Part shown: one piece after another, positions 1 through 64,000 of the stretch
Position numbering within the stretch: position 1 is the first letter of the stretch
How the letters are laid out: every line of letters starts with the position of its first letter
DNA from: an uncultured virus (IMG/VR IMGVR_UViG_3300015608_004663)
Taxonomy: Duplodnaviria; Heunggongvirae; Uroviricota; Caudoviricetes
Virus record (IMG/VR): IMGVR_UViG_3300015608_004663
Direction: 5' to 3' (one strand)
DNA: 64,000 nt
Translations under genes and position numbers: made by a program
Notes under the pieces: model-generated
The model's input: only the letters and a program-made list of their open reading frames with translations
Databases searched by the model: none
What the model was told of the DNA's origin: nothing

Positions 1-28
1 TGAAGAAACCCACGCACTCTCCAGTAGC

Positions 29-833
29 GTTGCTCTGACTAGCAGTCCATATTGGGACGTCAATCTCTGATGCATATGCACGAAGTTCTTGATAAATTAG
101 CTGCAGTTCAAATCGTTTAGCATCATACTGTCTTGTTGAACGCAAAATATCAGCATAATCAATGATGATCAGATCTGGCTTGAATCCACGAGCGTTTAAT
201 TTTTCAACGTGCGCTCTGATGTTGTTTACTGTCGCCCAGCACGTCGGAAACTCTTTAATAAAGAGCTGACCCAGCTTCATCTCTTTATATTTTGCAATCA
301 CTTCTTCTTTTCTATCACTGATATCATCACTATCAATGTCACACAGATTCGAATCATATCTGAGTCCAACAAGCGACTCTGACATCTCAAGCGTATAATG
401 AACTACGTTTTTGCGCTCACGCATAGCGTTAGCGCCAAGCATTGTCAAAAAATGTGATTTACCGACGCCAGTAGCAGCACACACTACGCCTAGTTCACCG
501 CGCCCAAGCCCACCATTCAAAATTCCTTTTCCGTCAATTTTTGTCAAACCAGTTAAAACTGGATTTCTGTTTTTACGAACAAATCGAGCTTCTGGTTCAT
601 TCAGAAAATCATGACCAATCGTTGACGAAGCACCCGCAGCGACAGCTTTTTTAACAAGCTCTGCTACTGATTCATATGAATCAGACGCCATCAGCTCTAT
701 TGATTGTTCGATAGCGACTTTTAATGCTTGTTTCTTACAAAAATCAAGCGATTTTTCTTTTACGTATGGAAGATCTCCAAGTTCGTCATCAGACCTAATC
801 TTAGTCAAAAATTCAATTATTTGACTCTGCAAC
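29..833 (-). pseudogene. Internal fragment of a diverged copy of the DnaB-like replicative helicase
   Basis: Aligns colinearly to 58488-59292 (11 differences in the first 60 aligned nt by my count). Reads LQSQIIEFLTK...ATGVGKS...WTASQSN. An in-frame TAA lies just upstream, and similarity stops at position 29. Confidence 0.85.
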
Positions 834-904
834 GTTTTTTAGAAAAAATTTGAATACAGTATATTACAGTTAAATTAGTATAACCAGATTTTTTTCTAAA
901 AACT

Positions 905-933
905 GTGTATTCTTCTAGAAGATTTGGTATACT
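905..933 (+). promoter_or_regulatory. Putative phage promoter GTGTAT-N17-TATACT
   Basis: Matches the recurring motif; ATG at 940 lies 6 nt after the -10 box. Confidence 0.6.
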
Positions 934-939
934 GAGATC

Positions 940-1263
940 ATGAAGACAACGCGAATGTCAAAAATGTCACTTGCAGACAAACTTGCATCTGGTGCTTATA
1001 ACAATGACGCGCCATATCCAGTGTTCATCTCAAACCAAGCTGCTGCTCTCTCAAAAGAGCAACGCCATCAAGTTATTGAAGTTTATCGAAAACGCCAACG
1101 TGAGATCAATGAAGAATTTCACGCTGATCTCGCAGCAGAACACGGTCTGACTGGGCATCCCAAAGAGCAGAAGCTGTTTGACCTCGCTTGGTCTCACGGC
1201 CACGGGAACGGTCTCACTGAGATCGCGTCATTCTACGAAGAATTTGCAGAGCTTCTGAAATGA
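940..1263 (+). CDS. Hypothetical phage protein, paralog of 8493-8783
   Basis: ATG ORF behind a promoter; HPKEQKLFDLAW...FAELLK resembles HPKAYEAFDIAF...IAKLLK. Confidence 0.75.
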   Translation: MKTTRMSKMSLADKLASGAYNNDAPYPVFISNQAAALSKEQRHQVIEVYRKRQREINEEFHADLAAEHGLTGHPKEQKLFDLAWSHGHGNGLTEIASFYEEFAELLK

Positions 1264-1457
1264 ACAGAGAGACACGCATCAAGCAGTTGCAGCAGCGACT
1301 AGCGATAACAACTTCACCAGCTCGGTCTTCGCTTGCTCGCATGATCGCTCGATATGAGCTGATGTCTGATGCTGAGTTTGACACTCACTGGGCGAGGTGT
1401 CTCAACAAAGCGCAGAAAATGATCTCAGAACGGAGCAACACAGATGCAAAAGTCTGA
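1260..1457 (+). CDS. Hypothetical protein
   Basis: ATGA overlap with the upstream gene. Confidence 0.6.
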   Translation: MNRETRIKQLQQRLAITTSPARSSLARMIARYELMSDAEFDTHWARCLNKAQKMISERSNTDAKV

Positions 1458-1824
1458 AATTCACTTGGGACCATGGATGCGCGGTCAATGGGATGGACAG
1501 TTTGTCTCAGTTGATGGCGCATACACAGCAAATATGTCAATTGCGTCTACTAAACGCTGGTCCGATCCAGAATATCGTTCGATGATGTCAGATGCTCAGA
1601 GAAAAAGTTGGTCAGAGAATCATGACGAGCGCTGTGCTCGAGTTTTCACTGAAGAATTTTCTAAAAAAATTTCAGCAGCAAACGCTCGCAGAGATCAGAA
1701 GCGAACATCAAAAGTTGAAGCTGAGTTTGTAGAAAAATTGTGTTCACTTCTCTCGCAAGATGACGTTCAGTCTAGCAAATGGTTTAATCTTGATCAAGCT
1801 CTGCTTCGCGCAAGATCTTTTTGA
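1444..1824 (+). pseudogene. Truncated NUMOD3-like/Vsr-type homing endonuclease fragment
   Basis: Repeats like MSIASTKRWSDPEYRSMMSDAQRKSW, then TSKVEAEF; the putative nuclease domain breaks off after SSKWF where it meets a convergent ORF. Confidence 0.45.
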
Positions 1825-1978
1825 AAAGACTAACCTGCTCGCTAGCTCGACGGGCAGCTCCTGGGTGATAGACGAGCGTCACATCTTCTTTCGCTTCTAA
1901 ACTGCGAGATAGGATCTGCCCAATTCGCTCATCAATCTTCAACAGATCGCCGCAGATGATTGTGATGTGTCGCAGCAT
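1784..1978 (-). CDS. Small hypothetical protein (GDLL-motif family)
   Basis: ORF with CGDLL motif, in tandem with 1983-2177. Confidence 0.5.
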   Translation of the reverse strand: MLRHITIICGDLLKIDERIGQILSRSLEAKEDVTLVYHPGAARRASEQVSLFKKILREAELDQD

Positions 1979-1982
1979 CAGT

Positions 1983-2177
1983 CTACCTCTCTACATAAAC
2001 GACTGTGTCAGTGTGAGGTCTCGGACTCAACAGTCCACGAGTTTTCCATCCCTCATGTTGAGAGAAAGAGATCGTCTGAGCGATGCACGATGACATCATG
2101 TGAGTCACGATGTGTATCCGTTGAAAAAAAGGCTCGATGACGATATCACCTGGGAGGAGTGGGATGGGTTTTGTCAC
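1983..2177 (-). CDS. Small hypothetical protein (PGDIV, KOW/SH3-like family)
   Basis: LLPGDIVI motif; GAGG RBS and promoter upstream. Confidence 0.6.
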   Translation of the reverse strand: MTKPIPLLPGDIVIEPFFQRIHIVTHMMSSCIAQTISFSQHEGWKTRGLLSPRPHTDTVVYVER

Positions 2178-2191
2178 ATCTGCCTCTTAAA

Positions 2192-2221
2192 GATCATATC
2201 TTGTTTTAGATAGAATTTCAC
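2192..2221 (-). promoter_or_regulatory. Putative promoter GTGAAA-N18-TATGAT
   Basis: Variant of the recurring motif. Confidence 0.5.
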
Positions 2222-2258
2222 TGCGCTTTTGATAAAAGCGTGATCTGCGAGTACAAGT

Positions 2259-2535
2259 AACCCGGTGGCCACACTCATCAGCAAGGTCACGCTCGAGTAC
2301 GTCCAGCGTTTCGGTGACAAGCTCTTTGCTGAGGTAGAGCGGTGGGGCGCGCGTATCACGGAGCAGGCGAAGGAGAAGCTGCAGCCGTTCTATCCCGCTA
2401 CCGGTGGCCAGATGCCCGTTGCGTACATTTCGTTCCGGCGCATCCAGTGCGAGGGGCCGAAGTGCGGCGCGGACGTGGTGCTTACCAGCAAGTTCCACCT
2501 GTCGCGTCGGGGCGCGGTCTATCGGCTTGCGCCTT
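2259..2535 (+). pseudogene. GC-rich fragment of a DUF1156-type (Zn-ribbon) adenine DNA methylase
   Basis: NPVATLISKVTLEYVQRFG...PVAYISFRRIQCEGPKCGADVVL; GC content and codon usage are unlike the flanks; apparent frameshift near 2516. Confidence 0.65.
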
Positions 2536-2571
2536 GGTGGCTTCGCAGTTGCTTCGGCTCAACCAACCCTT

Positions 2572-2590
2572 TGGGGCGTAGCTCAGTGGT
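2572..2590 (+). pseudogene. 5' fragment of a tRNA gene
   Basis: TGGGGCG-TA-GCTC-AGTGGT (acceptor 5' strand plus D arm start); the rest is missing. Confidence 0.55.
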
Positions 2591-2644
2591 GGTGCAGTGT
2601 TCTCAGCGCCTGATTTGCTTTCTGGCGCGCTGTGCGTTGATTTG
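2585..2644 (+). repeat. Exact 60-nt direct copy of 24715-24774
   Basis: AGTGGTGGTGCAGTGTTCTCAGCGCC...GTGCGTTGATTTG is identical at both sites. Confidence 0.95.
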
Positions 2645-2676
2645 AGCACGTCAGGTCGCACTGCGCGATCATCCTG

Positions 2677-3360
2677 CGCGGTGACAAACTCTAACTCAAG
2701 ATCTTCTTCAGCAAGATCTCGCAGCTCAGACCAGCCTCTCAGTCTCACTGCCCCGCGGGGACGAGCGACTCGAGACCCTCCAGATCACTCACATCTGCTT
2801 GCAGATACTCTACAGCAAGAAGCTCGAAGCTGTCACAGATCGCCCCTCGTGGGCTCTAGCTCGCTGTCTCACCGTTGGTGAGCTGTCTCTCAGCTGGTCA
2901 CCGCGACAGCGCGATCATCTCTTCTATCAGATGATCTTTCAGAAGATATCTGCGCTTCAGGGGCAGCTCAGACAGCTCGCCCGCCGGGGAGCTCGCGAGT
3001 GGCTCTCAGCTGACGAATTCTTCTGAAAGATCATCTGCTGCAAGATGTTTTTTTGCGGTGAGATCTGCTCTCGAGGGGGCAGCAGAGCAGCAGTGAGATC
3101 TGCTAGAAGCAGTTGAAAGTGAGAGGAGCAGCGCGAGCAGAGGGGAGCAAAATCTGCTGCCGAGTGAGAATCTGATGAAAAATGCACAAATGAAACTTTG
3201 CGTAGATCTTTGATCCACGCGTATCACCCGATTCTCACTCTGATCTCAGTGCCTCCCCAGCCATCGCCACCGTCGGTGACCGCCTTCCTGAGCTCGCTCT
3301 CAAGCGCAGACCTCTCGATCTTCTCAGATCTCTCTCGCTCTCGCAGAGCTCTGATCTCGC
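2677..3360. repeat. Nested inverted-repeat (fold-back) region
   Basis: CGCGGTGAC/GTCACCGCG (2677/2897); 19-bp CAGATGATCTTTCAGAAGA IR (2928/3019); colinear IR series across 3058-3360. Confidence 0.7.
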
Positions 3361-3392
3361 TTGAGAGCGCCCTCGACGCGCGCGGGAGAGAA

Positions 3393-3422
3393 GTGCAATA
3401 GACTAGCCAGCTGAGTTACAGT
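3393..3422 (+). promoter_or_regulatory. Putative promoter GTGCAA-N18-TACAGT
   Basis: Recurring motif at the head of the small-ORF array. Confidence 0.6.
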
Positions 3423-3446
3423 GAGATCAGAGAGGGAGCAGACCGA

Positions 3447-3653
3447 GTGAGACCTGGAGATCTGATAAAGAGAGAGGGACTGTGGTTGACGCAGATCATC
3501 TTGCTTGTCTCAGTGAGCGAGAGCGATGACGAGAGCGAGCTTGATCTGTTCTCGCTGAAGCTGTGGCCTAGTCATGGATCGCTGGAGCTGACGCGCTTGA
3601 TTGGGTGGAGCGGCTGGGACTCTGTGCTTGTCTCCGCGTGGGAGCTGATCTGA
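3447..3653 (+). CDS. Small hypothetical protein (PGDLI family)
   Basis: MRPGDLIK; GGAG RBS upstream. Confidence 0.6.
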   Translation: MRPGDLIKREGLWLTQIILLVSVSESDDESELDLFSLKLWPSHGSLELTRLIGWSGWDSVLVSAWELI

Positions 3654-3654
3654 G

Positions 3655-3861
3655 ATGGATCGATCTAGTTCAGAGTCTGATCAGCTCTGGAGAGTGAGAG
3701 CGCCTGGCGTGCTGCTCACTTCACGGGGCTTCCTGCGCATCTTGATCGAAGTTCAAGCAGATGGGTTCGCAGACAGCCGGATCAGAGCTGATGACATAGA
3801 TCCAGATAGATCTAGCTTCCTGCACAGAGTCTGGAGGTGTGAGAGTGAAGTGGCTCCATGA
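3655..3861 (+). CDS. Small hypothetical protein (PGVLL family)
   Basis: Abuts the previous stop; APGVLL motif. Confidence 0.55.
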   Translation: MDRSSSESDQLWRVRAPGVLLTSRGFLRILIEVQADGFADSRIRADDIDPDRSSFLHRVWRCESEVAP

Positions 3862-4039
3862 AGAAGTTGGGCCTGGTCAGCTTGTCACAGTCTCTGGTGC
3901 AGTTCGAGTGATCGTTGAGTCTGACGAGACTGGTCCCCTCAAGTGGATCAGAGCGGATGAGCTCTCGCGAGGAGCGATGCTGTGGTCAGTTTTGAGAAGT
4001 TCAATCGACACCGCGCTTCGCTCAGGTGAAAAGTCGTGA
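3839..4039 (+). CDS. Small hypothetical protein (PGQLV family)
   Basis: GPGQLVTV motif; GGAGG upstream. Confidence 0.6.
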   Translation: MRVKWLHEEVGPGQLVTVSGAVRVIVESDETGPLKWIRADELSRGAMLWSVLRSSIDTALRSGEKS

Positions 4040-4218
4040 TCACTCTGTCAAATCTTGATCCCGGTGGGTTGATCCCGATCGGTTCGCCAAAAGCAGAGAT
4101 CTTGCTGCTTGTCATCGAAGCATCGGACTGTGTCAGGCCGCCAAGCTGCGTGATAAGGTTAGATCTTCGTGGAAAGAAATGCTCTATCGTGGTGACGCGA
4201 TGGCTAGATCAGCAGTAG
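4036..4218 (+). CDS. Small hypothetical protein (PGGLI family)
   Basis: GTGA overlap; LDPGGLI motif. Confidence 0.55.
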   Translation: MITLSNLDPGGLIPIGSPKAEILLLVIEASDCVRPPSCVIRLDLRGKKCSIVVTRWLDQQ

Positions 4219-4385
4219 GTGATCTTCTGTCAGTTAATGGTTTTATCATCATCGTTCTCGCTGTGACTGACAGCGAGACGATCTGCGCAGATCTTGACAC
4301 GTGGCGGTACTTTTTCAGCGTGAACAATCTTGGGTTGCCGAGTTCGTATAGAGTCCTCTGGTGCAGCTGTGATGAGATCCTCTGA
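4200..4385 (+). CDS. Small hypothetical protein (VGDLL family)
   Basis: ATG at 4200; AVGDLL motif. Confidence 0.55.
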   Translation: MARSAVGDLLSVNGFIIIVLAVTDSETICADLDTWRYFFSVNNLGLPSSYRVLWCSCDEIL

Positions 4386-4542
4386 AGATCGACAAGATCA
4401 AGCAAAGCTCGCGCCTGGTGATCTGGTCGATCTTGTTGTGATTGTGGCGATTCACTCTTTGCTGCCAGCAGCTTGGATCAGCATCGATTGTGGCAGGGCG
4501 CGTGCATCTATTGATCGCGCCGAAGAAAGCGATCAAAGATGA
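4372..4542 (+). CDS. Small hypothetical protein (PGDLV family)
   Basis: ATG at 4372; LAPGDLV motif. Confidence 0.5.
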   Translation: MRSSEDRQDQAKLAPGDLVDLVVIVAIHSLLPAAWISIDCGRARASIDRAEESDQR

Positions 4543-4867
4543 GCAGATCGGTGAGACAGCGCTTCTCACCCTGCAAAAGAAAACTGTCAGAAGATTGACA
4601 GATTCTGGTCTGTGCAACAGCGAGATAATCTGCTTAAGATCAGATCTGAAATGAACAAGCTAGCTGCGAGTTCTCTGCTTTAGTCAAGAGCACATCACTT
4701 TGATCTCTATCGCAGGAAGTAGGGATCTGAGCTGCTGATCATCACTCCCTCTTGCGAAAGAGGGAATCTTGCTCGCGTTGATCTGTGATCTGAATGCGCT
4801 GTCGTTTTCAGAAAAAGGTACGCCGTTGGGCCGCGGGATTGTTCGCTTTTAACTGAGTGTGAATCTT

Positions 4868-5056
4868 ATGAATTGGAAAGACTGGGACGATCTAACGCAA
4901 CCAGGAAATCTGCACAAGATTCCGTTAAAATCTGGTCTGTGCGTGCTATCTATGGTTGTGTCTACGGACAGATCTGGGTTCATCAAGTGTGCTCTTGATC
5001 TTGTGTCTGATCATCTTTATGTCGTGCAAGAAAATTCGCGCACGAGGCTGATCTAA
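4868..5056 (+). CDS. Small hypothetical protein (PGNL family)
   Basis: TQPGNL motif. Confidence 0.55.
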   Translation: MNWKDWDDLTQPGNLHKIPLKSGLCVLSMVVSTDRSGFIKCALDLVSDHLYVVQENSRTRLI

Positions 5057-5058
5057 GC

Positions 5059-5313
5059 ATGCGATCGACAAGCACTAAAGAATCTCCAGGATCTTTGTTT
5101 GTCACGGCGCACAACAGAACTTTGTTCCTGATCGTCAGCGAGCGCTGCCACTTGATTCTTGATTCAAAGCGCTGCACAATCTGGCGCAGATCTGTTGATG
5201 GCGTCACTCGAGCAATGGCTAGACTGCTGTGGAGCAAGAGCTGCCGAGCGCCAATTAAAAGATGTGATCCATGCAAAAACTCATTAACCTGCAAGAAACG
5301 CCAGGAACTCTGA
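5059..5313 (+). CDS. Small hypothetical protein (PGSLF family)
   Basis: ESPGSLF motif. Confidence 0.55.
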   Translation: MRSTSTKESPGSLFVTAHNRTLFLIVSERCHLILDSKRCTIWRRSVDGVTRAMARLLWSKSCRAPIKRCDPCKNSLTCKKRQEL

Positions 5314-5519
5314 TAACGAAGAAGCTAGTTGTTCAGTTCTGGAGAACGAGCACCTCGCTGCAGATAACAGTTTCAGTTCACAAGAGCTGCAATTTTTATT
5401 TGTGCGCTTTTCCTTCAGGAAAGGTAACGCTCGTGCGGGACGCTGCTGAGCAAGCGCAAGAAGAGCGTGTTCTCTACTCGCCAGAGTATTTTGATATGGT
5501 GACAAAGCTCGTGAAATGA
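5271..5519 (+). CDS. Small hypothetical protein (PGTLI family)
   Basis: ETPGTLI motif. Confidence 0.55.
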   Translation: MQKLINLQETPGTLITKKLVVQFWRTSTSLQITVSVHKSCNFYLCAFPSGKVTLVRDAAEQAQEERVLYSPEYFDMVTKLVK

Positions 5520-5623
5520 AAGCGCAATCATGGTTCTCAGCTAGCGGTCTGCAGTGATGCTCAGAGCAAGCGCAGTCAAGATCGCTTGGTGTTCAGAGAT
5601 CTTGATCGCAAAAGTGATCAAAC

Positions 5624-5890
5624 ATGTCAGAAGCTTACAGCAGAAATGCGTACTATGAACCTGGTGCGCTCATCATAACGAAAAGATCTGTGCATGACAC
5701 AGAACCAGTTTTCGAATTTGTGATTGCAGAAAAATTTGCTTTAGATCAATACGATGACAAGCAATTGAGAGTGACAAAACATATTTACAACATAAACGCT
5801 GATCATCGCGTAGAGCAAGTTGTGTTCTGGGACGGTTGCGCAGCACTTACGCAAGCACATGAGCGATCTAAGCAAAATTTTGACAGATAA
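5624..5890 (+). CDS. Small hypothetical protein (PGALI family)
   Basis: YEPGALII motif. Confidence 0.6.
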   Translation: MSEAYSRNAYYEPGALIITKRSVHDTEPVFEFVIAEKFALDQYDDKQLRVTKHIYNINADHRVEQVVFWDGCAALTQAHERSKQNFDR

Positions 5891-6088
5891 AATCACAGCA
5901 GCTGTATCATCATCAGTTGATGAAGCTCACGAGAAGATAAATCGCTTGCAAAACGTAGATCTTGGTCCGATTTTGCGATCTGCGATCAGGGATGCACTTG
6001 AATCAAAAGAAAATCATCGCAATGAATAAATGTGCACTTTGCAGTGCACTTTGATTAACAGCTGATATATATAAATTAAATCATAAAC

Positions 6089-6162
6089 GGGGATTGTACC
6101 TCAGCTGGTAGAGGGCTCGATTGAAACTCGAGATGTCGTGGGTTCGACTCCCATCGTCCCCG
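6089..6162 (+). tRNA. tRNA-Phe(GAA)
   Basis: Anticodon arm CTCGA-TTGAAAC-TCGAG; T arm GTGGG-TTCGACT-CCCAT; acceptor stem has a bulge; no encoded CCA. Confidence 0.85.
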
Positions 6163-6163
6163 C

Positions 6164-6247
6164 GGATAGGTGGCGGAAACGGCAGACGCGCAAGGCTCAA
6201 ACCCTTGTGCTCGCAAGAGCGTATGGGTTCGACTCCCATCCTATCTA
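6164..6247 (+). tRNA. tRNA-Leu(CAA)
   Basis: CAAGG-CTCAAAC-CCTTG; long variable arm; acceptor GGATAGG/CCTATCT. Confidence 0.9.
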
Positions 6248-6254
6248 CTTCCAA

Positions 6255-6354
6255 CAGAGAGTGGCGGAATTTATCTAGACGCGCTCGCTCCGCAGTTAAG
6301 CTTCTGCGAGTGAAGTCACAGTGCTTCGTGCAGGTGGGAATCCTGCCTCTCTGA
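6255..6354 (+). tRNA. Atypical Leu-like tRNA with enlarged anticodon arm
   Basis: Acceptor CAGAGAG/CTCTCTG, Leu-type D and variable arms, T loop TGGGAAT; 17 nt between CTCGC and GCGAG. Confidence 0.65.
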
Positions 6355-6355
6355 C

Positions 6356-6440
6356 GCGATAGTGGTGAAACTTGGTAGACACACTACGTTGAGAATGTAG
6401 TGCTCGAAAGAGCGTGTGGGTTCGACTCCCACCTTTCGCA
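6356..6440 (+). tRNA. tRNA-Leu(GAG)
   Basis: CTACG-TTGAGAA-TGTAG; long variable arm; canonical T loop. Confidence 0.9.
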
Positions 6441-6442
6441 CC

Positions 6443-6508
6443 GTCATAGATCAGAGTTCAAATCTCTGTTGCGTTACAAGCGCAATAGTTTAACGGTAAA
6501 ACAATGAC
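6443..6508 (+). ncRNA. Circularly permuted tRNA-like RNA (3' half before 5' half; YrlA-like topology)
   Basis: GTCAT, AGAT, T arm CAGAG-TTCAAAT-CTCTG, acceptor TTGCGTT-ACA-AGCGCAA, TA, D arm GTTT-AACGGTA-AAAC, A, ATGAC. Confidence 0.75.
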
Positions 6509-6517
6509 AACGCTTAT

Positions 6518-6592
6518 CTCTGCTTAGCGTAGTCTGGATAACGCACGAGTCTGCGAAGCTCGAGATCGTCAGTTCAAATCTGACAGCAGAGA
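6518..6592 (+). tRNA. tRNA-Arg(GCG)
   Basis: CGAGT-CTGCGAA-GCTCG; acceptor CTCTGCT/AGCAGAG. Confidence 0.85.
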
Positions 6593-6669
6593 CAGTCAGT
6601 GTTTGATTAAAATCGTGCCCGCTTCACACGCGCAACTAATCTTACAAACTAATCATCGCAGTCAATGCT

Positions 6670-6996
6670 GTGACAGATCAAACATTCACTGATCTTGACA
6701 AGATCAAGTCATCTGCAGAGATCTCTGCAATCTTCAAAAAATCTGATGGATTTTTAAGATCTTCGATGTTCACGGTTCGCTGGAATTCATCGGCGAGGCC
6801 GCGCTTAGCTGTCTGCTTAGCAAAAGTGAAGCGCGCAGTAGACAGAAATGCGCTGAAGCGCTGCGCAAGAGAAGCTTGGAGGACGCTTGATAAGCGACCG
6901 CCAGCAGATGTTGTCATCACCATCAACTCAGCTGCGATCGGGCAGACTAAAGAGCTATCAAAGCAGATCAAAATTTTCATGCACAAAATAAAATGA
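6670..6996 (+). CDS. rnpA: Ribonuclease P protein component
   Basis: KIKSSAEISAIFK, PRLAVCLAK and RNR-like motif KRAVDRNALKRCARE; 108 aa. Confidence 0.85.
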   Translation: MTDQTFTDLDKIKSSAEISAIFKKSDGFLRSSMFTVRWNSSARPRLAVCLAKVKRAVDRNALKRCAREAWRTLDKRPPADVVITINSAAIGQTKELSKQIKIFMHKIK

Positions 6997-7211
6997 ACAG
7001 CGATACACTGACACAGGTTAGCATTGTGTTTGACAACAGAGAATACGTTTGCTGGATACCGTCGCAGTTCGCTGCGCGCGGCAAGATCATATCAATTGAT
7101 GGTGTCGTAGAGCGCGGTGCTGTGAAAGATGTTTACTCTACTGTCAGCTACAGCGCAGCGAGAGAAAGATCTTCTGATTGGTCAAGGCAGCGCCGCGCAT
7201 CAGATATATAA
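6993..7211 (+). CDS. Hypothetical protein
   Basis: Overlapping ATG start. Confidence 0.6.
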   Translation: MNSDTLTQVSIVFDNREYVCWIPSQFAARGKIISIDGVVERGAVKDVYSTVSYSAARERSSDWSRQRRASDI

Positions 7212-7216
7212 TTTGT

Positions 7217-7801
7217 ATGAATTTCGCGCACAAACGATTGCTTCTCAGTTTTCTTAGAGAAGTGCTCGCTGTCAAGCACAAAGATTATGAGATATCTTCT
7301 AGATCTGATGCAGCTGACGAGATAAAACATGATGTGTTTCAGATAATCAAAAAATCTTACGATAAGATCGGTGGACACTCAAAGATCTCAAGCCCTGATG
7401 ACATAAAATCAGAGTATGATGACTGGATCGTTGCTGACACTGATGAAGATCCTGACATAGATGTTTTTGTTGGCGGAAACAAGAGAGGTTCAGGAATGAA
7501 GCTCGGTGCATCAGCTACTGATGGCTCTGCAGAAGCAAAGAATCACATGCTAAAGCTGAAGAAAAAGCTGTTTAGCAACGGCTGGTGGGCTGAAACTTCT
7601 GGTGCAGCCGCGCACATCGCGATCAACAAGCTCGGCGTTCCAACAGTCACAGACGAAAAAACAGTCAAGAAGCTGCTTGGTGATAAGCAGATCACTTGGC
7701 ACGGGCAGCACCCACATGGTGAATTTTCAAACACCTATGGTTGGTACTCCAGAAACATCGGCGGGCACGAACACATCAAGATCATTGTTGGTGATGTTTG
7801 A
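7217..7801 (+). CDS. Hypothetical protein (possible virion-internal protein)
   Basis: Long ORF; likely ATG at 7217. Confidence 0.7.
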   Translation: MNFAHKRLLLSFLREVLAVKHKDYEISSRSDAADEIKHDVFQIIKKSYDKIGGHSKISSPDDIKSEYDDWIVADTDEDPDIDVFVGGNKRGSGMKLGASATDGSAEAKNHMLKLKKKLFSNGWWAETSGAAAHIAINKLGVPTVTDEKTVKKLLGDKQITWHGQHPHGEFSNTYGWYSRNIGGHEHIKIIVGDV

Positions 7802-7811
7802 AATTTTAATT

Positions 7812-7841
7812 GTGCATACTGTCTTGCAATTTAAGTAGTAT
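7812..7841 (+). promoter_or_regulatory. Putative promoter GTGCAT-N18-TAGTAT
   Basis: Recurring motif 8 nt before a tRNA. Confidence 0.55.
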
Positions 7842-7849
7842 TTTTACAT

Positions 7850-7941
7850 GGGACGGTAGCTCACTGGTGGAGCAGGTGGCCTTATAAACCACTGTACGGT
7901 CTGATATACCGAAGGATTGGGTTCGATTCCCGACCGTCCCA
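7850..7941 (+). tRNA. tRNA with UAU (Ile) anticodon and long variable arm
   Basis: Acceptor GGGACGG/CCGTCCC, loop CTTATAA, variable hairpin CGGT...ACCG, T loop TTCGATT. Confidence 0.8.
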
Positions 7942-7942
7942 C

Positions 7943-8485
7943 ATGAACAAGACAATGTGTCGATTGTTGCTAATGACCACGTTAGCAGTGATGAATTGTG
8001 GTGATGCTGGTGTCGCGATATATGCAAGCGAGCCAGTGTGCGTAAAATCTGAATCAGGAACGACAGACACAGATCAGAAAATAATCTGCAAGATCTCTGG
8101 CTGTCCAGAAGATAAGATTATTGCAGAAGCTTTCTCAGTCGAAGACAAACCAGTCAGGTTGTTTTCTGTCAGAGTCAAACAGCCACATGCTCTGTATAAA
8201 TTGTGCATGAAAGTCACAGCAAAAGATGTGCTGAATGATCTTTCAGCTACAGCACCAGTTCAGTTTGTTCTTATTCGAGACGATTATGACAAAACAGTCA
8301 GAACGCTTGCGACAGCGTATGGTGCTATTGGAGACAGACAAGTCTCTAACATCGCTGTTGACGGTCGTGAAATATATGATGGTTCATATAATGTGATCGG
8401 TTATCCAAACACACCAGGCGGTCAACTCCAAGCGCTTCAGTGGAATGTGACAGGATGGATCGAGCGCTTGCGTAACTCATACTGA
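7943..8485 (+). CDS. Putative lipoprotein/secreted protein
   Basis: Hydrophobic leader ending in AVMNC. Confidence 0.6.
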   Translation: MNKTMCRLLLMTTLAVMNCGDAGVAIYASEPVCVKSESGTTDTDQKIICKISGCPEDKIIAEAFSVEDKPVRLFSVRVKQPHALYKLCMKVTAKDVLNDLSATAPVQFVLIRDDYDKTVRTLATAYGAIGDRQVSNIAVDGREIYDGSYNVIGYPNTPGGQLQALQWNVTGWIERLRNSY

Positions 8486-8492
8486 GGAGCAA

Positions 8493-8783
8493 ATGCTAGA
8501 TTTCACTCGATACATAACAAAATCAGAGTATGAAGAGCGACCAGACAGTGAAGAGGGTTCCAAAGCATACAGCGCTTGGAAAGAATCTAAGCAGAGACAC
8601 GAAGCTGAAGTCAAGCAAAACGTAACTAAGTTCATAGAAGACGCTCTAACAGATCTTGAGATCATCGATCATCCAAAAGCATACGAAGCATTTGACATAG
8701 CCTTCCAAGAGAAATGGATCTCTTCTGGCTACGCTGGCGTCTATCATCTTCTATCAGATATTGCAAAGCTCTTGAAAGACTGA
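8493..8783 (+). CDS. Hypothetical protein, paralog of 940-1263
   Basis: GAGGAG RBS; shared HPK..FD.A motif. Confidence 0.75.
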   Translation: MLDFTRYITKSEYEERPDSEEGSKAYSAWKESKQRHEAEVKQNVTKFIEDALTDLEIIDHPKAYEAFDIAFQEKWISSGYAGVYHLLSDIAKLLKD

Positions 8784-9100
8784 CGCGCGAGACTTGCTTG
8801 AGCAAATGTGATGCAAACACGAAGTCTTTGCTTGACTTGTCCAAGTCAATGGACTTTGTAAAGCTGCACAATCATAACGTCAAAACAATTGTTGATGCAA
8901 AACCAGGAGATGTATTCTGCGCTTTTGCTGATGATGATAGTTTAGACTGCTTGATCGTGTGCCTATCAACAGCTCACTTGATCCTAGCTCTGCGAGACGT
9001 TAAAGTAAATTCAATTTGCATCTTTCGCAAGCTAGAGTGGCAGGTAAGAAAAAACATCATCTTTGCTCACCGTCGCTTCATCAAGATCGTTGATTGTTAA
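8714..9100 (+). CDS. Hypothetical protein (PGDVF family); true start probably later
   Basis: AKPGDVF motif. Confidence 0.5.
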   Translation: MDLFWLRWRLSSSIRYCKALERLTRETCLSKCDANTKSLLDLSKSMDFVKLHNHNVKTIVDAKPGDVFCAFADDDSLDCLIVCLSTAHLILALRDVKVNSICIFRKLEWQVRKNIIFAHRRFIKIVDC

Positions 9101-9650
9101 TGGCAGTGATCATGCTTTGCAGATTGTAATCAGGCACTGATGAGATGATAGCAAGCGCTAATTTTTTAACGTTATTTTCGCAGCTGTGTAAAATGATCGG
9201 CTCTTTACCAATGATGCTCAGTTGCTCTTCGATTAATTTATCGATTTCGCTTGTCTGCTCTTCTGTGTGATATCTTCCCACTGCATCATAAGCGTGAGCT
9301 CTCTTCACAAAAACATCTAGCGAGTTAAAGCTGCGCTCAACAGTTCTAACAAGCGAAAAGAAAAGATTCTGATGTTGACCAGCGTAATACACAATCGAGT
9401 TTAGACTTGGTGAATCAGTGATCACAATATCAACTTTGTTCTTCAGTCTGTTGACTCTGTGCATCTGCTCACCAAACACATAGATCTGATCATCAAGAGA
9501 CTTGATCGACTCTTCCCACACCTTGTCTTTCGCAAACTCAGTCACAAGCTCGCAAGAAACACCAGCCCACCTCAAATACGCAAACAATCCAGCAGCCATT
9601 GCAGATTTCCCTGCTCCAGGCGCTCCGTGAAAATTTACAAGTAGTTTCAA
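9081..9650 (-). CDS. NadR/AAA_28-like P-loop kinase
   Basis: GAPGAGKS Walker A, ELVTEFAK, ITDSP. Confidence 0.8.
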   Translation of the reverse strand: MKLLVNFHGAPGAGKSAMAAGLFAYLRWAGVSCELVTEFAKDKVWEESIKSLDDQIYVFGEQMHRVNRLKNKVDIVITDSPSLNSIVYYAGQHQNLFFSLVRTVERSFNSLDVFVKRAHAYDAVGRYHTEEQTSEIDKLIEEQLSIIGKEPIILHSCENNVKKLALAIISSVPDYNLQSMITAINNQRS

Positions 9651-9707
9651 CTGTGTCTCTCCTGTTTGTTGTAGTGTAGTATTTATTTACTGAGCGCAAT
9701 TGAAGAT

Positions 9708-10127
9708 TTGTATCTGATACACGGTGCACAATCTGCAGCGAACCAGACAATGTCAAACAGAATCAAAAAAGATAGATTGAAATTTGCTATCAATCGCGCA
9801 TCAAGCGCTATCAGCATCTCAGCAAGATCAGACATTGATGTTGAACTAGACAAGTATGATTCTGATGTCTTCGATGATTTTGATTATGATTTTGAAAATC
9901 AATCGCGCAATGAAGACATAATATTTCACAACGCGATCGAGCCAACAAGCGGCGAGTTGTTTTATAACGATTTTGTGATCGTGATCATGATCAATCACAG
10001 CATGGCGATTATTGCAAGCGATCTAGATAACGAATCTCAGATCACTGATCTAAGACAAGAATCAAATTATTACATAAACAATTTAAGAAATGAAAGATCT
10101 GAATTCAGAGCAAAATTGGATCTATGA
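9708..10127 (+). CDS. Hypothetical protein
   Basis: ORF only. Confidence 0.55.
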   Translation: MYLIHGAQSAANQTMSNRIKKDRLKFAINRASSAISISARSDIDVELDKYDSDVFDDFDYDFENQSRNEDIIFHNAIEPTSGELFYNDFVIVIMINHSMAIIASDLDNESQITDLRQESNYYINNLRNERSEFRAKLDL

Positions 10128-10848
10128 TCTTATAGAGTCTTCTGATGAAGTAGACATTGAAGAGATCAATTCTGAGCAACTTTCAAGCACGATCTCAGAA
10201 AAGAAGCACAGAGAGCTTCGATCTGTCATCACTGGAGTTTGCAACTGCAGAGCGTGCAGAGTGTACAGGCGAGAGCGACAGAATTTGACGCTTTTAACGC
10301 AGCAAGCTAAGTGCGCAGACAAAGATCTGTCATTAGAGATCGGTCTAAACTGCATATTGATCTCTCCAACATCTCAAGATAGATTAATAATCAAGCAGTT
10401 GCTTGAATTGAATAACTTCGCGCTGATTCCCCGCTTGTCTTACAATGACATGCTCGCAGTGATCAAAGAGATTGATGTTGACTTGCTAGCGATGCCGCAC
10501 TGCGCTGTCTCTAGCAGTGGCACACAAATATATGTCACAGAGGGATCGTGGACAAGCAAGTTAAGCGAAGCATCGATCACAGCGATCTCTAGCATAAATG
10601 CGTTCCTGTCGTGCGCGGCTGCCCTAGCTAGGCACAGTGACACAATTTGGATCTTCGATATGCCTGACATAGCTGTTCACAGATCGCATCTGAAAGATTT
10701 CAGCAAAAAGTTATCGCAGATCGCGATGAAATACTCATCTAGGCTCGTGGTGATAACACAAAATCCAGAGCTTCTCGCTCACGCTGAGAATCAGTACGTC
10801 ATAAACTTAACAAAAATCACTCCATTAAATAGAAAGATAATACCGTGA
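10090..10848 (+). CDS. Hypothetical protein with degenerate ABC-ATPase-like C-terminus
   Basis: IWIFDMPDIAVH (Walker B/D-loop-like) and VVITQNPEL (H-loop-like); no Walker A. Confidence 0.5.
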   Translation: MKDLNSEQNWIYDLIESSDEVDIEEINSEQLSSTISEKKHRELRSVITGVCNCRACRVYRRERQNLTLLTQQAKCADKDLSLEIGLNCILISPTSQDRLIIKQLLELNNFALIPRLSYNDMLAVIKEIDVDLLAMPHCAVSSSGTQIYVTEGSWTSKLSEASITAISSINAFLSCAAALARHSDTIWIFDMPDIAVHRSHLKDFSKKLSQIAMKYSSRLVVITQNPELLAHAENQYVINLTKITPLNRKIIP

Positions 10849-11045
10849 ACATGCGAACGATTCCAGTCAGAAACAAGCAAAGAATAACTTTGCCCAAAAG
10901 AAGTGCTATTAGAGAAATTGTGTGCATTTTTCAGATCACATCCCAAGTGAATTTTTTTGGTGGGTTGAATCACAAGACGATGATTGCGGGTTGATCGATC
11001 GCAGATGCACTCGATGCGGAAAGCAATGTTAAAGAAAGAGCAAAC

Positions 11046-11597
11046 ATGAAAAGCTTGAAACGAGTACTTGTCATTGATGTTGAAGCAACTTGCTGGAAAA
11101 GTCAGAAAGACACTCCCGATAATGAATCAAGTGAAATAATTCAAATAGGCGCAGTTCTTGTTGACGCAGAGCAGCTTGTAAGAATTGACAAGCGACGAAT
11201 TTACGTTAAGCCTGAGAGATCGCGAATCAGTGATTTCTGCTCGCGCTTGACGGGAATAACAGAGAAAGATGTCGCGAACGGTGTCTCTTTTGAGAGCGCT
11301 TGCGAGCAGCTCAGAACAGACTTTAAATCAAAAGAGATACCGTGGGCAAGCTACGGTGATTACGATCGACACCAATTCATCAAGCAGACAAATGGTGCGA
11401 TTCCATTTGGATCTCGTCACATCAATGTCAAAACGCTTGCTGGTTTGGCGCTTGGTGAGCAGCACGAGCTCGGCATGGATGAAGCGCTCTCAAAATTAAA
11501 TCTAGAATTAGAGGGAAGGCACCATGATGCAGCAGATGACGCTTGGAACATAGCGAAGATCTTCATTCACTTGATGAAAAAGTGCCGCAGCAACTAG
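11046..11597 (+). CDS. DEDDh 3'-5' exonuclease (ERI1/KapD-like)
   Basis: VIDVEATC, EIIQIG, LTGI, HHDAADDA. Confidence 0.9.
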   Translation: MKSLKRVLVIDVEATCWKSQKDTPDNESSEIIQIGAVLVDAEQLVRIDKRRIYVKPERSRISDFCSRLTGITEKDVANGVSFESACEQLRTDFKSKEIPWASYGDYDRHQFIKQTNGAIPFGSRHINVKTLAGLALGEQHELGMDEALSKLNLELEGRHHDAADDAWNIAKIFIHLMKKCRSN

Positions 11598-11610
11598 TGA
11601 AAGGTGAAAC

Positions 11611-12924
11611 ATGTCATACATTTCAGAGATTCTTGAAGTAAGCGAAGCAAAAACTAAAAAAGAGAAGATCTCTATGCTGCGGAGCATGAGCGATGTGGCG
11701 TTCACGCTTATCGTCGCCGGAATTGATCCGTGGCAGATCTGGTTCGTGTCAGATGTGCCGAGCGGCGCTGATGAGCTAGAGTTTGGAGATCTTGATAGCG
11801 ACACTGCTGCGATTGCCTTTCTGCAGATACTTGATGAGCTCAAAACTGGGCAGTACAGAGGAAACGCCGCCACAGAACTTTTAACATCATTTTGGGCAGA
11901 GATTGGTCAGACTGAGCGTGAGATATTCGGAAGAATCTTGAGAAAAAAGATGCGCATTGGTGTTGGCATCTCGAGCATCAATGAAGCGCGACCTGGCACG
12001 ATCAAAGAATTTGATCTGCCGCTGTGTGATTCGCTCGAAGCAGTCATAACTGCTTCGACTATCGAGTGGCGCGGGAAGATCAAACCAGAATTGCCGTGCT
12101 ACGCCGATGTCAAGCTTGACGGATTGAGAGTTCTCTGCGTTCGCAGAGAAGCAGGCAGCGATTGGGAACTTTACACTCGCGGAGGTGATCTGATTGAGAC
12201 GATGCCTGGCGCGCAAGAAGCTCTAAAATCTTTTGTGCCCAAAGAACTCGGCGCTGTCATTCTGCACGCAGAGGGATACGGAACAAGCTGGGCTGATTCT
12301 GCTTCTTCGATCATGGCGAAGAAGCGCAGCAAAATTCAGAACGATCGTGGCTTACCGCTTTGGTTGTTTGACATCGTTGCTATGAGCGAATTTGATGGAA
12401 CTGCTGCACCAAAGACACCGTTTGAAGCTAGAAGGAATCTGCTAGTTTCACTGTTCGCAAGCGGAGAGCAGCAGTTCATCAAGCTGATGCCATCATATTA
12501 CGTAAAATCTGATGAAGATATCATCGCAGCCTTCAATGAAGCTACAAAATTTGGTGAAGGTCTTGTCTTAAAAAAGAGATCAGCAGTTCATCATCTTGGC
12601 AGATCGCAGAACTGGCTAAAACTGAAGCCGATCCAAACGTGGGAAGGCCAAGTCGTTGAAACGTTTGAAGGCAAGAATGGCACTCGCTTGGAGGGAGTCT
12701 TTGCTGGATTTCGCATAATCCTGCCTGAAACTGGAGCGATCACTGAAGTTGGCAGCGGCTTCACAGATGAGCAGCGACAGCAATACACGCGCAAACTTAA
12801 ACAAAATGCAAACGCTTTGAAAAACATCTGGATCGAAGTTGAAGGACAGCCTCCTCTGACAGAGGATGGCAGAATACGATTTCCAGTGTTCGTTCGAGAG
12901 AGATCATCTCGTGATCTAGGTTGA
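11611..12924 (+). CDS. ATP-dependent DNA ligase
   Basis: KLDGLR, EGLVLK, WLKLKP, VGSGF, RFPVF. Confidence 0.95.
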   Translation: MSYISEILEVSEAKTKKEKISMLRSMSDVAFTLIVAGIDPWQIWFVSDVPSGADELEFGDLDSDTAAIAFLQILDELKTGQYRGNAATELLTSFWAEIGQTEREIFGRILRKKMRIGVGISSINEARPGTIKEFDLPLCDSLEAVITASTIEWRGKIKPELPCYADVKLDGLRVLCVRREAGSDWELYTRGGDLIETMPGAQEALKSFVPKELGAVILHAEGYGTSWADSASSIMAKKRSKIQNDRGLPLWLFDIVAMSEFDGTAAPKTPFEARRNLLVSLFASGEQQFIKLMPSYYVKSDEDIIAAFNEATKFGEGLVLKKRSAVHHLGRSQNWLKLKPIQTWEGQVVETFEGKNGTRLEGVFAGFRIILPETGAITEVGSGFTDEQRQQYTRKLKQNANALKNIWIEVEGQPPLTEDGRIRFPVFVRERSSRDLG

Positions 12925-12975
12925 GAGAGATTTCAGATCAAAGATCCTGCCTGCAAACTTCAGATCAGATCTGCT

Positions 12976-13311
12976 ATAGCTTCTAAGCGTCTGTTTCGCT
13001 AGCGCGCAAACAAAGACAATTTCTGCCAAGCTCAATCTCTGGTTCAAAACAGCACACCAGACAGCGCTCGTGACCGCTTGTTCCAACCATAATAGATGCT
13101 ATGGTACCCCAAACAAGGGGTCACTGTGTGACTCTAGAGTGACACAAACAAGGTCTTAGCGATGACTTGGCTTGTGCTCTTTGAGATCAGTGACTGTCGC
13201 TTTAGCCACCAGCTAAAGCGCTTGAAATTTTGCAGGTTTGATGAAAGACAGCAGCTGATCAGCTGCTTTGAACTCTTGCGGTGACGGTAGAGATAAGATC
13301 TTAGAAGCTAT
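12976..13311 (+). ncRNA. Candidate ~335-nt highly structured ncRNA (strand uncertain)
   Basis: Perfect 12-bp closing stem ATAGCTTCTAAG/CTTAGAAGCTAT enclosing many nested helices; no ORF of 60 aa or more. Confidence 0.65.
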
Positions 13312-13628
13312 CGAATCGGCCGAGGAATAACAATTTGTAAGATGTAAAAGTCTTTGCTGGATGTCGGCGCGCCAACTGAAGATGAATCTTCAATCGTTAC
13401 AAACTTATCTTGCTCAGTTGCAGTAGCTTCACACTTTCCAGTCGCAGAGTTGCAATACGTTCTGCCTGTGCACGGCGGATCACAGATCACGCATATCTGT
13501 GGATGTGATTGATCTGGTAGCTTTGTTTTTGAGCACTGCGCTCCAAGCGTCACGATGAGCGATACGATGCTAAGCATCATCAAAATGTTTTTGACTGCGG
13601 TGCTGAATTTTTCTTCTTTTTCATTCAT
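13308..13628 (-). CDS. Membrane-anchored Cys-rich protein
   Basis: N-terminal hydrophobic helix; CVICDPPCTGRTYC...C. Confidence 0.65.
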   Translation of the reverse strand: MNEKEEKFSTAVKNILMMLSIVSLIVTLGAQCSKTKLPDQSHPQICVICDPPCTGRTYCNSATGKCEATATEQDKFVTIEDSSSVGAPTSSKDFYILQIVIPRPIR

Positions 13629-13632
13629 GTGT

Positions 13633-13818
13633 TTACAGCGTTATTTTGTTGCACGATCTGCAGTTGCATGATATCATGTGCACACAGATCGTTCCATCAG
13701 ATTTAACACCAGTTCCTTGACACTGATCGCAAGATTGATGCAAGCATCTTGCGCTAAGACTTGCTAGCATTTTCTGATATTTTGCGAAATTTACGTGATC
13801 TGCAAGCGGCATCTGCAC
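13633..13818 (-). CDS. Small Cys-rich (Zn-binding) protein
   Basis: CLHQSCDQCQGTG...CVHMISCNCRSC; AGGAG RBS. Confidence 0.65.
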   Translation of the reverse strand: MQMPLADHVNFAKYQKMLASLSARCLHQSCDQCQGTGVKSDGTICVHMISCNCRSCNKITL

Positions 13819-13903
13819 TCCTTTTAAATATGAGGTAAGCTCGCTGTGATAAAATGATCACAGCTTGTGGTGTTTCTTAAACTGCTAAAAGAAAGCTCGA
13901 GTA

Positions 13904-14263
13904 TCACTTGATGAACCATGTCGCTCGCTCATCGCCGTTGTGTTTAAGTTTCTTTGATAAAGGAGCGTAAAGATCGATGTCTGCGTGCACCGGCCCCCAG
14001 TCTGCAACTACAGCTTCAGAGCACAATTGCGTTCTGTTTACGCAGACTTGAACCAAAGTGTAGCACGGTATTTTCTTGTGCGCTACGATCAGACCCATTT
14101 CTATTAGCTTTTTGATGCGCTCAGTGGGTGGTTTTCTGTGAGCAACGCAAGCGAGGTGCGAGATGCGACCCATCGTGTTCCATGGGTCTCTGGTTGGGTG
14201 ATCAAACATTGTTGCTCGACCAGAAAAAATTGCAAGGAAGCAAGAAAGCAAGATAGCGAGCAC
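13904..14263 (-). CDS. RlpA-like double-psi beta-barrel protein
   Basis: VAHKKIPCYTLVQV...VVADWGP...DIDL. Confidence 0.65.
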   Translation of the reverse strand: MLAILLSCFLAIFSGRATMFDHPTRDPWNTMGRISHLACVAHRKPPTERIKKLIEMGLIVAHKKIPCYTLVQVCVNRTQLCSEAVVADWGPVHADIDLYAPLSKKLKHNGDERATWFIK

Positions 14264-14317
14264 GAAAACACTAGCTCCATCAGGAGCTAATTATATGCAT
14301 TATTTTGAATTAATTCA

Positions 14318-15850
14318 CTAATTTGTTTCATCATAGATGACAGAGCTTAGAGCTACAAAAGTCCTGCACACGCTCGCTGCGTTTTCAAAAGCGCACACAG
14401 CAGCAAGAGCAGAATCAATCAGCCAGATTGGATTGTGCACTATCTCATCATTCAAAGCATCATACGCATCTTCTAAATTCTTGCGAGAGACTGTGAACCA
14501 ATCAAATGAGCGACCAGCATTCTTCACGATAGCTCTAGCTGGTGCTTCTGCGCCAGCTTTCAAAATCTCTCTTGTCTGTGAATCTACGTCAGACATGTCT
14601 GTCATAGCTAGAGCGTCAAGCATCGCGGCGCCGCCGCCTCTAACAACACCGCTGATCAGAGCAGCTTTGCAGGCAGCTACTGCATCTTCTACTCTGTGCT
14701 TCTTCTCAATCATCTCTGCTTGAGTTGGAGCGACTATTCTTACGATCGCGTGCTTCGCAGCTAGTGAAGCTATTCTTGATTGAATAGCAACTCTCTCTCT
14801 GCTGTCTGCACACTCTTTCAGTTTCTCTGTCAAAAAGTCTATCTGGGAATTTACTCTAGACTGATCTTGCAAAATGAGAGCGCAGCCAGTTTTGTCAGCG
14901 TAGAATCGCTTGATCAACCCTGGTTTTGCTGGACTGTCAGCATCTGCGTCTAAAGGTTCAGCACCAACAGCAGCTGCGATGTCTGTGACTTCATCGTATG
15001 TCGGTCTGATCAGTTTGCAAGCGTAAACATCTATGTTTGCTTTTGTTCTGTTGTTAACGAGTGCTTGCAGAGCAGCTTGATCATAATCTGAGTACAGAAG
15101 TAACACAGCTATCTTTTGCTTCTGCGCTTCTTGCAGAACGGGTATGATGCTGGAGAATGATTGCAATCTGCCGCGAGAGATCACGACAAGCGTTGATTCT
15201 GCAGCGCAAGCTAGCTTGTTTTGAACGTTCGCAAAGTGCGCTGATAAGATCTCAGCTCTGATGATTATGCCATCAGAGATTGACACGCTTGTTATACCGG
15301 TGTCTGCTGACTCAAGCTGGATCTTTCCGTTTTCTCCAGCTCCCAAGACAGCATCAACTGCAACAGACGCTAATTCGCTGTCACCGTTAGCTGCTATCAG
15401 CGCCACTCGCCGAAGCTGCTCTTCTTCGCGACACGGTTTAGCAAGAGCTAAAAGATTTTTGGCGAATCTGCTAAAGATAACTGGTAATTCGCGCCTGAGC
15501 TTTGATTGCGAAAAATTAGCTGCGATTGCTCTCTCTGCTTGAGACAGCATCGCTTCGATCATAACTGTGCAGGTTGATGTTCCGTCACCAGCAGATTCAG
15601 CTGTTTTTCTTGCTGCGTCTTGCGCTAATTCTGCGCCCATCTTCTCAGCTGGATGCTTTGGAGACACAGATTTGCTGACGGTGACACCGTCTTTAGTTGC
15701 TATCGTTTTACCGTCTGTGTCTTTTAGTAGAACTGTGAGTCCGCAGGGACCCATGGTAGAGCTAACAGGATTTGCAACAGCGCGAACACCAGCTAGGAGA
15801 CGCTCTCTTGCTTCTTGACCTTGCAGTATTACTGTGTGCGTTTTATTCAT
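14318..15850 (-). CDS. groEL: Chaperonin GroEL-like protein
   Basis: TMGPCG, TKDGVTV, AGDGTST, GVVRGGG. Confidence 0.92.
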   Translation of the reverse strand: MNKTHTVILQGQEARERLLAGVRAVANPVSSTMGPCGLTVLLKDTDGKTIATKDGVTVSKSVSPKHPAEKMGAELAQDAARKTAESAGDGTSTCTVMIEAMLSQAERAIAANFSQSKLRRELPVIFSRFAKNLLALAKPCREEEQLRRVALIAANGDSELASVAVDAVLGAGENGKIQLESADTGITSVSISDGIIIRAEILSAHFANVQNKLACAAESTLVVISRGRLQSFSSIIPVLQEAQKQKIAVLLLYSDYDQAALQALVNNRTKANIDVYACKLIRPTYDEVTDIAAAVGAEPLDADADSPAKPGLIKRFYADKTGCALILQDQSRVNSQIDFLTEKLKECADSRERVAIQSRIASLAAKHAIVRIVAPTQAEMIEKKHRVEDAVAACKAALISGVVRGGGAAMLDALAMTDMSDVDSQTREILKAGAEAPARAIVKNAGRSFDWFTVSRKNLEDAYDALNDEIVHNPIWLIDSALAAVCAFENAASVCRTFVALSSVIYDETN

Positions 15851-15881
15851 GTCGATCTAGATTTAAAGCTCTAGATCGACA
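15850..15881. promoter_or_regulatory. 12-bp inverted repeat abutting the groEL start
   Basis: TGTCGATCTAGA-N8-TCTAGATCGACA. Confidence 0.6.
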
Positions 15882-15892
15882 ATGTTCATGAT

Positions 15893-17308
15893 TTATTTTC
15901 GCCAGTGCTGTCGCGATCCGATGAACGGCGGTCCGTCTTCATTTTCATCATACGCTTGGAAAAGTTTCTTTACTCTCTCTTGAAGCTCGATCATGCTCTC
16001 TTTTGCTTCGTTTTCATTGCAATACTTGCGACGCTTGCAGTACTCTGCAATGAATGCTACTGGCCAATCTTTTACAAGATCATACGCTTCATCAGCGTAC
16101 TGACCAAGCATAGCGCGCACTGCTGCGCTATCAATAGATTTGATCGTAACGATTTCATCAAATCGACCCGGTCGAAGCAACGTTTGATCAAGGGCGTTCT
16201 TGTCATTCACAGTGACAATCGTGACTTTGAGCTGCGTTGCAAGCCACTCAGCAAGCTCTAGGAGAGCGTGCTGCTTCTCAAGATTCGTTCTGTCGAAATC
16301 ATCAATGATCAGAGCACCAGGCTTGAAGATCTGGATGCTCTCCTTGATAGATGGGATGAATTTATCATCGATGTCTTCAACGCAGATCCTGAGAGCTTTC
16401 AAACCAAGCTTCTTGATGATAGCTTGAGCCATTGTGCTCTTGCCCGTGCCTGGAGGACCTTCTAACATCAGAGATCTGCTAAGACCAACATCAAGTGCTT
16501 TTTTGTAATTCAGAACTATCGCTTCAGTTCTAGCAGAAGTAGCAATAGAGTGAATATTGTCTTCTGTGAATGACAAGAATGACGTAGATGAGTATTTATA
16601 ATCATCGCGATCGTAACTAGATTGCCGATCAATTCGCTTTGCGATGATTACATTTGCATCTTTGAATCTTTCCCATAAGTGTCTAGCAACAATCTCTCTA
16701 ACAATGAGAACTTTCTCAGGCGCGCAATAGATCTTGACAGGTGCTACGTAAAACGTAGCGTGAAACGTAGAAAGTTCTTCCCAGCCAATCTCAACTCCCG
16801 GCTGAATCTCAACGAACGCAATCTTCTTTGCTGGTGCTTTTTCAAGATCGCCATCTGAGTGTTCAGATTGCTCGTGCATTTTTTTTGGCTTGGATCTGTA
16901 CATATCATAGATGATAGCGCTAAAATCTGTAGAGAAGGGAGTTATCCAACCATTTTCGTTGAAAAAATTGTCACCAATATTTTCAGCGAAAGTCGCAACT
17001 GTGTCAAGCATGTGAACAGCGTGCTCTGCTAAAGCTAGCGCAATGTTGTGATCTTTCTTGTGCGCTTTTGAAGCGATCTTGGGAATAGATGATAGCTCAG
17101 TCACAAACTGATGAGCAAATCGAAGGATTCTATTCTTGCGAATTGAATGGTAATTGTGCCAAAATGATTTGTTAGTGTCCCACCCAAGATCAGTTAGCAT
17201 GAGCTTGTTTCGCATAATAAGCATCTCCAATGTGTTATTTGAGTTATATCGCACAATTGTTATCGTTGCACTGCTGGAACCCAGTGCACAACAAAATTCT
17301 TTGCGCAT
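15893..17308 (-). CDS. AAA+ ATPase
   Basis: GPPGTGKS, LIIDDFD, LLRPGRFD. Confidence 0.9.
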   Translation of the reverse strand: MRKEFCCALGSSSATITIVRYNSNNTLEMLIMRNKLMLTDLGWDTNKSFWHNYHSIRKNRILRFAHQFVTELSSIPKIASKAHKKDHNIALALAEHAVHMLDTVATFAENIGDNFFNENGWITPFSTDFSAIIYDMYRSKPKKMHEQSEHSDGDLEKAPAKKIAFVEIQPGVEIGWEELSTFHATFYVAPVKIYCAPEKVLIVREIVARHLWERFKDANVIIAKRIDRQSSYDRDDYKYSSTSFLSFTEDNIHSIATSARTEAIVLNYKKALDVGLSRSLMLEGPPGTGKSTMAQAIIKKLGLKALRICVEDIDDKFIPSIKESIQIFKPGALIIDDFDRTNLEKQHALLELAEWLATQLKVTIVTVNDKNALDQTLLRPGRFDEIVTIKSIDSAAVRAMLGQYADEAYDLVKDWPVAFIAEYCKRRKYCNENEAKESMIELQERVKKLFQAYDENEDGPPFIGSRQHWRK

Positions 17309-18036
17309 TTCTCTCGTGTCACACCGCCATATTGGGTGCTCTGCAGCATCCAGACTTTAGTAGAGACTGACCATGGAAAATCAAACGCTGGCGAAGCTAG
17401 CATCGCACTAACAGACTCACCCCAGTGATCGTGAATTCGAAGAAAAAAGCGCTCCCACTCTTTCTGATAAACTTCTTTCGCAATTCTCCACGGAGAAACA
17501 AAAGCTGCGTAGAGAGCTTCTGACGCTAATCGTGGACCAATACCAGACACAACGTGCGATCTGCTGATAGCTTCTGCTATTGTTTCAGTGTTTGTTGAAT
17601 TGTCCTTTGCGCACCGACTCAGCGCTTCAATATCTTTAACGCTTATTACGCTGACCAGCGCTTTGCTAAGCACTTCGCGATCGAGATCGCGATCATTCAT
17701 GATCGCGGCCCAGACAAATCTGTGTCTATCAACAACAGCAAATCGACCGCAGCTTGTTTCGATCACAAGACCGACATGCTTCTGATCAGAATCTTTAACA
17801 TCATCAAATGACAAGAAAGTTGTAGAGCAAAAAGACAGAACGATCGCAGCGCCGCGCAGCTTCAACCACATTTTTTGTCCAGCAGCATCAACATCAGTGA
17901 TTGTGCGCGGGTAGCTTAGAGCATCAATGTTGCGACAAGATCTGCACTTCTGACCAAGTTTCACAGATCTGATTTCAGATCCGATAAAGCGCTGCAGCAA
18001 GTCTTTATACAGCGCGATCTCGGGTCCCTCTATCGT
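17260..18036 (-). CDS. Fpg/Nei-family DNA glycosylase-like protein with atypical start
   Basis: (T)IEGPE N-terminal motif, GQKMW, SGIGPRLASEALY (H2TH), HWVPAVQ. Confidence 0.7.
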   Translation of the reverse strand, partial: TIEGPEIALYKDLLQRFIGSEIRSVKLGQKCRSCRNIDALSYPRTITDVDAAGQKMWLKLRGAAIVLSFCSTTFLSFDDVKDSDQKHVGLVIETSCGRFAVVDRHRFVWAAIMNDRDLDREVLSKALVSVISVKDIEALSRCAKDNSTNTETIAEAISRSHVVSGIGPRLASEALYAAFVSPWRIAKEVYQKEWERFFLRIHDHWGESVSAMLASPAFDFPWSVSTKVWMLQSTQYGGVTREKCAKNFVVHWVPAVQR

Positions 18037-18388
18037 AGAGAGAGCACCAGCGCCAGTATCGCTTGAGCGGTCCATCACTTGGTTCTGTGTCACCAAGTTG
18101 TCCTTTGCAGAAAATAGCGTAAGATCTTTTTGCATACTCTCCGATTCCTTTTTGAGATAGCAGATCTTGATTGCTTGCCGCAGCTTGCGCAAGATTCAAA
18201 ATAAATCTTGTTCTGCGCTTGACAAAACCCAAGCACTTGACGCACGATTCAAGATCAGTCTGATCTGCTAACATGAGATCTTGAGGCGTTGGCCATTTAG
18301 TCATCAGCGCTTGCAGCTTGCTTGATTTTTTGTGGTGCTTTGTTGTTTCGCTTATCTTCTGTGCGTGATACATCTCCATCTTTGTCAA
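18005..18388 (-). CDS. MBD4-like HhH glycosylase, apparently N-truncated
   Basis: WPTPQDL, LGFVKRR, GIGEYAKRSYAIFC, EPSDGPLKRYWRW. Confidence 0.7.
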   Translation of the reverse strand: MTKMEMYHAQKISETTKHHKKSSKLQALMTKWPTPQDLMLADQTDLESCVKCLGFVKRRTRFILNLAQAAASNQDLLSQKGIGEYAKRSYAIFCKGQLGDTEPSDGPLKRYWRWCSLYDRGTRDRAV

Positions 18389-18563
18389 TGAAGTAAAGAT
18401 ATCCAGTTTCTTGCTTTAGAAGCAGCGTTTTAATGATGCGCTCTTTGCCATCAACTTTAGCAACAACTGTGACTAGATCTGGCGCTGTAGCAGTTGGTGT
18501 CGATCTGATGAAGTGCGTACCCGGACCTTTTTTGATGTTTAGAAGTGTGATTTTTTCTGACAT
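18297..18563 (-). CDS. Small basic protein, CC1-like chromatin protein motif
   Basis: GYLYFIDKDGDVSR. Confidence 0.5.
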   Translation of the reverse strand: MSEKITLLNIKKGPGTHFIRSTPTATAPDLVTVVAKVDGKERIIKTLLLKQETGYLYFIDKDGDVSRTEDKRNNKAPQKIKQAASADD

Positions 18564-18567
18564 GTGT

Positions 18568-19419
18568 TTATCTTTCTGCACTAATGGTGCTTGCCCACAA
18601 CGTTTCAAACGGAGCGATGAACTTAGCGATATCTTTCATTATTGATTTGAATTCCCACATCGTGAACCACAGAGCAACAGCTGCCCAGTCTCTTTTGGGA
18701 TTCGAGCATTGCAGTCTTAGCCACCCATCTTCTCCGTCTGCTGGATCAGCGAATTGGAGAAGTTGCATATTCATCTCAAATCGAGAGAGTTTTTCTTCAG
18801 AAAGCTGAAGAAGGTAATTTTTTAGCAGATCAGAATCACTTGAGAGCTCTGCAGCTGTTGCATCATCTTCTAAGCGAGGGATGCAATCAGACGCATCTCC
18901 CTTCAGAGATCTGTACACCAAGAAAGATCCGACGCCGGGAGGAACAAACAAAAAATCTTTTTTGATTGGATCGTACACCTGGACGCTGTCACCCAGCTCT
19001 GATACAAGCTGCAGGTAATCTCTGTCAGTTGACACTATGATGCTCTTGACTGAGCGAGAAGCTTTCCTAACAAGTCTTGCTATGACATCATCTGCTTCTA
19101 ATTCAGGATGTGACAGGACGCTGATAGGGAAGCTTTCACTTATCAGATTGATTACTTCTTTAGCTTGAGAGTAGAATGACACAGATGAAGGATCTTGCTT
19201 GCTCGCGTCTCTGTTTGATTTGTACTGCGGATCAATCTGCTTTCTGTGAGATGAAGATCCCTCTAAGATCATAATGACTCTAGTTGGTGAGAATTTTTCA
19301 ATGAGAGCTTTCAAACTGCGCAGAAAATTGAAAGCAATGTAATGATCGCCAGCGCAGAATCCACTAGCAGCTCTGTGCAACAAGCACATACCATCAAGAT
19401 AAAGAGTGATTGGTTGCAT
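18568..19419 (-). CDS. 5'-3' exonuclease/flap endonuclease
   Basis: LDG, YKSNR, LEADDVIA, STDRDYLQL, GDASDCIP. Confidence 0.9.
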   Translation of the reverse strand: MQPITLYLDGMCLLHRAASGFCAGDHYIAFNFLRSLKALIEKFSPTRVIMILEGSSSHRKQIDPQYKSNRDASKQDPSSVSFYSQAKEVINLISESFPISVLSHPELEADDVIARLVRKASRSVKSIIVSTDRDYLQLVSELGDSVQVYDPIKKDFLFVPPGVGSFLVYRSLKGDASDCIPRLEDDATAAELSSDSDLLKNYLLQLSEEKLSRFEMNMQLLQFADPADGEDGWLRLQCSNPKRDWAAVALWFTMWEFKSIMKDIAKFIAPFETLWASTISAER

Positions 19420-19422
19420 AGA

Positions 19423-19665
19423 TTATCTCTTGTTGTCAATCAAGAATTTTATTCTTTCAAGTTCTGAGCGAGACATGTGCTCGCATGAAATTTCATCGCA
19501 ATCAGCTGTGCAGATGTGTCTTCCTAGCAAGATATGAGTTGTGTCTGAGATTGCTCTCAGTTCAGTGTTGAGCTGAGACGTTCTCTCACCCAACTTAAAG
19601 CCATGTTTCTTACCAAGACAGAAGAAGTAAATGCAAGCCGCGAACGAAATAACAATATACAGCAT
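19423..19665 (-). CDS. Small membrane protein
   Basis: N-terminal TM segment. Confidence 0.6.
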   Translation of the reverse strand: MLYIVISFAACIYFFCLGKKHGFKLGERTSQLNTELRAISDTTHILLGRHICTADCDEISCEHMSRSELERIKFLIDNKR

Positions 19666-19667
19666 GA

Positions 19668-20045
19668 TTATCGCAGCAGTTTAAGATTTCGAGTTATCGG
19701 ATCAACGATCGCACTATCGATGGGACATGTTGCTATGCATGTTACAGTAAGAGACAAGAAAACAGTCTTACCTTCATCTATCACTTGATGAACCGCAACG
19801 CCTGCTTGCTTCAAGCGATCAAAAAGAGACAATAATTCTTTGTGATCGGAGCAAACTAGCACTATCTTTGTCATTGACGACGTGAGCCACTCTTGCTCAG
19901 CGCTAGACAGCGAGATCGCTTGTGAATCAGCTCTGCTTGCCAGACACAGCATGGACGCATGAGCGATCTGACCCGCAATCTTTCCAAGAGTTATCTTGGG
20001 ATGTTAAAGCAGATCTTCACGAAAAACAATGATCTGTTTTAGCAT
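19668..20045 (-). pseudogene. Peptidyl-tRNA hydrolase 2 with in-frame TAA at codon 14
   Basis: MLKQIIVFREDLL*HPKITLGKIAGQIAHAS...KIVL...VIDEGKT...VDPITRNLKLL. Confidence 0.85.
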
Positions 20046-20048
20046 GCG

Positions 20049-20139
20049 AAGAGCGTGTGAGATTCGAACTCACGTGTCAGCTTGCGCGCCGACAGCCTGT
20101 TTAGCAAACAGGTGCATTAAGCCTCTCTGCCAACGCTCT
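20049..20139 (-). tRNA. tRNA-Ser(GCT)
   Basis: CCTGT-TTGCTAA-ACAGG; long variable arm. Confidence 0.9.
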
Positions 20140-20140
20140 G

Positions 20141-20233
20141 AGGAGAGAGCAGGATTTGAACCCGCGGATCAGACTTTCATCCAATCATCCGTTTTCAAGA
20201 CGGTTGCCTTAAACCAGACTCAGCCATCTCTCC
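20141..20233 (-). tRNA. tRNA-Ser(TGA)
   Basis: Acceptor GGAGAGA/TCTCTCC; loop CTTGAAA; long variable arm. Confidence 0.9.
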
Positions 20234-20234
20234 G

Positions 20235-20308
20235 TGCTTGCTGCCGGATTCGAACCGACGACATCGACTGTGTAAAAATCGCGCTCTGCCAATCTGAGCT
20301 AAGCAAGC
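20235..20308 (-). tRNA. tRNA-Val(TAC)
   Basis: CGATT-TTTACAC-AGTCG; acceptor GCTTGCT/AGCAAGC. Confidence 0.88.
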
Positions 20309-20328
20309 AATCAACATTTCACATGTTA

Positions 20329-20358
20329 AATATAACATGAAACATGTGAAATGTGCAC
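20329..20358 (-). promoter_or_regulatory. Putative promoter GTGCAC-N18-TATATT
   Basis: Recurring motif ahead of the tRNA trio; overlapped by a 14-bp IR ACATTTCACATGTT. Confidence 0.65.
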
Positions 20359-20362
20359 AAAA

Positions 20363-20641
20363 TTATTTGCTTGAGTTTTTCTTCTGATTTGCTTTCTGCG
20401 CGTTACTGGCGAGCTCAAGCTGAAGCTGAGCTAGCAATTTAGCTCTCTGCTTCTTAGCAGCGAAGCAACCATCATCAAGCAGCTTGATCTTCTCTTGAGT
20501 GGTGAGCTTGTTGTAAGCTGCTTTTCTTTCGTCTGCGCTCTTCTTTCGCGACGCTTTCAAATCTGGTCTGCGCCCCATGATTCCCTTATAAACACGCTTT
20601 CGCTGGTGCTGCCCGCGCTTTGACATGCCGCTTGCGTTCAT
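20363..20641 (-). CDS. Small highly basic protein
   Basis: AGGA RBS; K/R-rich. Confidence 0.65.
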   Translation of the reverse strand: MNASGMSKRGQHQRKRVYKGIMGRRPDLKASRKKSADERKAAYNKLTTQEKIKLLDDGCFAAKKQRAKLLAQLQLELASNAQKANQKKNSSK

Positions 20642-20670
20642 GATGAAGATCCTTTCTTGTTTAGAGAGCG

Positions 20671-21495
20671 TTACTGTTTGAACACGTGATACATGAGATT
20701 AGTTTTTAGAAAATTGTTGGGCCACAACAGCATCGCTAGCTCCATAAGCTCTGATGTTGAATACTGCTCAACAAGCATCTTGCTTGTTTCACTTGAAAGT
20801 GCCAAACGATGCTTTGTGCTCAACAACATCGATTTGATAAAATCTAAATCACGCTGCGATAGAGTCGGCGCTCTGCTGTGCAATTTCCTCAATCGTGAGT
20901 AATACTTCGCAATTCGAGCGCATTGCTTGTCTGACATCCCTTTGCCAGATTCTTTAGCTCTTAACACAATCTCTTCTTGATTCAACCTAATCGTTGAACT
21001 GCGCTCTAATTCATCAAAATCAGAGATCATTACAATATCGTTGCCATCTACTGCTATCTTGCAGTTGTCAAGATCAAAAGTGTCAAGCACATCTTCAATT
21101 TCACCGCTCTTGAACGTTATCGCGTTCAGCGTGCTTGCTGTCGAACTTGAAGTCAGAAAATTATTTGAATGTTCAACATAGACTCGTTGAAAAGCACCAG
21201 CATTTGCATAATGTTCAGAACAGTCTAGCCACTTTGGTTCATCATCTAAATTTAGATCTGCTTTAGATTTATGCTGCCTAAAATAAAAATCAATGTCTGA
21301 AAACTGATCAGAAAGCTCGCTCTTAGTCATTGAGTGCATCGCAGATAGATACATTGCTCTCGCGAATCCACCTGCGATGAAACCGCCTTGACTGAGAAAT
21401 TTTTTCAGCTGCAGCAGAGCTTGCGCTGGAAGGTTCTGGAAAAAAGATTCATGACAAGCTTTAGCTAATCCAGCGCACCTGATGTAACGAGACAT
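20671..21495 (-). CDS. Pol-beta superfamily nucleotidyltransferase (CCA/poly(A) polymerase-like head)
   Basis: FIAGGFAR, SDIDFYF, LDTFDLDNC. Confidence 0.7.
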   Translation of the reverse strand: MSRYIRCAGLAKACHESFFQNLPAQALLQLKKFLSQGGFIAGGFARAMYLSAMHSMTKSELSDQFSDIDFYFRQHKSKADLNLDDEPKWLDCSEHYANAGAFQRVYVEHSNNFLTSSSTASTLNAITFKSGEIEDVLDTFDLDNCKIAVDGNDIVMISDFDELERSSTIRLNQEEIVLRAKESGKGMSDKQCARIAKYYSRLRKLHSRAPTLSQRDLDFIKSMLLSTKHRLALSSETSKMLVEQYSTSELMELAMLLWPNNFLKTNLMYHVFKQ

Positions 21496-21585
21496 CTTAC
21501 AGTCCTCTGTATTTGTAAATCCAGAAACAGATTATGTAACTGGTGATAGCAATTCCGATATATTTTATCGCTCGCTTCATGCTTA

Positions 21586-21615
21586 ATATTATTACTGTTG
21601 TTTATGTGATTGCAC
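21586..21615 (-). promoter_or_regulatory. Putative promoter GTGCAA-N18-TAATAT
   Basis: Recurring motif; ATG of a short ORF at 21580. Confidence 0.55.
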
Positions 21616-21633
21616 TGATTGCAAATCAGAGTG

Positions 21634-21933
21634 TTACAGAGAATTCTCTAAAACGTGCACGTAGTTATCAAACGTATCTTTGTGCTCAACTTTCTCTCTG
21701 ATCTTAACTGTTTTGATCGCAGCTTGAAGCGTTGCCATATCAATTCGATCTTTGTATTCATCAATCAATGCTTTTCTATCTTCTTTTAGAAGAGAAAGCT
21801 CATTCTCAATGTTTTGAAGTCGTGTGATGAATTCAGATACAATGTCTTTGATTGCTCCGAGTTCATCTGGACTCGCTTCACCATCTGGTCGATCACCCGT
21901 CAGCTCTTCATCTCTAGCAAGGTCTCGCATCAT
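21634..21933 (-). CDS. GapR/DUF2312-like DNA-binding protein
   Basis: FITRLQNIENELSLLKEDRKALIDEYK...IDMATL. Confidence 0.6.
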   Translation of the reverse strand: MMRDLARDEELTGDRPDGEASPDELGAIKDIVSEFITRLQNIENELSLLKEDRKALIDEYKDRIDMATLQAAIKTVKIREKVEHKDTFDNYVHVLENSL

Positions 21934-22724
21934 TTGTATTTGTCTCCAACCCTTGATATGAAGGATATCGTCTTATCATAATCTTTTACAATTGGTGCAC
22001 CTTTAGGGACACCGCGCTTGATGAGAGCGCTTCGCTCATCTGATAATTTTTGTGCAAAAGCACTGATCAGCTTCTGCTTTGCAGCATCAACACCAGTAGA
22101 GTTTTTCACTTGCGTTTTCTTTCCAAAGATAGCAGAAAGCTCTGCTAAATCTTTGGCAGAGCTGATCTGTTTGGCGCGAGATACGCACGCTCGAAATTTC
22201 TCTTGCGTAGCTGCTCTGACAGCGGCTGATAAGTCTTGCAAGCGCTCATCATCAACTTTAACAGCTTCGTGCAGTCCGAACGCTTTCTTAAGCTTGTCAG
22301 CAATCTTGCTGCCAGCAGCAAGAGTTATCATGGCTGCGGGTGAATACAACAAAGAAAACATGATGGCATCAGATCCGTTCAGAGCGTGCTTGATTTCATC
22401 ATATGCATCACCCGCAGCAGACTCAGCTTTCTCTATTTTCTGTTCAGCTGCAGCATCAATCTTGTCATAATCTGCATCTAAAAACGGTAACAACGTAGAC
22501 AAGATCGCTTCTAAAGATGTGTGAATCAAGTGTTTTCCACGCGCTGCTGTTTTTTTCAGCTCTGCGCCAGCGACTTTACCAGCATCAGTGACTGGTTTAA
22601 CAAAAATGTCATACAGACTTCCTGAGTGTCCAAACACATAACCAAATTCATCTTCAGATTCTGCGATAACAGATTTGATGAGCTTATGTAGACTAGCTGA
22701 TTTCATGCTGATCATAACTAGCAA
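21930..22724 (-). CDS. Hypothetical protein
   Basis: Long ORF in operon. Confidence 0.7.
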   Translation of the reverse strand: MLVMISMKSASLHKLIKSVIAESEDEFGYVFGHSGSLYDIFVKPVTDAGKVAGAELKKTAARGKHLIHTSLEAILSTLLPFLDADYDKIDAAAEQKIEKAESAAGDAYDEIKHALNGSDAIMFSLLYSPAAMITLAAGSKIADKLKKAFGLHEAVKVDDERLQDLSAAVRAATQEKFRACVSRAKQISSAKDLAELSAIFGKKTQVKNSTGVDAAKQKLISAFAQKLSDERSALIKRGVPKGAPIVKDYDKTISFISRVGDKYK

Positions 22725-22788
22725 TGATCAATAACGTGAAGCTGTCACGCAAGAAATTGGCGAATCTTTAAACAGAGCCATTAAACAA

Positions 22789-23187
22789 TTAGATGAAAAA
22801 GCGACAGATCTTGTTTAGATTCTCTTCAAACCACTTAGATTGAGATTGAACCAATTTTGGAAGAGAATCTACATCAAAAAATTTTGCGTCAGAATTTTCA
22901 AATCCATCAGCGATAGGCACCGCATCATCAGCAGCTACTGCTAAAAACATTTTTACGATTTTTCGTCTAAATTTAGTTTCAACTTCAAAATCGCTTAGTT
23001 CGCTCAGTATATTAACTCTAACACCAGTTTCTTCAAACGTCTCTCGCGCTGCAGCGTCAGCATAATTTTCATTACTTTCAACGTGTCCTTTTGGAATAGC
23101 CCAAGCGTTGCGATTTGATGGCTTGATCAGAAGAATTTGTCTTGCAGAATTTAATGTAAGAGTACCAGCACAGATCTCAATTTTCAT
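22789..23187 (-). CDS. NUDIX hydrolase
   Basis: PKGHVE...AARETFEETG. Confidence 0.9.
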   Translation of the reverse strand: MKIEICAGTLTLNSARQILLIKPSNRNAWAIPKGHVESNENYADAAARETFEETGVRVNILSELSDFEVETKFRRKIVKMFLAVAADDAVPIADGFENSDAKFFDVDSLPKLVQSQSKWFEENLNKICRFFI

Positions 23188-23276
23188 TGTAACGCTTTGT
23201 AAAAGATTGATTCATTCAATCGCATAATTAAAGAATTATAACACCTGTGCACTCTTGTGCACACTTTACAAGTAAC

Positions 23277-23810
23277 ATGAAAAAATTCAGCATTGGCATA
23301 ATCGCTATGGCAGCTAAACCACCGCACGCAGGGCACGTCGCACTTCTTGAGCTAGCGTGCAATGAGTGCGACGTTGTGTACGCCTTCGTCAGCACTGCAG
23401 ACAGATCAAGACCGGGTGAGCTCGAAGTGAAGTGGGAAGATGTTGAGCAGACTTGGTCTGAAGACATCGTACCGAGCTTGCCAAACAATTTCAAATACGT
23501 TCCAACAAGAGAAGCGCCAGTAAGAAAAGCGTACGAACTGATTGAGAGCTCAGATCACAGCTGGAAGATCGCGCTGTATGGACGCCCTGAAGACATGTCT
23601 GAGCGATTCAGATTGATGCCAAAAAACGTCACGATCAGGAGTGTGAATCTTGGTGCGTACAGTGGAACAGCGTGCAGAAAAGCCGTCGCTGACAATGATT
23701 TCTCAGCTTTCAAGAAAATGATGGCGCCTCAAGTTGACGCAGAAGCTCTTTGGACAAGACTTCGAAAAAGAATTGACACGTCAGTCAGCAAAAAACGAAC
23801 AAAGCGCTAG
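23277..23810 (+). CDS. Cytidylyltransferase-like (HxGH) nucleotidyltransferase
   Basis: KPPHAGH and SGTACR motifs. Confidence 0.8.
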   Translation: MKKFSIGIIAMAAKPPHAGHVALLELACNECDVVYAFVSTADRSRPGELEVKWEDVEQTWSEDIVPSLPNNFKYVPTREAPVRKAYELIESSDHSWKIALYGRPEDMSERFRLMPKNVTIRSVNLGAYSGTACRKAVADNDFSAFKKMMAPQVDAEALWTRLRKRIDTSVSKKRTKR

Positions 23811-23847
23811 CGCTTCATGCTAGCAATCTTTCAAATACAGCGTTCTA

Positions 23848-24696
23848 TCACTTCAATTTGAATCTTGGCTTGCCTTGTGAGATGCGCGTGAAAACAAGCG
23901 CAGAATCAAGCTTTGATTTTGGGATCAGCTTGTAGCCATCGGGTGACACGATCGCAAGTGCGTCAGCTTCTGGAAACGCTACGCTTGGGATCGCGGCGCG
24001 AGCCCAAACAGCATCAACAAACCACTCTGGATCTTTAAATGCTTTTGATTTTGCTTTAGCGATTTCTTTGCTAAGAGCTGAAACATTCAAAGAATCATCT
24101 TCTATTCCAACTACGTCTGCAACTCTTGCGAACTGCACATCATCTACGTTTACATCTTTATCATCTAAGCTGACTGTGTGCTCATCATTAGATGACGTTT
24201 TCAACACGGCGTTGATGAATTTAAGCGCTTGAAGCATCCCAAATTTTTTGTCACTACCAAGAGCTCGAGTAGTTGTCATCTCACCCTTCTTGATAAGAGG
24301 AACATCTTCTACGATGAAATCATCAAGCTCTGATGGATATGCGCTGCCCGTAGCTTTCTTAAGAACAACTGTGTCAATGTCTGATAGCTCATCACAGATC
24401 TTTAAAATGACACTCAAAGCTTGCGCCGCTGCAGCAGCACCTTCCGTTCCAGTGCGAAGAGCGCCCTCTTTATCAAGTTCTTTAACTTCTAGTTTCTTTC
24501 CACCAGGAAGCAGCACATCATATGACACTGAGCCACCCATGATCTTACCACCCAGTTCTGCAGCTAACTTTTCTTCACCAGGGCCTACACCTGGCTTGTT
24601 TGGTATGTAAGAAAACTTTGAAGAAGCTTTTGTCCATGGCTTCACTGCGCCAGCTGTGTTAAGAGCGACGGCTTTTTCTGTCATTAAATTAATCAT
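23848..24696 (-). CDS. Hypothetical protein, possible PD-(D/E)xK nuclease fold
   Basis: GPGE...YDV...LEVK. Confidence 0.6.
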   Translation of the reverse strand: MINLMTEKAVALNTAGAVKPWTKASSKFSYIPNKPGVGPGEEKLAAELGGKIMGGSVSYDVLLPGGKKLEVKELDKEGALRTGTEGAAAAAQALSVILKICDELSDIDTVVLKKATGSAYPSELDDFIVEDVPLIKKGEMTTTRALGSDKKFGMLQALKFINAVLKTSSNDEHTVSLDDKDVNVDDVQFARVADVVGIEDDSLNVSALSKEIAKAKSKAFKDPEWFVDAVWARAAIPSVAFPEADALAIVSPDGYKLIPKSKLDSALVFTRISQGKPRFKLK

Positions 24697-25262
24697 TTTT
24701 TCACTTTCACTGGTAGTGGTGGTGCAGTGTTCTCAGCGCCTGATTTGCTTTCTGGCGCGCTGTGCGTTGATTTGCGCACAATCGTCGGTTTGATTTTCCG
24801 GACACTTTGACTGTCTTTTTTCTTTGTGTCAATGTTGGGCTCAGGATCTTTTGGCTCAATTGCATCTGAACCAGAGATCTGTCCACTGACAATCTGCTCT
24901 ATGCCTTTCAAGTAAGCTAACAATGCTATTTTCTCTGCTTTTGTAAGATTTGAGATGTATGTTTCTAAGTTAGCTTTGATCGTATCATCTTTGAATGAGC
25001 GACCCGCTCTGATTGCATTGAGCTTGTTGATTATATCATCTGGTGATACAGAGCCAGATTTTAAGGCTTCAATGTCTGATAGAGATGTAGCTGCTTGATT
25101 TTGCTTCTCTTGCTCTTCAACAGCAGCTGAATTGTAATCTTTAGTTTCAAAGAGTGATAGCGGATCGCGATTTGCTCGCTTTCGCGCTTCAGACAGCGAA
25201 GTCGCAATAGTTTGCTTGATCAGCTGATCAATCGATGAATGCTTCTGTGCTCGATTTATCAT
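24693..25262 (-). CDS. Hypothetical protein (source of the 60-nt copy)
   Basis: ORF in operon. Confidence 0.75.
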   Translation of the reverse strand: MINRAQKHSSIDQLIKQTIATSLSEARKRANRDPLSLFETKDYNSAAVEEQEKQNQAATSLSDIEALKSGSVSPDDIINKLNAIRAGRSFKDDTIKANLETYISNLTKAEKIALLAYLKGIEQIVSGQISGSDAIEPKDPEPNIDTKKKDSQSVRKIKPTIVRKSTHSAPESKSGAENTAPPLPVKVKK

Positions 25263-25267
25263 GTGAT

Positions 25268-25474
25268 TTACCTTACAACTTTTACTTCTGACGGTAAACG
25301 TCGAGTTCTTCTTTCAAGAGCGCGCAAAGGACTGTCAGTGACATCAACTACTCTGCGCTTGCGAAGCAGTTCATCATCAATGAATTTATCAAAATTGATT
25401 GTGTTTTCGCTCATAAAGTTTGATGTCTCTGTAGATGTCATCAGCACGTCTTGCAAACTGTTTATCTTTGTCAC
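25268..25474 (-). CDS. Hypothetical protein
   Basis: ORF; start probably later. Confidence 0.5.
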   Translation of the reverse strand: MTKINSLQDVLMTSTETSNFMSENTINFDKFIDDELLRKRRVVDVTDSPLRALERRTRRLPSEVKVVR

Positions 25475-25715
25475 TTAAAAAATCTCCATCTTGTGCGTTG
25501 ATACCAACGATCACAGCACCACCATCAATCAGAAGCTTGTACCTGTCACTTGTGTTATCATTGATTGATAGCAACTGAATAACAAATGCTAATCTAGAAT
25601 CTCTATCTTCAAACTCAAATGTTTTTCTTAATCGAGATTTGTTCTCAAGCGTAACCCAATCGCTCTGAGGCACGATTGGGACGCTGTGTGAATTTATTTT
25701 GACAGGTAAACGCAC
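25389..25715 (-). CDS. Pterin-4a-carbinolamine dehydratase-like protein
   Basis: LRKTFEF...LAFV...LSDKDKQFARRAD; catalytic HHP absent. Confidence 0.65.
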   Translation of the reverse strand: MRLPVKINSHSVPIVPQSDWVTLENKSRLRKTFEFEDRDSRLAFVIQLLSINDNTSDRYKLLIDGGAVIVGINAQDGDFLSDKDKQFARRADDIYRDIKLYERKHNQF

Positions 25716-26177
25716 TTAACTAATTTTCTTGCCGAGCCCGCGCGCAGCGCGCTTGATATACTTGTGCAGAAAATATCTGAAATCATCAAGAGTGCTGACT
25801 ATCTCTGGATGATCGTACATCAGCTGTATATCAGCAGAAGTTGGAGCATCTGGATCTGTTGGATCGATCGATTTCTCAAGAACTTTTATATAGTCTTTCA
25901 CAGCTGAAAGCACAATCAGATCTCGATCTGCATCAGGTAGCGATGCAAGAAATTGCGCTTTCAAAAGCGCTTTATCAACAGCTTGCTTAGCGCCGCTTAC
26001 GCTAAATCCAAGATCATCTGCAATTTTTTGCAAATTATCTCCATCAACATCTGTCATCATCTTATTTTGACGCTTCTTGATAAGAGCTTCTACTGAATCA
26101 ATTGCTTCAGCTATAGCTTTTCTGATTGTTGCTCTGACAAGAATCTCTTCTGTGTTTCGATTGTATCTGCTACGCAT
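25716..26177 (-). CDS. Hypothetical HTH-containing protein
   Basis: LQKIADDLGFSVSGAKQ. Confidence 0.65.
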   Translation of the reverse strand: MRSRYNRNTEEILVRATIRKAIAEAIDSVEALIKKRQNKMMTDVDGDNLQKIADDLGFSVSGAKQAVDKALLKAQFLASLPDADRDLIVLSAVKDYIKVLEKSIDPTDPDAPTSADIQLMYDHPEIVSTLDDFRYFLHKYIKRAARGLGKKIS

Positions 26178-26235
26178 GTTAATCCTTCTGAAATAAATAT
26201 AATTTCATATTCTTTTTACAGAAAATGTAGATCAA

Positions 26236-26574
26236 TTATTTGCTTGACGTTTCATGATTGCGCTCTATTTCATCAAACACATTAACAGCTGTTAATTTTC
26301 TCTCAGACGAGAAAGATTTGCTTTTGCTGATAAGAAATTCTGCTGTCTCAGTTTTCAAGGATATCTCGCGAAGCATCCAACCAACAAGAGCATCAATCGT
26401 TGTGTTATTAGATTGCAACTCACTTTTTGCTGAGTGCAAATCGTTTCTGCTGATCTTAACAGTGCAGGAAGATTTCTGATCAATCTGATCAAGTAGACGG
26501 TCCCGCTCGTCCGGCTCTAGGGGCTTGAACGTTAGCTTCCGTTTCATGTGCTGTCTCATCTGGTGACACGCCAA
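26236..26574 (-). CDS. Hypothetical protein
   Basis: ORF; start likely at MKRK. Confidence 0.55.
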   Translation of the reverse strand: MACHQMRQHMKRKLTFKPLEPDERDRLLDQIDQKSSCTVKISRNDLHSAKSELQSNNTTIDALVGWMLREISLKTETAEFLISKSKSFSSERKLTAVNVFDEIERNHETSSK

Positions 26575-27040
26575 ACTTTGTTAGCAGAATATCAGTGACA
26601 GATTTTCTGTGCTCAGCTGGAATCTTGTCGATTCCCATCTTCAGTATTGTGTGCTTCAATTCTAAAATTTTGCTAGCTCTGTTAGCTATTCCTAGCAACT
26701 CTTGCGCAAAGCGCATTGCATTGAAATCATCAGATAAGATGTCATCAATGTACTTGTTAATTTGAGCATCAATTGATGCTTTTGATTGCGCTTGCTTTTG
26801 ATTTTTATCTTTGTCTTTTTCGCTATCATCTTCTTTGATCACGAACGGTGAGCGACCAAGACGAAAATCCCACTCTGCTAAAGTTAGCATCTTGCCCGTT
26901 GTTGACTTGATGATGATGTTGTCACCAAGAGATCTGTGCGATGCAACTGTTAACCTGAATTCTTGCAGTGCATTGCCGCTAGCGTCAATTTTTTGAACGC
27001 AAATCTTAGCACCAGGGCGCAGTAATTCTTCACCAATCAT
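26489..27040 (-). CDS. Hypothetical protein
   Basis: ATGA overlap with the upstream gene. Confidence 0.7.
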   Translation of the reverse strand: MIGEELLRPGAKICVQKIDASGNALQEFRLTVASHRSLGDNIIIKSTTGKMLTLAEWDFRLGRSPFVIKEDDSEKDKDKNQKQAQSKASIDAQINKYIDDILSDDFNAMRFAQELLGIANRASKILELKHTILKMGIDKIPAEHRKSVTDILLTKFGVSPDETAHETEANVQAPRAGRAGPST

Positions 27041-27765
27041 TTGATTGCCTGAGCAAGTGAATCTGATTTTGCTATCCGATCATTGATAACATCCCAATTT
27101 AGCTCTGCCATCATCTTTGATGCGTAATCCACGATGTTTGTGTTAAAATCTTTTACGTAAGAGTGCTCATGACAGTCAAGAACAATCACTGGCCATGAAC
27201 CAATGATAGCGTCAGTGTTATCATTGTGAATTGTGATATTCACAAACTTGCGCAGAAATGTATCAAACGTTGTAACGACCCAACCATTGCAGCGCATCTC
27301 ACTTGCTCTAGAGAAGAAGTCTCTTTGCCAATCATTGAAATCACCAAAATCTCTAGCTAATCTAGCGTAAGCAATTGATGAAATTGATATCTGACTGTTT
27401 CTGCAAAATGCATTGCTGAAAAATAACTCGTGAAGTAGCACGCTGTTTCTAGCAGAAACAAGATCACCATTTATCTTTGCAAGATTGTGAAAATCGCTCT
27501 TGCTTGATGACGATGCGCTCTCAGCAGATAATCTTGTATAAGATTCACATGCGTGTTTGTACACATCAATATGAAGCGCTTTTGATTCTTTTGAAATTAT
27601 GTCGCTGTCGAGTGCATATTGCTTTGGTTGCGCGACGAAAGCGATCGATTCATTGATTTTAGCTTTTTGCTTGATGTGAGATTGATCTTGAATCACATCA
27701 CGCAGTGGAATTTTAATTGATAATGATCGACTAGATTTCATAATCTTTCTCAAAAGTTGCTGCAT
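27037..27765 (-). CDS. Fe/Mn superoxide dismutase-like protein
   Basis: LH...Y, LHELFF, GWVV, VLDCHEHSY. Confidence 0.85.
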   Translation of the reverse strand: MQQLLRKIMKSSRSLSIKIPLRDVIQDQSHIKQKAKINESIAFVAQPKQYALDSDIISKESKALHIDVYKHACESYTRLSAESASSSSKSDFHNLAKINGDLVSARNSVLLHELFFSNAFCRNSQISISSIAYARLARDFGDFNDWQRDFFSRASEMRCNGWVVTTFDTFLRKFVNITIHNDNTDAIIGSWPVIVLDCHEHSYVKDFNTNIVDYASKMMAELNWDVINDRIAKSDSLAQAIK

Positions 27766-28003
27766 CTACTGCAAACTCTTTACCCTCTGGTGTTCTAAGA
27801 ATGACATCTTTCTTTGAAACTGACACGACAGTGTAAAGAAATCCAGTAGAAGAATGTTTAACTTTTAGATCGGGAGATGCATCATCGATCTTAGCATTCA
27901 CACTTTCTAACAAAGATGATAGCATAAACTCAAATTGTTTTTTTGCGCGCAAAATATTCATTTTACAGTATGTAATATCACAAAACAAACTTGTGCACAT
28001 CAA
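27731..28003 (-). CDS. Hypothetical SH3-like protein
   Basis: LKVKH...LYTVVSV...LRTPEG. Confidence 0.6.
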   Translation of the reverse strand: MMCTSLFCDITYCKMNILRAKKQFEFMLSSLLESVNAKIDDASPDLKVKHSSTGFLYTVVSVSKKDVILRTPEGKEFAVDAATFEKDYEI

Positions 28004-28916
28004 CTCCAGTATTTTTCAGCAACGCGATTCCAGAAGCATCTCTGTACTCTGATTCATAAATGACTTTTGATATGCGAGCGTTGATGATTGCTTTTGCGCA
28101 CATTATGCACGGACTGTGAGTAACGTACATGTATTTTTTTTGCAAACTGTGATAATCGAGCTTGATTAAGGCATTAAGTTCAGCGTGAATCATCCCAGAC
28201 TGACCTGGAATTTGCGACTCTCGCTCGTGCGGCCCGCCACGATAATTACCATTATATCCATGTGATAGAATCGTTGTGTTCTCATCATTTACGATGACAG
28301 CGCCAACTTTCAAAGAAGGATCATAAGATCTTTGCGCGATCAAGCGAGCCATTGTCATCCACGTCACGTTCCAGCTGTTTCTTTGCACAGCGCTAGAGAC
28401 ATCGTAGTCTGGAAACAGAGCAGAGAATCGCTGCAGAAACGCCACTTCAGCTTCGCGTGGAGTCATCGCTATGATCTCCATTGCGTAAGGATCGTGCGCG
28501 AAATCAAAACTGTGTGTTAACACTTGCTTGATCTCAGTTGCGCACACGCGTTGATCTGCATCATGAAGATCGTGCGGCTCGTTTTTGATATCTAAACCAA
28601 AGCGCTCATAAATTGACGCTTGAAGCTTGTGCTCAAGCTTGCGATAATCTGCAAACATTTGCGATTTTTTCTGAGGAGACGGAATGTCAAGCATGTACGC
28701 TTCAGACGCATCGTGCAGCAATCCATAGCGTGGATCTGAAGCGTACATTGATACTAGCACACTGTGCTGCGCAACACTGTAAAAATTCTTCACATGACCA
28801 GCATACCTGCAGATATTTGATAAAGCTTTAGCGATATCAAATATGTTTATATCATTGATATTATAAGAAAAAATATCAAATTTAACGCCGTTATTCGTCA
28901 TGATGTACGATGACAT
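27978..28916 (-). CDS. YfbR-like HD 5'-deoxynucleotidase fused to dCMP deaminase
   Basis: CRYAGH, YSVAQHS, LLHDASEAY; then HAELNA and SPCIMC. Confidence 0.88.
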   Translation of the reverse strand: MSSYIMTNNGVKFDIFSYNINDINIFDIAKALSNICRYAGHVKNFYSVAQHSVLVSMYASDPRYGLLHDASEAYMLDIPSPQKKSQMFADYRKLEHKLQASIYERFGLDIKNEPHDLHDADQRVCATEIKQVLTHSFDFAHDPYAMEIIAMTPREAEVAFLQRFSALFPDYDVSSAVQRNSWNVTWMTMARLIAQRSYDPSLKVGAVIVNDENTTILSHGYNGNYRGGPHERESQIPGQSGMIHAELNALIKLDYHSLQKKYMYVTHSPCIMCAKAIINARISKVIYESEYRDASGIALLKNTGVDVHKFVL

Positions 28917-28962
28917 ATATCATTTGCTTTCATTTGTTCAGATGTGATACGAGACTGCAGAA

Positions 28963-29517
28963 TCACTTTCTGCCAAGCAGTGGATGGTGCTTATAGCAAA
29001 CAGGTTCGTATGCTTCTGGACCACCTATCTTCACATCTTGTTCAGTTGGTTGTGAGCCATGTTTGAAGCTTGTGAATCTTGCATTTGCGCCACACACTAC
29101 GCAGACTGCATGAAGCTTATTGACAGCAGTAGCAATGCTAAGCAACTTCATAGATTCTTCAAATGGAATGCAACTTGCAGACAGATCAAGAGTTGATACA
29201 GATGCAGAGCAACCACGCATGAAATTATCCATGATTGCATCAGCTATGCCTTTGATCATAAAGGCTTCATCCACAGCAACAAACGTTGCTGTTTTTGTGA
29301 TCTCTCGAAACTCTTCTGCGCTCTCAATCGCAATAGCTTGCACGCTAAGACCCATGTGAGTGATAACAGAGTTATGAGCGTAGCGAGTGTCTATCTTGGG
29401 CTTCACTATAACAACATTATCACGACGATACTTGGCTCTCTCTGCGTCAACAAGCAAGTGAGTAGTCTTTGAAGCCATCATTGGGCCGCAGTAAACTGTG
29501 ATAGATGGTTCAATCAT
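28963..29517 (-). CDS. tdk: Thymidine kinase
   Basis: GPMMASKT, VDEAFM, CVVC, IGGPEAYEPVC. Confidence 0.92.
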   Translation of the reverse strand: MIEPSITVYCGPMMASKTTHLLVDAERAKYRRDNVVIVKPKIDTRYAHNSVITHMGLSVQAIAIESAEEFREITKTATFVAVDEAFMIKGIADAIMDNFMRGCSASVSTLDLSASCIPFEESMKLLSIATAVNKLHAVCVVCGANARFTSFKHGSQPTEQDVKIGGPEAYEPVCYKHHPLLGRK

Positions 29518-30482
29518 CTGAATGACTCAAACGCCCAACCGTGCCATGCGCACTTTTCTTTGATAAGAGCGTAACTTTCTTGTTTCAATCCGTTCTTACG
29601 CAACCAAAAAGCACCAATCAGCACTATGAAATCAAACCAGTATTCATCAATCTCGCTTGAAGCTCGAGACAGCACGTTTTCAACATCAGAGACTGATGCA
29701 GCACTGCGCAGATCTTGCTCTGCTTGAAGCATTTTTTCTAATGGGGGTTTTGATTTCATCTCTGGCATAGAGATCGATGCTTGCTTGCTATTGTTTGCAA
29801 GAACAATATTAACTTTATCAAAATCACGCTCGTAGATGTGCACTGATCCACCAGTGTGATTGTAAGATCCAAGTTTCACACCAAGCTCTAGCGCCATCAG
29901 CTCTTGAAAAAGAGTAAACGCTGGAACGTCGTTGGCAAGACCTAACCACAGATCTGAGCTGCGCATAGAGGCCCACATGTGGAGCGCGCTGTCTCTGATA
30001 AAGAACTGAAAGCCAATCGTGCAAGGAACATCAAGTTTCGCATGAAACGAATCGTGTGGCAATCTAATGTGAATGAACGCGCGGCGAGAATCTGGATCGC
30101 GCGTCAGCTCTTGCTTCACCCACTCCCACTGAGAGTGATTTATGCCCAACTCTGAAGCTTGCTTAAAGATCCTAGCGCCGTAGGCGGAATTCACATTAAC
30201 GCCATCATCAGATATCTTTGTCCAGAACGGAGCGTAGGGTGCAATCCAATTTACAGATCTAATACCTGCAAGATACCAAAGGCACTCAGCTGCCATGTAC
30301 TGAGGACTGTACAGTCGGCCGCTTATAAAGGGTAATCTGTGTCGAGGATTTGTGATTTTAAAAGATGAACACAAATTTTCTTTTATAAACTGTCCTCGTG
30401 GAGAGCAAGTAAACTCTGCTTCTTGAGCAACAGAGCGCAATTCAGCTAAATAAGCATCTGTGAACGTTTCAAATGATTTCAT
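29514..30482 (-). CDS. Thymidylate synthase-family enzyme, predicted dCMP hydroxymethylase
   Basis: PCT, MRSSD, GLAND (Asp where ThyA has Asn177), SVHIYE. Confidence 0.8.
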   Translation of the reverse strand: MKSFETFTDAYLAELRSVAQEAEFTCSPRGQFIKENLCSSFKITNPRHRLPFISGRLYSPQYMAAECLWYLAGIRSVNWIAPYAPFWTKISDDGVNVNSAYGARIFKQASELGINHSQWEWVKQELTRDPDSRRAFIHIRLPHDSFHAKLDVPCTIGFQFFIRDSALHMWASMRSSDLWLGLANDVPAFTLFQELMALELGVKLGSYNHTGGSVHIYERDFDKVNIVLANNSKQASISMPEMKSKPPLEKMLQAEQDLRSAASVSDVENVLSRASSEIDEYWFDFIVLIGAFWLRKNGLKQESYALIKEKCAWHGWAFESFR

Positions 30483-31438
30483 TTACTTGTCCATGCAAGA
30501 TTTTTCTCAGCCCACTCAGCTGTGAGCTCTAGTCCTTGCCAGATATTGACGCGTGGAATGTATCCAAGATCTTCTCGAGCAGATGTGATATCTGCTTGAG
30601 TGTGCATAACGTCACCAGCTCTTGTTGGTGCTGATACGCTATGAAATGAAACATATCGGTTCTTAAACCAAGAGAGAATCTCATTGTTTGAGGTTCTATC
30701 ACCGCAGCCGACATTGTAACTTTGCCCACTAAATGTAGCGCTGCGCTCACCAGCTAGCACGCAAGCGTCAACAACGTTAGCGACGTAGCACATGTCTCGT
30801 GTTTGCGTTCCATCTCCATCAGATCGCGCTGGCTTGCCAGCGGCGAGCGCAGCGAACCAGGCTGCGATAGCTGTGGCGTACGGTGAATCACCTAACTGTC
30901 TTGGGCCAAACACGTTAAAGAATCGCAAAGATACGCAATCAACACCGTACAGCTTAGAATACATGCGCAGCGCCATCTCACACTGAGCTTTCTGCATTGC
31001 GTACGGAGACGCTTGCGTAAACAAGCCAGCAGAAATTTCTTTAGCTGGCAACTCTACTTCTCCTCCATAGACAGAGCTTGAGGACGCTAGCACTAGCCTG
31101 GGCTTGCGCTTGCATTTTCGTATCGCTTCCAGCAATATCATAGTTTTATGATAGTTTTCTACGTACGTATCATGTGGATTCTCCACAGAGAAGCTTACGC
31201 GTGGAACTGCAGCCATGTGATACACAACATCAACACCATCCAAAGCATCAGTGATTAAATCAGAAGCAAAATCTTTTACGATTATCTGCTTAGATGTGTG
31301 CTTGTCTAGCAATTCTGGATGCCCATTTGACATGTTATCAACACCAACAGCATCACAACCTTTAGACAATAATGTTTCTAAGAGATGACCACCGATGAAA
31401 CCAGCAGCTCCAGTGACAATAGCAGTTTTTGTTGTCAT
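30479..31438 (-). CDS. NAD-dependent NDP-sugar epimerase/dehydratase
   Basis: TGAAGFIG, SSSSVYG, YAMQK, RFFNVFGP. Confidence 0.92.
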   Translation of the reverse strand: MTTKTAIVTGAAGFIGGHLLETLLSKGCDAVGVDNMSNGHPELLDKHTSKQIIVKDFASDLITDALDGVDVVYHMAAVPRVSFSVENPHDTYVENYHKTMILLEAIRKCKRKPRLVLASSSSVYGGEVELPAKEISAGLFTQASPYAMQKAQCEMALRMYSKLYGVDCVSLRFFNVFGPRQLGDSPYATAIAAWFAALAAGKPARSDGDGTQTRDMCYVANVVDACVLAGERSATFSGQSYNVGCGDRTSNNEILSWFKNRYVSFHSVSAPTRAGDVMHTQADITSAREDLGYIPRVNIWQGLELTAEWAEKNLAWTSK

Positions 31439-31479
31439 ATTGAATTTAATATAAATTCAAGCTGTTAGTTTGATCAATA

Positions 31480-32118
31480 TCACAAACCAAATGCAGCATA
31501 AATAGCGTTCCAATCAAATGCTGCACCCGGATCCCAAGAGCCACGATTGTTAAATCTGCTTATTGGATCTGCATCAGAGTGACCAAACACAGATTGTCTT
31601 GCTATCGGTATGCGACAAGACACAGAGATAGCAGCAATCAATTCTTGAAGCGCGATATACTGCTCATCTGTAAACACGCGCTCTGTTGGTTTGCGCAAAG
31701 CAACGAGTTCAATACCCACAGATGAGTAATTTGGCTTTGGACCAGCAATAGATCTTGGATCAGAAACATTGGGCCATCTAGCAAACCAAGAATCATAATA
31801 CGTATCTGATGCTGTTTCTTCAAGAGCACCATTACGCTTGCGCCAGCGCTTCCAAACATTCACGCCTTTATCGTACAAAGCAGCAACAGCGTCATTGTAC
31901 GCAATGTGCCAAGCCACGTTTGTTTCTGGAACGATTCTGTGAATAGTTCCGCTTGGATCAACAACGTAGTGCGGACACAGACTTTTTGGAGTTGTGTAGT
32001 ATTTTATTATTTTCGCAGCGTCGGTGTCGCCAGTGTTATGGATGATGATCTGAAAAGGATCTTTGTATCTAGCTGGTGTCGTTCTTGCTTTAGTGTGATC
32101 TATTATGTTCATCATCAT
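31480..32118 (-). CDS. N-acetylmuramoyl-L-alanine amidase (endolysin-like)
   Basis: IIIHNT, PHYVV, AWH, SVGIE, GHSD, DPG. Confidence 0.88.
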   Translation of the reverse strand: MMMNIIDHTKARTTPARYKDPFQIIIHNTGDTDAAKIIKYYTTPKSLCPHYVVDPSGTIHRIVPETNVAWHIAYNDAVAALYDKGVNVWKRWRKRNGALEETASDTYYDSWFARWPNVSDPRSIAGPKPNYSSVGIELVALRKPTERVFTDEQYIALQELIAAISVSCRIPIARQSVFGHSDADPISRFNNRGSWDPGAAFDWNAIYAAFGL

Positions 32119-32131
32119 ACGTATATGATGA

Positions 32132-33724
32132 TCACTGCAGAGCGCTAATAAATGATTTGTTGAACATAGATCTATTATCTGCAAAAAATCTTTCCCAGCA
32201 AGAGTCTAAGATGTACGTTTCTGCCCAATCAGTTTCATTCCTCACAGATCTTCCAACTGCTTGAGCTATCTTTGATGCAGTGATCCAAGAGTACCACTTT
32301 GGATTTCTCTCTGCTCGCTTTCGAACCCAAGCGTCTTGAAAGTGCGGAAAAGGAATCTTGCAAATGATCTGAAATCTACTCAGATCATCTCTGAGATCAA
32401 CACCCTCAATCATGGACGGAGAGAACAGAACAGTCGGTCTCTGCGTTGATAGATGCGTCGCTAGAGCTGCGTCTCTGTTTGAATCATCATGAAAGATGCA
32501 CCTAGAAGACGATATTGATTCTTGCAATATCTTTGATATTTTGTAATTGCCTGTGTGAACTATGCCTTTGTGCATTGAGTGCTCGCGCAGGATGATCTTA
32601 ACAGCTTCAATAAGATTTGGTATTGATTTATCGATCTGAGACGCAGACATTTTACCTATTGGTGTGTAGTGAATTGGTCGCTGCGCAGGATCAAAAGGAG
32701 ATTCAAAAGACACAAATCTTGCGCTCTTGTGATCGATACCTAGCGCATCACACAAGACGCTGCTGTCACAGATAGTAGCAGACATTAACAAAACGTTTGC
32801 TGCGTATTTAAAAAGCATCTGCTCAGCTGAATCAGCGATGTCTGTGGGTTTGATTGACACAGATATTTCTCCGTGCTCATCATAGCTTATGCTTGTTGCC
32901 CACGTGTCATCAATTGATTCAGCGATCCTTTTGATCTTTGAAATAAGATTAACTAACTTCTCCAGTCTTTTAGCTTCAAGCTGAATAACGCTAGATTCTA
33001 AGCTTTCTCTTGAAGCGCACGACAGCAGCTTTGTTATTTTTTCAATCTCTGTCTTGATAGCTTTTGCGCAAGTATCATTAAGCCATGTCACTATCTCATC
33101 TACGCTTGACAGATTTGGAACTGATATGTTTAATATTTTTCTGATTGATTGTGAGCTGAACTGCAGTTCACACATCGCGCACAGCGCTGTCTCTAGAGTG
33201 TGACACTCATCAATCGCCATGAATGGTTTTTTAACAATATCTTTTACGTACAGAGCATCATGCAAAAAGAATGCATAGTTTGTTAAACTTATATCACTAT
33301 CTAAAAAATCTTTCTTTGCAATTTTATACAAGCATGAAGCGCCGCAGATCTTATCTCCCATAAGCTTCTGCAACTTTGAAGATTCAGAGCAGTTAGCAGC
33401 AAGCTGCGAGCAACTGTAAGATGCAGCAGATTTGATAGATTTGATGTGCTGATTAAAATCATTAACATACTGATCTTGCAGAATTTTTTGCGGCGTTAAA
33501 ATGTAACCGCCAGATTTTATCTGGGCTGTCGTGATAGAGTTTCTTGCTGCAAAGTGCGCAAGCGTAGCAGCTACTGCTGATTTGCCGCAGCCCACACCCA
33601 TCTCTAGCAGCTCAAATTTGCGCCCAAGATCAAACGTTTCAAGAGCGTGCTCGATCGCTGCTACTTGCTGCGGCCGAGGTGAAGCGAAAGGAAAAGAATC
33701 ATGCCAGTCATGTGGGTGCATCAC
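32132..33724 (-). CDS. DinG/XPD-like Fe-S helicase
   Basis: RPQQ, GCGKS, four-Cys cluster, DECH, MSAT, QAVGRSVR. Confidence 0.9.
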   Translation of the reverse strand: MMHPHDWHDSFPFASPRPQQVAAIEHALETFDLGRKFELLEMGVGCGKSAVAATLAHFAARNSITTAQIKSGGYILTPQKILQDQYVNDFNQHIKSIKSAASYSCSQLAANCSESSKLQKLMGDKICGASCLYKIAKKDFLDSDISLTNYAFFLHDALYVKDIVKKPFMAIDECHTLETALCAMCELQFSSQSIRKILNISVPNLSSVDEIVTWLNDTCAKAIKTEIEKITKLLSCASRESLESSVIQLEAKRLEKLVNLISKIKRIAESIDDTWATSISYDEHGEISVSIKPTDIADSAEQMLFKYAANVLLMSATICDSSVLCDALGIDHKSARFVSFESPFDPAQRPIHYTPIGKMSASQIDKSIPNLIEAVKIILREHSMHKGIVHTGNYKISKILQESISSSRCIFHDDSNRDAALATHLSTQRPTVLFSPSMIEGVDLRDDLSRFQIICKIPFPHFQDAWVRKRAERNPKWYSWITASKIAQAVGRSVRNETDWAETYILDSCWERFFADNRSMFNKSFISALQ

Positions 33725-35025
33725 TCACCAAAAAGCTGCTTGATAGCGACTGGAGTTGTTTGCTCAAACGAGCACTGCTCTCTAACGATGCGTTTCAATT
33801 CTGCTTTAGATCGATTGAATGTGTCATCATTAGACTTGATCTTGCGCATCAATCTGATCGCGCCATCAACAATATCACTGAAATCTGGTGAGCACAGATT
33901 GTTCATATAACCCGCAGCGAGAGCGATCCGCGCATATTCATAATTTCTGATCCAGAGAGGAGCGCATCCCAATTCAATTCCTTCACGAGACGCTGTGCCG
34001 CCGTAAGCATCTTGATCATACAAACCAACGATGATGCTTGAGTGCTTCATCACGACTTTCATCTCATCTCTGTTAAAAGAATCTGGAACTAGCGAAATGG
34101 TTCCGCACATTTTCGCAAGCTCTTCATTCGTAAATTTTTGAGATGGATTACCAGCTATCACAGAGAACTTAATGTCTGAGCTAGCTCTTAGCTGCGGGAG
34201 AATGTCAAACAAGAATTTTCCACAGTTTGTGTAATCAGAGCTCCTGCCCTTTCCGCCAACTCTGTTTGGAACAAACACAATCAACTCTTGCGCTGCTAAG
34301 CGCTTCAATTCATTGACATCAAATCTTACGTTGCAAAGATTTGGCTCTGTTTGCATCTCTGCAGCAGAATAGCCATCATCCCACGGAGATGATTTTTTGC
34401 TAATAACACCAATCTGCCTTGCTGATAAAAACTGCTTTGCAGATTGGAGAAACACATTATAAGCAGAAGAGCACTGCCAAAAATTCCAGTCAGCTCGCTG
34501 CGCAGCTTCTAACTGTCCAAGCCACAGTGATGCATCAGTTGGAAACTTGGGACACTCTGGATTGTCAATGAAGTGAGAGTGCACGACGAAGCGAGGCCGC
34601 TTCGCTCCATGCAGAGCGAACATCGCGCAGAAATTTCTGAGGTGCATGGGATCGTTCATATAAACGACGTCAAACGGAGCTTCGCTCTTGTTTTTTTGCT
34701 TATCAAGCCGAAGAACTTTTGCTATCTGCGCTAGATTGAAATCAAATCTTGTAGCCAGAGCATTTGGAATCAGATCAATTGCAGCGTACTCAACTCTAGG
34801 GTCTAGCATGACATCTGGTGAAACTTTCTCTGGTTGAGTCTTCAGCTCTGTTCTTTTCGGGCCCGTGATCGTGATAGACAAATTCTGTCGTAGTTTTAGC
34901 AGCTCTCTGATGCGCCCAACCACCATTTGCCATCCAGAATCGCATTCAAGTATCCAGACACCGTTGGTGTCATAATTGCTAAGTTGCGTCTGAACAAGCA
35001 GTTTGATGCACGTATTATTTTTCAT
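33721..35025 (-). CDS. Putative GT-B glycosyltransferase
   Basis: VVHSH and DAYGGTASREGIELGCAP (GT4-like signature); context of sugar-nucleotide genes. Confidence 0.65.
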   Translation of the reverse strand: MKNNTCIKLLVQTQLSNYDTNGVWILECDSGWQMVVGRIRELLKLRQNLSITITGPKRTELKTQPEKVSPDVMLDPRVEYAAIDLIPNALATRFDFNLAQIAKVLRLDKQKNKSEAPFDVVYMNDPMHLRNFCAMFALHGAKRPRFVVHSHFIDNPECPKFPTDASLWLGQLEAAQRADWNFWQCSSAYNVFLQSAKQFLSARQIGVISKKSSPWDDGYSAAEMQTEPNLCNVRFDVNELKRLAAQELIVFVPNRVGGKGRSSDYTNCGKFLFDILPQLRASSDIKFSVIAGNPSQKFTNEELAKMCGTISLVPDSFNRDEMKVVMKHSSIIVGLYDQDAYGGTASREGIELGCAPLWIRNYEYARIALAAGYMNNLCSPDFSDIVDGAIRLMRKIKSNDDTFNRSKAELKRIVREQCSFEQTTPVAIKQLFGE

Positions 35026-35040
35026 ATTTGATTTCTTAGA

Positions 35041-35325
35041 CTAGTCGTTGTTTAATTTCATAACTTCCGCGCTGATCTCATCATCCTCAGGCTCTACAAC
35101 TATGATTCGCTTTGCAGATTTCGCAGTTTTAATAGTTGAGCTGACTGATGAAGCTTTGCAGCGAATTACGTACGAAGATATCGGATGTGAAACGTATATA
35201 GCAACGCAATCTTCTAAACCGCGCACGTGATCAAGGCGCACTTGATTATCACTTTTGCAGCCAGAGATGCAAAACAGTAACAATCCAAAGATTATTGCTT
35301 TCACTGCTAAATCACTCCTTCGCAC
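35041..35325 (-). CDS. Putative lipoprotein
   Basis: Lipobox-like ISGC. Confidence 0.6.
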   Translation of the reverse strand: MRRSDLAVKAIIFGLLLFCISGCKSDNQVRLDHVRGLEDCVAIYVSHPISSYVIRCKASSVSSTIKTAKSAKRIIVVEPEDDEISAEVMKLNND

Positions 35326-35449
35326 TGATTATATCAGCAGCACACAATGATCAAGAACATGATAAGCATAGCAGCGATGACAGTGTCAGGACCTAGATTG
35401 ATATGTTCCCAAACATCATCAGTTTCTTTTAACATAAAAATTCTCTCAA

Positions 35450-36076
35450 TTAAAGATCAAACACGTACGGAGCGTTGACAGGTTCATATCTGCGGTTGCA
35501 GATGGCAACGTTGCAAAACATCACACCGTAGCGCTCAAGAACACCGTAACCTTCATGGATGTGACCAAATATATGGTACTTTGGCTTTTTTTCGATGACC
35601 GCAGAGAGAAGCTCGTCACACCCTACGCGCTCTCCTCTAGACACATAATCTAGAATGTCTTTTGGTGGTCCATGCGTGATCAGCACGTCTGTGTCAGCTG
35701 GTATTTTGCTCCACACAGCTCCGAGCGCAGGACCTCTTGGAAGATTGAACGCCCAATTGTAGAACTCTGGTTGCCACGGAGATCCATAAAACTTGATCTG
35801 ATCAATCAGAGTATAAGAATCTTTAAGATAAACGATCCCAGCGTCTCTCAGAAGCTGCTCAAACTTTTCTGGTTCATCTTGAAATCCAAGATCATGATTT
35901 CCAGCTACAAAAATCTTGTGCTTGTGTGGTAAGTGAATCATAGATGTAGCGAATTCAAGCACTTCACTATATCGCCCACCCATAGTTGCATCACCAGCAT
36001 GAATCAGCACATCACCATCAGGAATGCTGATCTGCTTTAGTTTGCAGTGTGTATCAGAAATAGCAACAATACGCAT
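35450..36076 (-). CDS. Calcineurin-like metallophosphoesterase
   Basis: SDTH, HAGD, GNHD, THGPP, GHIHE. Confidence 0.93.
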   Translation of the reverse strand: MRIVAISDTHCKLKQISIPDGDVLIHAGDATMGGRYSEVLEFATSMIHLPHKHKIFVAGNHDLGFQDEPEKFEQLLRDAGIVYLKDSYTLIDQIKFYGSPWQPEFYNWAFNLPRGPALGAVWSKIPADTDVLITHGPPKDILDYVSRGERVGCDELLSAVIEKKPKYHIFGHIHEGYGVLERYGVMFCNVAICNRRYEPVNAPYVFDL

Positions 36077-36146
36077 TTAACACATCCTATCAAAGTTATT
36101 TGTGCAACACTCACAAACTAACTCTACCTTAGATTTGTTTTGATAT

Positions 36147-36419
36147 TCACTGATATTGCACGCTTAAGTGCGGATCTTGAAACAAGGCAATCTCTGCACT
36201 AAGAGTGCGCAGCACGATCTTGACGCCAGATTTTCTAAACGTAATACCTGTGACATTATACAACTTACTAGTGCGATCTCGCTCTAAAATCTCAAGAGCG
36301 CCATCGTAATAAGCTGGAACTTTAACGACTGAGTAGATGTCTTCATTGCTGACGCAGCACTCTTCTTCACCAGTCGGATCTAGTTCCGACAGCAGCTTGA
36401 TCAATTCTTTTGTTTTCAT
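36147..36419 (-). CDS. Hypothetical protein
   Basis: MKTKELIKLL phage-type start. Confidence 0.65.
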   Translation of the reverse strand: MKTKELIKLLSELDPTGEEECCVSNEDIYSVVKVPAYYDGALEILERDRTSKLYNVTGITFRKSGVKIVLRTLSAEIALFQDPHLSVQYQ

Positions 36420-37017
36420 AAGTCTGACAATCTTCCAGAAATTTAGTGATAGTTGAAATTTGTTGCTCTAAATTCTCACTATCAACGCAAAGTTTTAAAG
36501 TGCGGCACCGAGTGAATTCGCTGATGAAGCGAGCGTATGCATCAGATAATTCTTGCAATTTTTCAGAATTTATGCTCGGATCAATATCATCACACAGATT
36601 TTCATACGTTGTTCTGTAGCAGAAAATGATCTTTGCATCAAGTGATGCGTACGAATCATCTTCTAACCTGAGCATCTTGTGATCTGTTTCTCTGTTAGTC
36701 ACTGCAGAGTAAACATACTCGCATGGATATCCACGATCAAAGATCACAGATAGATTAGTTTGCTTGATCAGATCAAACACTCGCATATCAGCGTATCGTA
36801 GCTGATTCAGAAACAGCTCTCGCTTGTTAGCGAAAGAATTGTGCTCAGATGATGCTTTGAAATAAGCGATGTTCAAGCGCTGCGCAAGAGCTTTAGCGAT
36901 GTTTGTTTTACCAGTTTTGTCTGGTCCGACAAAAAAAATTATCTGCTGCGCACTATTCGTGTTCTTAAGCAAGGTGCACCAATCTGTTTGTTGAGTAACC
37001 AAACGCTGACTTTTCAA
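36367..37017 (-). CDS. Deoxynucleoside monophosphate kinase (thymidylate kinase-like)
   Basis: GPDKTGKT, IFDRGY; start uncertain. Confidence 0.8.
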   Translation of the reverse strand: MKSQRLVTQQTDWCTLLKNTNSAQQIIFFVGPDKTGKTNIAKALAQRLNIAYFKASSEHNSFANKRELFLNQLRYADMRVFDLIKQTNLSVIFDRGYPCEYVYSAVTNRETDHKMLRLEDDSYASLDAKIIFCYRTTYENLCDDIDPSINSEKLQELSDAYARFISEFTRCRTLKLCVDSENLEQQISTITKFLEDCQTYENKRIDQAAVGTRSDW

Positions 37018-38488
37018 GCGGAGCCATCATGATTGACATCTTTTTTACATCTTGCACAGACCAAACGTAAATTTTGTTCACTTTTCCAACTGGTCCGATG
37101 GCATCGATAAGAAGATACTGCTTCTTATTTTTTGATGTTTTCTTTGTCACGTTTTGCACGCAAAACCAAGCTACATCGCTTTCGTCTTCATCAACATCAT
37201 CTATAGATGGTACGTTTCTTTCGATCAGCTTTTCCATAACTCTATCTGGGATCAGCAGCGATACATCTGCTGATCCGACGATCTTGACAACGTTGTTCAT
37301 TTTTTCTTCGCGAGTCCACGGAGCTATATGAGCCGTTTCAAGCGCTAGCGCGCGCATCGTGTCACGCCCTTTGAAAGGATCTTTCTTAGTTGATTTTTTC
37401 AACTCATCCCAGTGACCGATGATAACGTCATGCATCTGCTTGTAATTTGCAAAGATGCAATTTTCACCAACGCACTTCAAAGAATCAAGACCCTGCACTA
37501 AAATAAGAGCTTCCAAAGCTCGCTTGTTAAACTTTGACAAGCGCCAAGATCCGTCTTCATTCCAGAACAGATCTTCTATAGATGAGAATGGCCGCAGCTG
37601 AAGAATCTCATCAATCGCTGTTTCACCTATGCCCTTGTACGAACTGAATGATGGCATAAGCTGCTTGCCGGGAAGCGCTGTCCACTGTCGCTCTGCGTAA
37701 TTGATGTCAACGTTCACTATCTTGTATCCAACTGCTCTGATCTCAGAGAAAGCTTTAGATCTGTCATCGGGATTCTTGGACATTGACTGCAGATACGCAC
37801 AAACCCACTCTGTTTCATGAAACGTCATCAGCCACGCGCAAAAATAACTGTCGATGGCATACGATACAGCGTGTGCTGCGTTAAATCCATAACCAGCGAA
37901 CCACAAAATTCTATCATAGAGATTCTCTGCAATCTGCACAGAGTACCCATTTTTCACGCAACCACTCACGAAACTATCGCGCATAGCTTGCGCTTTTTTC
38001 TTGGCATCTTCGCCGCCGCCAATGGTTCGCTTCATGATCGCTTTGCGCAGCTTGTCGCACTCTTCAAGAGGAAATCCAGCAACTTCGTGTGCTAGTTGCA
38101 TAACTTGCTCTTGAAAAATAATCAAACCATTAGTTTTTTTTAACACTTCATTGATGCGCTTATCGCCCCAATCGTACTCTTTGCCGTTTCTAGCGTCAAC
38201 ATAAAGCTGATCAACTTTCGCAGCAAGTGGACCAGGTCTGTAAATAGACGTCAACGTAGCAATGTCAACAATTGACTTTGGTTTTGCGCGCTTGAAAAAG
38301 CGCTGTGCCCCACTTTGCGTGCACTGAAAAACGCCAGCCCACTTTCCTTTGTGATAGATGTTTTCATATACTTTCTGGTCGTGAAGATCAACTACGTCTG
38401 GTGCTAAATTGTTATTATACCAGTCTTTGATTTCAGAAAAATCAACATTACTACCATCTGTAAGTTTCACAGATTTAACAATCGCCAT
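36965..38488 (-). CDS. dnaE: DNA polymerase III alpha, C-terminal half of a split gene
   Basis: GVFQ, IYRPGP, IIFQEQVM, AGYGFNAAHAVSY, KGIG. Confidence 0.95.
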   Translation of the reverse strand: MAIVKSVKLTDGSNVDFSEIKDWYNNNLAPDVVDLHDQKVYENIYHKGKWAGVFQCTQSGAQRFFKRAKPKSIVDIATLTSIYRPGPLAAKVDQLYVDARNGKEYDWGDKRINEVLKKTNGLIIFQEQVMQLAHEVAGFPLEECDKLRKAIMKRTIGGGEDAKKKAQAMRDSFVSGCVKNGYSVQIAENLYDRILWFAGYGFNAAHAVSYAIDSYFCAWLMTFHETEWVCAYLQSMSKNPDDRSKAFSEIRAVGYKIVNVDINYAERQWTALPGKQLMPSFSSYKGIGETAIDEILQLRPFSSIEDLFWNEDGSWRLSKFNKRALEALILVQGLDSLKCVGENCIFANYKQMHDVIIGHWDELKKSTKKDPFKGRDTMRALALETAHIAPWTREEKMNNVVKIVGSADVSLLIPDRVMEKLIERNVPSIDDVDEDESDVAWFCVQNVTKKTSKNKKQYLLIDAIGPVGKVNKIYVWSVQDVKKMSIMMAPLEKSAFGYSTNRLVHLA

Positions 38489-38497
38489 GATTTATAC

Positions 38498-38527
38498 ACT
38501 ATACTTAGTAGTTCGCATTATTTGCAC
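38498..38527 (-). promoter_or_regulatory. Putative promoter GTGCAA-N18-TATAGT for dnaE-C
   Basis: Recurring motif 9 nt before the ATG. Confidence 0.65.
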
Positions 38528-38733
38528 ACAATTCAATTGGAGATTCAATTATCATGACGCAAGAATCAATCTTTGAAGCTTTAAACATTGATTCGTTGCT
38601 TTGATCCAAAGCAACATGCGCGCGCAAATTAAGCTGCATCGCAGCAAATGTGTCACGTAAGTTAGCTCTGATTATTTCGCGCGTCAATCACTGCTTGCAA
38701 TGCGCAATCAATGCAATCAACTTTGTTCGGAGA

Positions 38734-38922
38734 TCATTCAATGATAGCATCGCGCATAGTTCGATCATTGCGCGTTGACGGCAATTTATCACGTCTCTTT
38801 GGTGCGCGGTGCTTACAAAGAGAACACTTCTCACCATCTTTTACGTGATTTGCGTCACAGCCGCGACACCAGAAAGATCTACGTGAATCAGCTTTAAGTT
38901 TCTTGCTTCGATTATCACTCAT
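38734..38922 (-). CDS. Small Zn-finger-like protein
   Basis: CRGCD...CSLC. Confidence 0.55.
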   Translation of the reverse strand: MSDNRSKKLKADSRRSFWCRGCDANHVKDGEKCSLCKHRAPKRRDKLPSTRNDRTMRDAIIE

Positions 38923-39015
38923 ATTAAATCACAAACGCAGACAAGCGCGCGCAATTCAGGCTGTCAGAAACTAGTCTGAGCTGCTTCAGCGCGAATTCAC
39001 TTGCTTTGACACCAC

Positions 39016-39360
39016 TTATGAATGAGTGTCTTGCGCTTCAGCATGCTTTGACAAAGCTATATTTTCTTTTGTTTCTTCTCTCTTGTTTAGATGCAGCACG
39101 CTGAGAAGCAGCGTCGTTGTAGACATAACAAATCCAGTCGTAGATGCTGGAAATTCCAGCAATTTTTTTGACGCGATGCTCATGATCATCCACGTAAACA
39201 GCGGCAGCAGGACTGACACTGGAACGCACAGCATCACGAGCAAGCGCGACGTTGATGGATTTGTGCCATCGCTAAGAGCGGATTTCAACCAAGTCGCAAA
39301 TGATTCTTCTTGGTTAGAAACAATTATTGAGTGATATTCTTGTTCGTCTTGCTTGATCAT
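39016..39360 (-). CDS. Two-TM membrane protein (holin-like possible)
   Basis: PSTSRL followed by two hydrophobic helices. Confidence 0.6.
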   Translation of the reverse strand: MIKQDEQEYHSIIVSNQEESFATWLKSALSDGTNPSTSRLLVMLCVPVSVLLPLFTWMIMSIASKKLLEFPASTTGFVMSTTTLLLSVLHLNKREETKENIALSKHAEAQDTHS

Positions 39361-39845
39361 GATAATGCATCTACAATCATATCTGACACAAAATCTTTTA
39401 TTTCACGTCTAGACATGCCAGTAGCTACAGAGAGCTCTTTCCAATCTTCGTAACTGACAAAGAAAGATTCTGCGATATCAGGCACGTCAGCGATCGTCAG
39501 ATCAGGATCACCTTCAAAGTTAAGGATGAACTCTTTCACGTAGTCTTCAAGCTTCTCAAAAGCTGTTTCTGACGTAAAAGAATCTGATGGAAGATCTTCT
39601 GAAGAAGATAGCGACTCAACTTCTTGATCTGAAAGATAGAAACGATTCTTGCTCTGCCGAACGTACTGTGGGTGCAGATCAGAGCTGTCATATCGACTAC
39701 CCGCTGCCAAGAACACTTCACCAGTTTCATGATCAATCAGATCTTCATCTGTGATATCACTTCCACGTGCATTAGCGATGTGCTGCGCAAGGTCTTGTTT
39801 TGTTTTAAAAGTAGCTTCACTAATTAATCTGCGAAGTTTTTTCAT
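39357..39845 (-). CDS. Hypothetical acidic protein
   Basis: ORF starting MKKLRRLISE. Confidence 0.7.
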   Translation of the reverse strand: MKKLRRLISEATFKTKQDLAQHIANARGSDITDEDLIDHETGEVFLAAGSRYDSSDLHPQYVRQSKNRFYLSDQEVESLSSSEDLPSDSFTSETAFEKLEDYVKEFILNFEGDPDLTIADVPDIAESFFVSYEDWKELSVATGMSRREIKDFVSDMIVDALS

Positions 39846-39853
39846 AAAAGTAT

Positions 39854-40792
39854 TTATTTTGCGCTAGCTAATTTTTCTAATTTTAGAAGAAATTCTGAAC
39901 TCTCACGCTTGCCTAAAGCGCTAAAATTCAGATCGTGACTTGCAACAATATCACGCAAGCTCAAACCTGATTCGCTGATCATGTTTATCACTGTTAGAAG
40001 CGCAGAAAGCTCTTGTTTAGAAAGCGTAATTGCAGAAAGTCTGTAATCATCAAAAGCAGCAGCGACATCTGGCACCCATTGTTTTACGATATTCCACATA
40101 GCATCTGCGTACACTCTGATCTCATACTGAGCGTGCTTGTCTAAGCGCAGCGCCAAGAAGTGCAGAAGGTTGTGCAGATCGATCTTCCAGTACATCTCAG
40201 TATAATAATTCAATGACAGACTCATTCTAGCTAACTCTCTAGCTAGCTGCGGCCGATCTCGATCAATTGCAGCACCAGTTCCATCATCATTTAGTAGATG
40301 AGCGTAAACATCATACGCTTGCTCAGAATGCTTGCTGATTGCATCAATGATATCATCACAAATCTCTGATTGCATCATCGTGTCAGTCAGATCACGACCT
40401 TGCTTGTTTGTTACGCTCTGTTCACCAAGCGCATTAGCATCAGGGATGTAAAACTCACGATTGAGAATTGAATATCTTGCTGAGTACTCATTGATGTTTG
40501 CTGTGCGATGACGAATCCACTGCCTAGCAACGAAGATCGGAAGCTTGATGTGCAGCTTGATCTCGCACATCTCAAACGGCGTAGTGTGACGATGTCGCAT
40601 CAAGTAGCGAATCAGCGCAACATCTTCTGAAACTGTTTTCGTTCCAGTGCCGTATGATACGCGGGCAGCTTGCACAATCGCAGACTGATCACCCATGTAG
40701 TCTATGACTCGAATAAAACCGTGATCAAGAATGTTGATTTTGTTGCCTAAAATTTCATCCAGTGCTGCACTGTTAATTCGACGCTCTTGCAC
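39854..40792 (-). CDS. thyX: Flavin-dependent thymidylate synthase
   Basis: AARVSY, HTTPFE, RQWIRHRTANINEYSARY, HAQYEIR. Confidence 0.97.
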   Translation of the reverse strand: MQERRINSAALDEILGNKINILDHGFIRVIDYMGDQSAIVQAARVSYGTGTKTVSEDVALIRYLMRHRHTTPFEMCEIKLHIKLPIFVARQWIRHRTANINEYSARYSILNREFYIPDANALGEQSVTNKQGRDLTDTMMQSEICDDIIDAISKHSEQAYDVYAHLLNDDGTGAAIDRDRPQLARELARMSLSLNYYTEMYWKIDLHNLLHFLALRLDKHAQYEIRVYADAMWNIVKQWVPDVAAAFDDYRLSAITLSKQELSALLTVINMISESGLSLRDIVASHDLNFSALGKRESSEFLLKLEKLASAK

Positions 40793-40805
40793 TTCACGCC
40801 TCCAG

Positions 40806-41453
40806 TTAGTTTAGACAAAATCGTATCAGCTGCTCAATAATGAATCCAAGCAGCAATGATGCAATGATCTGATTTCGTGTTGATACAGCTTTTGTAATTT
40901 GCTTGATCTCTTTTTGAAGCTGCTCATTTTTATCAATAGCGCTAGCAGCCGTGATCATAGCATCAAATTTACCATCAGTCCACTGAGCTACATCACTGTT
41001 CTTTAATTTTGCACCGTGCTTTGATTCCCAAGCTGCGCAGATGCTACTAAGTTTCTTTGAAACTTGCTTTAACGATTCATCATCTAAAGATGCAAGATCC
41101 GAGCTCTCAGTAGTGACTGGGCAGTTTTTGTTGCAGCAGATGAGGTGCATCGCTTGAAGCTGCATATCTTTTTGAGATATTACGTCATTTGCAGCACTCA
41201 CAGCTAGTTCTAGCTCGTGAATCCTTTTAGATTGCATCTTGCAAAGATGCGTTTTATCTAAGTCGTGAAGCGTTGATCTTTGAGCGTAAATCATCCCACG
41301 TGGGATATCGTGTTCATTTAAAATTGGCACTCCAGCAGCTTCGAGTGCATCTTTTGCTGTGTAAACATTATTAACGCGCCAAGCACGATTTATAAATTTA
41401 AGCTCTGGATAGACTGTTAATTTTGTTTGCATGCTGATTCTCAATTTGCTCAA
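40806..41453 (-). CDS. Coiled-coil protein with C-terminal TM helix
   Basis: ORF. Confidence 0.6.
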   Translation of the reverse strand: MSKLRISMQTKLTVYPELKFINRAWRVNNVYTAKDALEAAGVPILNEHDIPRGMIYAQRSTLHDLDKTHLCKMQSKRIHELELAVSAANDVISQKDMQLQAMHLICCNKNCPVTTESSDLASLDDESLKQVSKKLSSICAAWESKHGAKLKNSDVAQWTDGKFDAMITAASAIDKNEQLQKEIKQITKAVSTRNQIIASLLLGFIIEQLIRFCLN

Positions 41454-42078
41454 ATTCTAAGATCGCTGCGCACAACCACGCTTCAAGTTTTTTGATTGCT
41501 TGTGATTCTTTGTTTGATGCGATCTTTGCTGTCTCTCTCCAATACCACTTAAGATCACTAACATCAGTGTTGAAGATGCTGACAGCAGTTTCGTATCCTG
41601 ATGCATTGCAATCATCAAGCAGCGATAAAATGTTGTGATACGTGTCAGCAAGCTTCACAGCCAAAACAGCATCTGTGCTTTTGTTCAGTCTGCTTAGATG
41701 CTCTTCTTTTCTAACGCGCCAAGAGAGTTTATTTCCCGATAAATCTTTTTTGATCTCTGATAAATCAGACACCATCTGCAGCGTTGTTTTGATCGCTGAC
41801 TCTGCGCAATTAAATCGAACAGACATGATGCATTCAATGCGCTCGATCGAGAGCGCCGTGTCTTCAATAACGTCATGCATTATAGCTGCAGCTAATGCGC
41901 ACTCATCTTCAACGCCAGCTTGAGCGCAAATTAGCGCGACCGCTACAGGATGTGTGACATAAATTGCAGCAGCTGCGTTTTTTCTGCGCTGCGATGAGTG
42001 TGCATCAATGCTGATGTGCAGAGCCGCTTCGATTAACTGAGATTTAAACATGTACTTCTCTCTTAACTTGTTCGACAT
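41398..42078 (-). CDS. Mesh1/RelA-SpoT-type HD hydrolase
   Basis: AHSSQRRK, YVTHP, HDVIEDT, VKLAD..HN. Confidence 0.85.
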   Translation of the reverse strand: MSNKLREKYMFKSQLIEAALHISIDAHSSQRRKNAAAAIYVTHPVAVALICAQAGVEDECALAAAIMHDVIEDTALSIERIECIMSVRFNCAESAIKTTLQMVSDLSEIKKDLSGNKLSWRVRKEEHLSRLNKSTDAVLAVKLADTYHNILSLLDDCNASGYETAVSIFNTDVSDLKWYWRETAKIASNKESQAIKKLEAWLCAAILEFEQIENQHANKINSLSRA

Positions 42079-42117
42079 TGAGCATTACACAACGATCTTA
42101 ATCATAGTGCAGATCGT

Positions 42118-44349
42118 TTATCGCAATTCTTCTACATCATCTCCTTCACGCAAATCTTTGACCAAAACTTCTCCACGATTCTTTGTTACAGCAATAGCAT
42201 CACCGAACGCGTAGAACGCTCCAAGGTCAGTATCAACTTCATACCAACCTCTAGTTTTTCTGTCGGATGTGATTATCAACTCTATAGTTTTTTCAACAAT
42301 GCGCAGCGTATCAAGACCCAGAAGATCAAACTTGATCCAACCAAACTGGTCAAGTTCTTTTACGTTAACACCTTCTGCCCACGGCGTTTGAAGCTCACCC
42401 TTTGAAGCGATCAGCGGCATCCTTTCAGCAATTCTATCACAAACAATGACACCGCCAGCGTGTCGGCCAAGCGAGCGCTGCTGCTTAAACAGCGTCGCGA
42501 TCGGTCCAGCAACTTCTGGATGGGCATCGATGAAAGATTTGAATGACGGACTGTGCTGCATAGCATCTTCAAACTTCAACACAAATAGATTCTTATCATC
42601 GCCGTGCTTGAGCGTCGCTTTTCTGACTTCGGCTTCAACTGTTTTTGTTGCAATGTTAGCTTCTTCAAACGGCACACCGTAAAATTTAGCAACGTCTTTG
42701 ATAAGAGTTTTCAGCTTGAAAGTATTGTAGTTGCTGATTGGCACAACATTTTCTGCACCAAAACGCTCTTTAAGCAGTTCAATAAGTTTAGCTCTGTTTG
42801 AGACGTCTGTGTCAACGTCTGGAGCTTCTTCGCGATACTTGTTAAGAAACCGCTCAAACAGAAGATCATACTTGATTGGATCAACATCAGTTATTTTTAG
42901 TAGATACGTCACAAGCGAACCTGCACCAGATCCTCGGCCAGGTCCGACGAGCATGGCTTCTTGAGCTACGTGAATGATCTCTCGCAAAGTCAAAAAATAC
43001 TCTGCAAATTTTTTATCTTTGATGACGTCAAGCTCTTTAGCTAAGCGCTCTTCATAAGTTTTATTTCCTTTAAACTTTCGCTCAATCATGCCAGCTTCAC
43101 ACAACTCAACAAGACGAGCATCGGCTGTCATGCCAGCTGGCACGACGATAGAAGTTGGCAATTTCATTGAACGATCTGGCTGCACATCTCCAATCACGTT
43201 GTGCGCTACGTGGTGAGAGCGTTCAATGGCATCAATGATCTCATCATCGTCATAAAAATTATTGTCTTGCTTGTGCTCAAGATACGCGCTCCAAACTTGA
43301 GATGCATTTTTTGGGTATAGCTCTGCTTTCAGCTCTGAAACAGAGTTTGGAAGCTTTGTTTGATTTGGATCTGCGTTTTTTAACCAACCTAATTTTTTGT
43401 AGATTTCACGCTCGCGCCACAGCTCAGGTCTTGGATAGTGACTATCTGTTGCTACAATCAGTTGCTTTGTGAGCGAGTGCTTTCTAGCAAAGTCAAGAAG
43501 CGCTCTGTTAACGTATCCCTGAGCTTTCAATCTGTTGAATTGCATCTCAAAGTAAACATTTTGCTCTCCAAAAGCCCACAGCAGCTTATCATAAGCTGCA
43601 TCAAGCTCTGACATGACAGCTTTGTGCAGAGACGCATTATCAAGCAGCGAGCTGTCAATGTTTTCAAACTTAATTTTTTGCGCAGATGACAAAGCAGCGT
43701 AAGCTAGCGGTCCGCCAACGCAAGCTGTCAACGCAATCAAGTGACCACCTGTTGCAGCTTCTTTTAACATAGCGTAATCAACGCGAGGAAAGCGATAAAA
43801 CCCATCTGAGTAGCTTCGCGAGATAAGATGAAATAAGCGCTGCAGTCCTGTGCTTGTAGTTGGAATGACTACAAGATGATGACGTCTGTTAATTGGATTG
43901 AAGTACTTTGTTGATTTTGACTCTTCTTCACGCTCAATCGTGAGCGCGTTTGTTGTCTCAAGCTCAATTGACTCATCATCATCATCTGTTGTAGATACAA
44001 TCGGCGTAACGATCTCTTGCTCGTTAAGCATTTCTTGCTTGTGAGCAAGATCGTCTTCTGCGCGATCTTTTGATCGCTCGTACTCAGCTCTCCATTCATT
44101 TAAATCAGGATGAACGTACATTTCGCAGCCAGCGATAAATTTAAACTTCTTGTCTTGTTTCTTAAGCTTCTCTGAAAAAAGAAACGCAGATGCGTATGAA
44201 TTGCAGTGACCGTGCTCAGTGAGCGCCCACGCATCCATACCATTTTCTAATACAAATTTGATGTGTTCTTCAGGAGAACCAAGTCCATCATAAACAGACA
44301 TGCCAGTGTGACTGTGAAGTCCCACAAATTTGGTTGGTGATGTTTTCAT
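42118..44349 (-). CDS. dnaE: DNA polymerase III alpha, N-terminal half (PHP + palm) of a split gene
   Basis: LHSHT..S..DG, GRGSGAGS, FERFLN, PDVDTD, HAGG, KFDLLGL. Confidence 0.95.
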   Translation of the reverse strand: MKTSPTKFVGLHSHTGMSVYDGLGSPEEHIKFVLENGMDAWALTEHGHCNSYASAFLFSEKLKKQDKKFKFIAGCEMYVHPDLNEWRAEYERSKDRAEDDLAHKQEMLNEQEIVTPIVSTTDDDDESIELETTNALTIEREEESKSTKYFNPINRRHHLVVIPTTSTGLQRLFHLISRSYSDGFYRFPRVDYAMLKEAATGGHLIALTACVGGPLAYAALSSAQKIKFENIDSSLLDNASLHKAVMSELDAAYDKLLWAFGEQNVYFEMQFNRLKAQGYVNRALLDFARKHSLTKQLIVATDSHYPRPELWREREIYKKLGWLKNADPNQTKLPNSVSELKAELYPKNASQVWSAYLEHKQDNNFYDDDEIIDAIERSHHVAHNVIGDVQPDRSMKLPTSIVVPAGMTADARLVELCEAGMIERKFKGNKTYEERLAKELDVIKDKKFAEYFLTLREIIHVAQEAMLVGPGRGSGAGSLVTYLLKITDVDPIKYDLLFERFLNKYREEAPDVDTDVSNRAKLIELLKERFGAENVVPISNYNTFKLKTLIKDVAKFYGVPFEEANIATKTVEAEVRKATLKHGDDKNLFVLKFEDAMQHSPSFKSFIDAHPEVAGPIATLFKQQRSLGRHAGGVIVCDRIAERMPLIASKGELQTPWAEGVNVKELDQFGWIKFDLLGLDTLRIVEKTIELIITSDRKTRGWYEVDTDLGAFYAFGDAIAVTKNRGEVLVKDLREGDDVEELR

Positions 44350-44357
44350 TTAATTTG

Positions 44358-44387
44358 AGTATAAGCTGATTACGCAGAGCAGTGCAC
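44358..44387 (-). promoter_or_regulatory. Putative promoter GTGCAC-N18-TATACT for dnaE-N
   Basis: Recurring motif 8 nt before the ATG. Confidence 0.7.
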
Positions 44388-44390
44388 AAA

Positions 44391-44903
44391 TTAATCAGTG
44401 ATGCGATCGCAAGACACAGAATTAATAAATGTCTCAAATGATGAGATCAATTCATCATCACTTTGAAAAAATCTATCAGCCCACAAGTGACTGGGAGATC
44501 TATCACCGTTGTCAGGATATCCCACAACACAAGTGATCTTATTTGCACCAACAGCTGCTCCCCAATCAGCGTGCGCATCAGCGCCAGCAAGCAACAGCAA
44601 AATGCACACATCGCACTTTTTGATAATAGCAAGATTGTTTTTCATCATCTCTTGATAGAGATGCATGTTTTGCAGATACTCTCCATATTTGTTATTTTGT
44701 GGTTCGTATTTTGATGCGTATTTTGTTTTTGGCTGCTCATCACAAAGTTGAAAATCTAAATCTAACGCTTGATTAACTTTCAATCGTGACTTGCTGTCTG
44801 TGAAATCAAACACAATGTGTCCGCGTTCAGACAATACGTGAGCGATTTTGTTCACACGATCTTTCTGTTTCCATGAAGCCGCGATGTAAATTTTCGACAT
44901 CAA
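44391..44903 (-). CDS. Nucleoside 2-deoxyribosyltransferase-like protein
   Basis: KIYIAASW, IKKCDVC, AHADWG. Confidence 0.65.
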   Translation of the reverse strand: MMSKIYIAASWKQKDRVNKIAHVLSERGHIVFDFTDSKSRLKVNQALDLDFQLCDEQPKTKYASKYEPQNNKYGEYLQNMHLYQEMMKNNLAIIKKCDVCILLLLAGADAHADWGAAVGANKITCVVGYPDNGDRSPSHLWADRFFQSDDELISSFETFINSVSCDRITD

Positions 44904-45223
44904 ATGTTCCTCATTTTATTATAAATTTTGCGCAACTCAAAACAATCAGTTGTTCTATTCATCTCATCTTTACAGCGCCAACAATTATCGCAAGCTGTTC
45001 CAGAAACATAAGTTCCCTTGCACAATCTTGTTGGATGACCGTAACCGTGTCTGATTGCATCTTCATATAACTTAAACAAATGGCGATCAAACAAAAATGC
45101 ATCATCATCATGAAATGAAAATGCTTTCATCCATGAATGATCGCATAAAAAAGTTTTGTAATAATCACAATATTGTTTGTCAGACATGCTCGTCAAGCGC
45201 AGTAACTGTGTACACTGATTCAT
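44900..45223 (-). CDS. Hypothetical protein
   Basis: ORF with C-terminal Cys cluster. Confidence 0.55.
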   Translation of the reverse strand: MNQCTQLLRLTSMSDKQYCDYYKTFLCDHSWMKAFSFHDDDAFLFDRHLFKLYEDAIRHGYGHPTRLCKGTYVSGTACDNCWRCKDEMNRTTDCFELRKIYNKMRNI

Positions 45224-45767
45224 GACAGCGCTTGATCACTTGCTGCGCCATAGCGCACAACCAAGCAAGATTGCCCATAGGCTTAATCTCAACTTCGCTA
45301 CATCGAATAGCGTCACCAGTTAATACATTCACTGTAGGAATTTGAAAAATTTTCTCTTGCGTTTTAGCAACAGCGCTGTCAAGATTGATAGCTGCAGCAT
45401 AAAATCTGCACTCTGCATCTTCACCACCGCGTGAAAATTTAAGCGTGCAAACAAATTGTAACTGATCAACGTTAACATCAAGGCCAGTTTCCTCTTGGAG
45501 CTCTCGTGCGCAGCACCTTAGATGCGCTTCACTAACGTCAGCATCAGTTAACGGAGCGCACGCTTTTGCGCTGACGGCAGATACACAATAATCGCTTGCA
45601 TCAACTTTACCTCCAGGAAAATTTGCTAGATTCATGAGGTGCGCTGGTGTTAGCTTGTGAATGATAAGCACATTTGACATATCTTCTGAAAACAAAATGC
45701 CTGAACTATATCGTTTCATTTGTTTCACACATTTGGTATAGATTTGATCTAAGCCACAAACAAGCAC
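45180..45767 (-). CDS. NUDIX hydrolase
   Basis: FPGGKV...ARELQEETG (Nudix box with insertion). Confidence 0.8.
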   Translation of the reverse strand: MLVCGLDQIYTKCVKQMKRYSSGILFSEDMSNVLIIHKLTPAHLMNLANFPGGKVDASDYCVSAVSAKACAPLTDADVSEAHLRCCARELQEETGLDVNVDQLQFVCTLKFSRGGEDAECRFYAAAINLDSAVAKTQEKIFQIPTVNVLTGDAIRCSEVEIKPMGNLAWLCAMAQQVIKRCHESVYTVTALDEHV

Positions 45768-45801
45768 AATTGCGCGCGCGAGCGCGTGACTTAGATCGTG
45801 T

Positions 45802-46674
45802 TCACAGTGCTTTTCTCTTTCCAGAATTAAACGCTCTGTCAGTGACAGCTGACATCGCTAGCACTTCAGAAAAATCAATTCCTGGAAACTCTTTACTGAC
45901 GAAACCCCTAACAGCTGATATAACATCTGAGCACTCATGAAGTGCCATAACTCTGATTCCTTGTTGCATCGAATCCAGTACTTCTAGTGCTTCTTCAACT
46001 ATCTTGTCTGCTGTGCCGTGCGCTCCTTTCACAAACTCACGAGTGTGATAGCTGGGATTTTGTGAAATTTGCGCAGAAGTAAACTGACTGTTAGCTATTG
46101 TTTGACAGCTCATAACAATTCTTTCTTCAATCGCTATCACATCATCAAGCGTCAAGTGAGCAGCGCGAAGCGCAGCGCTCAAAGACATGCGCAAAAGATC
46201 TTCTGATGGAGGATTGTGTTCTTTTGGAGATTCAGATCCAATTCTTGCAAAGATTCGTGAGTGTCCCTCATCTTGCTTCAGTTTTCTGAAAAGCGTTATA
46301 GCGAACACAGCATCAGTAGCGTGTATTGCTGATGATTCCATGAAGTATGATTCACCGCGTCTAACAATTTTTTTAGCTTTACATTTTAGATCAACTCTTC
46401 GATTCGTAGCTCGAGGCAAAGGTTGTTTGCAAAAACTGCTAACACACTCAGCAGCGTGCTCAACATACTGACCACTATCAGACTGCACTGCTTCATATTC
46501 GATGTTGATCATCTCACCAGCAAGACACACGCTTTGAAACGAAAATGGATGATCGTGAATATCAGCATCGCTTCTGATCTGAGGATTCCATGGCGACCAG
46601 ACGTGCAATCTGCTGCCAAGCGGTAGCGCAACTTTCAGAAAGCCATTTTGGTGCTGCGTAATAGACAAATGCAT
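45802..46674 (-). CDS. Cupin-like domain fused to a MazG-like helical domain
   Basis: IHDHPFSFQS; KIVEEALE...ECSDV. Confidence 0.6.
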   Translation of the reverse strand: MHLSITQHQNGFLKVALPLGSRLHVWSPWNPQIRSDADIHDHPFSFQSVCLAGEMINIEYEAVQSDSGQYVEHAAECVSSFCKQPLPRATNRRVDLKCKAKKIVRRGESYFMESSAIHATDAVFAITLFRKLKQDEGHSRIFARIGSESPKEHNPPSEDLLRMSLSAALRAAHLTLDDVIAIEERIVMSCQTIANSQFTSAQISQNPSYHTREFVKGAHGTADKIVEEALEVLDSMQQGIRVMALHECSDVISAVRGFVSKEFPGIDFSEVLAMSAVTDRAFNSGKRKAL

Positions 46675-47069
46675 CAATACATTCCTCCGTATGTTTGAGA
46701 GTGACCGATTAATTCGTACGGACAAGTCGGAGCACACTGCTGCTTGTTATCTTTAAAACTCCAAAAGCGCTCACAACCACGACACACAGTGTAATCAGCG
46801 TGATATTCCCAGCGCCATTTTAACGTCATGCACTGTGCGTCAGCGCCGCAGTGCGCGCAAGTAACAATCGCAGCTTTCTGTTCATCTTTGTGATGATAAA
46901 CATAAGTGCTGTGATTTTTTGGGCAGATGTAAACATCTGCTTGAAACACAATAGAAACTTGCTGATCTAGAATAGCAAGATTAACTGTGACAGAGTGCTT
47001 ATCAAATTTTTGCGGTCTTAATCTGTTTAAGATTTTATCAGGAATTTGAACTGTTACGCTGATGGGCAT
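46674..47069 (-). CDS. Zn-ribbon protein
   Basis: CAHC, CRGC. Confidence 0.6.
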   Translation of the reverse strand: MPISVTVQIPDKILNRLRPQKFDKHSVTVNLAILDQQVSIVFQADVYICPKNHSTYVYHHKDEQKAAIVTCAHCGADAQCMTLKWRWEYHADYTVCRGCERFWSFKDNKQQCAPTCPYELIGHSQTYGGMY

Positions 47070-47072
47070 GCA

Positions 47073-47654
47073 TCACACATTCAACTGCTTGTTCAATGAT
47101 TGTGAAAATCTTGGTTCTGCTAATCCAGTCCCGTATGACCATTCATACTTAACGCCGTCAATGATGACACGTCTTGAACCGTATGAACCAACTTCAATCT
47201 GATCTGAGCGCATGATTATATCTGTACCAATATCTGTGTCAGATTCAATTGTGCGCAATCCTTCTGATGTAAAAAATTCTTGCGCACACCTAAGAAGCGA
47301 TCTGTAAGATTCAGAATCGAAACTGAACAACTCTATCTTAAAAAAATCTTTAAAATGAATGTCATCTGATTCGTTGTCTCTGAAACATGGCGACGCAGAC
47401 ACGTAAGACGTGCCACGCGGGAGCGAATCAGATAGCAACAATTGCAAGAATCCAGACTCTGCTGATCCCACCAACACTTTGCATGGATCAGCGCAGTCAA
47501 GCGTGAAAGGAGTCGCGCTCGCTGGTATTGTTGCATCAACAACTCGCTTCTCAACGCGCCATGGAGTTTCAATGTATTTGAAACCAGCAGAAACGTAATA
47601 ATCTATAGCTCGAGCGCACCGATTCCAATTGATCGTCTCTCTGATCTGCTCCAA
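47073..47654 (-). CDS. Stand-alone class II aminoacyl-tRNA synthetase-like catalytic domain
   Basis: GFKYIETP (motif 1), CFRDNE...FFKIE (motif 2), GTGLAEPR (motif 3). Confidence 0.7.
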   Translation of the reverse strand: MEQIRETINWNRCARAIDYYVSAGFKYIETPWRVEKRVVDATIPASATPFTLDCADPCKVLVGSAESGFLQLLLSDSLPRGTSYVSASPCFRDNESDDIHFKDFFKIELFSFDSESYRSLLRCAQEFFTSEGLRTIESDTDIGTDIIMRSDQIEVGSYGSRRVIIDGVKYEWSYGTGLAEPRFSQSLNKQLNV

Positions 47655-47655
47655 T

Positions 47656-47969
47656 TTAAACTCCTTTTCTGGTATTTCTTCTTCTTTTGTTCGCGGATTT
47701 TTTTAATTTTTTGACTTCAGCTTCAAGATCTTCAATTCTTTTTTGCAACTTCAGTTTTTCTGGATCAATGCAGTCTGGTTGACGAGTAAGATCGTCAACC
47801 TTTTTCGCAGCGGCTAAAGCTTCATTGTACTTGTTCAGTAACGCTTCCAATTCAGAAAATCTAACTTCTCAAGAGGCGGATCTGTTTGTGGCAAGTGTGG
47901 AAATATTTTCTTTTCCCACGGAATAATCAGTGGTTGATAGTAATCTGAAACCATAGACACAACGCACAT
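47656..47969 (-). pseudogene. Hypothetical phage gene interrupted by a frameshift
   Basis: MCVVSMVSDYY... continues in another frame as ...AKKVDDLTRQPDCIDPEK. Confidence 0.5.
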
Positions 47970-47974
47970 TTGTG

Positions 47975-48949
47975 TTAGCTCCTATTTAACCATTTGCTGG
48001 GTAATGTAATTGTGTAAAATTCACGTTGATCTGAATCAGGAATGTATTTTTGTTTAATTTTTTTGCGATTAGCTACGCCAGCTATTTCTGGGTGACGCAA
48101 TCGAGCGTATTTGCTTATCTCGCAGAAAAGATTCTGACAATCTATAAGCTTTAACTTTCTGCCAAACAGAGTTTGAAATTTTAAATCTCTTTTCTCAAAT
48201 TCACGGTCTTGAGCGATGCACACTTCTTTGATTATGTTTTCTAGCGTTGTTATTGATGCATTTGAAAAGCACTTTGATATTCCATCAATAGCACCCGGAC
48301 CGGGAACGATAAATTCATTCTCATCAAAATCAACAATGTCTGTGTAATTCAGATCAATCGCTAACTGATACGCTAGAAACGGACCAAATGATGGATAGCT
48401 TAGCAACAGCTTGTAAAGTGATTCGAGACTAGTCGTTGCTTTTACTTTTGAAGCAAACCGATCTGTCATCATCAATTCAATCAATTTTAGATGATCTGCG
48501 TGCTTAGATGATTCACCCAATCTCGGCGACGGCATCATGTACGCAGCGCTGTACAGCGCTACGCCAGCAGCTTGCAGCTTTGTTAACACATCAGCATACG
48601 CAGCTCTGTCAAACGATTCATATCTGATATCAATGAACACATCTCTTAAAAAGCGCCACGTTTCAATCTTGTTGAAGAGCTTAAACAGCAAAACTCGAAA
48701 CGTAACTTCTTCAGCGCTTTGCTCGCCTTGTCTGATCACGTCAGTTATCAAAAACTGACTAACTTTATCAGACACTCTGTAGGGATTTGTAAATCTATGA
48801 TTAGCAATGATCGAATCATCTGTCCATGGTGGTGGATCGCCCGCAAGACGCTTAAGCAGAACTGCTTGTCTCTCAGCAGCAAAATACCAATATGAATCAT
48901 AAACGCAAGTTGGTGAAGCACTTTGAATCACAGTCATCAAACAATCCAA
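47975..48949 (-). CDS. aGPT-Pplase/5-hmdU DNA kinase helical-domain family protein
   Basis: YFAAERQ, PPPWTDD, FTNPYRVSD, GPFLAYQ, GPGA, QNLFCE. Confidence 0.75.
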   Translation of the reverse strand: MDCLMTVIQSASPTCVYDSYWYFAAERQAVLLKRLAGDPPPWTDDSIIANHRFTNPYRVSDKVSQFLITDVIRQGEQSAEEVTFRVLLFKLFNKIETWRFLRDVFIDIRYESFDRAAYADVLTKLQAAGVALYSAAYMMPSPRLGESSKHADHLKLIELMMTDRFASKVKATTSLESLYKLLLSYPSFGPFLAYQLAIDLNYTDIVDFDENEFIVPGPGAIDGISKCFSNASITTLENIIKEVCIAQDREFEKRDLKFQTLFGRKLKLIDCQNLFCEISKYARLRHPEIAGVANRKKIKQKYIPDSDQREFYTITLPSKWLNRS

Positions 48950-49161
48950 TTACAGTTTGGCAAAACATCAACTATGACTTCATTTTCAAGCCCAAGAAGC
49001 GCAACGCGCCTGACAACTTGATCATATGATTTAGCAGCTATGATCACGCCTCGATCTTTGTGAACAGCGATACACAGCCCTGGATACAGTCGAAGCTGTT
49101 CATAGAACTTTGCTCTGTGCTCACCGATGCTGTTAACTCGCATTGTTTTCATACCAAACAA
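48937..49161 (-). CDS. Hypothetical protein
   Basis: ORF in operon. Confidence 0.55.
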   Translation of the reverse strand: MFGMKTMRVNSIGEHRAKFYEQLRLYPGLCIAVHKDRGVIIAAKSYDQVVRRVALLGLENEVIVDVLPNCNWIV

Positions 49162-50095
49162 ACGTGGATCTTAATCCGTCTTCTAGAGACACTCGTGGAG
49201 ACCAATCCAGAAGCTTGACAGCTAAAGAAATATCAGGCTTTCTATTTGTTGGATCGTCTGCGGGCCTGCCTAGTGAAACAAACCCCACAGTGTGTCCAGT
49301 GACACTCTGGATTATTGTTCCCAGCTCTTTAATGGTAACCTCTCTTGGATTGCCAAGATTCACTGGTGTGCTTGGTGGTGATTTTAATTCTGCGAGCTTG
49401 ATCAACCCAGACACAAGATCTGATACAAAGCACAGAGATCGAGTCTGTTCTCCGCTACCGTGGATTGGCAGCGGACGATTTTCAAGAATCGCTTTGATAA
49501 ATTCTGTAACAACTCGCCCATCACCGATCATCATCCGTGGGCCGTAGGTGTTGAATATTCGCGCAAGTCTAACATCAAGACCCTGAGACTTAGCGATCCA
49601 CAAGATAGATTCAGCAGCTCTCTTACCTTCATCATAACAAGATCTTGGACCCCAAGAATTTGCATTACCCCAGTACGATTCTGTTTGAGGTGAAAGTTGT
49701 GGATCACCGTATATCTCTGATGTTGATGCATGAATGATCTTGCCACCAGATTTAGCAGCGATCGCAACACAACTAGCAACACCTATGACAGACGTCATCA
49801 ATGTGTGCATTGGCATGCGCATGTAAGCAGGCGGCGCTGCTGGGCAAGCCATGTTAAAAACATGACTATAGTCTGATCCGACTGCGTGAAGCAGCGCATC
49901 TGTCTCTGCTACATTAACTTTTCGAAATGAATATTTTTTTCGCTTTAGCAGCGCTAAGTGATGCGCAGATCGTTCAGAAGATGTTGAAAAATCATCTACA
50001 CCAACAACTTCGCACCCTTGATCAAGTAGAGTATCAGCTAGATGCGAACCAAGAAATCCAGCAGCGCCTGTGATTAAAACTCTAGCATCATTCAT
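49133..50095 (-). CDS. UDP-glucuronate decarboxylase (UDP-xylose synthase)-like SDR
   Basis: GAAGFLGS, ACPAAP, STSEIYG, ESYWGN, YDEGKR, FNTYGPRM. Confidence 0.9.
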   Translation of the reverse strand: MNDARVLITGAAGFLGSHLADTLLDQGCEVVGVDDFSTSSERSAHHLALLKRKKYSFRKVNVAETDALLHAVGSDYSHVFNMACPAAPPAYMRMPMHTLMTSVIGVASCVAIAAKSGGKIIHASTSEIYGDPQLSPQTESYWGNANSWGPRSCYDEGKRAAESILWIAKSQGLDVRLARIFNTYGPRMMIGDGRVVTEFIKAILENRPLPIHGSGEQTRSLCFVSDLVSGLIKLAELKSPPSTPVNLGNPREVTIKELGTIIQSVTGHTVGFVSLGRPADDPTNRKPDISLAVKLLDWSPRVSLEDGLRSTFVWYENNAS

Positions 50096-50101
50096 AATAT
50101 G

Positions 50102-50131
50102 AGTGTACTGCATCAGTGATTAACAGTGCAC
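50102..50131 (-). promoter_or_regulatory. Putative promoter GTGCAC-N18-TACACT
   Basis: Recurring motif 6 nt before ATG 50095. Confidence 0.65.
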
Positions 50132-50141
50132 ATCATATCAA

Positions 50142-50762
50142 TTAAGAAGTTCGACGTCGAAGATGATAGATAGCGCGCTCTCTGTTGTCAGAGAAATTCT
50201 GAAGCAAATTTTCAAGACCAGAAGTCATTGTGCCGATATCTTTCATTGACTTTATGACAAGATCGCAGATGCGATTAAGAAAAAATTCTGCAGCTAAAGA
50301 GCGCTCTGCTAAAGAGTCTGCTTGCGCTACACCGTGTGGTGCGTACATTTCTTGCAGAATCATAGCGATCCCTTCAGCGCGATCGTGAGCATCTACACCA
50401 GCATCAGAGCCCAATCCAACGATTCGCTCTCCAATCTGATCTACGTCGTCAGCTAATTTACTGTACAGAACACCGTACAACTGGTGATCACCAAACGATG
50501 ATTCGCTTTTAGCTGTCCAGTGATTTGTTTTGTGAAGCATCAGCACTGCTTCAGCTACTGTCAGTAGCACAGTCAGTTCTGCGTTTGCAAGCGTGCGCCG
50601 TGCATTCATCATTTTTGAAAATGTTGCGCTTGGATCTCTGCCAGCTAGCACAACATCAGCAGTCAATGATTCTGTTAGAGTGAAAAATTTTTTAGAGTAT
50701 TTTCTGAACATGTTTAACTCTTGTACAAGAACGAAATTGAATTTGGTGATTCTACAATCCAA
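50142..50762 (-). CDS. Dps/ferritin-like protein
   Basis: HW...FGDHQLY...DQIGER. Confidence 0.7.
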   Translation of the reverse strand: MDCRITKFNFVLVQELNMFRKYSKKFFTLTESLTADVVLAGRDPSATFSKMMNARRTLANAELTVLLTVAEAVLMLHKTNHWTAKSESSFGDHQLYGVLYSKLADDVDQIGERIVGLGSDAGVDAHDRAEGIAMILQEMYAPHGVAQADSLAERSLAAEFFLNRICDLVIKSMKDIGTMTSGLENLLQNFSDNRERAIYHLRRRTS

Positions 50763-51610
50763 GACACTTTCGCAGTGCCTCGCAATTTGCTTGTCATTGT
50801 GTCTGCAAGCCTTTGAGCTACTTGCTTCGCAGCACCATTTATTGTCTTTTCAAAGAAAATAGTTTTAGGACCGTCAACGATCACAGAATCATGCTCAGTT
50901 AACATTCTTTGTCGAATCAGCTTTGGTAAGATGCGGGTCTCAACTCTGTAGCCTGATTCATCGCAATCATCTTCACCATCATTCTCATTATCGCAAAGAG
51001 TATCAAGCTCATCTTTCTCTGCAAGTTTTTCAAAGTGTTGGATTGCTTCTTCAAGATAATGAACAACTGTGCTTGTCTGCTGCAATTCAGCGAATTTTTC
51101 TTTCACAGCAGCTTTAAGTTTACTCGGATCAAGTCTAACACCAGAAGTAGATCTGTATGAATCAACTGTAGCTTTGACTGCTAAATTGATCCAATCACCG
51201 CTCGTATCTGGGTAATCTTTGATCAGCCTGTAAGCAATATTGTTGTAATATTCTTTTGAAAGATCTACTAATGATTCTGTTGCCGGAAGCGTCTCACCAA
51301 CTTCTGTCAGCCTGATCTGCGCAGCTTCACGAACAGTTCTAGACGGATCTTTTAGCGCGATTTGAAGATGTTTGCCGCGCGCAAATCTAGCACACATTGC
51401 TCTGACGGCAGAATCTTTGTGTTCTGATAAAGAGCTTGGAGCAACGGCAGAAAATCTTTTAACAGATTTTGGATCAGCGAGCTTGAAAAGGTGCGCGACG
51501 CTTGTCGCTATTCCTTTAACTGGAAGAGTTGTATCAAGAGATGGAATGAGCTTCTCAAGCTCAATAAAATATTTTGATTCTGATAAAACTTGTCGTACTT
51601 TTTTGATCAC
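50714..51610 (-). CDS. Hypothetical protein (HEAT-like segment)
   Basis: Long ORF; DSAVR and DPSRTVR repeats. Confidence 0.65.
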   Translation of the reverse strand: MIKKVRQVLSESKYFIELEKLIPSLDTTLPVKGIATSVAHLFKLADPKSVKRFSAVAPSSLSEHKDSAVRAMCARFARGKHLQIALKDPSRTVREAAQIRLTEVGETLPATESLVDLSKEYYNNIAYRLIKDYPDTSGDWINLAVKATVDSYRSTSGVRLDPSKLKAAVKEKFAELQQTSTVVHYLEEAIQHFEKLAEKDELDTLCDNENDGEDDCDESGYRVETRILPKLIRQRMLTEHDSVIVDGPKTIFFEKTINGAAKQVAQRLADTMTSKLRGTAKVSWIVESPNSISFLYKS

Positions 51611-51618
51611 GATTTTAA

Positions 51619-52134
51619 TTATGTTCTACTGACGTAAACACCCCACTCATCGTGCCATTTTCCGCGCGAGTCAGCGCGCCAGACGTGCACGACTGTTGGA
51701 TTAGCTGGATTTTTCATCAGCTTCATATCTGCTTCTGGCAGAGTTTTGTGACCTTTCTTCTTGTTGCAAGAAAGGCAAGATGTTACACAATTCTTCCACG
51801 AAGTTTTTCCGCCCATGCAGCGCGGGTGCAAATGATCTATTGTGGCAGCTTTTCGCGTTAGCGGTGAGCCACAATACTGACACGACCAATCATCTCTCTC
51901 AAACAGAGTTCGTCGCTGAAATTTTGGCGGACGCTTCGGACCTGGCGCTCGTGATACAAGTCTTGCGATAGCTGGCATCTGTATTTTATCTGATCCGTGC
52001 GCAACAAACACGCCATCCCACAGCACAATAACTTCGATCTTGTGCTTCGAAAGCAATCTCATAACGTGTTTCTTGTTTAAGAAACCAAGCGGCTCGTATG
52101 TTGAGTTCAGCAAAAGAGTCTGATAGTCACTCAT
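51619..52134 (-). CDS. HNH endonuclease
   Basis: CQYCG, TIDH, GG..W.NCV..C..CN. Confidence 0.92.
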   Translation of the reverse strand: MSDYQTLLLNSTYEPLGFLNKKHVMRLLSKHKIEVIVLWDGVFVAHGSDKIQMPAIARLVSRAPGPKRPPKFQRRTLFERDDWSCQYCGSPLTRKAATIDHLHPRCMGGKTSWKNCVTSCLSCNKKKGHKTLPEADMKLMKNPANPTVVHVWRADSRGKWHDEWGVYVSRT

Positions 52135-52137
52135 AGC

Positions 52138-53049
52138 TTAAAATTCTCTATCATCAAGTTGAAAAACAGTCAATCCAACAGAGCGCCAAAATTTGACAAC
52201 TGACACTCTATCATCAAACACAGCTACGATGTTGTAGCGACCGTAGACATGATCTGCGTAAAGATCTGCTTTGACAAATTCATCTTTTCGCAGATCGTTT
52301 TCTTTTCTCATGTGCAGAGTAAGATCTGTTGTCGCAAAACTATAGTGTCTCTGCAAACTGCGAACAGTTGATTCTCTATACAGCTCAGATCTACCGCTCA
52401 TGAATATTGGCTTGATATCATCTTTCACAAGAGACAGAACAACTCTTTGCACTGCAGGACAGGGAACATCTACTACATCGCAATTTGTTGCATCGTAAGG
52501 ATTTCTATCACCAATGATCATCGCAGTTCCATCAAGATCTATGATGACAGCGTCTTGCAATGATGCATCTTGCGAAGATGGTTGTCTTTCTTTTCTAGCG
52601 GGAAAGATCTCAATGATATCTTCTGGCCAGCCAGATGACCATTGTGATTTTTTCCACATTCTCATGATAACGTTTTCACCAACTGAAAACTGCGGTGCGC
52701 GAGCAGCGTCTCTAGCAATGCACTCAGTGGGACCAACTTTAAACAATCTTGTGCTTAATTTCACGTTTCCAACTTGGTGGGCGATAGCTCTGTATACATC
52801 GATGTCTCGCTCAAGAATGTGAGTGCAATCTGCAATGACATCTACGCCAGCAAAAAGCATTTTTCGAATCGCGTCTACGAACAATGAATGAACAAGATTC
52901 TCATTATCACCAGATTTCACTCCAAGCATCAATCTAATATCATCTTTAGATGCTCTGTAAACTGTGGGTGAGCACATCTGCTTCGCAACTGTAGATTTAC
53001 CGCTGCCTGGCAGTCCTCTGAAAATTATGAGATTTTTCATCTGATTCAC
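52138..53049 (-). CDS. pseT: Polynucleotide 5'-kinase/3'-phosphatase (T4 PseT-like)
   Basis: GLPGSGKS, DLDGT, SGR, FDDR. Confidence 0.9.
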   Translation of the reverse strand: MNQMKNLIIFRGLPGSGKSTVAKQMCSPTVYRASKDDIRLMLGVKSGDNENLVHSLFVDAIRKMLFAGVDVIADCTHILERDIDVYRAIAHQVGNVKLSTRLFKVGPTECIARDAARAPQFSVGENVIMRMWKKSQWSSGWPEDIIEIFPARKERQPSSQDASLQDAVIIDLDGTAMIIGDRNPYDATNCDVVDVPCPAVQRVVLSLVKDDIKPIFMSGRSELYRESTVRSLQRHYSFATTDLTLHMRKENDLRKDEFVKADLYADHVYGRYNIVAVFDDRVSVVKFWRSVGLTVFQLDDREF

Positions 53050-53086
53050 ATCTTTCGCAATCTGATCAAATTCTTTCTAAGAATTG

Positions 53087-53755
53087 TTAATCATGCCAAA
53101 CAAGCATCTCACAATTTTTTGGTGTGACAGTCTTAACACACTGCTCAAGACTCATGTCTTCAAGCAGCGCTGCCAGAGCTCTCATAGTCCCACCGTGAGA
53201 AAAAATGATCAAATTTCTTTTATTTGGAAAATTAAGCGCTAGATCGTGAAAGAATAATGATAAACGATTGTAAACATCAGCTAAAGATTCACCGCCGGGT
53301 GGTCTGTAGAAAAAATCTCCAAGAAGTTCTTGGTGCTGTTTGGTGTATGAAAACTGCACATCGTACTCTGATTGCAGCATATCATATGCGTATCCTGCGT
53401 CTCGCTCTCGCAGTCTGATATCACGCACTCTATCTGAGTGCAGAGCGCTAGAAATGTGCTTAGTTGCTAGCTCAGCTGTTTGCTCACAGCGCAGAAATCC
53501 ACTTGTGCACAACGTCAGCGAACCAGGTGAATCAAGCAGATTCAAACCCAAACCAGATATCTTTGCGCGAAGATGCTCACTCAATTCAGTAGCTTGCTTA
53601 ACACCGTTCTCTGATAGAGGAATCAACCAATCTGGTGCAGATGCAGCGCCAGCTTTCAACTGTTCGGTTGTGAGTGGCGCACCACCCTTCTTCAAAGCAT
53701 TTCTTATTGATTCTGCGTGTCTGATAGCAATCACGGTTCTAAGATTGTATTTCAT
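53087..53755 (-). CDS. Histidine phosphatase family protein
   Basis: RHAES, GGES, SHGG. Confidence 0.9.
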   Translation of the reverse strand: MKYNLRTVIAIRHAESIRNALKKGGAPLTTEQLKAGAASAPDWLIPLSENGVKQATELSEHLRAKISGLGLNLLDSPGSLTLCTSGFLRCEQTAELATKHISSALHSDRVRDIRLRERDAGYAYDMLQSEYDVQFSYTKQHQELLGDFFYRPPGGESLADVYNRLSLFFHDLALNFPNKRNLIIFSHGGTMRALAALLEDMSLEQCVKTVTPKNCEMLVWHD

Positions 53756-53835
53756 GATTTATGGTATCATGAGCTCAACTGCAATTGCTCAGATTGTTCT
53801 GGGAGAAGAATGTTGATAAAACTTCAAAAAATAAT

Positions 53836-54204
53836 CTAGTATCCAGCGTTAATTCTGTTAACGTTAACTTCGCCCTTGCGAAGGTAAGCATCGCAAAGCT
53901 CTTGAGCAGACACAGAAGATACAATGCAAAGTTCGATGAAAAAATGAAAATGATCAGCTAATTCTTCAACGTATTTTTCTCGATCAAACTCTGTGATCTC
54001 TGTCATTCTGTGCTGCTTTGAATTCTTCAGGTGCTGAATAGCTTCATGAAGTTCATCCATCGCATCATGAGCAATGTCTTTGCAAAGCTTTTGTCCTTGC
54101 TTTGTCAAGATATCAACTGGAAACTCTGGGAAAAGTTTCTTTGAACGAAGAAGCTGCATAAATTGCAGTTGCTGATCAAAAAGCGAGCGCATATCTGTTG
54201 ACAT
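53836..54204 (-). CDS. All-alpha NTP pyrophosphatase (dimeric dUTPase/dCTPase-like)
   Basis: DELHE, EELAD..HF, YLRK..VN..R..GY. Confidence 0.8.
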   Translation of the reverse strand: MSTDMRSLFDQQLQFMQLLRSKKLFPEFPVDILTKQGQKLCKDIAHDAMDELHEAIQHLKNSKQHRMTEITEFDREKYVEELADHFHFFIELCIVSSVSAQELCDAYLRKGEVNVNRINAGY

Positions 54205-54206
54205 GA

Positions 54207-54431
54207 TTACCTCAGTGCGTCTATCTCAGATAGCATCTTGTTGTAATGATCTTTCACAAGATCAAGATAGCCATCTGCTAGAGTCACGCTTGATCCATCA
54301 ACTTTTAGTTGAATTGTGCGAAGAAGATCTGTAATATCAGTTCCAGTCAAGATCGCTTCTTGCAAGATCTGCGCAATCCGCGCGATGACTGGATCAGCTA
54401 GAGTTAGATTCGATTTCTGTTGCTGCATCAA
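54207..54431 (-). CDS. Hypothetical protein
   Basis: ORF in operon. Confidence 0.65.
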   Translation of the reverse strand: MMQQQKSNLTLADPVIARIAQILQEAILTGTDITDLLRTIQLKVDGSSVTLADGYLDLVKDHYNKMLSEIDALR

Positions 54432-55078
54432 GGATTCACCTCTTTCTTTGTTAGTGTTGACAGATACATCATTATGTGATCGTTTAACACAGATCTGATA
54501 TTGTCAGATACGTCTGCAATAGTTCCATCTGCGCTCACTGCGATTACGCTTTTGTTATCACAAAATTGTGTGTACAAGCGTTTCACTCGATCTTGCAAAG
54601 TAACATCTGCTTCATACGAATCTTGAGCGCTGCGTGAAAGACGCTCATCACTTGATCTAGTCAGCACTACACTGATATCTGGTTCTCGAAGAACGCTGCC
54701 AAGTGTTTTGATCAATGAAATTGATAAACCGCTTGCTGCTCCATACACAACAGATGATAGGTGCCACCTATCAAAGATTATGATATCTTCTTTTGCAAAG
54801 AGCAGTCTTGTCTGACAAATCAATTTATTCAAAAGCTGCAGAAGCTGAAACAGCAGGGGATGACGAACAGCAGCGCCAGAGAATAACATATGATAGATGA
54901 TCTTGTGTGTAACATGATCATTGAACGGAGTTTTGATCGCTAGTGCAGATACACCAGCTTCAGTCAAACTACGATGCAAAATTTTTGCTTGCGTAGTTTT
55001 ACCCGTCATATCACATCCTTCAAAAGCAATAATCAATTTTTTATTGAGCATCAGTTTGTCTCGCGTTAGTGTCATCAT
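54428..55078 (-). CDS. tmk: Thymidylate kinase
   Basis: FEGCDMTGKTTQ, DRW..S..VY, PD. Confidence 0.85.
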   Translation of the reverse strand: MMTLTRDKLMLNKKLIIAFEGCDMTGKTTQAKILHRSLTEAGVSALAIKTPFNDHVTHKIIYHMLFSGAAVRHPLLFQLLQLLNKLICQTRLLFAKEDIIIFDRWHLSSVVYGAASGLSISLIKTLGSVLREPDISVVLTRSSDERLSRSAQDSYEADVTLQDRVKRLYTQFCDNKSVIAVSADGTIADVSDNIRSVLNDHIMMYLSTLTKKEVNP

Positions 55079-55691
55079 TTGATTCTAATGCAGCGCTCTG
55101 AAGAGAGGTAGAATCATCAAATTCTATCAAGTCTGATATAACAACCCTGATATCAGAAAAATCAAGTTCATCACCAGTGCAGATCCAACCAGGTCTCTGA
55201 CGTCTAGCAAACATTTCAAGCTTGTTTGCATTGGGGAACATCAAATCAAGAGAGTCCTGAAGCGCTTCTGGCTTCTTAGAGTGACCCTGATTAACAGCAA
55301 GGCAAGCAGACCTCTGTCCTTTATTCGCAATAAGGCTCGTGACCCTCCCAAACACACCAACAAGAGCTATCTCATGAGCCTGTCTGAACGTGTGACCCAT
55401 GCCGATTGCAAGTCCAGACATATCTTTTCGCATCTTCACCCAAGCGTAAGTTCCCTTGAATTCAAATCCCCAAGCGTGCAGAACTCGCAAGCCGTCTATC
55501 AGCATTGTGCTTGGAACCCACATAACAAGCATGCATCCAGCAGGATCGATCAGATCTTTAACTTGCAGATTGCAGATATCATCAAGTGTTAGCGTGTTGT
55601 AATTATCATCTGCAGATCGCGCCGTAGCGCTCATTTGCAGTTTGTCATTAAAACTCCACGGTGGATCTGCTACAATCACTCTAAATTTCAT
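55041..55691 (-). CDS. MT-A70 family adenine methyltransferase
   Basis: ADPPW, WGF, WVK, HSKKP, LEMFAR. Confidence 0.92.
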   Translation of the reverse strand: MKFRVIVADPPWSFNDKLQMSATARSADDNYNTLTLDDICNLQVKDLIDPAGCMLVMWVPSTMLIDGLRVLHAWGFEFKGTYAWVKMRKDMSGLAIGMGHTFRQAHEIALVGVFGRVTSLIANKGQRSACLAVNQGHSKKPEALQDSLDLMFPNANKLEMFARRQRPGWICTGDELDFSDIRVVISDLIEFDDSTSLQSAALESNDDTNARQTDAQ

Positions 55692-55698
55692 GTTAGCC

Positions 55699-58137
55699 TC
55701 AGTTACACTTTGAGGAACCGCAAGCTCCGCAGATCACGCATCCACTTTGATACTGCAAAGCTGCTTGATTGCAATCACTGCACACAGCAGACAGTTTTGT
55801 TCCGTCAGGAACGTATGATTTTAACACTCTTGCTACGCAACTAGCAAAAGAGCTGATATCACTGTGCTTGTCTTTTTTCAACTGCTCAACAATATCTGAT
55901 ATGTTCACATTGTTTCTAAGCAGCATAGAAACAAGTCTTGTTAAAGCACCATAAACAGGATTCTCAAAAAGCGCAATAACATCTCTGAAAACAAGATTAT
56001 CACTATCTTTTATCTCAACTTCAAGATCGTACGTTGCTTGATTTTTATTTTTCTGCTTGATAAGCAAGCCTCGCTTGCAAGACTTTGGAATATCAATCTT
56101 GTCTAGTGAACCAGCAAAGACTTCATAAGGCTGATCATTGCGCTTGCCAATGATGACAATATACGGCTCACCTTTCACGTGAACTTTGTGAATGTCACAC
56201 GGTAGAGATTTTGGTCGAGGAGAGCTTTTTGCTTTATTTGAGACTGTGTCAGCGCTAACAAGCACACCGGCGCGGCAACCATCGCGATAAACTGTCACAC
56301 CCTTGCAACCAAGGCGCCAAGCAGTGAAATACACTTGCTCAACATCTTGCAAAGTTGCATGAGATGGCATGTTAACCGTTTTTGAAATACCGTGACAGAT
56401 CCATTGCTGGACTGTGGCTTGCATCTTCACAGAATCAATGTAGTTGATTTCTGCAGCAGAAGCACCCCAATACGGAGATTCTTTCACGTCAGTTTTCTTT
56501 GTTGCGGCTCGCCAGCGCTTGATGCCAGAGTGCTCAATCTTGTACTCTTTCCATTTATCTCCCATAGCATCAATGAAATCAGGCTTTGTATCTCCGTCAT
56601 CAGCTGTCAATTTTCTGCGACGAATGCAATCATACAAATACATTGGCTCAATCGCGTTTGTGCAATCAGCTTCAATAGAACTAGAACCAGCTGGTGAGCT
56701 CATTGTGAGCGCAATGTTTCTACGTCCATATTTTGCGTGCATTTCTTTAAATTGTTGCCCGCAAGCATCAAGAACTTTATTGATAAACACATGATCTTGC
56801 TCTAATTTTGCATTCCACGCAGGGAATGCACCACGCTCTTTAGCTAAAATAATCGATGATTGCCACGCAGCTGTGCACAAAATCTTGTACATCTCATCTG
56901 TCATAGACAGTGATTCAGCAGAACCATATTTTATGTTCAACATCGCAAGAGCGTCACCCAATCCAGTTGCGCCCAAACCAGTTCTGCGACCATCTTCAGC
57001 ATTTTTCTTTATTTGAAGCCACAGTTGCTTTTCTCTGAACTTCACTGTGGCTGATTCTGGATCTGAATCAATTTTATCGATAATTCTTTGAACGGCTTCA
57101 ATCTCAAGGTCGATGAGATCATCCATCAAGCGCTGAGCTATCATAACATCATTGTGCAATGATTGTTTATCAAGACAAGCGCTTGGCGTAAACGGATTTA
57201 AAATGTATCCAAGCCAATTCATCAGCATCAATCTGCAAGAATCATATGCTGGCAGTGGCAACTCTGAACATGGATTTGTGCTGATAGATCTAAATTGATC
57301 GTACACATCAGCTGGCGTTGTTCTTAAAATTGTGTCCCAAAAAAGCACTCCAGGCTCTGCACACTTGTGCGCAGCAGAAACAATCTCAGTCCAGATTTCT
57401 CTTGCTTTTACTCTAATAGAGAGTGTGGGTTGTTTTGCATCAACAGGCCATCTCTGCTCATAATCAGTGTTAGCTTCAACTGCTTGCATGAATTCATCAC
57501 TGATTCGAACAGAGATGTTCGCGCCAGTAACTTTTTGCAAATCTATCTTTGCTTTGATAAAAGTCAAAATTTCTGGATGATGGACTGATAGTGTCAGCAT
57601 CAGCGCGCCTCGGCGACCACCTTGCGCGACCTCTCTGCAGGTGTTTGAGAATCGTTCCATAAAAACGGCGATGCCATCTGTTGTTTTGGCAGCGTTTTTT
57701 GTAGTAACACCTTTCGGTCTGATTGGTGACATATCTAACCCAACGCCACCACGACGCTTCATGATCTGCGCGATCTCTTCATCTGCGCGAAAGATGCCAC
57801 CGTATGAATCTTCTGGTGAAGATATCACAAAGCAATTTGACAAGCTTTGAATCTGAAATGGATTACCAATACCAGATTGCGGTGAACCCTGTGGAATGAT
57901 CTTAGCAAATTTGCGCAGCAAATTGTAAATCTGCTGCTCTGATACAGGATTTGGATACTTTGATTCAATCCTGTAAAATTCTTTTGCCAAGCGCTTGTGC
58001 ATATCGTCTGGTGTTAGCTCAAGATAATTTCCAACGCTATCTGTTAGAGCATATTTCGTAACGAAAACATCTGCTAACAATTCATTTTCATCAGAGTATG
58101 CTTTTGTAGCATCTAACACTTGTTGCTGCGTGTACAT
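55699..58137 (-). CDS. nrdJ: Class II (B12-dependent) ribonucleotide reductase
   Basis: SNC, GGRRGA, TNPCSE, KTVN, YRDG, C-terminal Zn ribbon; no beta subunit seen. Confidence 0.9.
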   Translation of the reverse strand: MYTQQQVLDATKAYSDENELLADVFVTKYALTDSVGNYLELTPDDMHKRLAKEFYRIESKYPNPVSEQQIYNLLRKFAKIIPQGSPQSGIGNPFQIQSLSNCFVISSPEDSYGGIFRADEEIAQIMKRRGGVGLDMSPIRPKGVTTKNAAKTTDGIAVFMERFSNTCREVAQGGRRGALMLTLSVHHPEILTFIKAKIDLQKVTGANISVRISDEFMQAVEANTDYEQRWPVDAKQPTLSIRVKAREIWTEIVSAAHKCAEPGVLFWDTILRTTPADVYDQFRSISTNPCSELPLPAYDSCRLMLMNWLGYILNPFTPSACLDKQSLHNDVMIAQRLMDDLIDLEIEAVQRIIDKIDSDPESATVKFREKQLWLQIKKNAEDGRRTGLGATGLGDALAMLNIKYGSAESLSMTDEMYKILCTAAWQSSIILAKERGAFPAWNAKLEQDHVFINKVLDACGQQFKEMHAKYGRRNIALTMSSPAGSSSIEADCTNAIEPMYLYDCIRRRKLTADDGDTKPDFIDAMGDKWKEYKIEHSGIKRWRAATKKTDVKESPYWGASAAEINYIDSVKMQATVQQWICHGISKTVNMPSHATLQDVEQVYFTAWRLGCKGVTVYRDGCRAGVLVSADTVSNKAKSSPRPKSLPCDIHKVHVKGEPYIVIIGKRNDQPYEVFAGSLDKIDIPKSCKRGLLIKQKNKNQATYDLEVEIKDSDNLVFRDVIALFENPVYGALTRLVSMLLRNNVNISDIVEQLKKDKHSDISSFASCVARVLKSYVPDGTKLSAVCSDCNQAALQYQSGCVICGACGSSKCN

Positions 58138-58142
58138 GTTGT

Positions 58143-59552
58143 TTAATCAATTCCTTTCAGTTCATCTTCGTTACGAAGTTCTTTCATTCTTAGTCTTAAC
58201 TTTGATCTGACAGAATCATCATCATCTGCTTTGAAATCAGATTTATTTTGATCTGCGTTCTCATATATATCCAACAGATTAAATGTTGACCTTGCTGTGT
58301 TGATCTTCATTGCATATACCATGCCATCACGCCCTGCTCGATTTTTTGCCATGAACAATCTACCAACACCCATAGATTTTTCATGTGATTTTCGAGACAA
58401 TGAAACAACTACGTCAGCTTCCATAGCTTTGCCATAAGCTTCTGACATATTGTTAAGATCAACAACATCAGCTCCCGCGCCCTCTTTGTTGCTCTGACTA
58501 GCTGTCCAGACAGGAACGTTAATTTCTGATGCATACGCTCTAAGCTCTTGATAAATTAATTGAAGCTCAAAGCGCTTTGCATCATACTGCCGAGTAGATC
58601 TTAAAATATCTGCATAATCAATAATGATCAGATCTGGTTTGAATCCTCGTGAATTTAATTTCTCAACGTGAGCTCTGATGTTATTAACAGTCGCCCAGCA
58701 TGTTGGGAACTCTTTTATGAAGAGTTGACCCAGTTTCATATCTTTGTATTTAGCAATCACTTCTTCTTTTCTGTTGCTAATGTCATCACTGTCAATATCA
58801 CACAAATTAGAATCGTATCTAAGACCGACTAGCGATTCTGACATCTCAAGCGTGTAATGAATTACATTCTTGCGCTCACGCATAGCGTTTGCGCCAAGCA
58901 TAGTTAGAAAATGAGATTTACCAACACCAGTAGCTGCACACACCACACCAAGCTCACCTCGCCCAAGACCACCATTTAAAACTCCCTTCATATCAATCTT
59001 AGCAAGACCAGTCGGTACAGGGTTTCTATTTCGCTGCACAAAGCGAGCTTCTGGTTCATTTAAAAAATCGTGTCCAACAGTTGATGAAGCACCTGCAGCA
59101 ACAGCTTTTTTAACAATATCAGCAACTGATTCATATGAATCTGAAGCCATCAGCTCAATCGATTGTTCAATAGCAACTTTTAAAGCTTGCTTCTTACAAA
59201 AATCCAGTGATTTCTCTTTAACGTACGGTAAATCACCGAGCTCATCATCAGATCTGATCTTAGTTAAGAACTCTATGATTTGAGTTTGAAGTGCTTCATC
59301 TGATGAATGCTTTAACTCATCTTTAATGATTGTAACAAGTATTTGAAACGTTGGAAACGTTCTGTATTTCTTAGCGTAATCAAAGCACAGTTGCGTCAGA
59401 AACGCAAGATATTTCAAATCAAAATATGATGGCTGTAAAACTTCAGCTATTTGTTCAGCCCACTTGTGATCAAGCAATATTGCTTGAACAATTCTTTCTT
59501 GAAAGATTTTACCGTATTTAGATAGTGAATCTTGCATCACAGTATTTTGCAT
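58143..59552 (-). CDS. dnaB: Replicative DnaB-like helicase
   Basis: ATGVGKS, TLEM, IIDYAD, WTASQ, KNRAG. Confidence 0.92.
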   Translation of the reverse strand: MQNTVMQDSLSKYGKIFQERIVQAILLDHKWAEQIAEVLQPSYFDLKYLAFLTQLCFDYAKKYRTFPTFQILVTIIKDELKHSSDEALQTQIIEFLTKIRSDDELGDLPYVKEKSLDFCKKQALKVAIEQSIELMASDSYESVADIVKKAVAAGASSTVGHDFLNEPEARFVQRNRNPVPTGLAKIDMKGVLNGGLGRGELGVVCAATGVGKSHFLTMLGANAMRERKNVIHYTLEMSESLVGLRYDSNLCDIDSDDISNRKEEVIAKYKDMKLGQLFIKEFPTCWATVNNIRAHVEKLNSRGFKPDLIIIDYADILRSTRQYDAKRFELQLIYQELRAYASEINVPVWTASQSNKEGAGADVVDLNNMSEAYGKAMEADVVVSLSRKSHEKSMGVGRLFMAKNRAGRDGMVYAMKINTARSTFNLLDIYENADQNKSDFKADDDDSVRSKLRLRMKELRNEDELKGID

Positions 59553-60535
59553 CCAGCATACCTTGAAAAAGCAATGATAAGATCATCAATATTAATGCTT
59601 GATGTTCCTTCTTGCAAGAATAAAGCATTTAAATCTACGACATTAATGCTGCTTCGTGGCACTTGAAGTGATGTTACAACTTGATTGATTTGCGCTGCTG
59701 GAAAACTTGTAACATCTAATTTTACAAGATCCCAATTCATTCTAATTGTTGCTTGTGCATCACAGATCTTTGCTGATGCGTGACATTCATCTCTGTGTGA
59801 CATTGCATACGAGATAACATCATCGATGATGACGCCGCGCTGACGAAGGATTAAAATTTTCTTTGCGAGCGTTTTAAACCCAATTCTAGATACGCCTTTG
59901 ATATTATCGCTTGCATCGCCGCAGATCGCTTTTGCAATGCCAAAATTTTCAGCTAAGATACCATATTCATCATATATATCTTTGCTTGTTAAGATTCTTT
60001 TTTTGTGAAATGAATACTGTTGAACTCTATCAGACAGCAATTGATGCATATCTTTATCTGAAGATGCAATTAGCACTTTATGCTGGCGCAGCGGGCCGCA
60101 AACAAGATAAGCAATCAAATCATCTCCTTCAGCGTTTTCAGCATATAGCTGCCAAACTGGCAAGCACTTCAATGCTTTAACCAGCGCTATGTTTTGATGA
60201 ACTCGATTTTCATCAGAATCTGGTATATCATCTGCGTAAAATCTGTTCAGTTTCTCTGGTCGCCGGTTCATCTTGTAATCGGCATATATGCTTCTACGAC
60301 GCTGAGAACCACCGCCTTCCCACACAATCACAACAGCTGCTGGAGCGTGTTCGTGCACAAGCTTTGTTAAAGTTTTAATAAACCCTACAAATCCTCCCAA
60401 TTGATATCCGTGTGAACTAACAGACGGATATGCGCAATACGCTCTGACAAATGCGTTACTACCGTCAACAAGCAATATCGGTTTATCAGAAATTATTTGA
60501 TCGTTATCAGTCATATCGCACCAAATGTGAATCAC
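59537..60535 (-). CDS. 5'-3' exonuclease/RNase H (second copy)
   Basis: LVDG.N, YKMNR, EGDD, SSDKD, GDASDNIKGV. Confidence 0.92.
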   Translation of the reverse strand: MIHIWCDMTDNDQIISDKPILLVDGSNAFVRAYCAYPSVSSHGYQLGGFVGFIKTLTKLVHEHAPAAVVIVWEGGGSQRRRSIYADYKMNRRPEKLNRFYADDIPDSDENRVHQNIALVKALKCLPVWQLYAENAEGDDLIAYLVCGPLRQHKVLIASSDKDMHQLLSDRVQQYSFHKKRILTSKDIYDEYGILAENFGIAKAICGDASDNIKGVSRIGFKTLAKKILILRQRGVIIDDVISYAMSHRDECHASAKICDAQATIRMNWDLVKLDVTSFPAAQINQVVTSLQVPRSSINVVDLNALFLQEGTSSINIDDLIIAFSRYAGCKIL

Positions 60536-61008
60536 GCACCAGATGAACCAAACCCAGCTGCTTGTCTATCACTCATAAACAGAGTTTCAACTCTAACTGG
60601 GTTTGTGTATCTGTAAAATACAACTTGAGCAATTCTGTGATTTAGCGATATTTTACTCTCTTGCGCTGATCCATTATACAGCAGAACTCTTATTTCGCCT
60701 TTGTATTTCGGTTCAATTATTCCGCCGACAGCGAAGATCGATTTCAGAGCAAGTCCAGATCTGCTTTCTATTTTTGGAAATATATTTTCTCCATGCACAT
60801 TAATTCTCACGCCAGTCTTGACAGAAGAAACTGTGAATGGAGGCAGAACAATATCTTCTGCTGCATATAAATCATATCCAACATCTTCAGCATGAGCTTT
60901 TGACGGAAATGTTGTGCAACCGTCAAGTAGCTCAAAAGTAACTTGCTGCGTTGCTTCGCGTTTGTTAAAACGACGCTGAAAAAATAGCACAACATCACTT
61001 AAAAACAT
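60532..61008 (-). CDS. dut: Trimeric dUTPase
   Basis: GYDL, RSGLA, GGII..YKGE, RIAQ, GFGSSG. Confidence 0.93.
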   Translation of the reverse strand: MFLSDVVLFFQRRFNKREATQQVTFELLDGCTTFPSKAHAEDVGYDLYAAEDIVLPPFTVSSVKTGVRINVHGENIFPKIESRSGLALKSIFAVGGIIEPKYKGEIRVLLYNGSAQESKISLNHRIAQVVFYRYTNPVRVETLFMSDRQAAGFGSSGA

Positions 61009-61009
61009 G

Positions 61010-62203
61010 CTAAGAATCCAATTCAGACTCGATCGCTTCGCGCACAGCAGCGTCTGAATCATCAAGTGTAGCTTGATTAATATCAAGATTAGAAATGATA
61101 TACAGCTGATCCATTACATCATAAAGATGATTTGTAAATTCTGCATCAAGCATTAATTTTGGCAGATCAGATTTTTGATATTTTTTCTCAAAAATAACTT
61201 CTCCATTTTCCATTACAAGAAAAGTTCGCCACGATCTACCGTGATCATAAACGTACTGTCTGTTATTTTTACCGTTGATTGGACCGTGTTTTGCGATCGC
61301 ATCAGCAATAACATTAAAAATCTGCTCTTGCTCAACTATTCCATGTCCAAACACAATATTAAATGATGTTTTTCTAAACGGTCTCGCAATTTTATTTTTA
61401 ATGATAGTAGCAGTTACTTCAATACCAATTACTTCATCACCGACTTTAAGTGGTTTACCAGTTGACAGCTTTACTCTAACACTAGCATGAAATGGAATAG
61501 CAGCGCCGCCCGGTGTGAATTCTGGATTTCCAAATATTACACCAACTTTGCTCTTGATCTGATTTAAGCACAAGAACGTTACGTTATTTGACGCAATCAA
61601 CCCAGTTATCTTGCGAAGAGCTTTCGCAATTGTGCGAGCTTGCAAGCCCATCTGCAACTTATCATAATCTCCATTTAGCTCTTCTTTTGGAGCAGTTGCT
61701 GCAACTGAATCCCAAACAACTAAGATCGGGACACCAGATTTCAAAGATGATGCGTTTAAGATAGCTGCTTCAGCAATCTTAAAAACATCTTCTGTGCAGT
61801 GAGTATCACAATACAAGAATCGCTTCTTGACATCGATACCCATCTCTGACAATTTTTCAAGTGGAACTGCATTTTCAGAATCAATATAGACAACAATACC
61901 ACCAAGATCTTGAACAGTCTTAGCCATGTGAAATGCAATGTGCGATTTTCCACTAGAAGGCGGACCACTGATTTCAATGATGCGCCCCTCTGGCATTCCA
62001 CCATTGCGTCTATTTGACACAATGTAATCTAACTGTCGAGAACCGGTGTGAATCCATCTCTTTATGTGCGTCGGAGATTCATCGCACGAAAGATTGTAAG
62101 CAATTCTTGTACCAAACTCTTTGTTGAGATGTTTGATTAGTGACTTAGAAACATCATCTGCTTCAGATAGATTCACACTATCTTGCTTCGTTTGTTTTGC
62201 CAT
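61010..62203 (-). CDS. recA: RecA/UvsX recombinase
   Basis: GPPSSGKS, YIDSE, WDSV, LNQ, PGG. Confidence 0.93.
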   Translation of the reverse strand: MAKQTKQDSVNLSEADDVSKSLIKHLNKEFGTRIAYNLSCDESPTHIKRWIHTGSRQLDYIVSNRRNGGMPEGRIIEISGPPSSGKSHIAFHMAKTVQDLGGIVVYIDSENAVPLEKLSEMGIDVKKRFLYCDTHCTEDVFKIAEAAILNASSLKSGVPILVVWDSVAATAPKEELNGDYDKLQMGLQARTIAKALRKITGLIASNNVTFLCLNQIKSKVGVIFGNPEFTPGGAAIPFHASVRVKLSTGKPLKVGDEVIGIEVTATIIKNKIARPFRKTSFNIVFGHGIVEQEQIFNVIADAIAKHGPINGKNNRQYVYDHGRSWRTFLVMENGEVIFEKKYQKSDLPKLMLDAEFTNHLYDVMDQLYIISNLDINQATLDDSDAAVREAIESELDS

Positions 62204-62212
62204 TTAACACCC

Positions 62213-62248
62213 AACGCTCAGCGGCGATTCACATCGCCGCTGAGCGTT
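62213..62248. other. Perfect 16-bp hairpin between ssb and recA
   Basis: AACGCTCAGCGGCGAT-TCAC-ATCGCCGCTGAGCGTT; no clear U tract. Confidence 0.7.
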
Positions 62249-62271
62249 CATAATTGTTGAGCGCGATCTAA

Positions 62272-63102
62272 CTAATTCGTGTTTTTAAACATGTTTTCAA
62301 GATCATCAAGCGTATCAGACGTAGTTTTCTTCTTCTTAGAAGAAGATGCGTCTTGTGATTCAGATTGCTTCTGCTTGCTGCTTTGCTCTTTTTGTTCTGA
62401 TTCAGAGTTTCCGCGCTGAGTGCCTGAGCTGTCATCGACAGGAGCGCCAGCGTTGATCCACTCTTCAAGAACGCGCTTGCACTCATCATATGATTTTGGC
62501 TTATAAATTTCATTGATGTTGGGAAGCTTGCTCATAAGCTCAGCAAGCTCTTTTTTATTAGCAAGCGCTGGTGATGGTTTGCGCGCGGCATCGACTGCTG
62601 TGTCATTGTACTTTTTTCCAGCAGTTTTTGTGATTTTCACTTTTAGATCGTAACCATTATCAAGGTCAAGAAAATCACCAATTTCAGAATCAACAAAAAA
62701 TCCAAGCAAGCGAGCGTGGATCTCTTTACCAACATTCCAAATCTTAACACCTTCTGATTCTTTACCTCGCACAATGATTGGAATGTACGCTCTGATTTTT
62801 GGCAGCAAGCGCTTTGCAATCACTTTATCATCGTCTTTCTTAGTTGCAAAGAGACGATCTCGCATCTCTTTGACTGGATCACGTTGATTAAACTGCGATG
62901 GCGCAATCAGTTTGTTATTTCCAAAATAATAGATTGCTCTCTCATGAAACGGCTGACCGGGTTGAGCATCTGGCCATGGAAGGCAGCGAATCTGATACTC
63001 TCCCAATTCAGGGAACCAGTAAGACATCTGATTGTTAGATTTTTGCTTATTTTCAGATAACGCTTTGAGCTTTTCTTTAATTGCATTAAGATCGATTGCC
63101 AT
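62272..63102 (-). CDS. Phage ssDNA-binding protein (gp32-like)
   Basis: IRCLP, GVKIW, GYDL, acidic tail; upstream of recA. Confidence 0.8.
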   Translation of the reverse strand: MAIDLNAIKEKLKALSENKQKSNNQMSYWFPELGEYQIRCLPWPDAQPGQPFHERAIYYFGNNKLIAPSQFNQRDPVKEMRDRLFATKKDDDKVIAKRLLPKIRAYIPIIVRGKESEGVKIWNVGKEIHARLLGFFVDSEIGDFLDLDNGYDLKVKITKTAGKKYNDTAVDAARKPSPALANKKELAELMSKLPNINEIYKPKSYDECKRVLEEWINAGAPVDDSSGTQRGNSESEQKEQSSKQKQSESQDASSSKKKKTTSDTLDDLENMFKNTN

Positions 63103-63156
63103 GATTTTCTCTTTCTTTTGTTTATTTACGCTACCATGTTTTAATGGTGCGTGAAA

Positions 63157-63780
63157 TTACTTCTCACTTGTTAGTGCGATACTATCACCACGTTTTTCTT
63201 GCAAAGTAGAGAAGTAATCAGCTGTTTGAATTACATTCACTAATTCAGGTTCTTTAAGACAATATGTTTTATTCTCTTGCAAAACCCAACCATCATTCAA
63301 ATAAATAGCTAACCACTCAGGTTGCGTTAGTACAACATTATGTTTTGATAATACGTACAGACCGCGCAACGGTACTGACATATAAATTAATTTATCATTA
63401 TGAGTGTAAATTTCACCAAGTTTATCTTGGCGCCATGCATCTGTTTGCTTGATATAATATGGCTGCTCTCCATCTCCAATCTTGCCAAGATCGTGAAACA
63501 AAGCAGCAATAATCATAGAATCACGATTGATGTCAATGTTCATTGCTTTACTGTATTTCACAGCATTTCGCAGCACGCGCAATGAATGGTCTACAAGACC
63601 ACCGGGAAACGCATTGTGAAAATCTCGCTTAGCGCTCGCAGGCGATATAGCTAATTCATCACCAATAGCGTCTAACATCTTAAGTACAGGAGAGCGCCGA
63701 TTGTCAGATATGCTTTGACACAGTTTCTGAAAAGAAACCCAATTAGAATAAATTTGTTCTTCAGTGAGCTCTGAAATCAT
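63157..63780 (-). CDS. HD-domain hydrolase
   Basis: PAS..FH.AFPGGLVDHSL, LFHDLGK. Confidence 0.85.
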   Translation of the reverse strand: MISELTEEQIYSNWVSFQKLCQSISDNRRSPVLKMLDAIGDELAISPASAKRDFHNAFPGGLVDHSLRVLRNAVKYSKAMNIDINRDSMIIAALFHDLGKIGDGEQPYYIKQTDAWRQDKLGEIYTHNDKLIYMSVPLRGLYVLSKHNVVLTQPEWLAIYLNDGWVLQENKTYCLKEPELVNVIQTADYFSTLQEKRGDSIALTSEK

Positions 63781-64000
63781 TTAAGCACTTAACCTTGTTG
63801 CTTTATAATAAAGCTTTCCAACGCGATCAACAACAGTCGAAGATACAAAACCCTCTTCAAGAGCGTTGTAACAATCTTCTACAATAATTGCGTCATGAAT
63901 AACACCAAGCGGAGAGAGGCGCAAAGATGAGCAGATCTGCTCAAATCCAAGAACTGCAGCATCAACAGCAGATGATTGTATGTAATCATTTATGATGTAA
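63781..64000 (-). CDS. 3' end of a family A DNA polymerase-like gene (partial)
   Basis: Translates YIINDYIQSSAVD...VIHDAII (motif C-like); runs off the window. Confidence 0.65.
   Translation of the reverse strand, partial: YIINDYIQSSAVDAAVLGFEQICSSLRLSPLGVIHDAIIVEDCYNALEEGFVSSTVVDRVGKLYYKATRLSA

Follow-up and report, generated by a model that had tools for sequence, protein, structure and literature searches.

An RNase P protein gene beside butt-jointed tRNA genes in the genome of an uncultured phage

We found that a stretch of phage DNA of 64,000 nucleotides, the whole of which is hereafter called the window, encodes a genuine but divergent bacterial-type RnpA, RNase P's protein subunit, in an ORF at 6670–6996 downstream of a cluster of tRNA genes and tRNA-like elements. 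From its kept residues, the protein is most likely functional as an RNase P protein subunit, with binding and activation as predictions, and the phage most likely brings only this subunit of the enzyme. The reading that we prefer, to which we assign a probability of about 0.55, is that phage RnpA would join the host P RNA, keeping up or raising RNase P activity on the phage tRNA precursors.

The identity of the protein was established with sequence profiles and with structure. An RnpA HMM match, whose absence the first-pass annotation had named as a reason to abandon its call, was found in a Pfam profile search, where the ORF scored 43 bits against PF00825 (Ribonuclease_P; E 5.3e-11, cut-off 22.3), with the match spanning residues 9–107 of the protein and positions 4–108 of the 109 in the profile. 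Against the TIGR00188 equivalog model (NCBIfam) it scored 35.4 bits, slightly under the cut-off of 38.35. PHROGs at E ≤ 0.01 gave no family for the window RnpA, nor for four of five other RnpA proteins, the exception being P0012, with a weak match (E 0.0018) to a PHROG family of unknown function. The 108 residues hold one Pfam domain, with no added domain and no nuclease. Among solved structures, a sequence search placed E. coli RNase P protein chains best (E 2.6e-4), with the T. maritima and S. aureus chains next. An AlphaFold2 model built with 37 aligned sequences as input had a mean pLDDT of 93 and a pTM of 0.85, and its elements (H15–23, E27–30, E34–40, E45–50, H56–71, E79–85 and H93–106), in the order helix, three strands, helix, strand, helix, agree with the RnpA topology as PMC4919922 describes it. 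When this model was compared with the PDB using Foldseek, ranks 1–13 were all bacterial RNase P proteins (TM 0.56–0.84, and 0.72–0.84 for the top matches), the highest TM, 0.84 with an rmsd of 1.7 over 106 columns, being to 4JG4, and the other folds listed after rank 13 had TM ≤ 0.45; the two top matches were S. aureus RnpA entries with titles on mRNA-degradation activity. The profile score, the pLDDT and the run of 13 RnpA structures together bear out the earlier call of a clear RnpA. Its GTG start is supported by the nearest relative, P0002, which aligns from residue 4, and the GC of the gene (0.456) lies within the range of 0.38–0.48 computed for 14 window genes.

The motif AVDRNALKR, at residues 56–64, had been singled out as a variant RNR motif, a distinction that did not hold up. 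In an alignment of 37 sequences, the invariant columns R59, N60, R64, R67, E68 and R71 are all kept in the window RnpA, as are the nearly invariant R45, A56, K63 and D80, and the basic residues of the RNR helix (helix 2), R59, N60, K63, R64, R67 and R71, are present. The residue that follows RN in the 37 nearest proteins is R in 20, K in seven, A in four and L in two, with a single case each of H, Q, T and V; because this position is naturally variable in relatives, A61 is no sign of altered function. A peculiarity of the clade to which the window protein belongs is a 2-residue deletion directly before the RNR helix, and further differences from most relatives are A47 for G, W70 for F and I18 for an aromatic residue. 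In the putative leader-binding cleft, whose aromatics (in helix 1 and the sheet) would be those assigned from B. subtilis work, F22 and F34 are present and the first position is I18, which is also found in P0002, P0011, P0020, P0025 and P0037.

That the gene is phage-encoded, as the first-pass annotation had stated, was confirmed by phage genes that PHROG and Pfam identified across the window. PHROG matches were obtained for 22 of the 30 ORFs tested, and include a DnaE-type polymerase split into two pieces, a DnaB-like helicase, a UvsX-like recombinase, SSB, an ATP-dependent ligase, homologues of the RNR and thymidylate-synthase enzymes, dCMP deaminase, a T4-type polynucleotide kinase and GroEL. 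Further genes, recognised with Pfam, encode a 5-hmdU DNA kinase (346 bits), an HNH endonuclease, an amidase, two NUDIX proteins, a dUTPase and an MT-A70 methylase. As a whole, the window represents the module for replication and nucleotide metabolism of a large phage without a close isolate. Identity to the nearest phage records was at most 31% for the DnaE piece, the 5-hmdU kinase and GroEL, and in IMG/VR no related phage was detected when the DNA ligase of the window served as query. The phage that carries rnpA is most likely lytic. Neither PHROG nor Pfam identified capsid or tail genes in the 64 kb, from which it follows that the phage genome exceeds the window; contigs recorded with the window RnpA reach 69,384 bases. 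None of the scanned window ORFs was recognised as a CCA-adding enzyme, an RNA ligase or an RNase Z. In the region upstream of the tRNA cluster, a GC-rich stretch at 2265–2650 looks foreign, and the roughly 3 kb at 2650–5600 contain only short ORFs.

The stretch is contained in sequencing runs labelled as wastewater metagenomes, with large shares in two studies, and the habitat was taken from the runs with large shares, leaving aside those with small ones. Positions 5600–7947 are spanned, with two changed letters and one gap, by a DNA contig of 3006 nt whose run belongs to another study than the likely source, and which has zero changes within rnpA; the junction between the tRNAs and rnpA is therefore no assembly artefact. 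A Shine-Dalgarno-like word, even a weak one, occurs at just 13 of 42 gene starts, and the window GroEL has matches to Flavobacterium phages, which together hint at a Bacteroidota-like host.

Eight tRNAs were identified in the window, with ARAGORN and Rfam concordant. None of the eight has an encoded CCA and every one ends with the discriminator plus one C; where tRNAs abut, the next begins directly after that C. The first-pass annotation had given the spacing as 1–9 nt, which stands if the gaps at 6249–6355 and 6443–6517 are counted as tRNAs, but not by default ARAGORN or by Rfam at E ≤ 5. It had also placed rnpA directly after the tRNAs: the gene does lie downstream of the cluster, but 76 nt separate the end of tRNA-Arg (6593) from its GTG (6670). 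A gap of this length is too short for rpmH, which is thereby excluded directly upstream of rnpA. The usual bacterial neighbourhood, typical rather than defining, is rpmH-rnpA-yidD-yidC; this setting is absent here, the neighbours being tRNAs and ORFs without family. In a pattern scan of the + strand, no terminator-like site was found between 6055–6084 and the end of rnpA, nor after rnpA, and promoter-like sites were no more numerous in the region than in shuffles, so that the site at 6055–6084 is only a suggestion. The simplest reading of these pattern scans is that one transcript would comprise the tRNAs, rnpA and the following ORFs. Contigs from RNA libraries, which could stem from DNA carry-over, cover the tRNA cluster, some of it in the form of diverged relatives; they do not reach over rnpA and are therefore neutral as to its expression. 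The features of the locus, together with two others elsewhere in the window, are collected in Table 1.

Table 1. Coordinates of features at the rnpA locus and elsewhere in the window.
Feature	Position	Strand	Remarks
Terminator-like hairpin, closing the upstream ORF (5820–6029)	6032–6049	+	Consensus scan; pattern match only
Weak sigma-70-like promoter match just 5' of tRNA-Phe	6055–6084	+	9/12 matches
tRNA-Phe(GAA)	6089–6163	+	ARAGORN and Rfam; ends with discriminator plus C
tRNA-Leu(CAA)	6164–6248	+	ARAGORN and Rfam
X1, tRNA-like element	6255–6355	+	ARAGORN only with introns allowed: Ala(CGC), 10-nt intron
tRNA-Leu(GAG)	6356–6442	+	ARAGORN and Rfam
X2, cloverleaf with arms in circularly permuted tRNA order (3' half, ACA, 5' half)	6443–6517	+	
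tRNA-Arg(GCG), last RNA gene ahead of rnpA	6518–6593	+	ARAGORN and Rfam
rnpA, RNase P protein subunit	6670–6996	+	108 aa, GTG start, pI 10.5
72-aa ORF, its ATG overlapping the rnpA stop (ATGA)	6993–7211	+	No PHROG or Pfam family
tRNA-Ile(TAT), 93 nt, in the same gene string as rnpA	7850–7942	+	ARAGORN and Rfam
tRNA-Val(TAC)-Ser(TGA)-Ser(GCT), second butt-jointed cluster, joints of discriminator plus C	20048–20308	-	ARAGORN and Rfam
T4-type polynucleotide kinase	52138–53049		

The two gaps in the cluster are occupied by elements, X1 and X2, that are tRNA-like but not canonical, neither being called by default ARAGORN or by Rfam at E ≤ 5. In X1, the 7-bp acceptor stem is perfect, the variable arm long and the T loop odd, and the element ends with a discriminator A plus C, as the true tRNAs do. 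Among the RNA-library contigs, one contains X1 with 1 changed letter, and others have many indels at 6288–6323.

X2 is folded by RNAfold into a cloverleaf (-15.2 kcal/mol). Its genomic order begins with the anticodon-stem 3' strand, a 4-nt variable loop, a canonical T arm, the acceptor 3' strand and A-C-A, continues with the acceptor 5' strand, U8 and A9 and a canonical D arm with GG, and ends with position 26, the anticodon-stem 5' strand and a 9-nt tail; as in real tRNAs, A and C come after the acceptor 3' strand. When the element was duplicated in tandem, which makes every circular permutation readable by ARAGORN, a 74-nt tRNA was called at default settings only in the permuted frame 6479–6517 plus 6443–6477, with an acceptor stem of 7 bp and junction lengths (2/1/4/0) that fit a tRNA only in the permuted reading. 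Random 75-mers treated as controls were called in 0 of 400 cases, and for three true tRNAs the call fell in the linear frame. At the Phe|Leu joint, the tandem trick also yielded chimeric calls, whose acceptor stem was poorer, and so the permuted call by ARAGORN is not by itself decisive. For discovery, a sliding tandem-duplication scan of 5901–8100 was tried and dropped, since it gave chimeric calls wherever real tRNAs abut. The loop letters of X2 permit no U33 or purine-37 arrangement and its acceptor-end linker is just ACA; because of this unusable anticodon loop and minimal linker, we do not class it as a decoding permuted tRNA. X2 reads as a permuted tRNA-like RNA, which could be either a relic of a tandem pair or a functional non-decoding RNA. 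Diverged versions of the cluster occur in contigs from two RNA-library runs, one of which has a loose end that is T-arm-like at the place of X2; the element thus seems to be conserved in diverged clusters. An exact 26-nt piece of X2 was absent from IMG/VR. A literature search outside subscription journals and bioRxiv supplements found no paper on permuted tRNA genes in phages, and we know of no splicing-endonuclease pathway in phages of bacteria.

A search for rnpB, which the first-pass annotation had proposed for the full genome, was run on the 64-kb window and detected no RNase P RNA with Rfam at E ≤ 5; matches to the P4 motif, at 7 versus 11.2 expected, were below chance. In five IMG/VR records with RnpA of another clade (see below), two of them 97–98% complete by CheckV, no class A or B P RNA was found at E ≤ 1. 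In control genomes, the search found class A in 11 of 14 and class B in 9 of 14. The idea that the protein pairs with a phage RNA was thereby left without support.

To place the protein among its relatives, HMMER was run over 1.84 billion representatives and returned 38 proteins at E ≤ 1e-3, of which one was close: P0002, with 52% identity to the window RnpA and the motif DRNHLKR. With a profile of the clade, three clusters (P0001, P0002 and P0049) scored 177–237 bits and the next match 48 bits; these three have diverged to 46–54% identity with the functional residues kept. The cellular RnpA proteins nearest to the window protein, mostly gammaproteobacterial, have ~30–43% identity. Peptide-pattern scans of viral and metagenome contigs found no relatives of the window RnpA or of P0002. 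In an RnpA tree of 91 rows and 126 columns, from which the viral L085 and L087 were left out, the window RnpA and P0002 were paired (SH-aLRT 94) on a long stem. No starred set in this 126-column tree placed the pair inside or outside Pseudomonadota or Bacteroidota, and no donor is named because no well-supported set contains it.

Phage RnpA is rare. In tblastn searches of 50,697 phage records, the window RnpA had no match and a Cycloclasticus RnpA (P0005) had five: two contigs of Salmonella genomes, one unannotated 3.7-kb record and two 'UNVERIFIED' Campylobacter phage records. One of the latter was inspected and proved to be contamination, with an E. coli-type dnaN-dnaA-rnpA-yidD-yidC-mnmE stretch. 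A separate viral RnpA clade, detected with its own profile, is present on 11 of ~2.9 million IMG/VR contigs. The earlier remark that RnpA is rarely described in phages is consistent with these counts, there being no genuine case in the phage records and only this different clade in IMG/VR; nor did we find a description of phage-encoded RnpA in the literature outside subscription journals and the supplements of huge-phage surveys.

The IMG/VR contigs with RnpA (L082–L100) range from 15.7 to 483 kb with 27–37% GC, and the AVDRN pattern located eight viral RnpA loci in IMG/VR. Clade members are 93–114 aa long (the L086 ORF is longer), and all six ORFs scanned pass PF00825 with 41–50 bits. Their neighbours include ClpP, NUDIX, HNH, PrkA/SpoVR, an RNA ligase and many unknowns, and yidC, yidD, dnaA and mnmE stand beside none of the eight loci. 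In the tree, the clade was represented by five of seven distinct viral ORFs, and these five rows formed a starred clade nested inside Bacteroidota RnpA. Since this clade nests in Bacteroidota and the window pair stands apart, rnpA has been acquired by phages at least twice. The tRNA content of the records is diverse: in L088, a 15.7-kb fragment, rnpA lies inside a tRNA array (16 tRNAs by ARAGORN, 20 by Rfam), another record has 59 tRNAs in 476 kb, and the remaining three have 4, 1 and 0 at 98%, 89% and 52% completeness respectively.

In the reading that we prefer, the conserved RNR helix of phage RnpA would bind host P RNA during infection to give a hybrid holoenzyme, which would sustain or increase RNase P activity as host gene expression falls. 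The substrates would be the polycistronic, butt-jointed and CCA-less tRNA precursors of the phage, in which a single RNase P cut would generate the 5' end of the downstream tRNA and leave the upstream tRNA as N73-C-OH, ready for CCA completion. One cut would serve both tRNAs because RNase P cleavage yields 5' phosphate and 3' hydroxyl ends, according to PMC4919922, and the joints are N73-C. That the host P RNA is the one loaded is most likely, given that the P RNA-binding helix is kept and that no P RNA gene was seen in the window or in the parallel clade. RnpA and P RNA are described as exchangeable between bacterial species (PMC4919922); in B. subtilis, RnpA overexpression led to higher RNase P levels in the account of PMC1874595, and rnpA49 was suppressed by amplifying either subunit gene in that of PMC11251521. 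The analysis shows the family, the fold, the conserved RNA-binding residues, the phage context, the place in a tRNA-rich gene string on one strand and the N73-C joints, and from these we infer host P RNA binding, a gain in activity and any change in substrate preference.

Moreover, RnpA binds to the 5' leader at about N(-4) to N(-7) and increases affinity for pre-tRNA and metal (as set out in PMC4919922). Where tRNAs meet at an N73-C joint, the part of the 'leader' is played by the acceptor strand of the upstream tRNA, which is paired, and the idea of the first-pass annotation that phage RnpA may retune RNase P for very short leaders is a reasonable one. How RNase P acts on tRNAs with almost no spacer is called open in a recent review (PMC11143913). 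The same source describes similar closely spaced, partly CCA-less tRNA precursors of T-even phages as processed by host RNase P alone (PMC11143913), and a phage RnpA is therefore not obviously needed. Nor is a link to phage tRNAs general, because three of the five other-clade records have few of them.

Several other readings were weighed against this one. Phage RnpA might compete with the host RnpA for P RNA, so as to redirect or block the processing of host tRNA and RNA, or serve in RNA decay apart from P RNA, a role that has been proposed for S. aureus RnpA. Such a takeover or moonlighting role would suit the S. aureus entries titled on mRNA degradation that are the two top structural matches, the clade's own features (the 2-residue deletion, W70 and A47) and the huge-phage RnpA records with few tRNAs, which suggest a role beyond phage tRNAs. 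Nonetheless, we consider it unlikely: the alignment-invariant residues are all kept, as they would be for ordinary assembly of the holoenzyme, a position behind a tRNA cluster, and in L088 within a tRNA array, fits tRNA processing, and 108 aa with one Pfam domain leave no nuclease or added domain. Somewhat less probable still is a passenger, that is, a captured cellular rnpA that has no role in the phage life cycle and is decaying. The great rarity of phage RnpA speaks for it, but the frame is intact and full length, the functional residues are kept at ~50% identity within the clade, the GC is like that of other window genes and rnpA is identical in the second-study contig; moreover, with the closest cellular protein at ~43% identity among 1.84 billion representatives, the capture was not recent.

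More elaborate schemes we hold to be improbable. In one, phage RnpA would give rise to a phage-specific RNase P for the leaderless N73-C-joined tRNAs, X1 and X2, and X2 would be a true permuted tRNA, its acceptor opened by RNase P and its anticodon end sealed by an RNA ligase and the phage PNK; if true, a pathway for the maturation of permuted tRNAs would be a first for a bacterial virus. Marginally more doubtful is that the phage encodes a complete RNase P, with a P RNA of its own that lies outside the window or is too divergent for Rfam. There would be room for one, since the 64 kb are part of a larger genome (structural genes are lacking, and RnpA is recorded on the 69,384-base contig) and about 3 kb at 2650–5600 hold only short ORFs, but Rfam at E ≤ 5 detected no RNase P RNA family in the window, the P4 matches were below chance, and none was found in the five other-clade records, two of them 97–98% complete, by a search that succeeded in 11 and 9 of 14 controls. 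Least credible of all, and hardly to be reckoned with, is a cellular or chimeric contig in place of a phage; the lack of capsid and tail genes and the foreign-looking GC-rich segment at 2265–2650 are set against dense PHROG matches, the UvsX-like recombinase, T4-type PNK, HNH endonuclease and 5-hmdU DNA kinase (346 bits), an independent contig that bridges 5600–7947, and the absence of the cellular rpmH/yidD/yidC neighbourhood.

The finding of a phage-borne RnpA is moderately surprising. The protein is a divergent member of a well-known family, and what is new is its phage carrier and its setting; as the locus also has a permuted tRNA-like element and N73-C joints that are strict, it is more interesting than the gene alone. 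That rnpA entered phages at least twice argues that the gene pays. The known repertoire of large phages comprises tRNAs, enzymes for tRNA repair and CCA addition, aminoacyl-tRNA synthetases and ribosomal proteins, and an RNase P subunit of their own would extend it to the first step of tRNA maturation. A virus that supplies just the protein partner of a host ribozyme would be a natural experiment on the mixing of RnpA and P RNA, and the N73-C joints together with a dedicated RnpA provide defined substrates and a defined protein for the question of spacerless tRNAs.

Among known systems, the nearest is the cellular RnpA/C5 protein, as represented by structures from E. coli (2LJP, 7UO0), B. subtilis (1A6F, 4JG4), T. 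maritima (1NZ0, 3Q1Q) and S. aureus (6D1R). Unlike these, the window gene is phage-borne and beside tRNAs, and its product has at most ~43% identity to any cellular protein found and falls under the TIGR00188 cut-off; unlike most RnpA, it has the 2-residue deletion, A61 in place of the usual R/K, A47 in place of G and W70 in place of F. The IMG/VR viral clade is similar in that a short RnpA is encoded on viral contigs without P RNA, in one case in a tRNA array, but differs in its separate origin, its 28–38% identity to the window RnpA and its canonical RNR. Circularly permuted tRNA genes exist in the red alga Cyanidioschyzon merolae, and X2 is like them in that its 3' half lies upstream of its 5' half and pairs with it into a full cloverleaf, and unlike them in having acceptor ends 3 nt apart, a non-canonical anticodon loop and a bacterial-phage setting. 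Finally, the tRNA cluster of phage T4 contains two small stable RNAs, which resemble X1 and X2 in their position. Like the cluster described here, that of T4 consists of closely spaced tRNA genes, some of them CCA-less, that are separated by RNase P (as PMC11143913 describes them). The spacing in the window is stricter than in T4, with the discriminator plus C in all eight tRNAs, and whereas T4 depends wholly on the RNase P protein and RNA of its host, the window phage adds an RnpA of its own.

Two non-canonical tRNA-like elements, X1 and X2, fill gaps in the tRNA cluster upstream of rnpA, the gene for the divergent RNase P protein (RnpA). X1 combines a perfect acceptor stem of 7 bp with a long variable arm, an odd T loop (TGGGAAT) and a 3' end consisting of A plus C; it is present in contigs from RNA-library runs, with many indels at 6288-6323 in relatives. 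In X2 the arms of the cloverleaf are circularly permuted, the anticodon-stem 3' strand, variable loop, T arm and acceptor 3' strand being followed by ACA, the acceptor 5' strand, the D arm and the anticodon-stem 5' strand. Its loop would not serve as an anticodon loop. The X2 call carries the caveat that the ARAGORN permutation trick also yields chimeras where real tRNAs join.

Features of the window with their coordinates and the basis of each assignment
Feature	Coordinates	Strand	Basis
GC-rich stretch with 126-aa ORF	2265-2650		ORF without Pfam family
Small ORFs, 60-70 aa, back-to-back run	3447-4542	+	ORF reading
X1, tRNA-like RNA, 101-107 nt	6249-6355	+	ARAGORN, only with introns allowed
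X2, cloverleaf with circularly permuted tRNA arms	6443-6517	+	ARAGORN, only in permuted frame
tRNA-Ile(TAT), 93 nt	7850-7942	+	ARAGORN, Rfam
DnaE-type polymerase, two separate ORFs	36965-38488 and 42118-44349		phrog_405 matches
5-hmdU DNA kinase and two thymidylate-synthase-like genes	47975-48949, 29514-30482, 39854-40792		PHROG/Pfam matches
MT-A70 family methyltransferase gene	55041-55691		Pfam

RnpA also occurs on other viral records. A second viral clade (loci L082-L100; 11 IMG/VR contigs, the longest of 483 kb) was nested within Bacteroidota RnpA in the tree, and one of its genes (L088) lies inside a tRNA array. Searches with P RNA models found no RNase P RNA in five RnpA-bearing records of this clade. 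On another of its contigs (L087), the RnpA gene and a tRNA gene with the anticodon CTA are 3.2 kb apart. One of the records matched by a cellular RnpA query, 'UNVERIFIED' Campylobacter phage A11a (MG065691.1, 50691-63008), holds an E. coli-type chromosomal block with the gene order dnaN-dnaA-rnpA-yidD-yidC-mnmE and is therefore contaminated or mis-assembled.

As to the host of the present phage, even weak Shine-Dalgarno-like 4-5-mers precede only 13 of the 42 well-supported gene starts in the whole window, and the regions upstream of its gene starts are A-rich, a hint that the host, like Bacteroidota for example, makes weak use of SD sequences. The 5-hmdU DNA kinase (PF18723, 346 bits in Pfam), together with the pair of thymidylate-synthase-like genes, suggests that the phage DNA contains hypermodified thymidine. 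GATC occurs 626 times in the whole window versus about 250 expected from length alone. Of the two DnaE-type polymerase ORFs, the first matches phrog_405 in its C-terminal part and the second in its N-terminal part, and several genes separate them.

The small ORFs, possibly paralogues belonging to one family, fall within a 3-kb stretch devoid of long ORFs, and several have a PGDL(I/V)-like word in common. The GC-rich stretch, whose ORF matched no Pfam family, could be a piece of foreign DNA or what remains of an attachment site. Sequence resembling a tRNA 5' part (acceptor plus D arm) lies 3' of that ORF at ~2563-2580, where no complete tRNA is called.

All eight tRNAs (6089-6593, 7850-7942, 20048-20308) end in the discriminator plus exactly one C, and none encodes CCA. 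Where tRNAs abut in the window, the next begins immediately 3' of the preceding terminal C, so that a single RNase P cut would complete two ends. tRNA-Ile(TAT) has a long variable arm, atypical of Ile, and the ATG (7943) of the downstream ORF likewise immediately follows its terminal C, which leaves no room for a ribosome-binding site. By analogy, this joint is reminiscent of tRNA punctuation, which would yield a leaderless mRNA.

Follow-up and report, generated by a model that had tools for sequence, protein, structure and literature searches.

A stably folding, hairpin-rich non-coding gap between converging genes of a large uncultured phage

Phages carry large structured RNAs of unknown function, such as GOLLD and ROOL, which are often found near tRNA genes. 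Phage genomes also have a GC skew that follows the direction of transcription, and known invertons are close in size to the element considered here (positions 12976-13311). As regards the origin of perfect stems, it has been reported (PMC8794818) that template switching can create them and can invert their loops in a single event.

The element lies in a 64,000-nt stretch of DNA (hereafter, the window) that belongs to a large uncultured phage: DNA near-identical to the window is contained in wastewater metagenome runs (n = 11), and a member of the ligase cluster sits on a contig of 168,832 nt, indicating a genome of at least 169 kb. A preliminary description had presented positions 12976-13311 as a ribozyme-sized, multi-domain structured RNA candidate in a region without ORFs. 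The absence of ORFs has been borne out, since the 383 nt between 12925 and 13307, free of entries in the ORF list, form a non-coding gap between two convergent genes. The first of these encodes an ATP-dependent DNA ligase (11611-12924, + strand; PF01068, E 4.7e-15; phrog_114, E 7e-62) and closes a + strand block of replication and repair genes. The second, a conserved Cys-rich gene of 106 aa (13308-13628, - strand), is the final gene of the - strand block, downstream of the GroEL gene (14318-15850), which was recognised by domain and family searches. The 106-aa ORF has no match in Pfam, PHROG or NCBIfam searches; judging by 60% identity to its counterpart in the relative L001 (6021-6407), it is a real gene.

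The coding strand flips at the gap, with + strand genes up to the ligase and almost all genes on the - strand from 13308 onwards. The GC skew changes sign there and its cumulative maximum falls in the bin 12001-14000, which places the element at the convergence of two transcription blocks. As there is no gene downstream of the gap on either strand, both flanking genes being convergent, a role as a 5' leader is excluded in this phage. A six-frame comparison of the gap with that of L001 revealed no conserved reading frame.

With respect to the gene content of the window, a 5-hmdU DNA kinase helical domain (PF18723, E 2e-103) is encoded at 47975-48949 (-), and the window further encodes ThyX, thymidylate synthase, dCMP deaminase, dUTPases and an MT-A70 methylase; this gene set, kinase included, suggests a hypermodified thymidine in the phage DNA. 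The alpha subunit of DNA polymerase III is split into two pieces about 3.6 kb apart (36965-38488 and 42118-44349, both -), a finger/HhH part and a PHP/NTPase part, between which lie ThyX, an HD-domain gene and others.

A DNA search of 50,697 phage records with the element and with 10000-17000 gave no match, and the ligase and GroEL proteins reach less than 30% identity in the same records. Searches of IMG/VR by the ligase, by the 106-aa gene and by two DNA patterns of the core (see below) retrieved no close relative. Among metagenomic proteins, ligase relatives are found at 75-76% identity (clusters P0002 and P0003) and at 51-57% (P0005-P0012). The relatives compared were L001-L004, obtained from a metagenome scan, and L006, from a species-genome collection, L001 being the only usable syntenic one. 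Its ligase is 76% identical at the protein level, and the syntenic gene order consists of the ligase, a 397-nt ORF-free stretch, a membrane-like ORF of 97 aa (5712-6005, +) and the converging homologue of the 106-aa gene. The 97-aa ORF, which has two hydrophobic stretches, has no counterpart or remnant in the window. In L002 and L003 (ligase 53-54% identical) a further + strand gene directly follows the ligase, leaving no gap; L004 is a fragment; and L006 (ligase 31%) has an unrelated gap, with a z of -1.36 and no match to the core model R1. The junction is thus plastic, a site of gene gain or loss among relatives. The covariance models used, R1 and R2, are single-sequence models (the window stretch aligned with itself), and a search with covariance models detected no second copy of the element in the window or in L001-L006.

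Folded as RNA, the + strand of 12976-13311 has a minimum free energy (MFE) of -123.8 kcal/mol (z -6.69), which none of 100 dinucleotide shuffles equalled; an energy at the level of shuffles, which the preliminary description had named among the evidence against its proposal, was therefore not what was found. The - strand reaches a z of -3.93, the + strand without the terminal stem -4.22, and the inner domains -3.0 (13058-13183) and -4.45 (13185-13260). The MFE structure consists of 115 pairs, 12 of them G-U, and closes with long-range helices (12976/13311, 13019/13294, 13041/13274 and 13050/13265) around two domains. The ensemble is well defined, most helices having a pair probability of at least 0.9. 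With DNA energy parameters the z values are -6.17 and -4.42 on the two strands, the same picture, and folding thus cannot separate an RNA from single-stranded DNA.

The arms of the terminal inverted repeat found by the inverted-repeat scan, ATAGCTTCTAAG (12976-12987) and CTTAGAAGCTAT (13300-13311), are 100% complementary and 312 nt apart, in agreement with the perfect 12-bp terminal stem described earlier. The right arm overlaps the stop codon of the 106-aa gene (ORF end 13308), and no further copy of the arms exists in the window or in loci L001-L005. All other hairpins previously named are also present in the sequence. The hairpin nearest the ligase stop, GTCTGTTTCGC / GCGcAAACaaAGAC (12989-13019, +), has a z of its own of -2.2. 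Further on, the inverted-repeat scan and the pair probabilities define, on the + strand, a two-tier hairpin at 13070-13124, with a 13-bp outer stem containing a G/G mismatch and a 6-bp inner stem, and the near-palindromic hairpin TGTGTgACTC-TA-GAGTgACACA at 13125-13146. A perfect 9-bp hairpin, CGCTTTAGC/GCTAAAGCG, with a 5-nt loop occupies 13198-13220 (+), and the palindrome AGCAGCTGA/TCAGCTGCT at 13250-13267 is terminator-like on the - strand, 41 nt past the stop of the 106-aa gene.

The helices proposed before exist, although the CTTGGC of the GCCAAG/CTTGGC helix begins at 13167, not at 13166; when their nesting is forced (GCCAAG/CTTGGC, TCTGGT/ACCAGA and the local AGCAGCTG palindrome), however, the energy obtained is -104.1 kcal/mol, about 20 worse than the MFE, which prefers other long-range pairs. 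The AATTTC/GAAATT pseudoknot is available as sequence, but both partners are paired elsewhere in the MFE. The motif GTGAC occurs 5 times against 0.35 expected, and is not common to L001.

It has to be taken into account that real phage sequence varies in foldability far more than its shuffles do, the residual SD after regression on G+C being 8.7 kcal/mol for 336-nt grid windows. Ranking by RNALfold, on both strands of the whole window, of structures of 250-350 nt whose boundaries were optimised everywhere gave the element (12974-13314, +) a residual z of -2.59 and the 7th place among non-overlapping structures, and several of the loci that outrank it lie in or antisense to coding regions. The top local folding of the window (2846-3138, +; residual z -3.6) is found within a block, 2000-4400, whose G+C content is 55% (43% in the window) and which contains back-to-back + strand ORFs of 60-68 codons, as well as a 19-bp perfect inverted repeat at 2928/3019. 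Regarding perfect inverted repeats of at least 12 nt within 400 nt, there are 12 distinct ones in the window, against a mean of 3.9 seed-level hits in shuffles; such repeats occur at about chance frequency, and the terminal 12-bp stem is not significant by itself. Two longer ones lie inside genes: a 14-bp repeat in an exonuclease gene (11288-11301/11482-11495, 180 nt apart) and a 16-bp repeat in an AAA-ATPase gene (16197-16212/16564-16579, 351 nt apart), both perfect. The window contains 626 GATC sites (9.8 per kb; 14.8 per kb in L001) for a Markov expectation of 674, a frequency that is explained by trinucleotide composition. GATC clustering was dropped as a special property of the element, as it is genome-wide and denser in other places.

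The search with Rfam 15 at the gathering score over 1-64000 yielded 8 tRNAs and nothing else, and at E<=10 over 12800-13500 it returned three hits, all of them at chance level (E 3.9-6.8) and to small families that are unrelated. This Rfam model search supports the earlier statement that the RNA could not be assigned to any family. RNase P models gave no match at the gathering score in 1-64000, at E<=10 in 12800-13500 (701 nt) or at E<=1 in 1-21000. The sequence GAGGAAAGTCC, which we take to be the CR-I/P4 strand motif of bacterial RNase P RNA, occurs with up to 2 mismatches 7 times in the window (shuffle mean 11.2) and 0 times in 12925-13311.

The presence of rnpA in this phage, mentioned in the preliminary description, is confirmed by a PF00825 match at 6670-6996 (+; E 5e-11, 43 bits against a cut-off of 22.3); the score of the encoded protein against TIGR00188, 35.4 bits, is just under the cut-off of 38.35. 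This gene adjoins tRNAs at 6089-6593 and 7850-7942 and is 6 kb from the element, and a tblastn search with its product at E<=1e-3 found nothing in the 50,697 phage records. An RNase P protein encoded by a phage beside its own tRNA genes may be of more interest in this window than the element itself. The tRNA at 7850-7942 (+), assigned by ARAGORN as tRNA-Ile with anticodon TAT, has 93 nt, which is long for a tRNA-Ile, and the lowest Rfam tRNA score of the eight (44.2 bits).

In L001, the stability of the gap does not exceed that of its shuffles (z -0.14 on the + strand and -0.65 on the -), its core has z values of -0.02 and -0.23, and only 29 nt at 79% identity stand out when the two gaps are aligned by BLAST. 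The sole part of the element with detectable homology is a core at 13046-13155 (+), whose model finds L001 5478-5587 with 18.1 bits when only sequence is used (E 2e-4 in 106 kb) and with 19.3 bits when structure is added. From these scores the core homology is taken as real, the structure contributing about 1 bit. Ungapped identity in the core is 61/110, against 72.5% for the ligase gene as a whole and 47.5% for its third codon positions; consequently, the spacer evolves near the neutral rate, with short conserved islands.

Taking the MFE helices on the pairwise alignment, 21 of the 31 core pairs are kept in L001, 7 of them through changes on both sides, and five of these seven fall in the outer stem (13070-13082/13112-13124), which is kept in register. 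Slid controls give 0-3 double-sided changes and shuffles 3.5 +/- 1.3, with 4 of 500 shuffles reaching 7, although such controls favour the observed structure, which was derived from one of only two sequences compared. In the hairpin 13125-13146, three transitions in the 3' arm of L001 turn Watson-Crick pairs into G-U pairs, a change that is tolerated on the + strand only. Over the whole element, aligned by MAFFT, L001 can form 23 of 50 pairs of the outer helices, 23 of 40 in domain A and 8 of 25 in domain B, so that pairing is at chance level except in domain A. These counts, together with the shuffle-level folding of the L001 gap, do not sustain the proposal of a ribozyme-sized multi-domain RNA, and the original interpretation is only partly supported.

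Variation between near-identical strains was studied in contigs from four runs: those of X9, X10 and X11 cover the flanks only, and the element is spanned in X5 alone. There a single contig of X5 includes it entirely and differs from the window at 8 of 1301 nt. Five differences correspond to a single replacement, CACCA>TGGTG at 13207-13211, that is, the reverse-complemented loop of the perfect 9-bp hairpin at 13198-13220, the stem of which is intact; it is a natural polymorphism, by template switch or by inversion. An inverted loop on an intact stem is the signature of template switching in replication, which is the likely origin of the perfect stems as well as of the inverted loop. Template switching may be a mutational, and not necessarily selective, source of the numerous perfect stems of the element. 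Another difference, G13235A, faces U13222 in the predicted structure, where it replaces a G-U pair by A-U.

As for transcription signals, a sigma-70-like promoter scan of 12500-14000 detected none. Two terminator-like sites were found in the region, both on the - strand (shuffles of the region, 1.3 +/- 1.2): the better one, 13267>13250, has 7 pairs, 4 of them G-C, and the tail GTCTTTCATC, and is among the better sites in 1-20000; the weaker one is 13132>13120. The + strand of the gap holds no site that follows the stem-plus-U-tract rule of the scan. Terminator-like sites are enriched in 1-20000 (29 against 17.7 +/- 4.0 in shuffles). L001 has two terminator-like hairpins: one, on the + strand, lies within the shared core (5503-5521), and the other (5995-6014) follows the extra ORF and closes its junction.

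Because the large fold is not kept in L001, local hairpins that stop transcription or stabilise transcripts are a more likely explanation than a new ribozyme-sized RNA. It is proposed that the gap is a lineage-specific, hairpin-rich non-coding spacer made up of putative terminator and 3'-end hairpins, a reading to which we give about an even chance. According to this proposal, the hairpins would act locally, stopping or pausing transcription that arrives from both sides, and would protect the 3' ends of both converging messages. The ~110 nt of 13046-13155 would be an older, shared piece of the junction; the long-range stems that close the 336-nt fold would be private to the lineage and probably incidental; and the perfect stems would likely have been made and kept by template switching in replication. 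The position at the strand switch, the - strand terminator-like site, the enrichment of such sites and the terminator-like hairpins of L001 point in this direction, as do the unconserved fold, the plasticity of the junction, the lack of a promoter in the scan and the fact that other loci fold as well. Against it, a z of -6.7 and an ordered ensemble exceed what a few terminators need, and the ligase message would run through over 300 nt of structured sequence before reaching the best terminator candidate, no site being found on the + strand. The 7 double-sided changes of the core, the three transitions that keep pairing on the + strand only and G13235A, which turns G-U into A-U in X5, also speak against it; together with the ordered ensemble, they are consistent with an RNA structure under selection, in the core if nowhere else.

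This last consideration leads to the possibility, tentative and on the unlikely side, of a novel, narrowly distributed phage ncRNA on the + strand, with a functional part of two or three hairpins in the ~110-nt core that has been elaborated to ~340 nt, and which would arise either by processing of the ligase message at its 3' end or as a transcript of its own. The strand difference in folding (z -6.69 on the + strand, -3.93 on the -), the 12 G-U among 115 MFE pairs, the well-defined ensemble, the 21 of 31 core pairs kept with 7 double changes and the improvement of a pair by G13235A are all in its favour, and the core was found at E 2e-4 although ligase third codon positions are only 47.5% identical. 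It is weakened by the absence of an Rfam family, by the ~1 bit that structure adds on L001, whose core and gap do not exceed shuffles in stability, and by the dependence of the comparison on just two sequences, with the structure taken from one of them. Nor is there a promoter-like site in 12500-14000; no second copy of the element exists in the window or in L001-L006, and it ranks 7th in the folding background of the phage itself. That the core, elaborated to ~340 nt, is a new phage-specific structured RNA transcribed from the + strand where the replication and repair genes end, unrelated in function to the described families and belonging to a wastewater lineage with an RNase P protein of its own, is held as doubtful, and so is the function that such an RNA could have, for instance as a stable 3'-derived RNA binding a phage or host protein.

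A feature acting at the level of DNA, with no RNA role, such as inert palindromes accumulated by template switching in a spacer free of constraint, or a replication terminus or recombination hot spot at the strand switch, is distinctly unlikely. DNA parameters give z values equally strong on both strands (-6.17 and -4.42), and the loop inversion is a signature of DNA replication (PMC8794818). The element is at the cumulative GC-skew maximum, the gene content of the junction differs between relatives, and long perfect inverted repeats also occur within genes of this phage. RNA parameters favour the + strand, however, and the wobble-preserving changes of the core are strand-specific; moreover, skew in phages tracks the direction of transcription, so that its peak is not necessarily the site of a terminus.

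Two further readings are highly improbable. A mobile or invertible element with the 12-bp inverted repeats as its ends (a MITE-like insertion or a fimS-like inverton) would account for the perfect terminal arms 312 nt apart, although such repeats are expected a few times per window by chance, and for a size near that of known invertons, but it failed the tests on duplication, copies and recombinase. There is no target-site duplication, the flanks TGCT and CGAA being different; no other copy is found in the window or in loci L001-L005; and no recombinase or transposase domain was detected among the 71 ORFs scanned. In addition, part of the interior has its homologue at the corresponding site of L001, which is not what a clean insertion would show, the contigs of the four runs contain no joints, and an invertible promoter would drive nothing, since both flanking genes point inward. 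A small protein gene within the gap, such as the 40-codon ORF at 13162-13284 (+), has an ATG start with AAGG 8 nt upstream; it is not conserved in L001 and matches no family, and the loop inversion of X5 would turn its His-Gln into Trp-Trp, so this reading also failed. A divergent RNase P RNA, partner of the phage RnpA-like protein, is barely conceivable: the length and the presence of rnpA had suggested it in the preliminary description, and the rnpA-like gene lies at a tRNA cluster 6 kb away, but no covariance model matched at any threshold tried, CR-I is absent from the element with window-wide matches at chance, and L001 does not keep the fold.

Should the core turn out to be an RNA under selection, the phage ncRNAs would gain a narrowly distributed member, from an uncultured wastewater lineage whose equipment is unusual (rnpA-like gene, GroEL, 5-hmdU DNA kinase and split Pol III alpha). 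If the ordinary reading of a hairpin-rich spacer holds, the locus serves as a caution, since a perfect closing stem of 12 bp and a z of about -7 against shuffles would have arisen in a phage spacer without a conserved RNA, and the background of the genome itself plus one relative sufficed to show that the fold can mislead. The inverted loop, found in nature between strains that are near-identical, is a clean case of probable template switching on a phage hairpin.

Compared with described systems, the element resembles bacterial RNase P RNA (RF00010 / RF00011) in its size range (~330-400 nt), in ending in a terminal helix and in the presence of an RnpA-like protein in the phage, and it differs from it in lacking a model match and a CR-I/P4-type motif and in a fold that is unconserved in the relative. 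GOLLD and ROOL (PMC12286853) are large and ornate phage-associated RNAs; the element is smaller, is 6 kb from the tRNA clusters, has no Rfam match and gives no sign of a conserved multi-domain architecture. With the template-switch hairpins of PMC8794818 it shares perfect stems and a loop flipped as a unit, although that work deals with known RNA genes, and here the RNA role is only putative. Unlike a pair of bidirectional intrinsic terminators or 3'-end stabilisers, it is far longer and more interlocked, has no + strand stem-plus-U-tract and contains a 110-nt core common with a relative; like them, it is located between converging genes and has G+C-rich perfect stems, a U-rich tail at one - strand site and low sequence conservation.

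Follow-up and report, generated by a model that had tools for sequence, protein, structure and literature searches.

Gene content of the locus

The window, the whole stretch of 64,000 nt that was analysed in this study, is one part of the genome of an uncultured giant phage, whose relatives have near-complete genomes of 309-369 kb; its PolIII alpha is 28% identical to that of the best cultured relative. All elements listed in the original prediction, which had proposed a cytosine hypermodification pathway, were located where it had placed them. The gene for a predicted UDP-sugar 4-epimerase (SDR1; 30479..31438, minus strand; PF01370, E 9.6e-51; GxxGxxG and YxxxK motifs) overlaps the ThyA-family gene (29514..30482, minus strand) by 4 bases (ATGA), and the stop of the latter overlaps the start of a thymidine kinase gene (28963..29517, minus strand; PF00265, E 3.1e-32), also by 4 bases, which suggests that the three genes form one operon.

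Genes for nucleotide supply include an HD 5'-deoxynucleotidase-dCMP deaminase fusion (27978..28916, minus strand; PF00383, E 6.3e-23; phrog_318 and phrog_174), which may supply dUMP. The separate supply of dTMP by ThyX that had been proposed was corroborated, as the ORF at 39854..40792 (minus strand) matched PF02511 (E 2.3e-56) and the solved ThyX 6j61 (243 bits), with the RHR-x7-S motif in place. Two dNMP kinases had been predicted; Tmk-like P-loop kinases are present, but their number is three. These are a candidate 5hm-dCMP kinase (36367..37017, minus strand; phrog_761 thymidylate kinase, E 1.5e-9; Walker A GPDKTGKT), a second thymidylate-kinase-family kinase (54428..55078, minus strand; PF02223, E 5.9e-15), whose TIGR00041 score of 63 bits falls below the cut-off of 83 bits, and a third Tmk-like kinase (9081..9650). 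For the predicted all-alpha NTP pyrophosphatase two candidate ORFs were found, with partly weak matches: a candidate dCTPase at 53836..54204 (minus strand; phrog_12184, E 1.4e-17; PF08761 weak) and the C-terminus of 45802..46737 (PRA-PH, E 4e-4). T4 gp56 matched only the former among the window ORFs, and weakly: the two are 28% identical across 61 aligned residues, with E 3e-4 in blastp and 7e-5 in phmmer.

Active site of the ThyA-family protein

The ThyA-family gene encodes a protein of 322 aa (PF00303, E 8.6e-26) that is predicted to be a dCMP hydroxymethylase (5hm-dCMP synthase) of the long, MilA-like form. Comparison with solved structures gave MilA (5jnh/5b6d) as the best match with 157 bits, followed by ThyA with ~69 bits and T4 gp42 with 49.7 bits. 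MAFFT alignment reproduced the reported difference in motif, GLAND in the window protein versus GLPFN in E. coli K-12 ThyA and GFRND in T4 gp42, and placed D185 in the same column as E. coli N177 and T4 D179. The proposal that this Asp determines the preference for dCMP held up: Asp is present at the position of D177, and all 13 active-site positions compared, including D143, C146, D169 and D177, are the same as in T4 gp42. The meaning of these positions was taken from PMC13326640 and PMC5175136; in the latter, Ser167/Arg126 are described as favouring dCMP over CMP, and S167/R126 in the window protein are of this deoxy type. Control rows of the alignment matched the published types (E. coli, L143/N177; dUMP hydroxymethylases, D143/N177; RB69 gp48, E143/N169/D177). 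The assignment of the gene as a predicted dCMP hydroxymethylase, and with it the cytosine half of the pathway, is strongly supported by these residues.

Predicted glycosyltransferase

The 434-aa product of the gene at 33721..35025 (minus strand) is predicted from its AF2 fold and synteny to be a 5hmC DNA glycosyltransferase (GT) of a new GT-B family. Scans of Pfam, PHROGs and NCBIfam assigned it to no family; a search at E ≤ 1e-3 yielded 401 relatives, and Pfam domains were absent from all 120 of those listed. The GT-B-like character proposed earlier was confirmed by the AF2 model (pLDDT 92.4, pTM 0.89) and by Foldseek, which indicated a GT-B/GT4-like fold with MshA 3c4q as the best match (E 3e-12) and BshA, GlgM, glycogen synthase and sucrose-phosphate synthase as further matches. 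Matches in BFVD were headed by phage GTs. Table 1 of PMC13326640 gives the same entry, MshA 3c4q, for RB69 arabinosyltransferase 1. Sequence comparison detected no homology to proven DNA glycosyltransferases: tblastn of the GT against 50,697 phage records gave no match at E ≤ 1e-3, and hhalign against RB69 p046/p047 gave a probability of 0.2%; the link to proven DNA glycosyltransferases would be one of fold only.

Conservation of the gene module

The window proteins were searched by tblastn against 36 giant-phage loci of IMG/VR that had been picked by the GT, several of which are near-duplicates (L023/L024/L030, L026/L027, L033/L034), and the counts given here overstate independence for that reason. 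The ThyA-like gene was present in 34 of the 36 loci, the Tmk-like kinase in 33, where it usually lies immediately upstream of the GT, and the epimerase in 32, mostly adjoining the GT; the thymidine kinase was found in 29 and the HD nucleotidase-dCMP deaminase fusion in 30. The conserved module therefore consists of the Tmk-like kinase, GT, epimerase and dCMP hydroxymethylase, and in most of the 36 loci the GT lies between the nucleotide kinase and the epimerase plus hydroxymethylase, within a replication block. Since the same association recurs in these related viral loci, the module is not due to chance.

All 34 ThyA-like proteins from the related loci carry D143/C146/D169/D177. In a tree they fell into three lineages, one of which joins T4 gp42 with 15 loci (support 100/100), and at these 15 sister loci the gp42-grouping genes occupy the same syntenic slot. 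The hydroxymethylase gene has been exchanged among three lineages while its neighbourhood and signature remained unchanged.

UDP-xylose synthase

The UDP-glucuronate decarboxylase (UDP-xylose synthase, UXS) reported at 49133 was verified; the ORF (49133..50113, minus strand) has STSE and YDEGK motifs, and its match to human UXS1 (2b69/4gll) reached 285 bits with E 7e-84, compared with 111 bits for the next enzyme class. The presence of this predicted enzyme implies that UDP-xylose would be made, and no role besides UDP-xylose synthesis is known for UXS. Orthologs were found on 24 of 29 related contigs, including all three that are at least 90% complete, and no high-scoring UXS was found on the other five, one of them 78% complete. 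By coordinate arithmetic, UXS is co-oriented with the GT and 5-20.4 kb upstream of it in 22 of the 24 UXS contigs (14.1 kb in the window).

No UDP-glucose dehydrogenase was found by Pfam scans among the window ORFs; a gene of the UDP-sugar dehydrogenase family was present in 5/5 related genomes. In G021, a complete relative, these dehydrogenases are ~135 kb away from the GT and belong to a separate sugar cluster that also encodes a GT1, a PseB-like dehydratase, a DegT aminotransferase and a GNAT protein. Such phages would therefore make other sugars as well, perhaps for other targets.

Proposed pathway and identity of the sugar

The hydroxymethylase signature, the GT-B fold, UXS, ThyX and the conserved module together give good support to glycosylation of 5hmC, and we put the probability that the phage DNA contains glycosylated 5hmC in place of cytosine, with the identity of the sugar left open, at roughly 0.6. 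Before replication, as far as gene families and active-site residues indicate, dCMP would be hydroxymethylated by the MilA-like ThyA homolog, and 5hm-dCMP would then be phosphorylated by a Tmk-like kinase, a step assigned by family. dCTP is perhaps cleared by the gp56-like pyrophosphohydrolase, dTMP would be provided by dCMP deaminase and ThyX, and 5hm-dCTP would be incorporated into DNA instead of dCTP. After replication, fold and conserved synteny suggest that the 434-aa GT-B enzyme moves a sugar from a UDP-sugar to the 5-hydroxymethyl group, the donor being tailored by the adjoining 4-epimerase, and phage UXS would convert UDP-glucuronate to UDP-xylose.

Because the phage UXS would make UDP-xylose, a pentose is the leading candidate, plausibly xylose, or L-arabinose if the epimerase accepts UDP-xylose, and we tentatively favour a pentose at odds somewhat below even. 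The original prediction of hm-dCTP incorporation followed by transfer of xylose or arabinose is strongly supported in its cytosine and hydroxymethyl half (T4 gp42 active-site pattern, GT-B, UXS), and the pentose is only inferred. Known pentosyl phages do not provide an analogy, since Asp169 is retained in the window protein; according to PMC13326640, the 'arabinosyl-hmC' of the RB69 type is arabinosyl-5-hydroxycytosine, made by D169N enzymes. If correct, glycosylated 5hmC with what may be a five-carbon sugar would be a novel form of a known strategy by which phages evade bacterial DNA-cutting defences.

Alternative explanations

The first alternative is a sub-variant of glycosylated 5hmC and overlaps with it: 5hmC would carry a hexose-type sugar, and UXS would serve a second sugar or another glycan. 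The epimerase would then act on a host donor, converting UDP-GlcNAc to UDP-GalNAc, UDP-Glc to UDP-Gal or UDP-GlcA to UDP-GalA. The epimerase adjacent to the ThyA-like gene was found as had been described, and its best solved relatives are 4-epimerases, namely the UDP-HexNAc 4-epimerases WbgU/WbpP (165-171 bits; 161-171 bits when PelX-like enzymes are included), ahead of UDP-GlcA 4-epimerases (115-121 bits; 6zl6, 121) and E. coli GalE (~83 bits); its top NCBIfam match was TviC. This affinity to UDP-HexNAc 4-epimerases makes a pentose plausible rather than demonstrated, and HexNAc, hexose or hexuronate may also be the sugar on 5hmC. An epimerase-dependent GT acting on 5hmC has precedent: in 10.1101/2023.12.21.572611, tested phage GT-epimerase pairs add hexose, HexNAc or hexuronate to 5hmC, and the words pentose, xylose and arabinose do not occur in the text consulted. 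Moreover, SDR1 adjoins the GT and UXS lies 5-20 kb away, and one locus (L002) has SDR1 and lacks UXS on a contig that extends 72 kb upstream of the GT. However, UXS is retained in the replication/nucleotide block on most of the contigs, it is uncommon among phages generally, with E ≤ 1e-40 reached in 10 out of 50,697 records, and a hexose-type sugar is considered rather doubtful, somewhat more so than a pentose.

Alternatively, the DNA would contain 5hmC without a sugar, or nothing further, and the three sugar enzymes (GT, epimerase and UXS) would glycosylate other targets, for instance virion proteins or host surface glycans. The GT4-type fold is that of enzymes for small molecules, lipids and glycans, sequence matches to proven DNA GTs were lacking in the tblastn and hhalign comparisons, and giant-phage relatives possess a separate sugar cluster. 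Such acceptors are nevertheless improbable, given the position of the GT between nucleotide kinase and epimerase plus hydroxymethylase and the retention of this neighbourhood through the exchange of the hydroxymethylase. Furthermore, kinase, GT and ThyA homolog, the trio found here, form a proven DNA-glycosylation module in RB69, and T4 gene 42 adjoins beta-gt.

A protein of the M6 gp55 type beside UXS (47975..48949, minus strand; PF18723, formerly 'aGPT-Pplase clade 1', E 2.1e-103) raised the question of thymidine hypermodification, in which 5hmU is made, phosphorylated in DNA and substituted (M6, ViI, PaMx11). PF18723 is named '5-hmdU DNA kinase helical domain', 50 of the 120 relatives listed are fused to a Tmk-like kinase, both cultured-phage contexts examined (MP1412 and LuckyBarnes) have dUMP-type hydroxymethylases, and a dCMP deaminase is present. 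Against this, a single ThyA-family gene was found in the window and it is of the cytosine type (D177), dTMP would come from ThyX, and Pfam scans of the window ORFs found neither the PF18748 P-loop kinase nor the PF18724 transferase family. No window kinase paired specifically with the fusion kinase domain (best 26% identity, 40 bits), and M6 gp55 was not needed for the reconstituted step (PMC8989533). The PF18723 protein was found in only one of five related genomes, there also near UXS, and the four without it keep the rest of the module. Thymidine hypermodification is thus very unlikely.

Least probable of all is a flavin-dependent 5-hydroxy-dCMP synthase of the RB69/DLP3 type with the sugar ether-linked to C5 (arabinosyl-5hoC type): MilA is the best solved match of RB69 gp48 and DLP3 gp80 too (Table 1 of PMC13326640), RB69 gp48 and the ThyA-family protein of the window share 29% identity and the gene trio is the same, but this reading is contradicted by Asp169, kept in the window protein and all 34 locus homologs and replaced by Asn in RB69 gp48 in the same alignment, and no Afh-type arabinose-5-phosphate isomerase, kinase/uridylyltransferase or HAD phosphatase was found by Pfam scans of the window ORFs.

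Additional genes

The PF18723 protein itself was rejected as a kinase, as it has no P-loop and its fold is HhH-glycosylase-like. Its AF2 model (pLDDT 92.8) was closest to an amino-acid:DNA transferase, PaMx11 gp46 (8z2m, Z 10.4), by VIA-align, followed by DUF2419 and HhH glycosylases, and C276-E277 are invariant across the family alignment.

In the window, GT and epimerase are kept apart by two inserted genes, which encode an amidase and a DEAD/ResIII helicase according to Pfam matches (31480..33724, minus strand). Homologs of these genes occupy the same place in only one of the 36 related loci (L001), the GT adjoining the epimerase elsewhere, and the two genes are therefore placed outside the pathway.

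Predicted substrate and product of the ThyA homolog

The active site of the ThyA homolog (29514-30482, minus strand, 322 aa) was analyzed by alignment with E. coli K-12 ThyA, T4 gp42, RB69 gp48, the dUMP hydroxymethylase of the M6-like phage MP1412, and LuckyBarnes gp41. The protein matched PF00303 (E 8.6e-26) and has a Cys in the C146 column (E. coli ThyA numbering is used for active-site positions). The original prediction, that the Asp of its GLAND motif occupies the position that determines dCMP use, was borne out, as D185 of the window protein, D179 of T4 gp42 (GFRND) and N177 of E. coli ThyA (GLPFN) share one alignment column. The acidic residue at the L143 position is an Asp, located in 'KLDVPC'.

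At the thirteen active-site positions compared, the window protein has E58, R126, R127, D143, C146, T147, R166, S167, D169, G173, D177, H207 and Y209, and T4 gp42 is identical to it at 13/13. Positions 143, 147, 169 and 177 are occupied by D, T, D and D in both of these proteins, by L, H, D and N in E. coli ThyA, by D, N, D and N in the two dUMP hydroxymethylases, and by E, T, N and D in RB69 gp48. The control rows of the alignment agreed with published residues, and in the pairwise alignment with RB69 gp48, 'MRSQN' in that protein corresponded to 'MRSSD' in the window protein. According to passages of Lee et al. (PMC13326640), N177D indicates dCMP use, an acidic residue in place of L143 indicates a hydroxymethyl product, and RB69, DLP3, Thanatos and RL38J1 have flavin-dependent 5-hydroxy-dCMP synthases that are marked by D169N. 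Because the diagnostic residues match those of T4 gp42 and differ from those of RB69 gp48, the product of the ThyA homolog is predicted to be 5hm-dCMP, rather than 5hodCMP, dTMP, 5hm-dUMP or 5hm-CMP.

Two alternative assignments were weighed against this prediction. The best solved relative of the window protein is MilA, the CMP 5-hydroxymethylase of mildiomycin biosynthesis (PDB 5jnh and 5b6d; 157 bits, E 4e-45, with ThyA at ~69 bits and T4 gp42 at 49.7), with an alignment that extends over 287 residues and reaches into the C-terminal extension, and MilA also has Asp at the 143 and 177 positions (PMC13326640). MilA is described in parts of Zhao et al. (PMC5175136) as favoring CMP owing to Ala176/Lys133' in place of the Ser167/Arg126 of deoxy-specific enzymes, and its A176S/K133R mutant as favoring dCMP. 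The window protein, with Ser and Arg at these positions, corresponds to that mutant state, and a CMP-specific enzyme was rejected on these residues. MilA belongs to an antibiotic cluster, whereas the window gene lies in a phage replication block. The other alternative, a 5hoC synthase, was rejected on the retained Asp169, which is Asn in RB69 gp48. The sequence clade of T4 gp42 excludes the window protein, which shares 25% identity with it and falls in a long-form group in the tree described below, and the window enzyme is thus predicted to be gp42-like in function but not a gp42 ortholog.

Separate provision of dTMP, also part of the original prediction, was supported by the ThyX protein (39854-40792, minus strand), which scored 243 bits against 6j61 and contains the RHR-x7-S motif. 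A dCTPase candidate (53836-54204, 122 aa) gave a lone, weak match to T4 gp56 (28% identical over 61 residues, phmmer E 7e-5).

Conservation of the module in related viral loci

Searches for related loci with the ThyA homolog alone retrieved none, and an alignment of the glycosyltransferase (GT) family was needed. With the alignment of the GT (33721-35025, minus strand, 434 aa), 36 viral loci were retrieved with 10 kb on each side and were searched with 32 window proteins. Near-duplicates are present among the 36 loci (L023/L024/L030, L026/L027 and L033/L034), so that the independent number is somewhat lower. Relatives were found for the ThyA homolog in 34 of the 36 loci, the Tmk-like kinase (36367-37017, minus strand) in 33, the epimerase SDR1 (30479-31438, minus strand) in 32, the dCMP deaminase-HD fusion in 30, and thymidine kinase (TK) in 29. 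PolIII and the kinase usually come first, followed in order by GT, epimerase, hydroxymethylase, TK and deaminase. The helicase and the amidase located between the GT and epimerase genes in the window each have a relative in only one of the 36 loci, L001, and therefore represent an insertion. The original observation was thus confirmed, and the gene association is not due to chance.

All 34 ThyA homologs of these loci have D143, C146, D169 and D177. A maximum-likelihood tree of ThyA homologs (37 distinct rows of 40) placed the 34 locus homologs in three lineages that occupy one slot, rather than in one ortholog group. The first lineage consists of T4 gp42 and 15 loci (100/100 support), the second is a clade of middle-length proteins (99/94 support) that includes L001, the closest relative of the window, and the third comprises the long MilA-like forms, with the window protein among them. 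That three hydroxymethylase lineages were swapped into one slot with the signature kept is a notable feature of these phages. Because the gene appears to have been replaced repeatedly while both the signature and the neighboring genes stayed, these comparisons are strong evidence that the module would require 5hm-dCMP.

A predicted GT-B family that lacks annotation

No family in Pfam, PHROG or NCBIfam was found for the GT, and tblastn against 50,697 phage records yielded no match. The original prediction of a GT-B-like transferase was substantiated by an AF2 model (pLDDT 92.4) with two Rossmann-like domains in a GT-B fold. Foldseek matches of the model included MshA, BshA, GlgM, glycogen synthase and OtsA (E 3e-12 to 1e-8, TM 0.5-0.74), matches in BFVD were headed by phage glycosyltransferases (E 5e-16), and T4 AGT and BGT were absent from the best 50 fold matches. 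Comparison of the GT family with RB69 p046/p047, which include arabinosyltransferase 1, a proven DNA glycosyltransferase, gave an hhalign probability of 0.2% and no sequence homology, and the kinases of the RB69-type and window systems match at the P-loop only (E 0.002). The modeled structure and these comparisons indicate that the GT is a separate sequence family, GT-B and GT4-like by its predicted fold. With 401 relatives in metagenomes at E<=1e-3, this unannotated family is a candidate for a new group of DNA glycosyltransferases that could be useful as epigenetic tools.

Sugar-nucleotide genes and possible identity of the sugar

The protein encoded at 49133-50113 (minus strand) scored 285 bits against human UXS1, with the next class at 111 and ArnA at ~76 bits, in agreement with the earlier assignment as a UDP-glucuronate decarboxylase (UXS). 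It contains 'STSE' and 'YDEGK', the catalytic motifs of UXS. UXS orthologs were detected on 24 of 29 related contigs searched (43-64% identity, E<=1e-79), including all three with a completeness rating of 90% or more; no such ortholog was seen on the other five, which are 9, 17, 24, 26 and 78% complete. In 22 of the 24 contigs UXS is co-oriented with the GT gene and located 5-20.4 kb upstream of it, the distance in the window being 14.1 kb as calculated from coordinates. UXS genes are scarce in phages, with 10 among 50,697 records at E<=1e-40.

The SDR protein encoded beside the hydroxymethylase, SDR1, had been predicted to be an NDP-sugar epimerase, and it proved to be of the 4-epimerase type. 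Its closest relatives of solved structure are the UDP-HexNAc 4-epimerases WbgU and WbpP (165-171 bits), followed by UDP-GlcA 4-epimerases (115-121 bits) and E. coli GalE (~83 bits). Cellular relatives of SDR1 were found in two MAG loci, with no UXS adjoining either. No UDP-sugar dehydrogenase gene was found in the window; genes of this family are present in 5/5 related genomes, and the complete genome G021 has two of them ~135 kb away from the GT gene in a separate sugar cluster. That cluster (G021:320000-338000) contains GT1, a PseB-like dehydratase, a DegT aminotransferase, GNAT and the two UDP-sugar dehydrogenases, and beside it are the NAD-salvage genes NAPRTase/NAMPT and NMNAT-NUDIX.

Production of UDP-xylose in infection is very probable, and UDP-xylose, or UDP-arabinose into which SDR1 may convert it, is a candidate donor for the GT. 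In the original prediction, hydroxymethylation of cytosine was coupled to transfer of a pentose. The 5hmC half is upheld by the residue signature and by the conservation of the module, and the pentose stands as the leading but unproven candidate for the sugar. The phage encodes its own sugar-nucleotide enzymes, and therefore plain glucose is unlikely as the sugar.

Sugar genes next to the GT gene vary among the related loci. In one locus (L002), on a contig without UXS, an additional SDR gene separates the GT gene from the epimerase gene. The SDR of two others (L017 and L031) is divergent (35-37% identity), and UXS is absent from the 56.9-kb contig of L017. This variation hints that sister phages use different sugars.

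The PF18723 protein

The protein encoded at 47975-48949 (minus strand) matched PF18723 ('5-hmdU DNA kinase, helical domain') with E 2.1e-103, and contains no P-loop. A thymidine pathway, as might be read from the name of the family, did not stand up to this and the following observations. In MP1412 a PF18748 protein of its own serves as the kinase and a PF18724 protein as the transferase, and the PF18723 protein is the equivalent of M6 gp55, which is dispensable for the reconstituted step (PMC8989533). Neither PF18748 nor PF18724 was detected among the window ORFs scanned, while the same scan detected both in MP1412. The window contains no dUMP hydroxymethylase of the N177 type, the only ThyA-family gene found in it having D177. 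A search for PF18748 was negative in 5/5 related genomes, but equally silent in the control genomes, and so carries no information.

In Brevibacterium phage LuckyBarnes (locus L038, 2858-6873), the PF18723 protein follows a ThyA homolog of 517 aa with N177, of the dUMP-hydroxymethylase type, and two TET-associated glycosyltransferases, with no kinase. The database record names the transferases beta-glucosyl-HMC-alpha-glucosyltransferase; the active-site residues suggest that LuckyBarnes would have glycosylated 5hmU rather than the annotated HMC.

The PF18723 family is large, with 7,549 proteins at E<=1e-5 among 8,000 candidates scored, and 50 of the 120 PF18723 matches listed were fusions of ~561-565 aa with a Tmk-like domain. 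A split DNA-base kinase, composed of a Tmk-like kinase and the PF18723 protein of the window, was rejected, since none of the three Tmk-like kinases of the window is a specific partner of the kinase domain in these fusions, the best showing 26% identity and 40 bits versus ~53% identity for the PF18723 part.

Searches of PDB sequences gave no match for the PF18723 protein or for a 311-aa MazG-like protein, and Foldseek with the AF2 model of the former (pLDDT 92.8) returned nothing at E<=0.001. The best VIA-align match was the 5-PmdU glycinyltransferase gp46 of PaMx11 (Z 10.4, 221 residues, rmsd 3.9). Next came DUF2419, an enzyme of queuine salvage (Z 10.1 and 9.8), and then ~20 HhH DNA glycosylases (Z 5-8.4); as helical proteins can give unspecific VIA-align matches at Z below ~13, the argument lies in the coherence of this list. 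Comparison by hhalign with the amino acid:DNA transferase (AADT) of MP1412 showed no sequence homology to the AADT family (probability 0.1%). An adjacent pair, C276-E277, is invariant in the PF18723 family alignment, and PaMx11 gp46 uses Cys247, with Glu243 close by (PMC11472151). The only one of five related genomes to carry the PF18723 gene is the closest, G001, in which it is again located near UXS, and the protein is therefore an accessory of a sublineage. The window would provide the first cytosine-linked context for a PF18723 protein.

Comparison with known systems and overall reading

The window system resembles that of T4 in that dCMP would be hydroxymethylated before replication, by a ThyA homolog whose 13 active-site residues are identical, and in having a GT-B gene near the hydroxymethylase, gene 42 adjoining beta-gt in T4. 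In addition, both phages encode dCMP deaminase and a dTMP synthase distinct from the hydroxymethylase, and the window has a weakly matching gp56-like pyrophosphohydrolase. However, the window hydroxymethylase is of the long MilA-like form, the kinase is Tmk-like, the GT is from an unrelated GT-B family, dTMP comes from ThyX, and the phage encodes a 4-epimerase and UXS of its own.

According to PMC13326640, RB69, DLP3 and RL38J1 share with the window the trio of a Tmk-like 'nucleotide kinase', an MshA-like GT-B protein and a MilA-like ThyA homolog, as well as an unusual UDP-sugar made by phage-encoded enzymes. In contrast to the window protein, which keeps D169, their ThyA homologs have D169N and make 5hodCMP with flavin. 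RB69-type arabinose is derived from ribulose-5-P via an isomerase, a kinase/uridylyltransferase and a phosphatase, whereas the window route would lead from UDP-GlcA to UDP-Xyl through UXS.

The subclass II clusters in the available part of Pyle et al. (10.1101/2023.12.21.572611) combine a GT with an adjacent epimerase, as do GT and SDR1 in the window, and GT action on 5hmC is described there as epimerase-dependent in TET/5mYOX-associated clusters. In those clusters 5hmC arises on DNA, through a C5-methyltransferase plus TET, whereas in the window it would arise at the nucleotide level, through the ThyA homolog. The products named in that part of the work are Hex, HexNAc and HexA, and it contains no mention of UXS, pentose, xylose or arabinose. 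The PF18723 protein connects the window with the M6/PaMx11/ViI systems, as it is of the family of MP1412_14, the M6 gp55 equivalent, and its fold is closest to that of the AADT PaMx11 gp46; the hydroxymethylpyrimidine of the window phage, unlike theirs, is predicted to be cytosine. The module is not described in the accessible parts of PMC12619734 (moraphage) or PMC7824862 (a jumbo-phage overview).

The best reading of these results is a T4-like pre-replicative 5hmC pathway followed by post-replicative glycosylation, which would employ a new GT-B family, recognized from its modeled fold, and phage-tailored UDP-sugars. Glycosylated 5hmC is textbook phage counter-defence, and the known chemistry is narrow: 5hmC carries glucose, 5hoC carries arabinose or hexoses, and TET-made 5hmC carries Hex, HexNAc or HexA. 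Full-text literature searches found no report of pentosyl-5hmC; the only phages for which they showed a pentose attached to cytosine were RB69, DLP3 and Thanatos, all of the 5hoC type. The locus marks a large clade of uncultured giant phages that combines a hydroxymethylase signature of the proven type with sugar tailoring genes of its own, and the enzymes are open to direct tests for a probable new DNA base.

A more detailed picture, to which we would give roughly three chances in ten, is that in a clade of uncultured 310-370 kb phages cytosine is replaced by xylosyl- or L-arabinosyl-5hmC, the donor being made by the phage from UDP-GlcA via UDP-Xyl and transferred by the GT-B family, which has no Pfam model. 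In the window sublineage, according to the same picture, the HhH PF18723 protein, with its AADT-like fold and invariant Cys-Glu pair, found so far only with 5hmU systems and encoded here beside UXS, may add a further step on the modified cytosine in DNA.

Source phage and other features of the window

From ~20.6 to 64 kb, genes for phage replication and nucleotide metabolism form a single block on the minus strand. These include a split PolIII alpha, two DnaB-like genes, RecA, a gp32-like protein and DNA ligase for replication and recombination, and ribonucleotide reductase, dUTPase, ThyX, thymidine kinase and dCMP deaminase for nucleotide supply. Eight tRNAs were found in the window. The window has no near relative in a set of 50,697 phage records, a megablast search with 27900-36100 returned no phage sequence, and PolIII alpha is at most 28% identical to that of any cultured phage. 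Relatives recovered via the GT are IMG/VR contigs of up to 369 kb, one of which has terminal repeats and is rated 100% complete. These large GT-bearing relatives and the distance from known phages identify the window as part of the genome of an uncultured giant phage.

PolIII alpha, of the DnaE type, is encoded in two ORFs, 36965-38488 and 42118-44349, a PHP and NTPase part versus a finger and HhH part, with ~3.6 kb between them that contain ThyX, an HD protein and small ORFs. The two parts were each found separately, in 27/36 and 31/36 related loci. The DnaB-like helicase genes are located at 2-832 (cut by the start of the window) and 58143-59552. A stretch of ~4.3 kb (1800-6100) has no ORF of >133 aa in any frame, and its G+C content reaches 59%, compared with ~42% elsewhere; a cluster of four tRNA genes follows directly. 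Searches of this stretch for Rfam families, tandem repeats and blastn matches in phages were all negative.

Other genes in the window encode a GroEL-like chaperonin (14318-15850), a weakly matching Fpg/Nei-like glycosylase (17260-18192) and a pterin-4a-carbinolamine dehydratase (25389-25715). The 242-aa protein of 27037-27765 resembles Fe/Mn superoxide dismutase in the C-terminal domain alone (E 1.6e-16), and such a protein adjoins the deaminase in 28/36 related loci. An MT-A70 adenine methyltransferase gene (55041-55691) suggests a second DNA modification in the window phage. A 170-aa ORF (44391-44903) matched a PHROG annotated as nucleoside 2-deoxyribosyltransferase (E 2.2e-10). The superfamily of this enzyme also includes the hmCMP N-glycosidase MilB and dNMP N-hydrolases, and the ORF product is possibly a nucleotide-pool editing enzyme.
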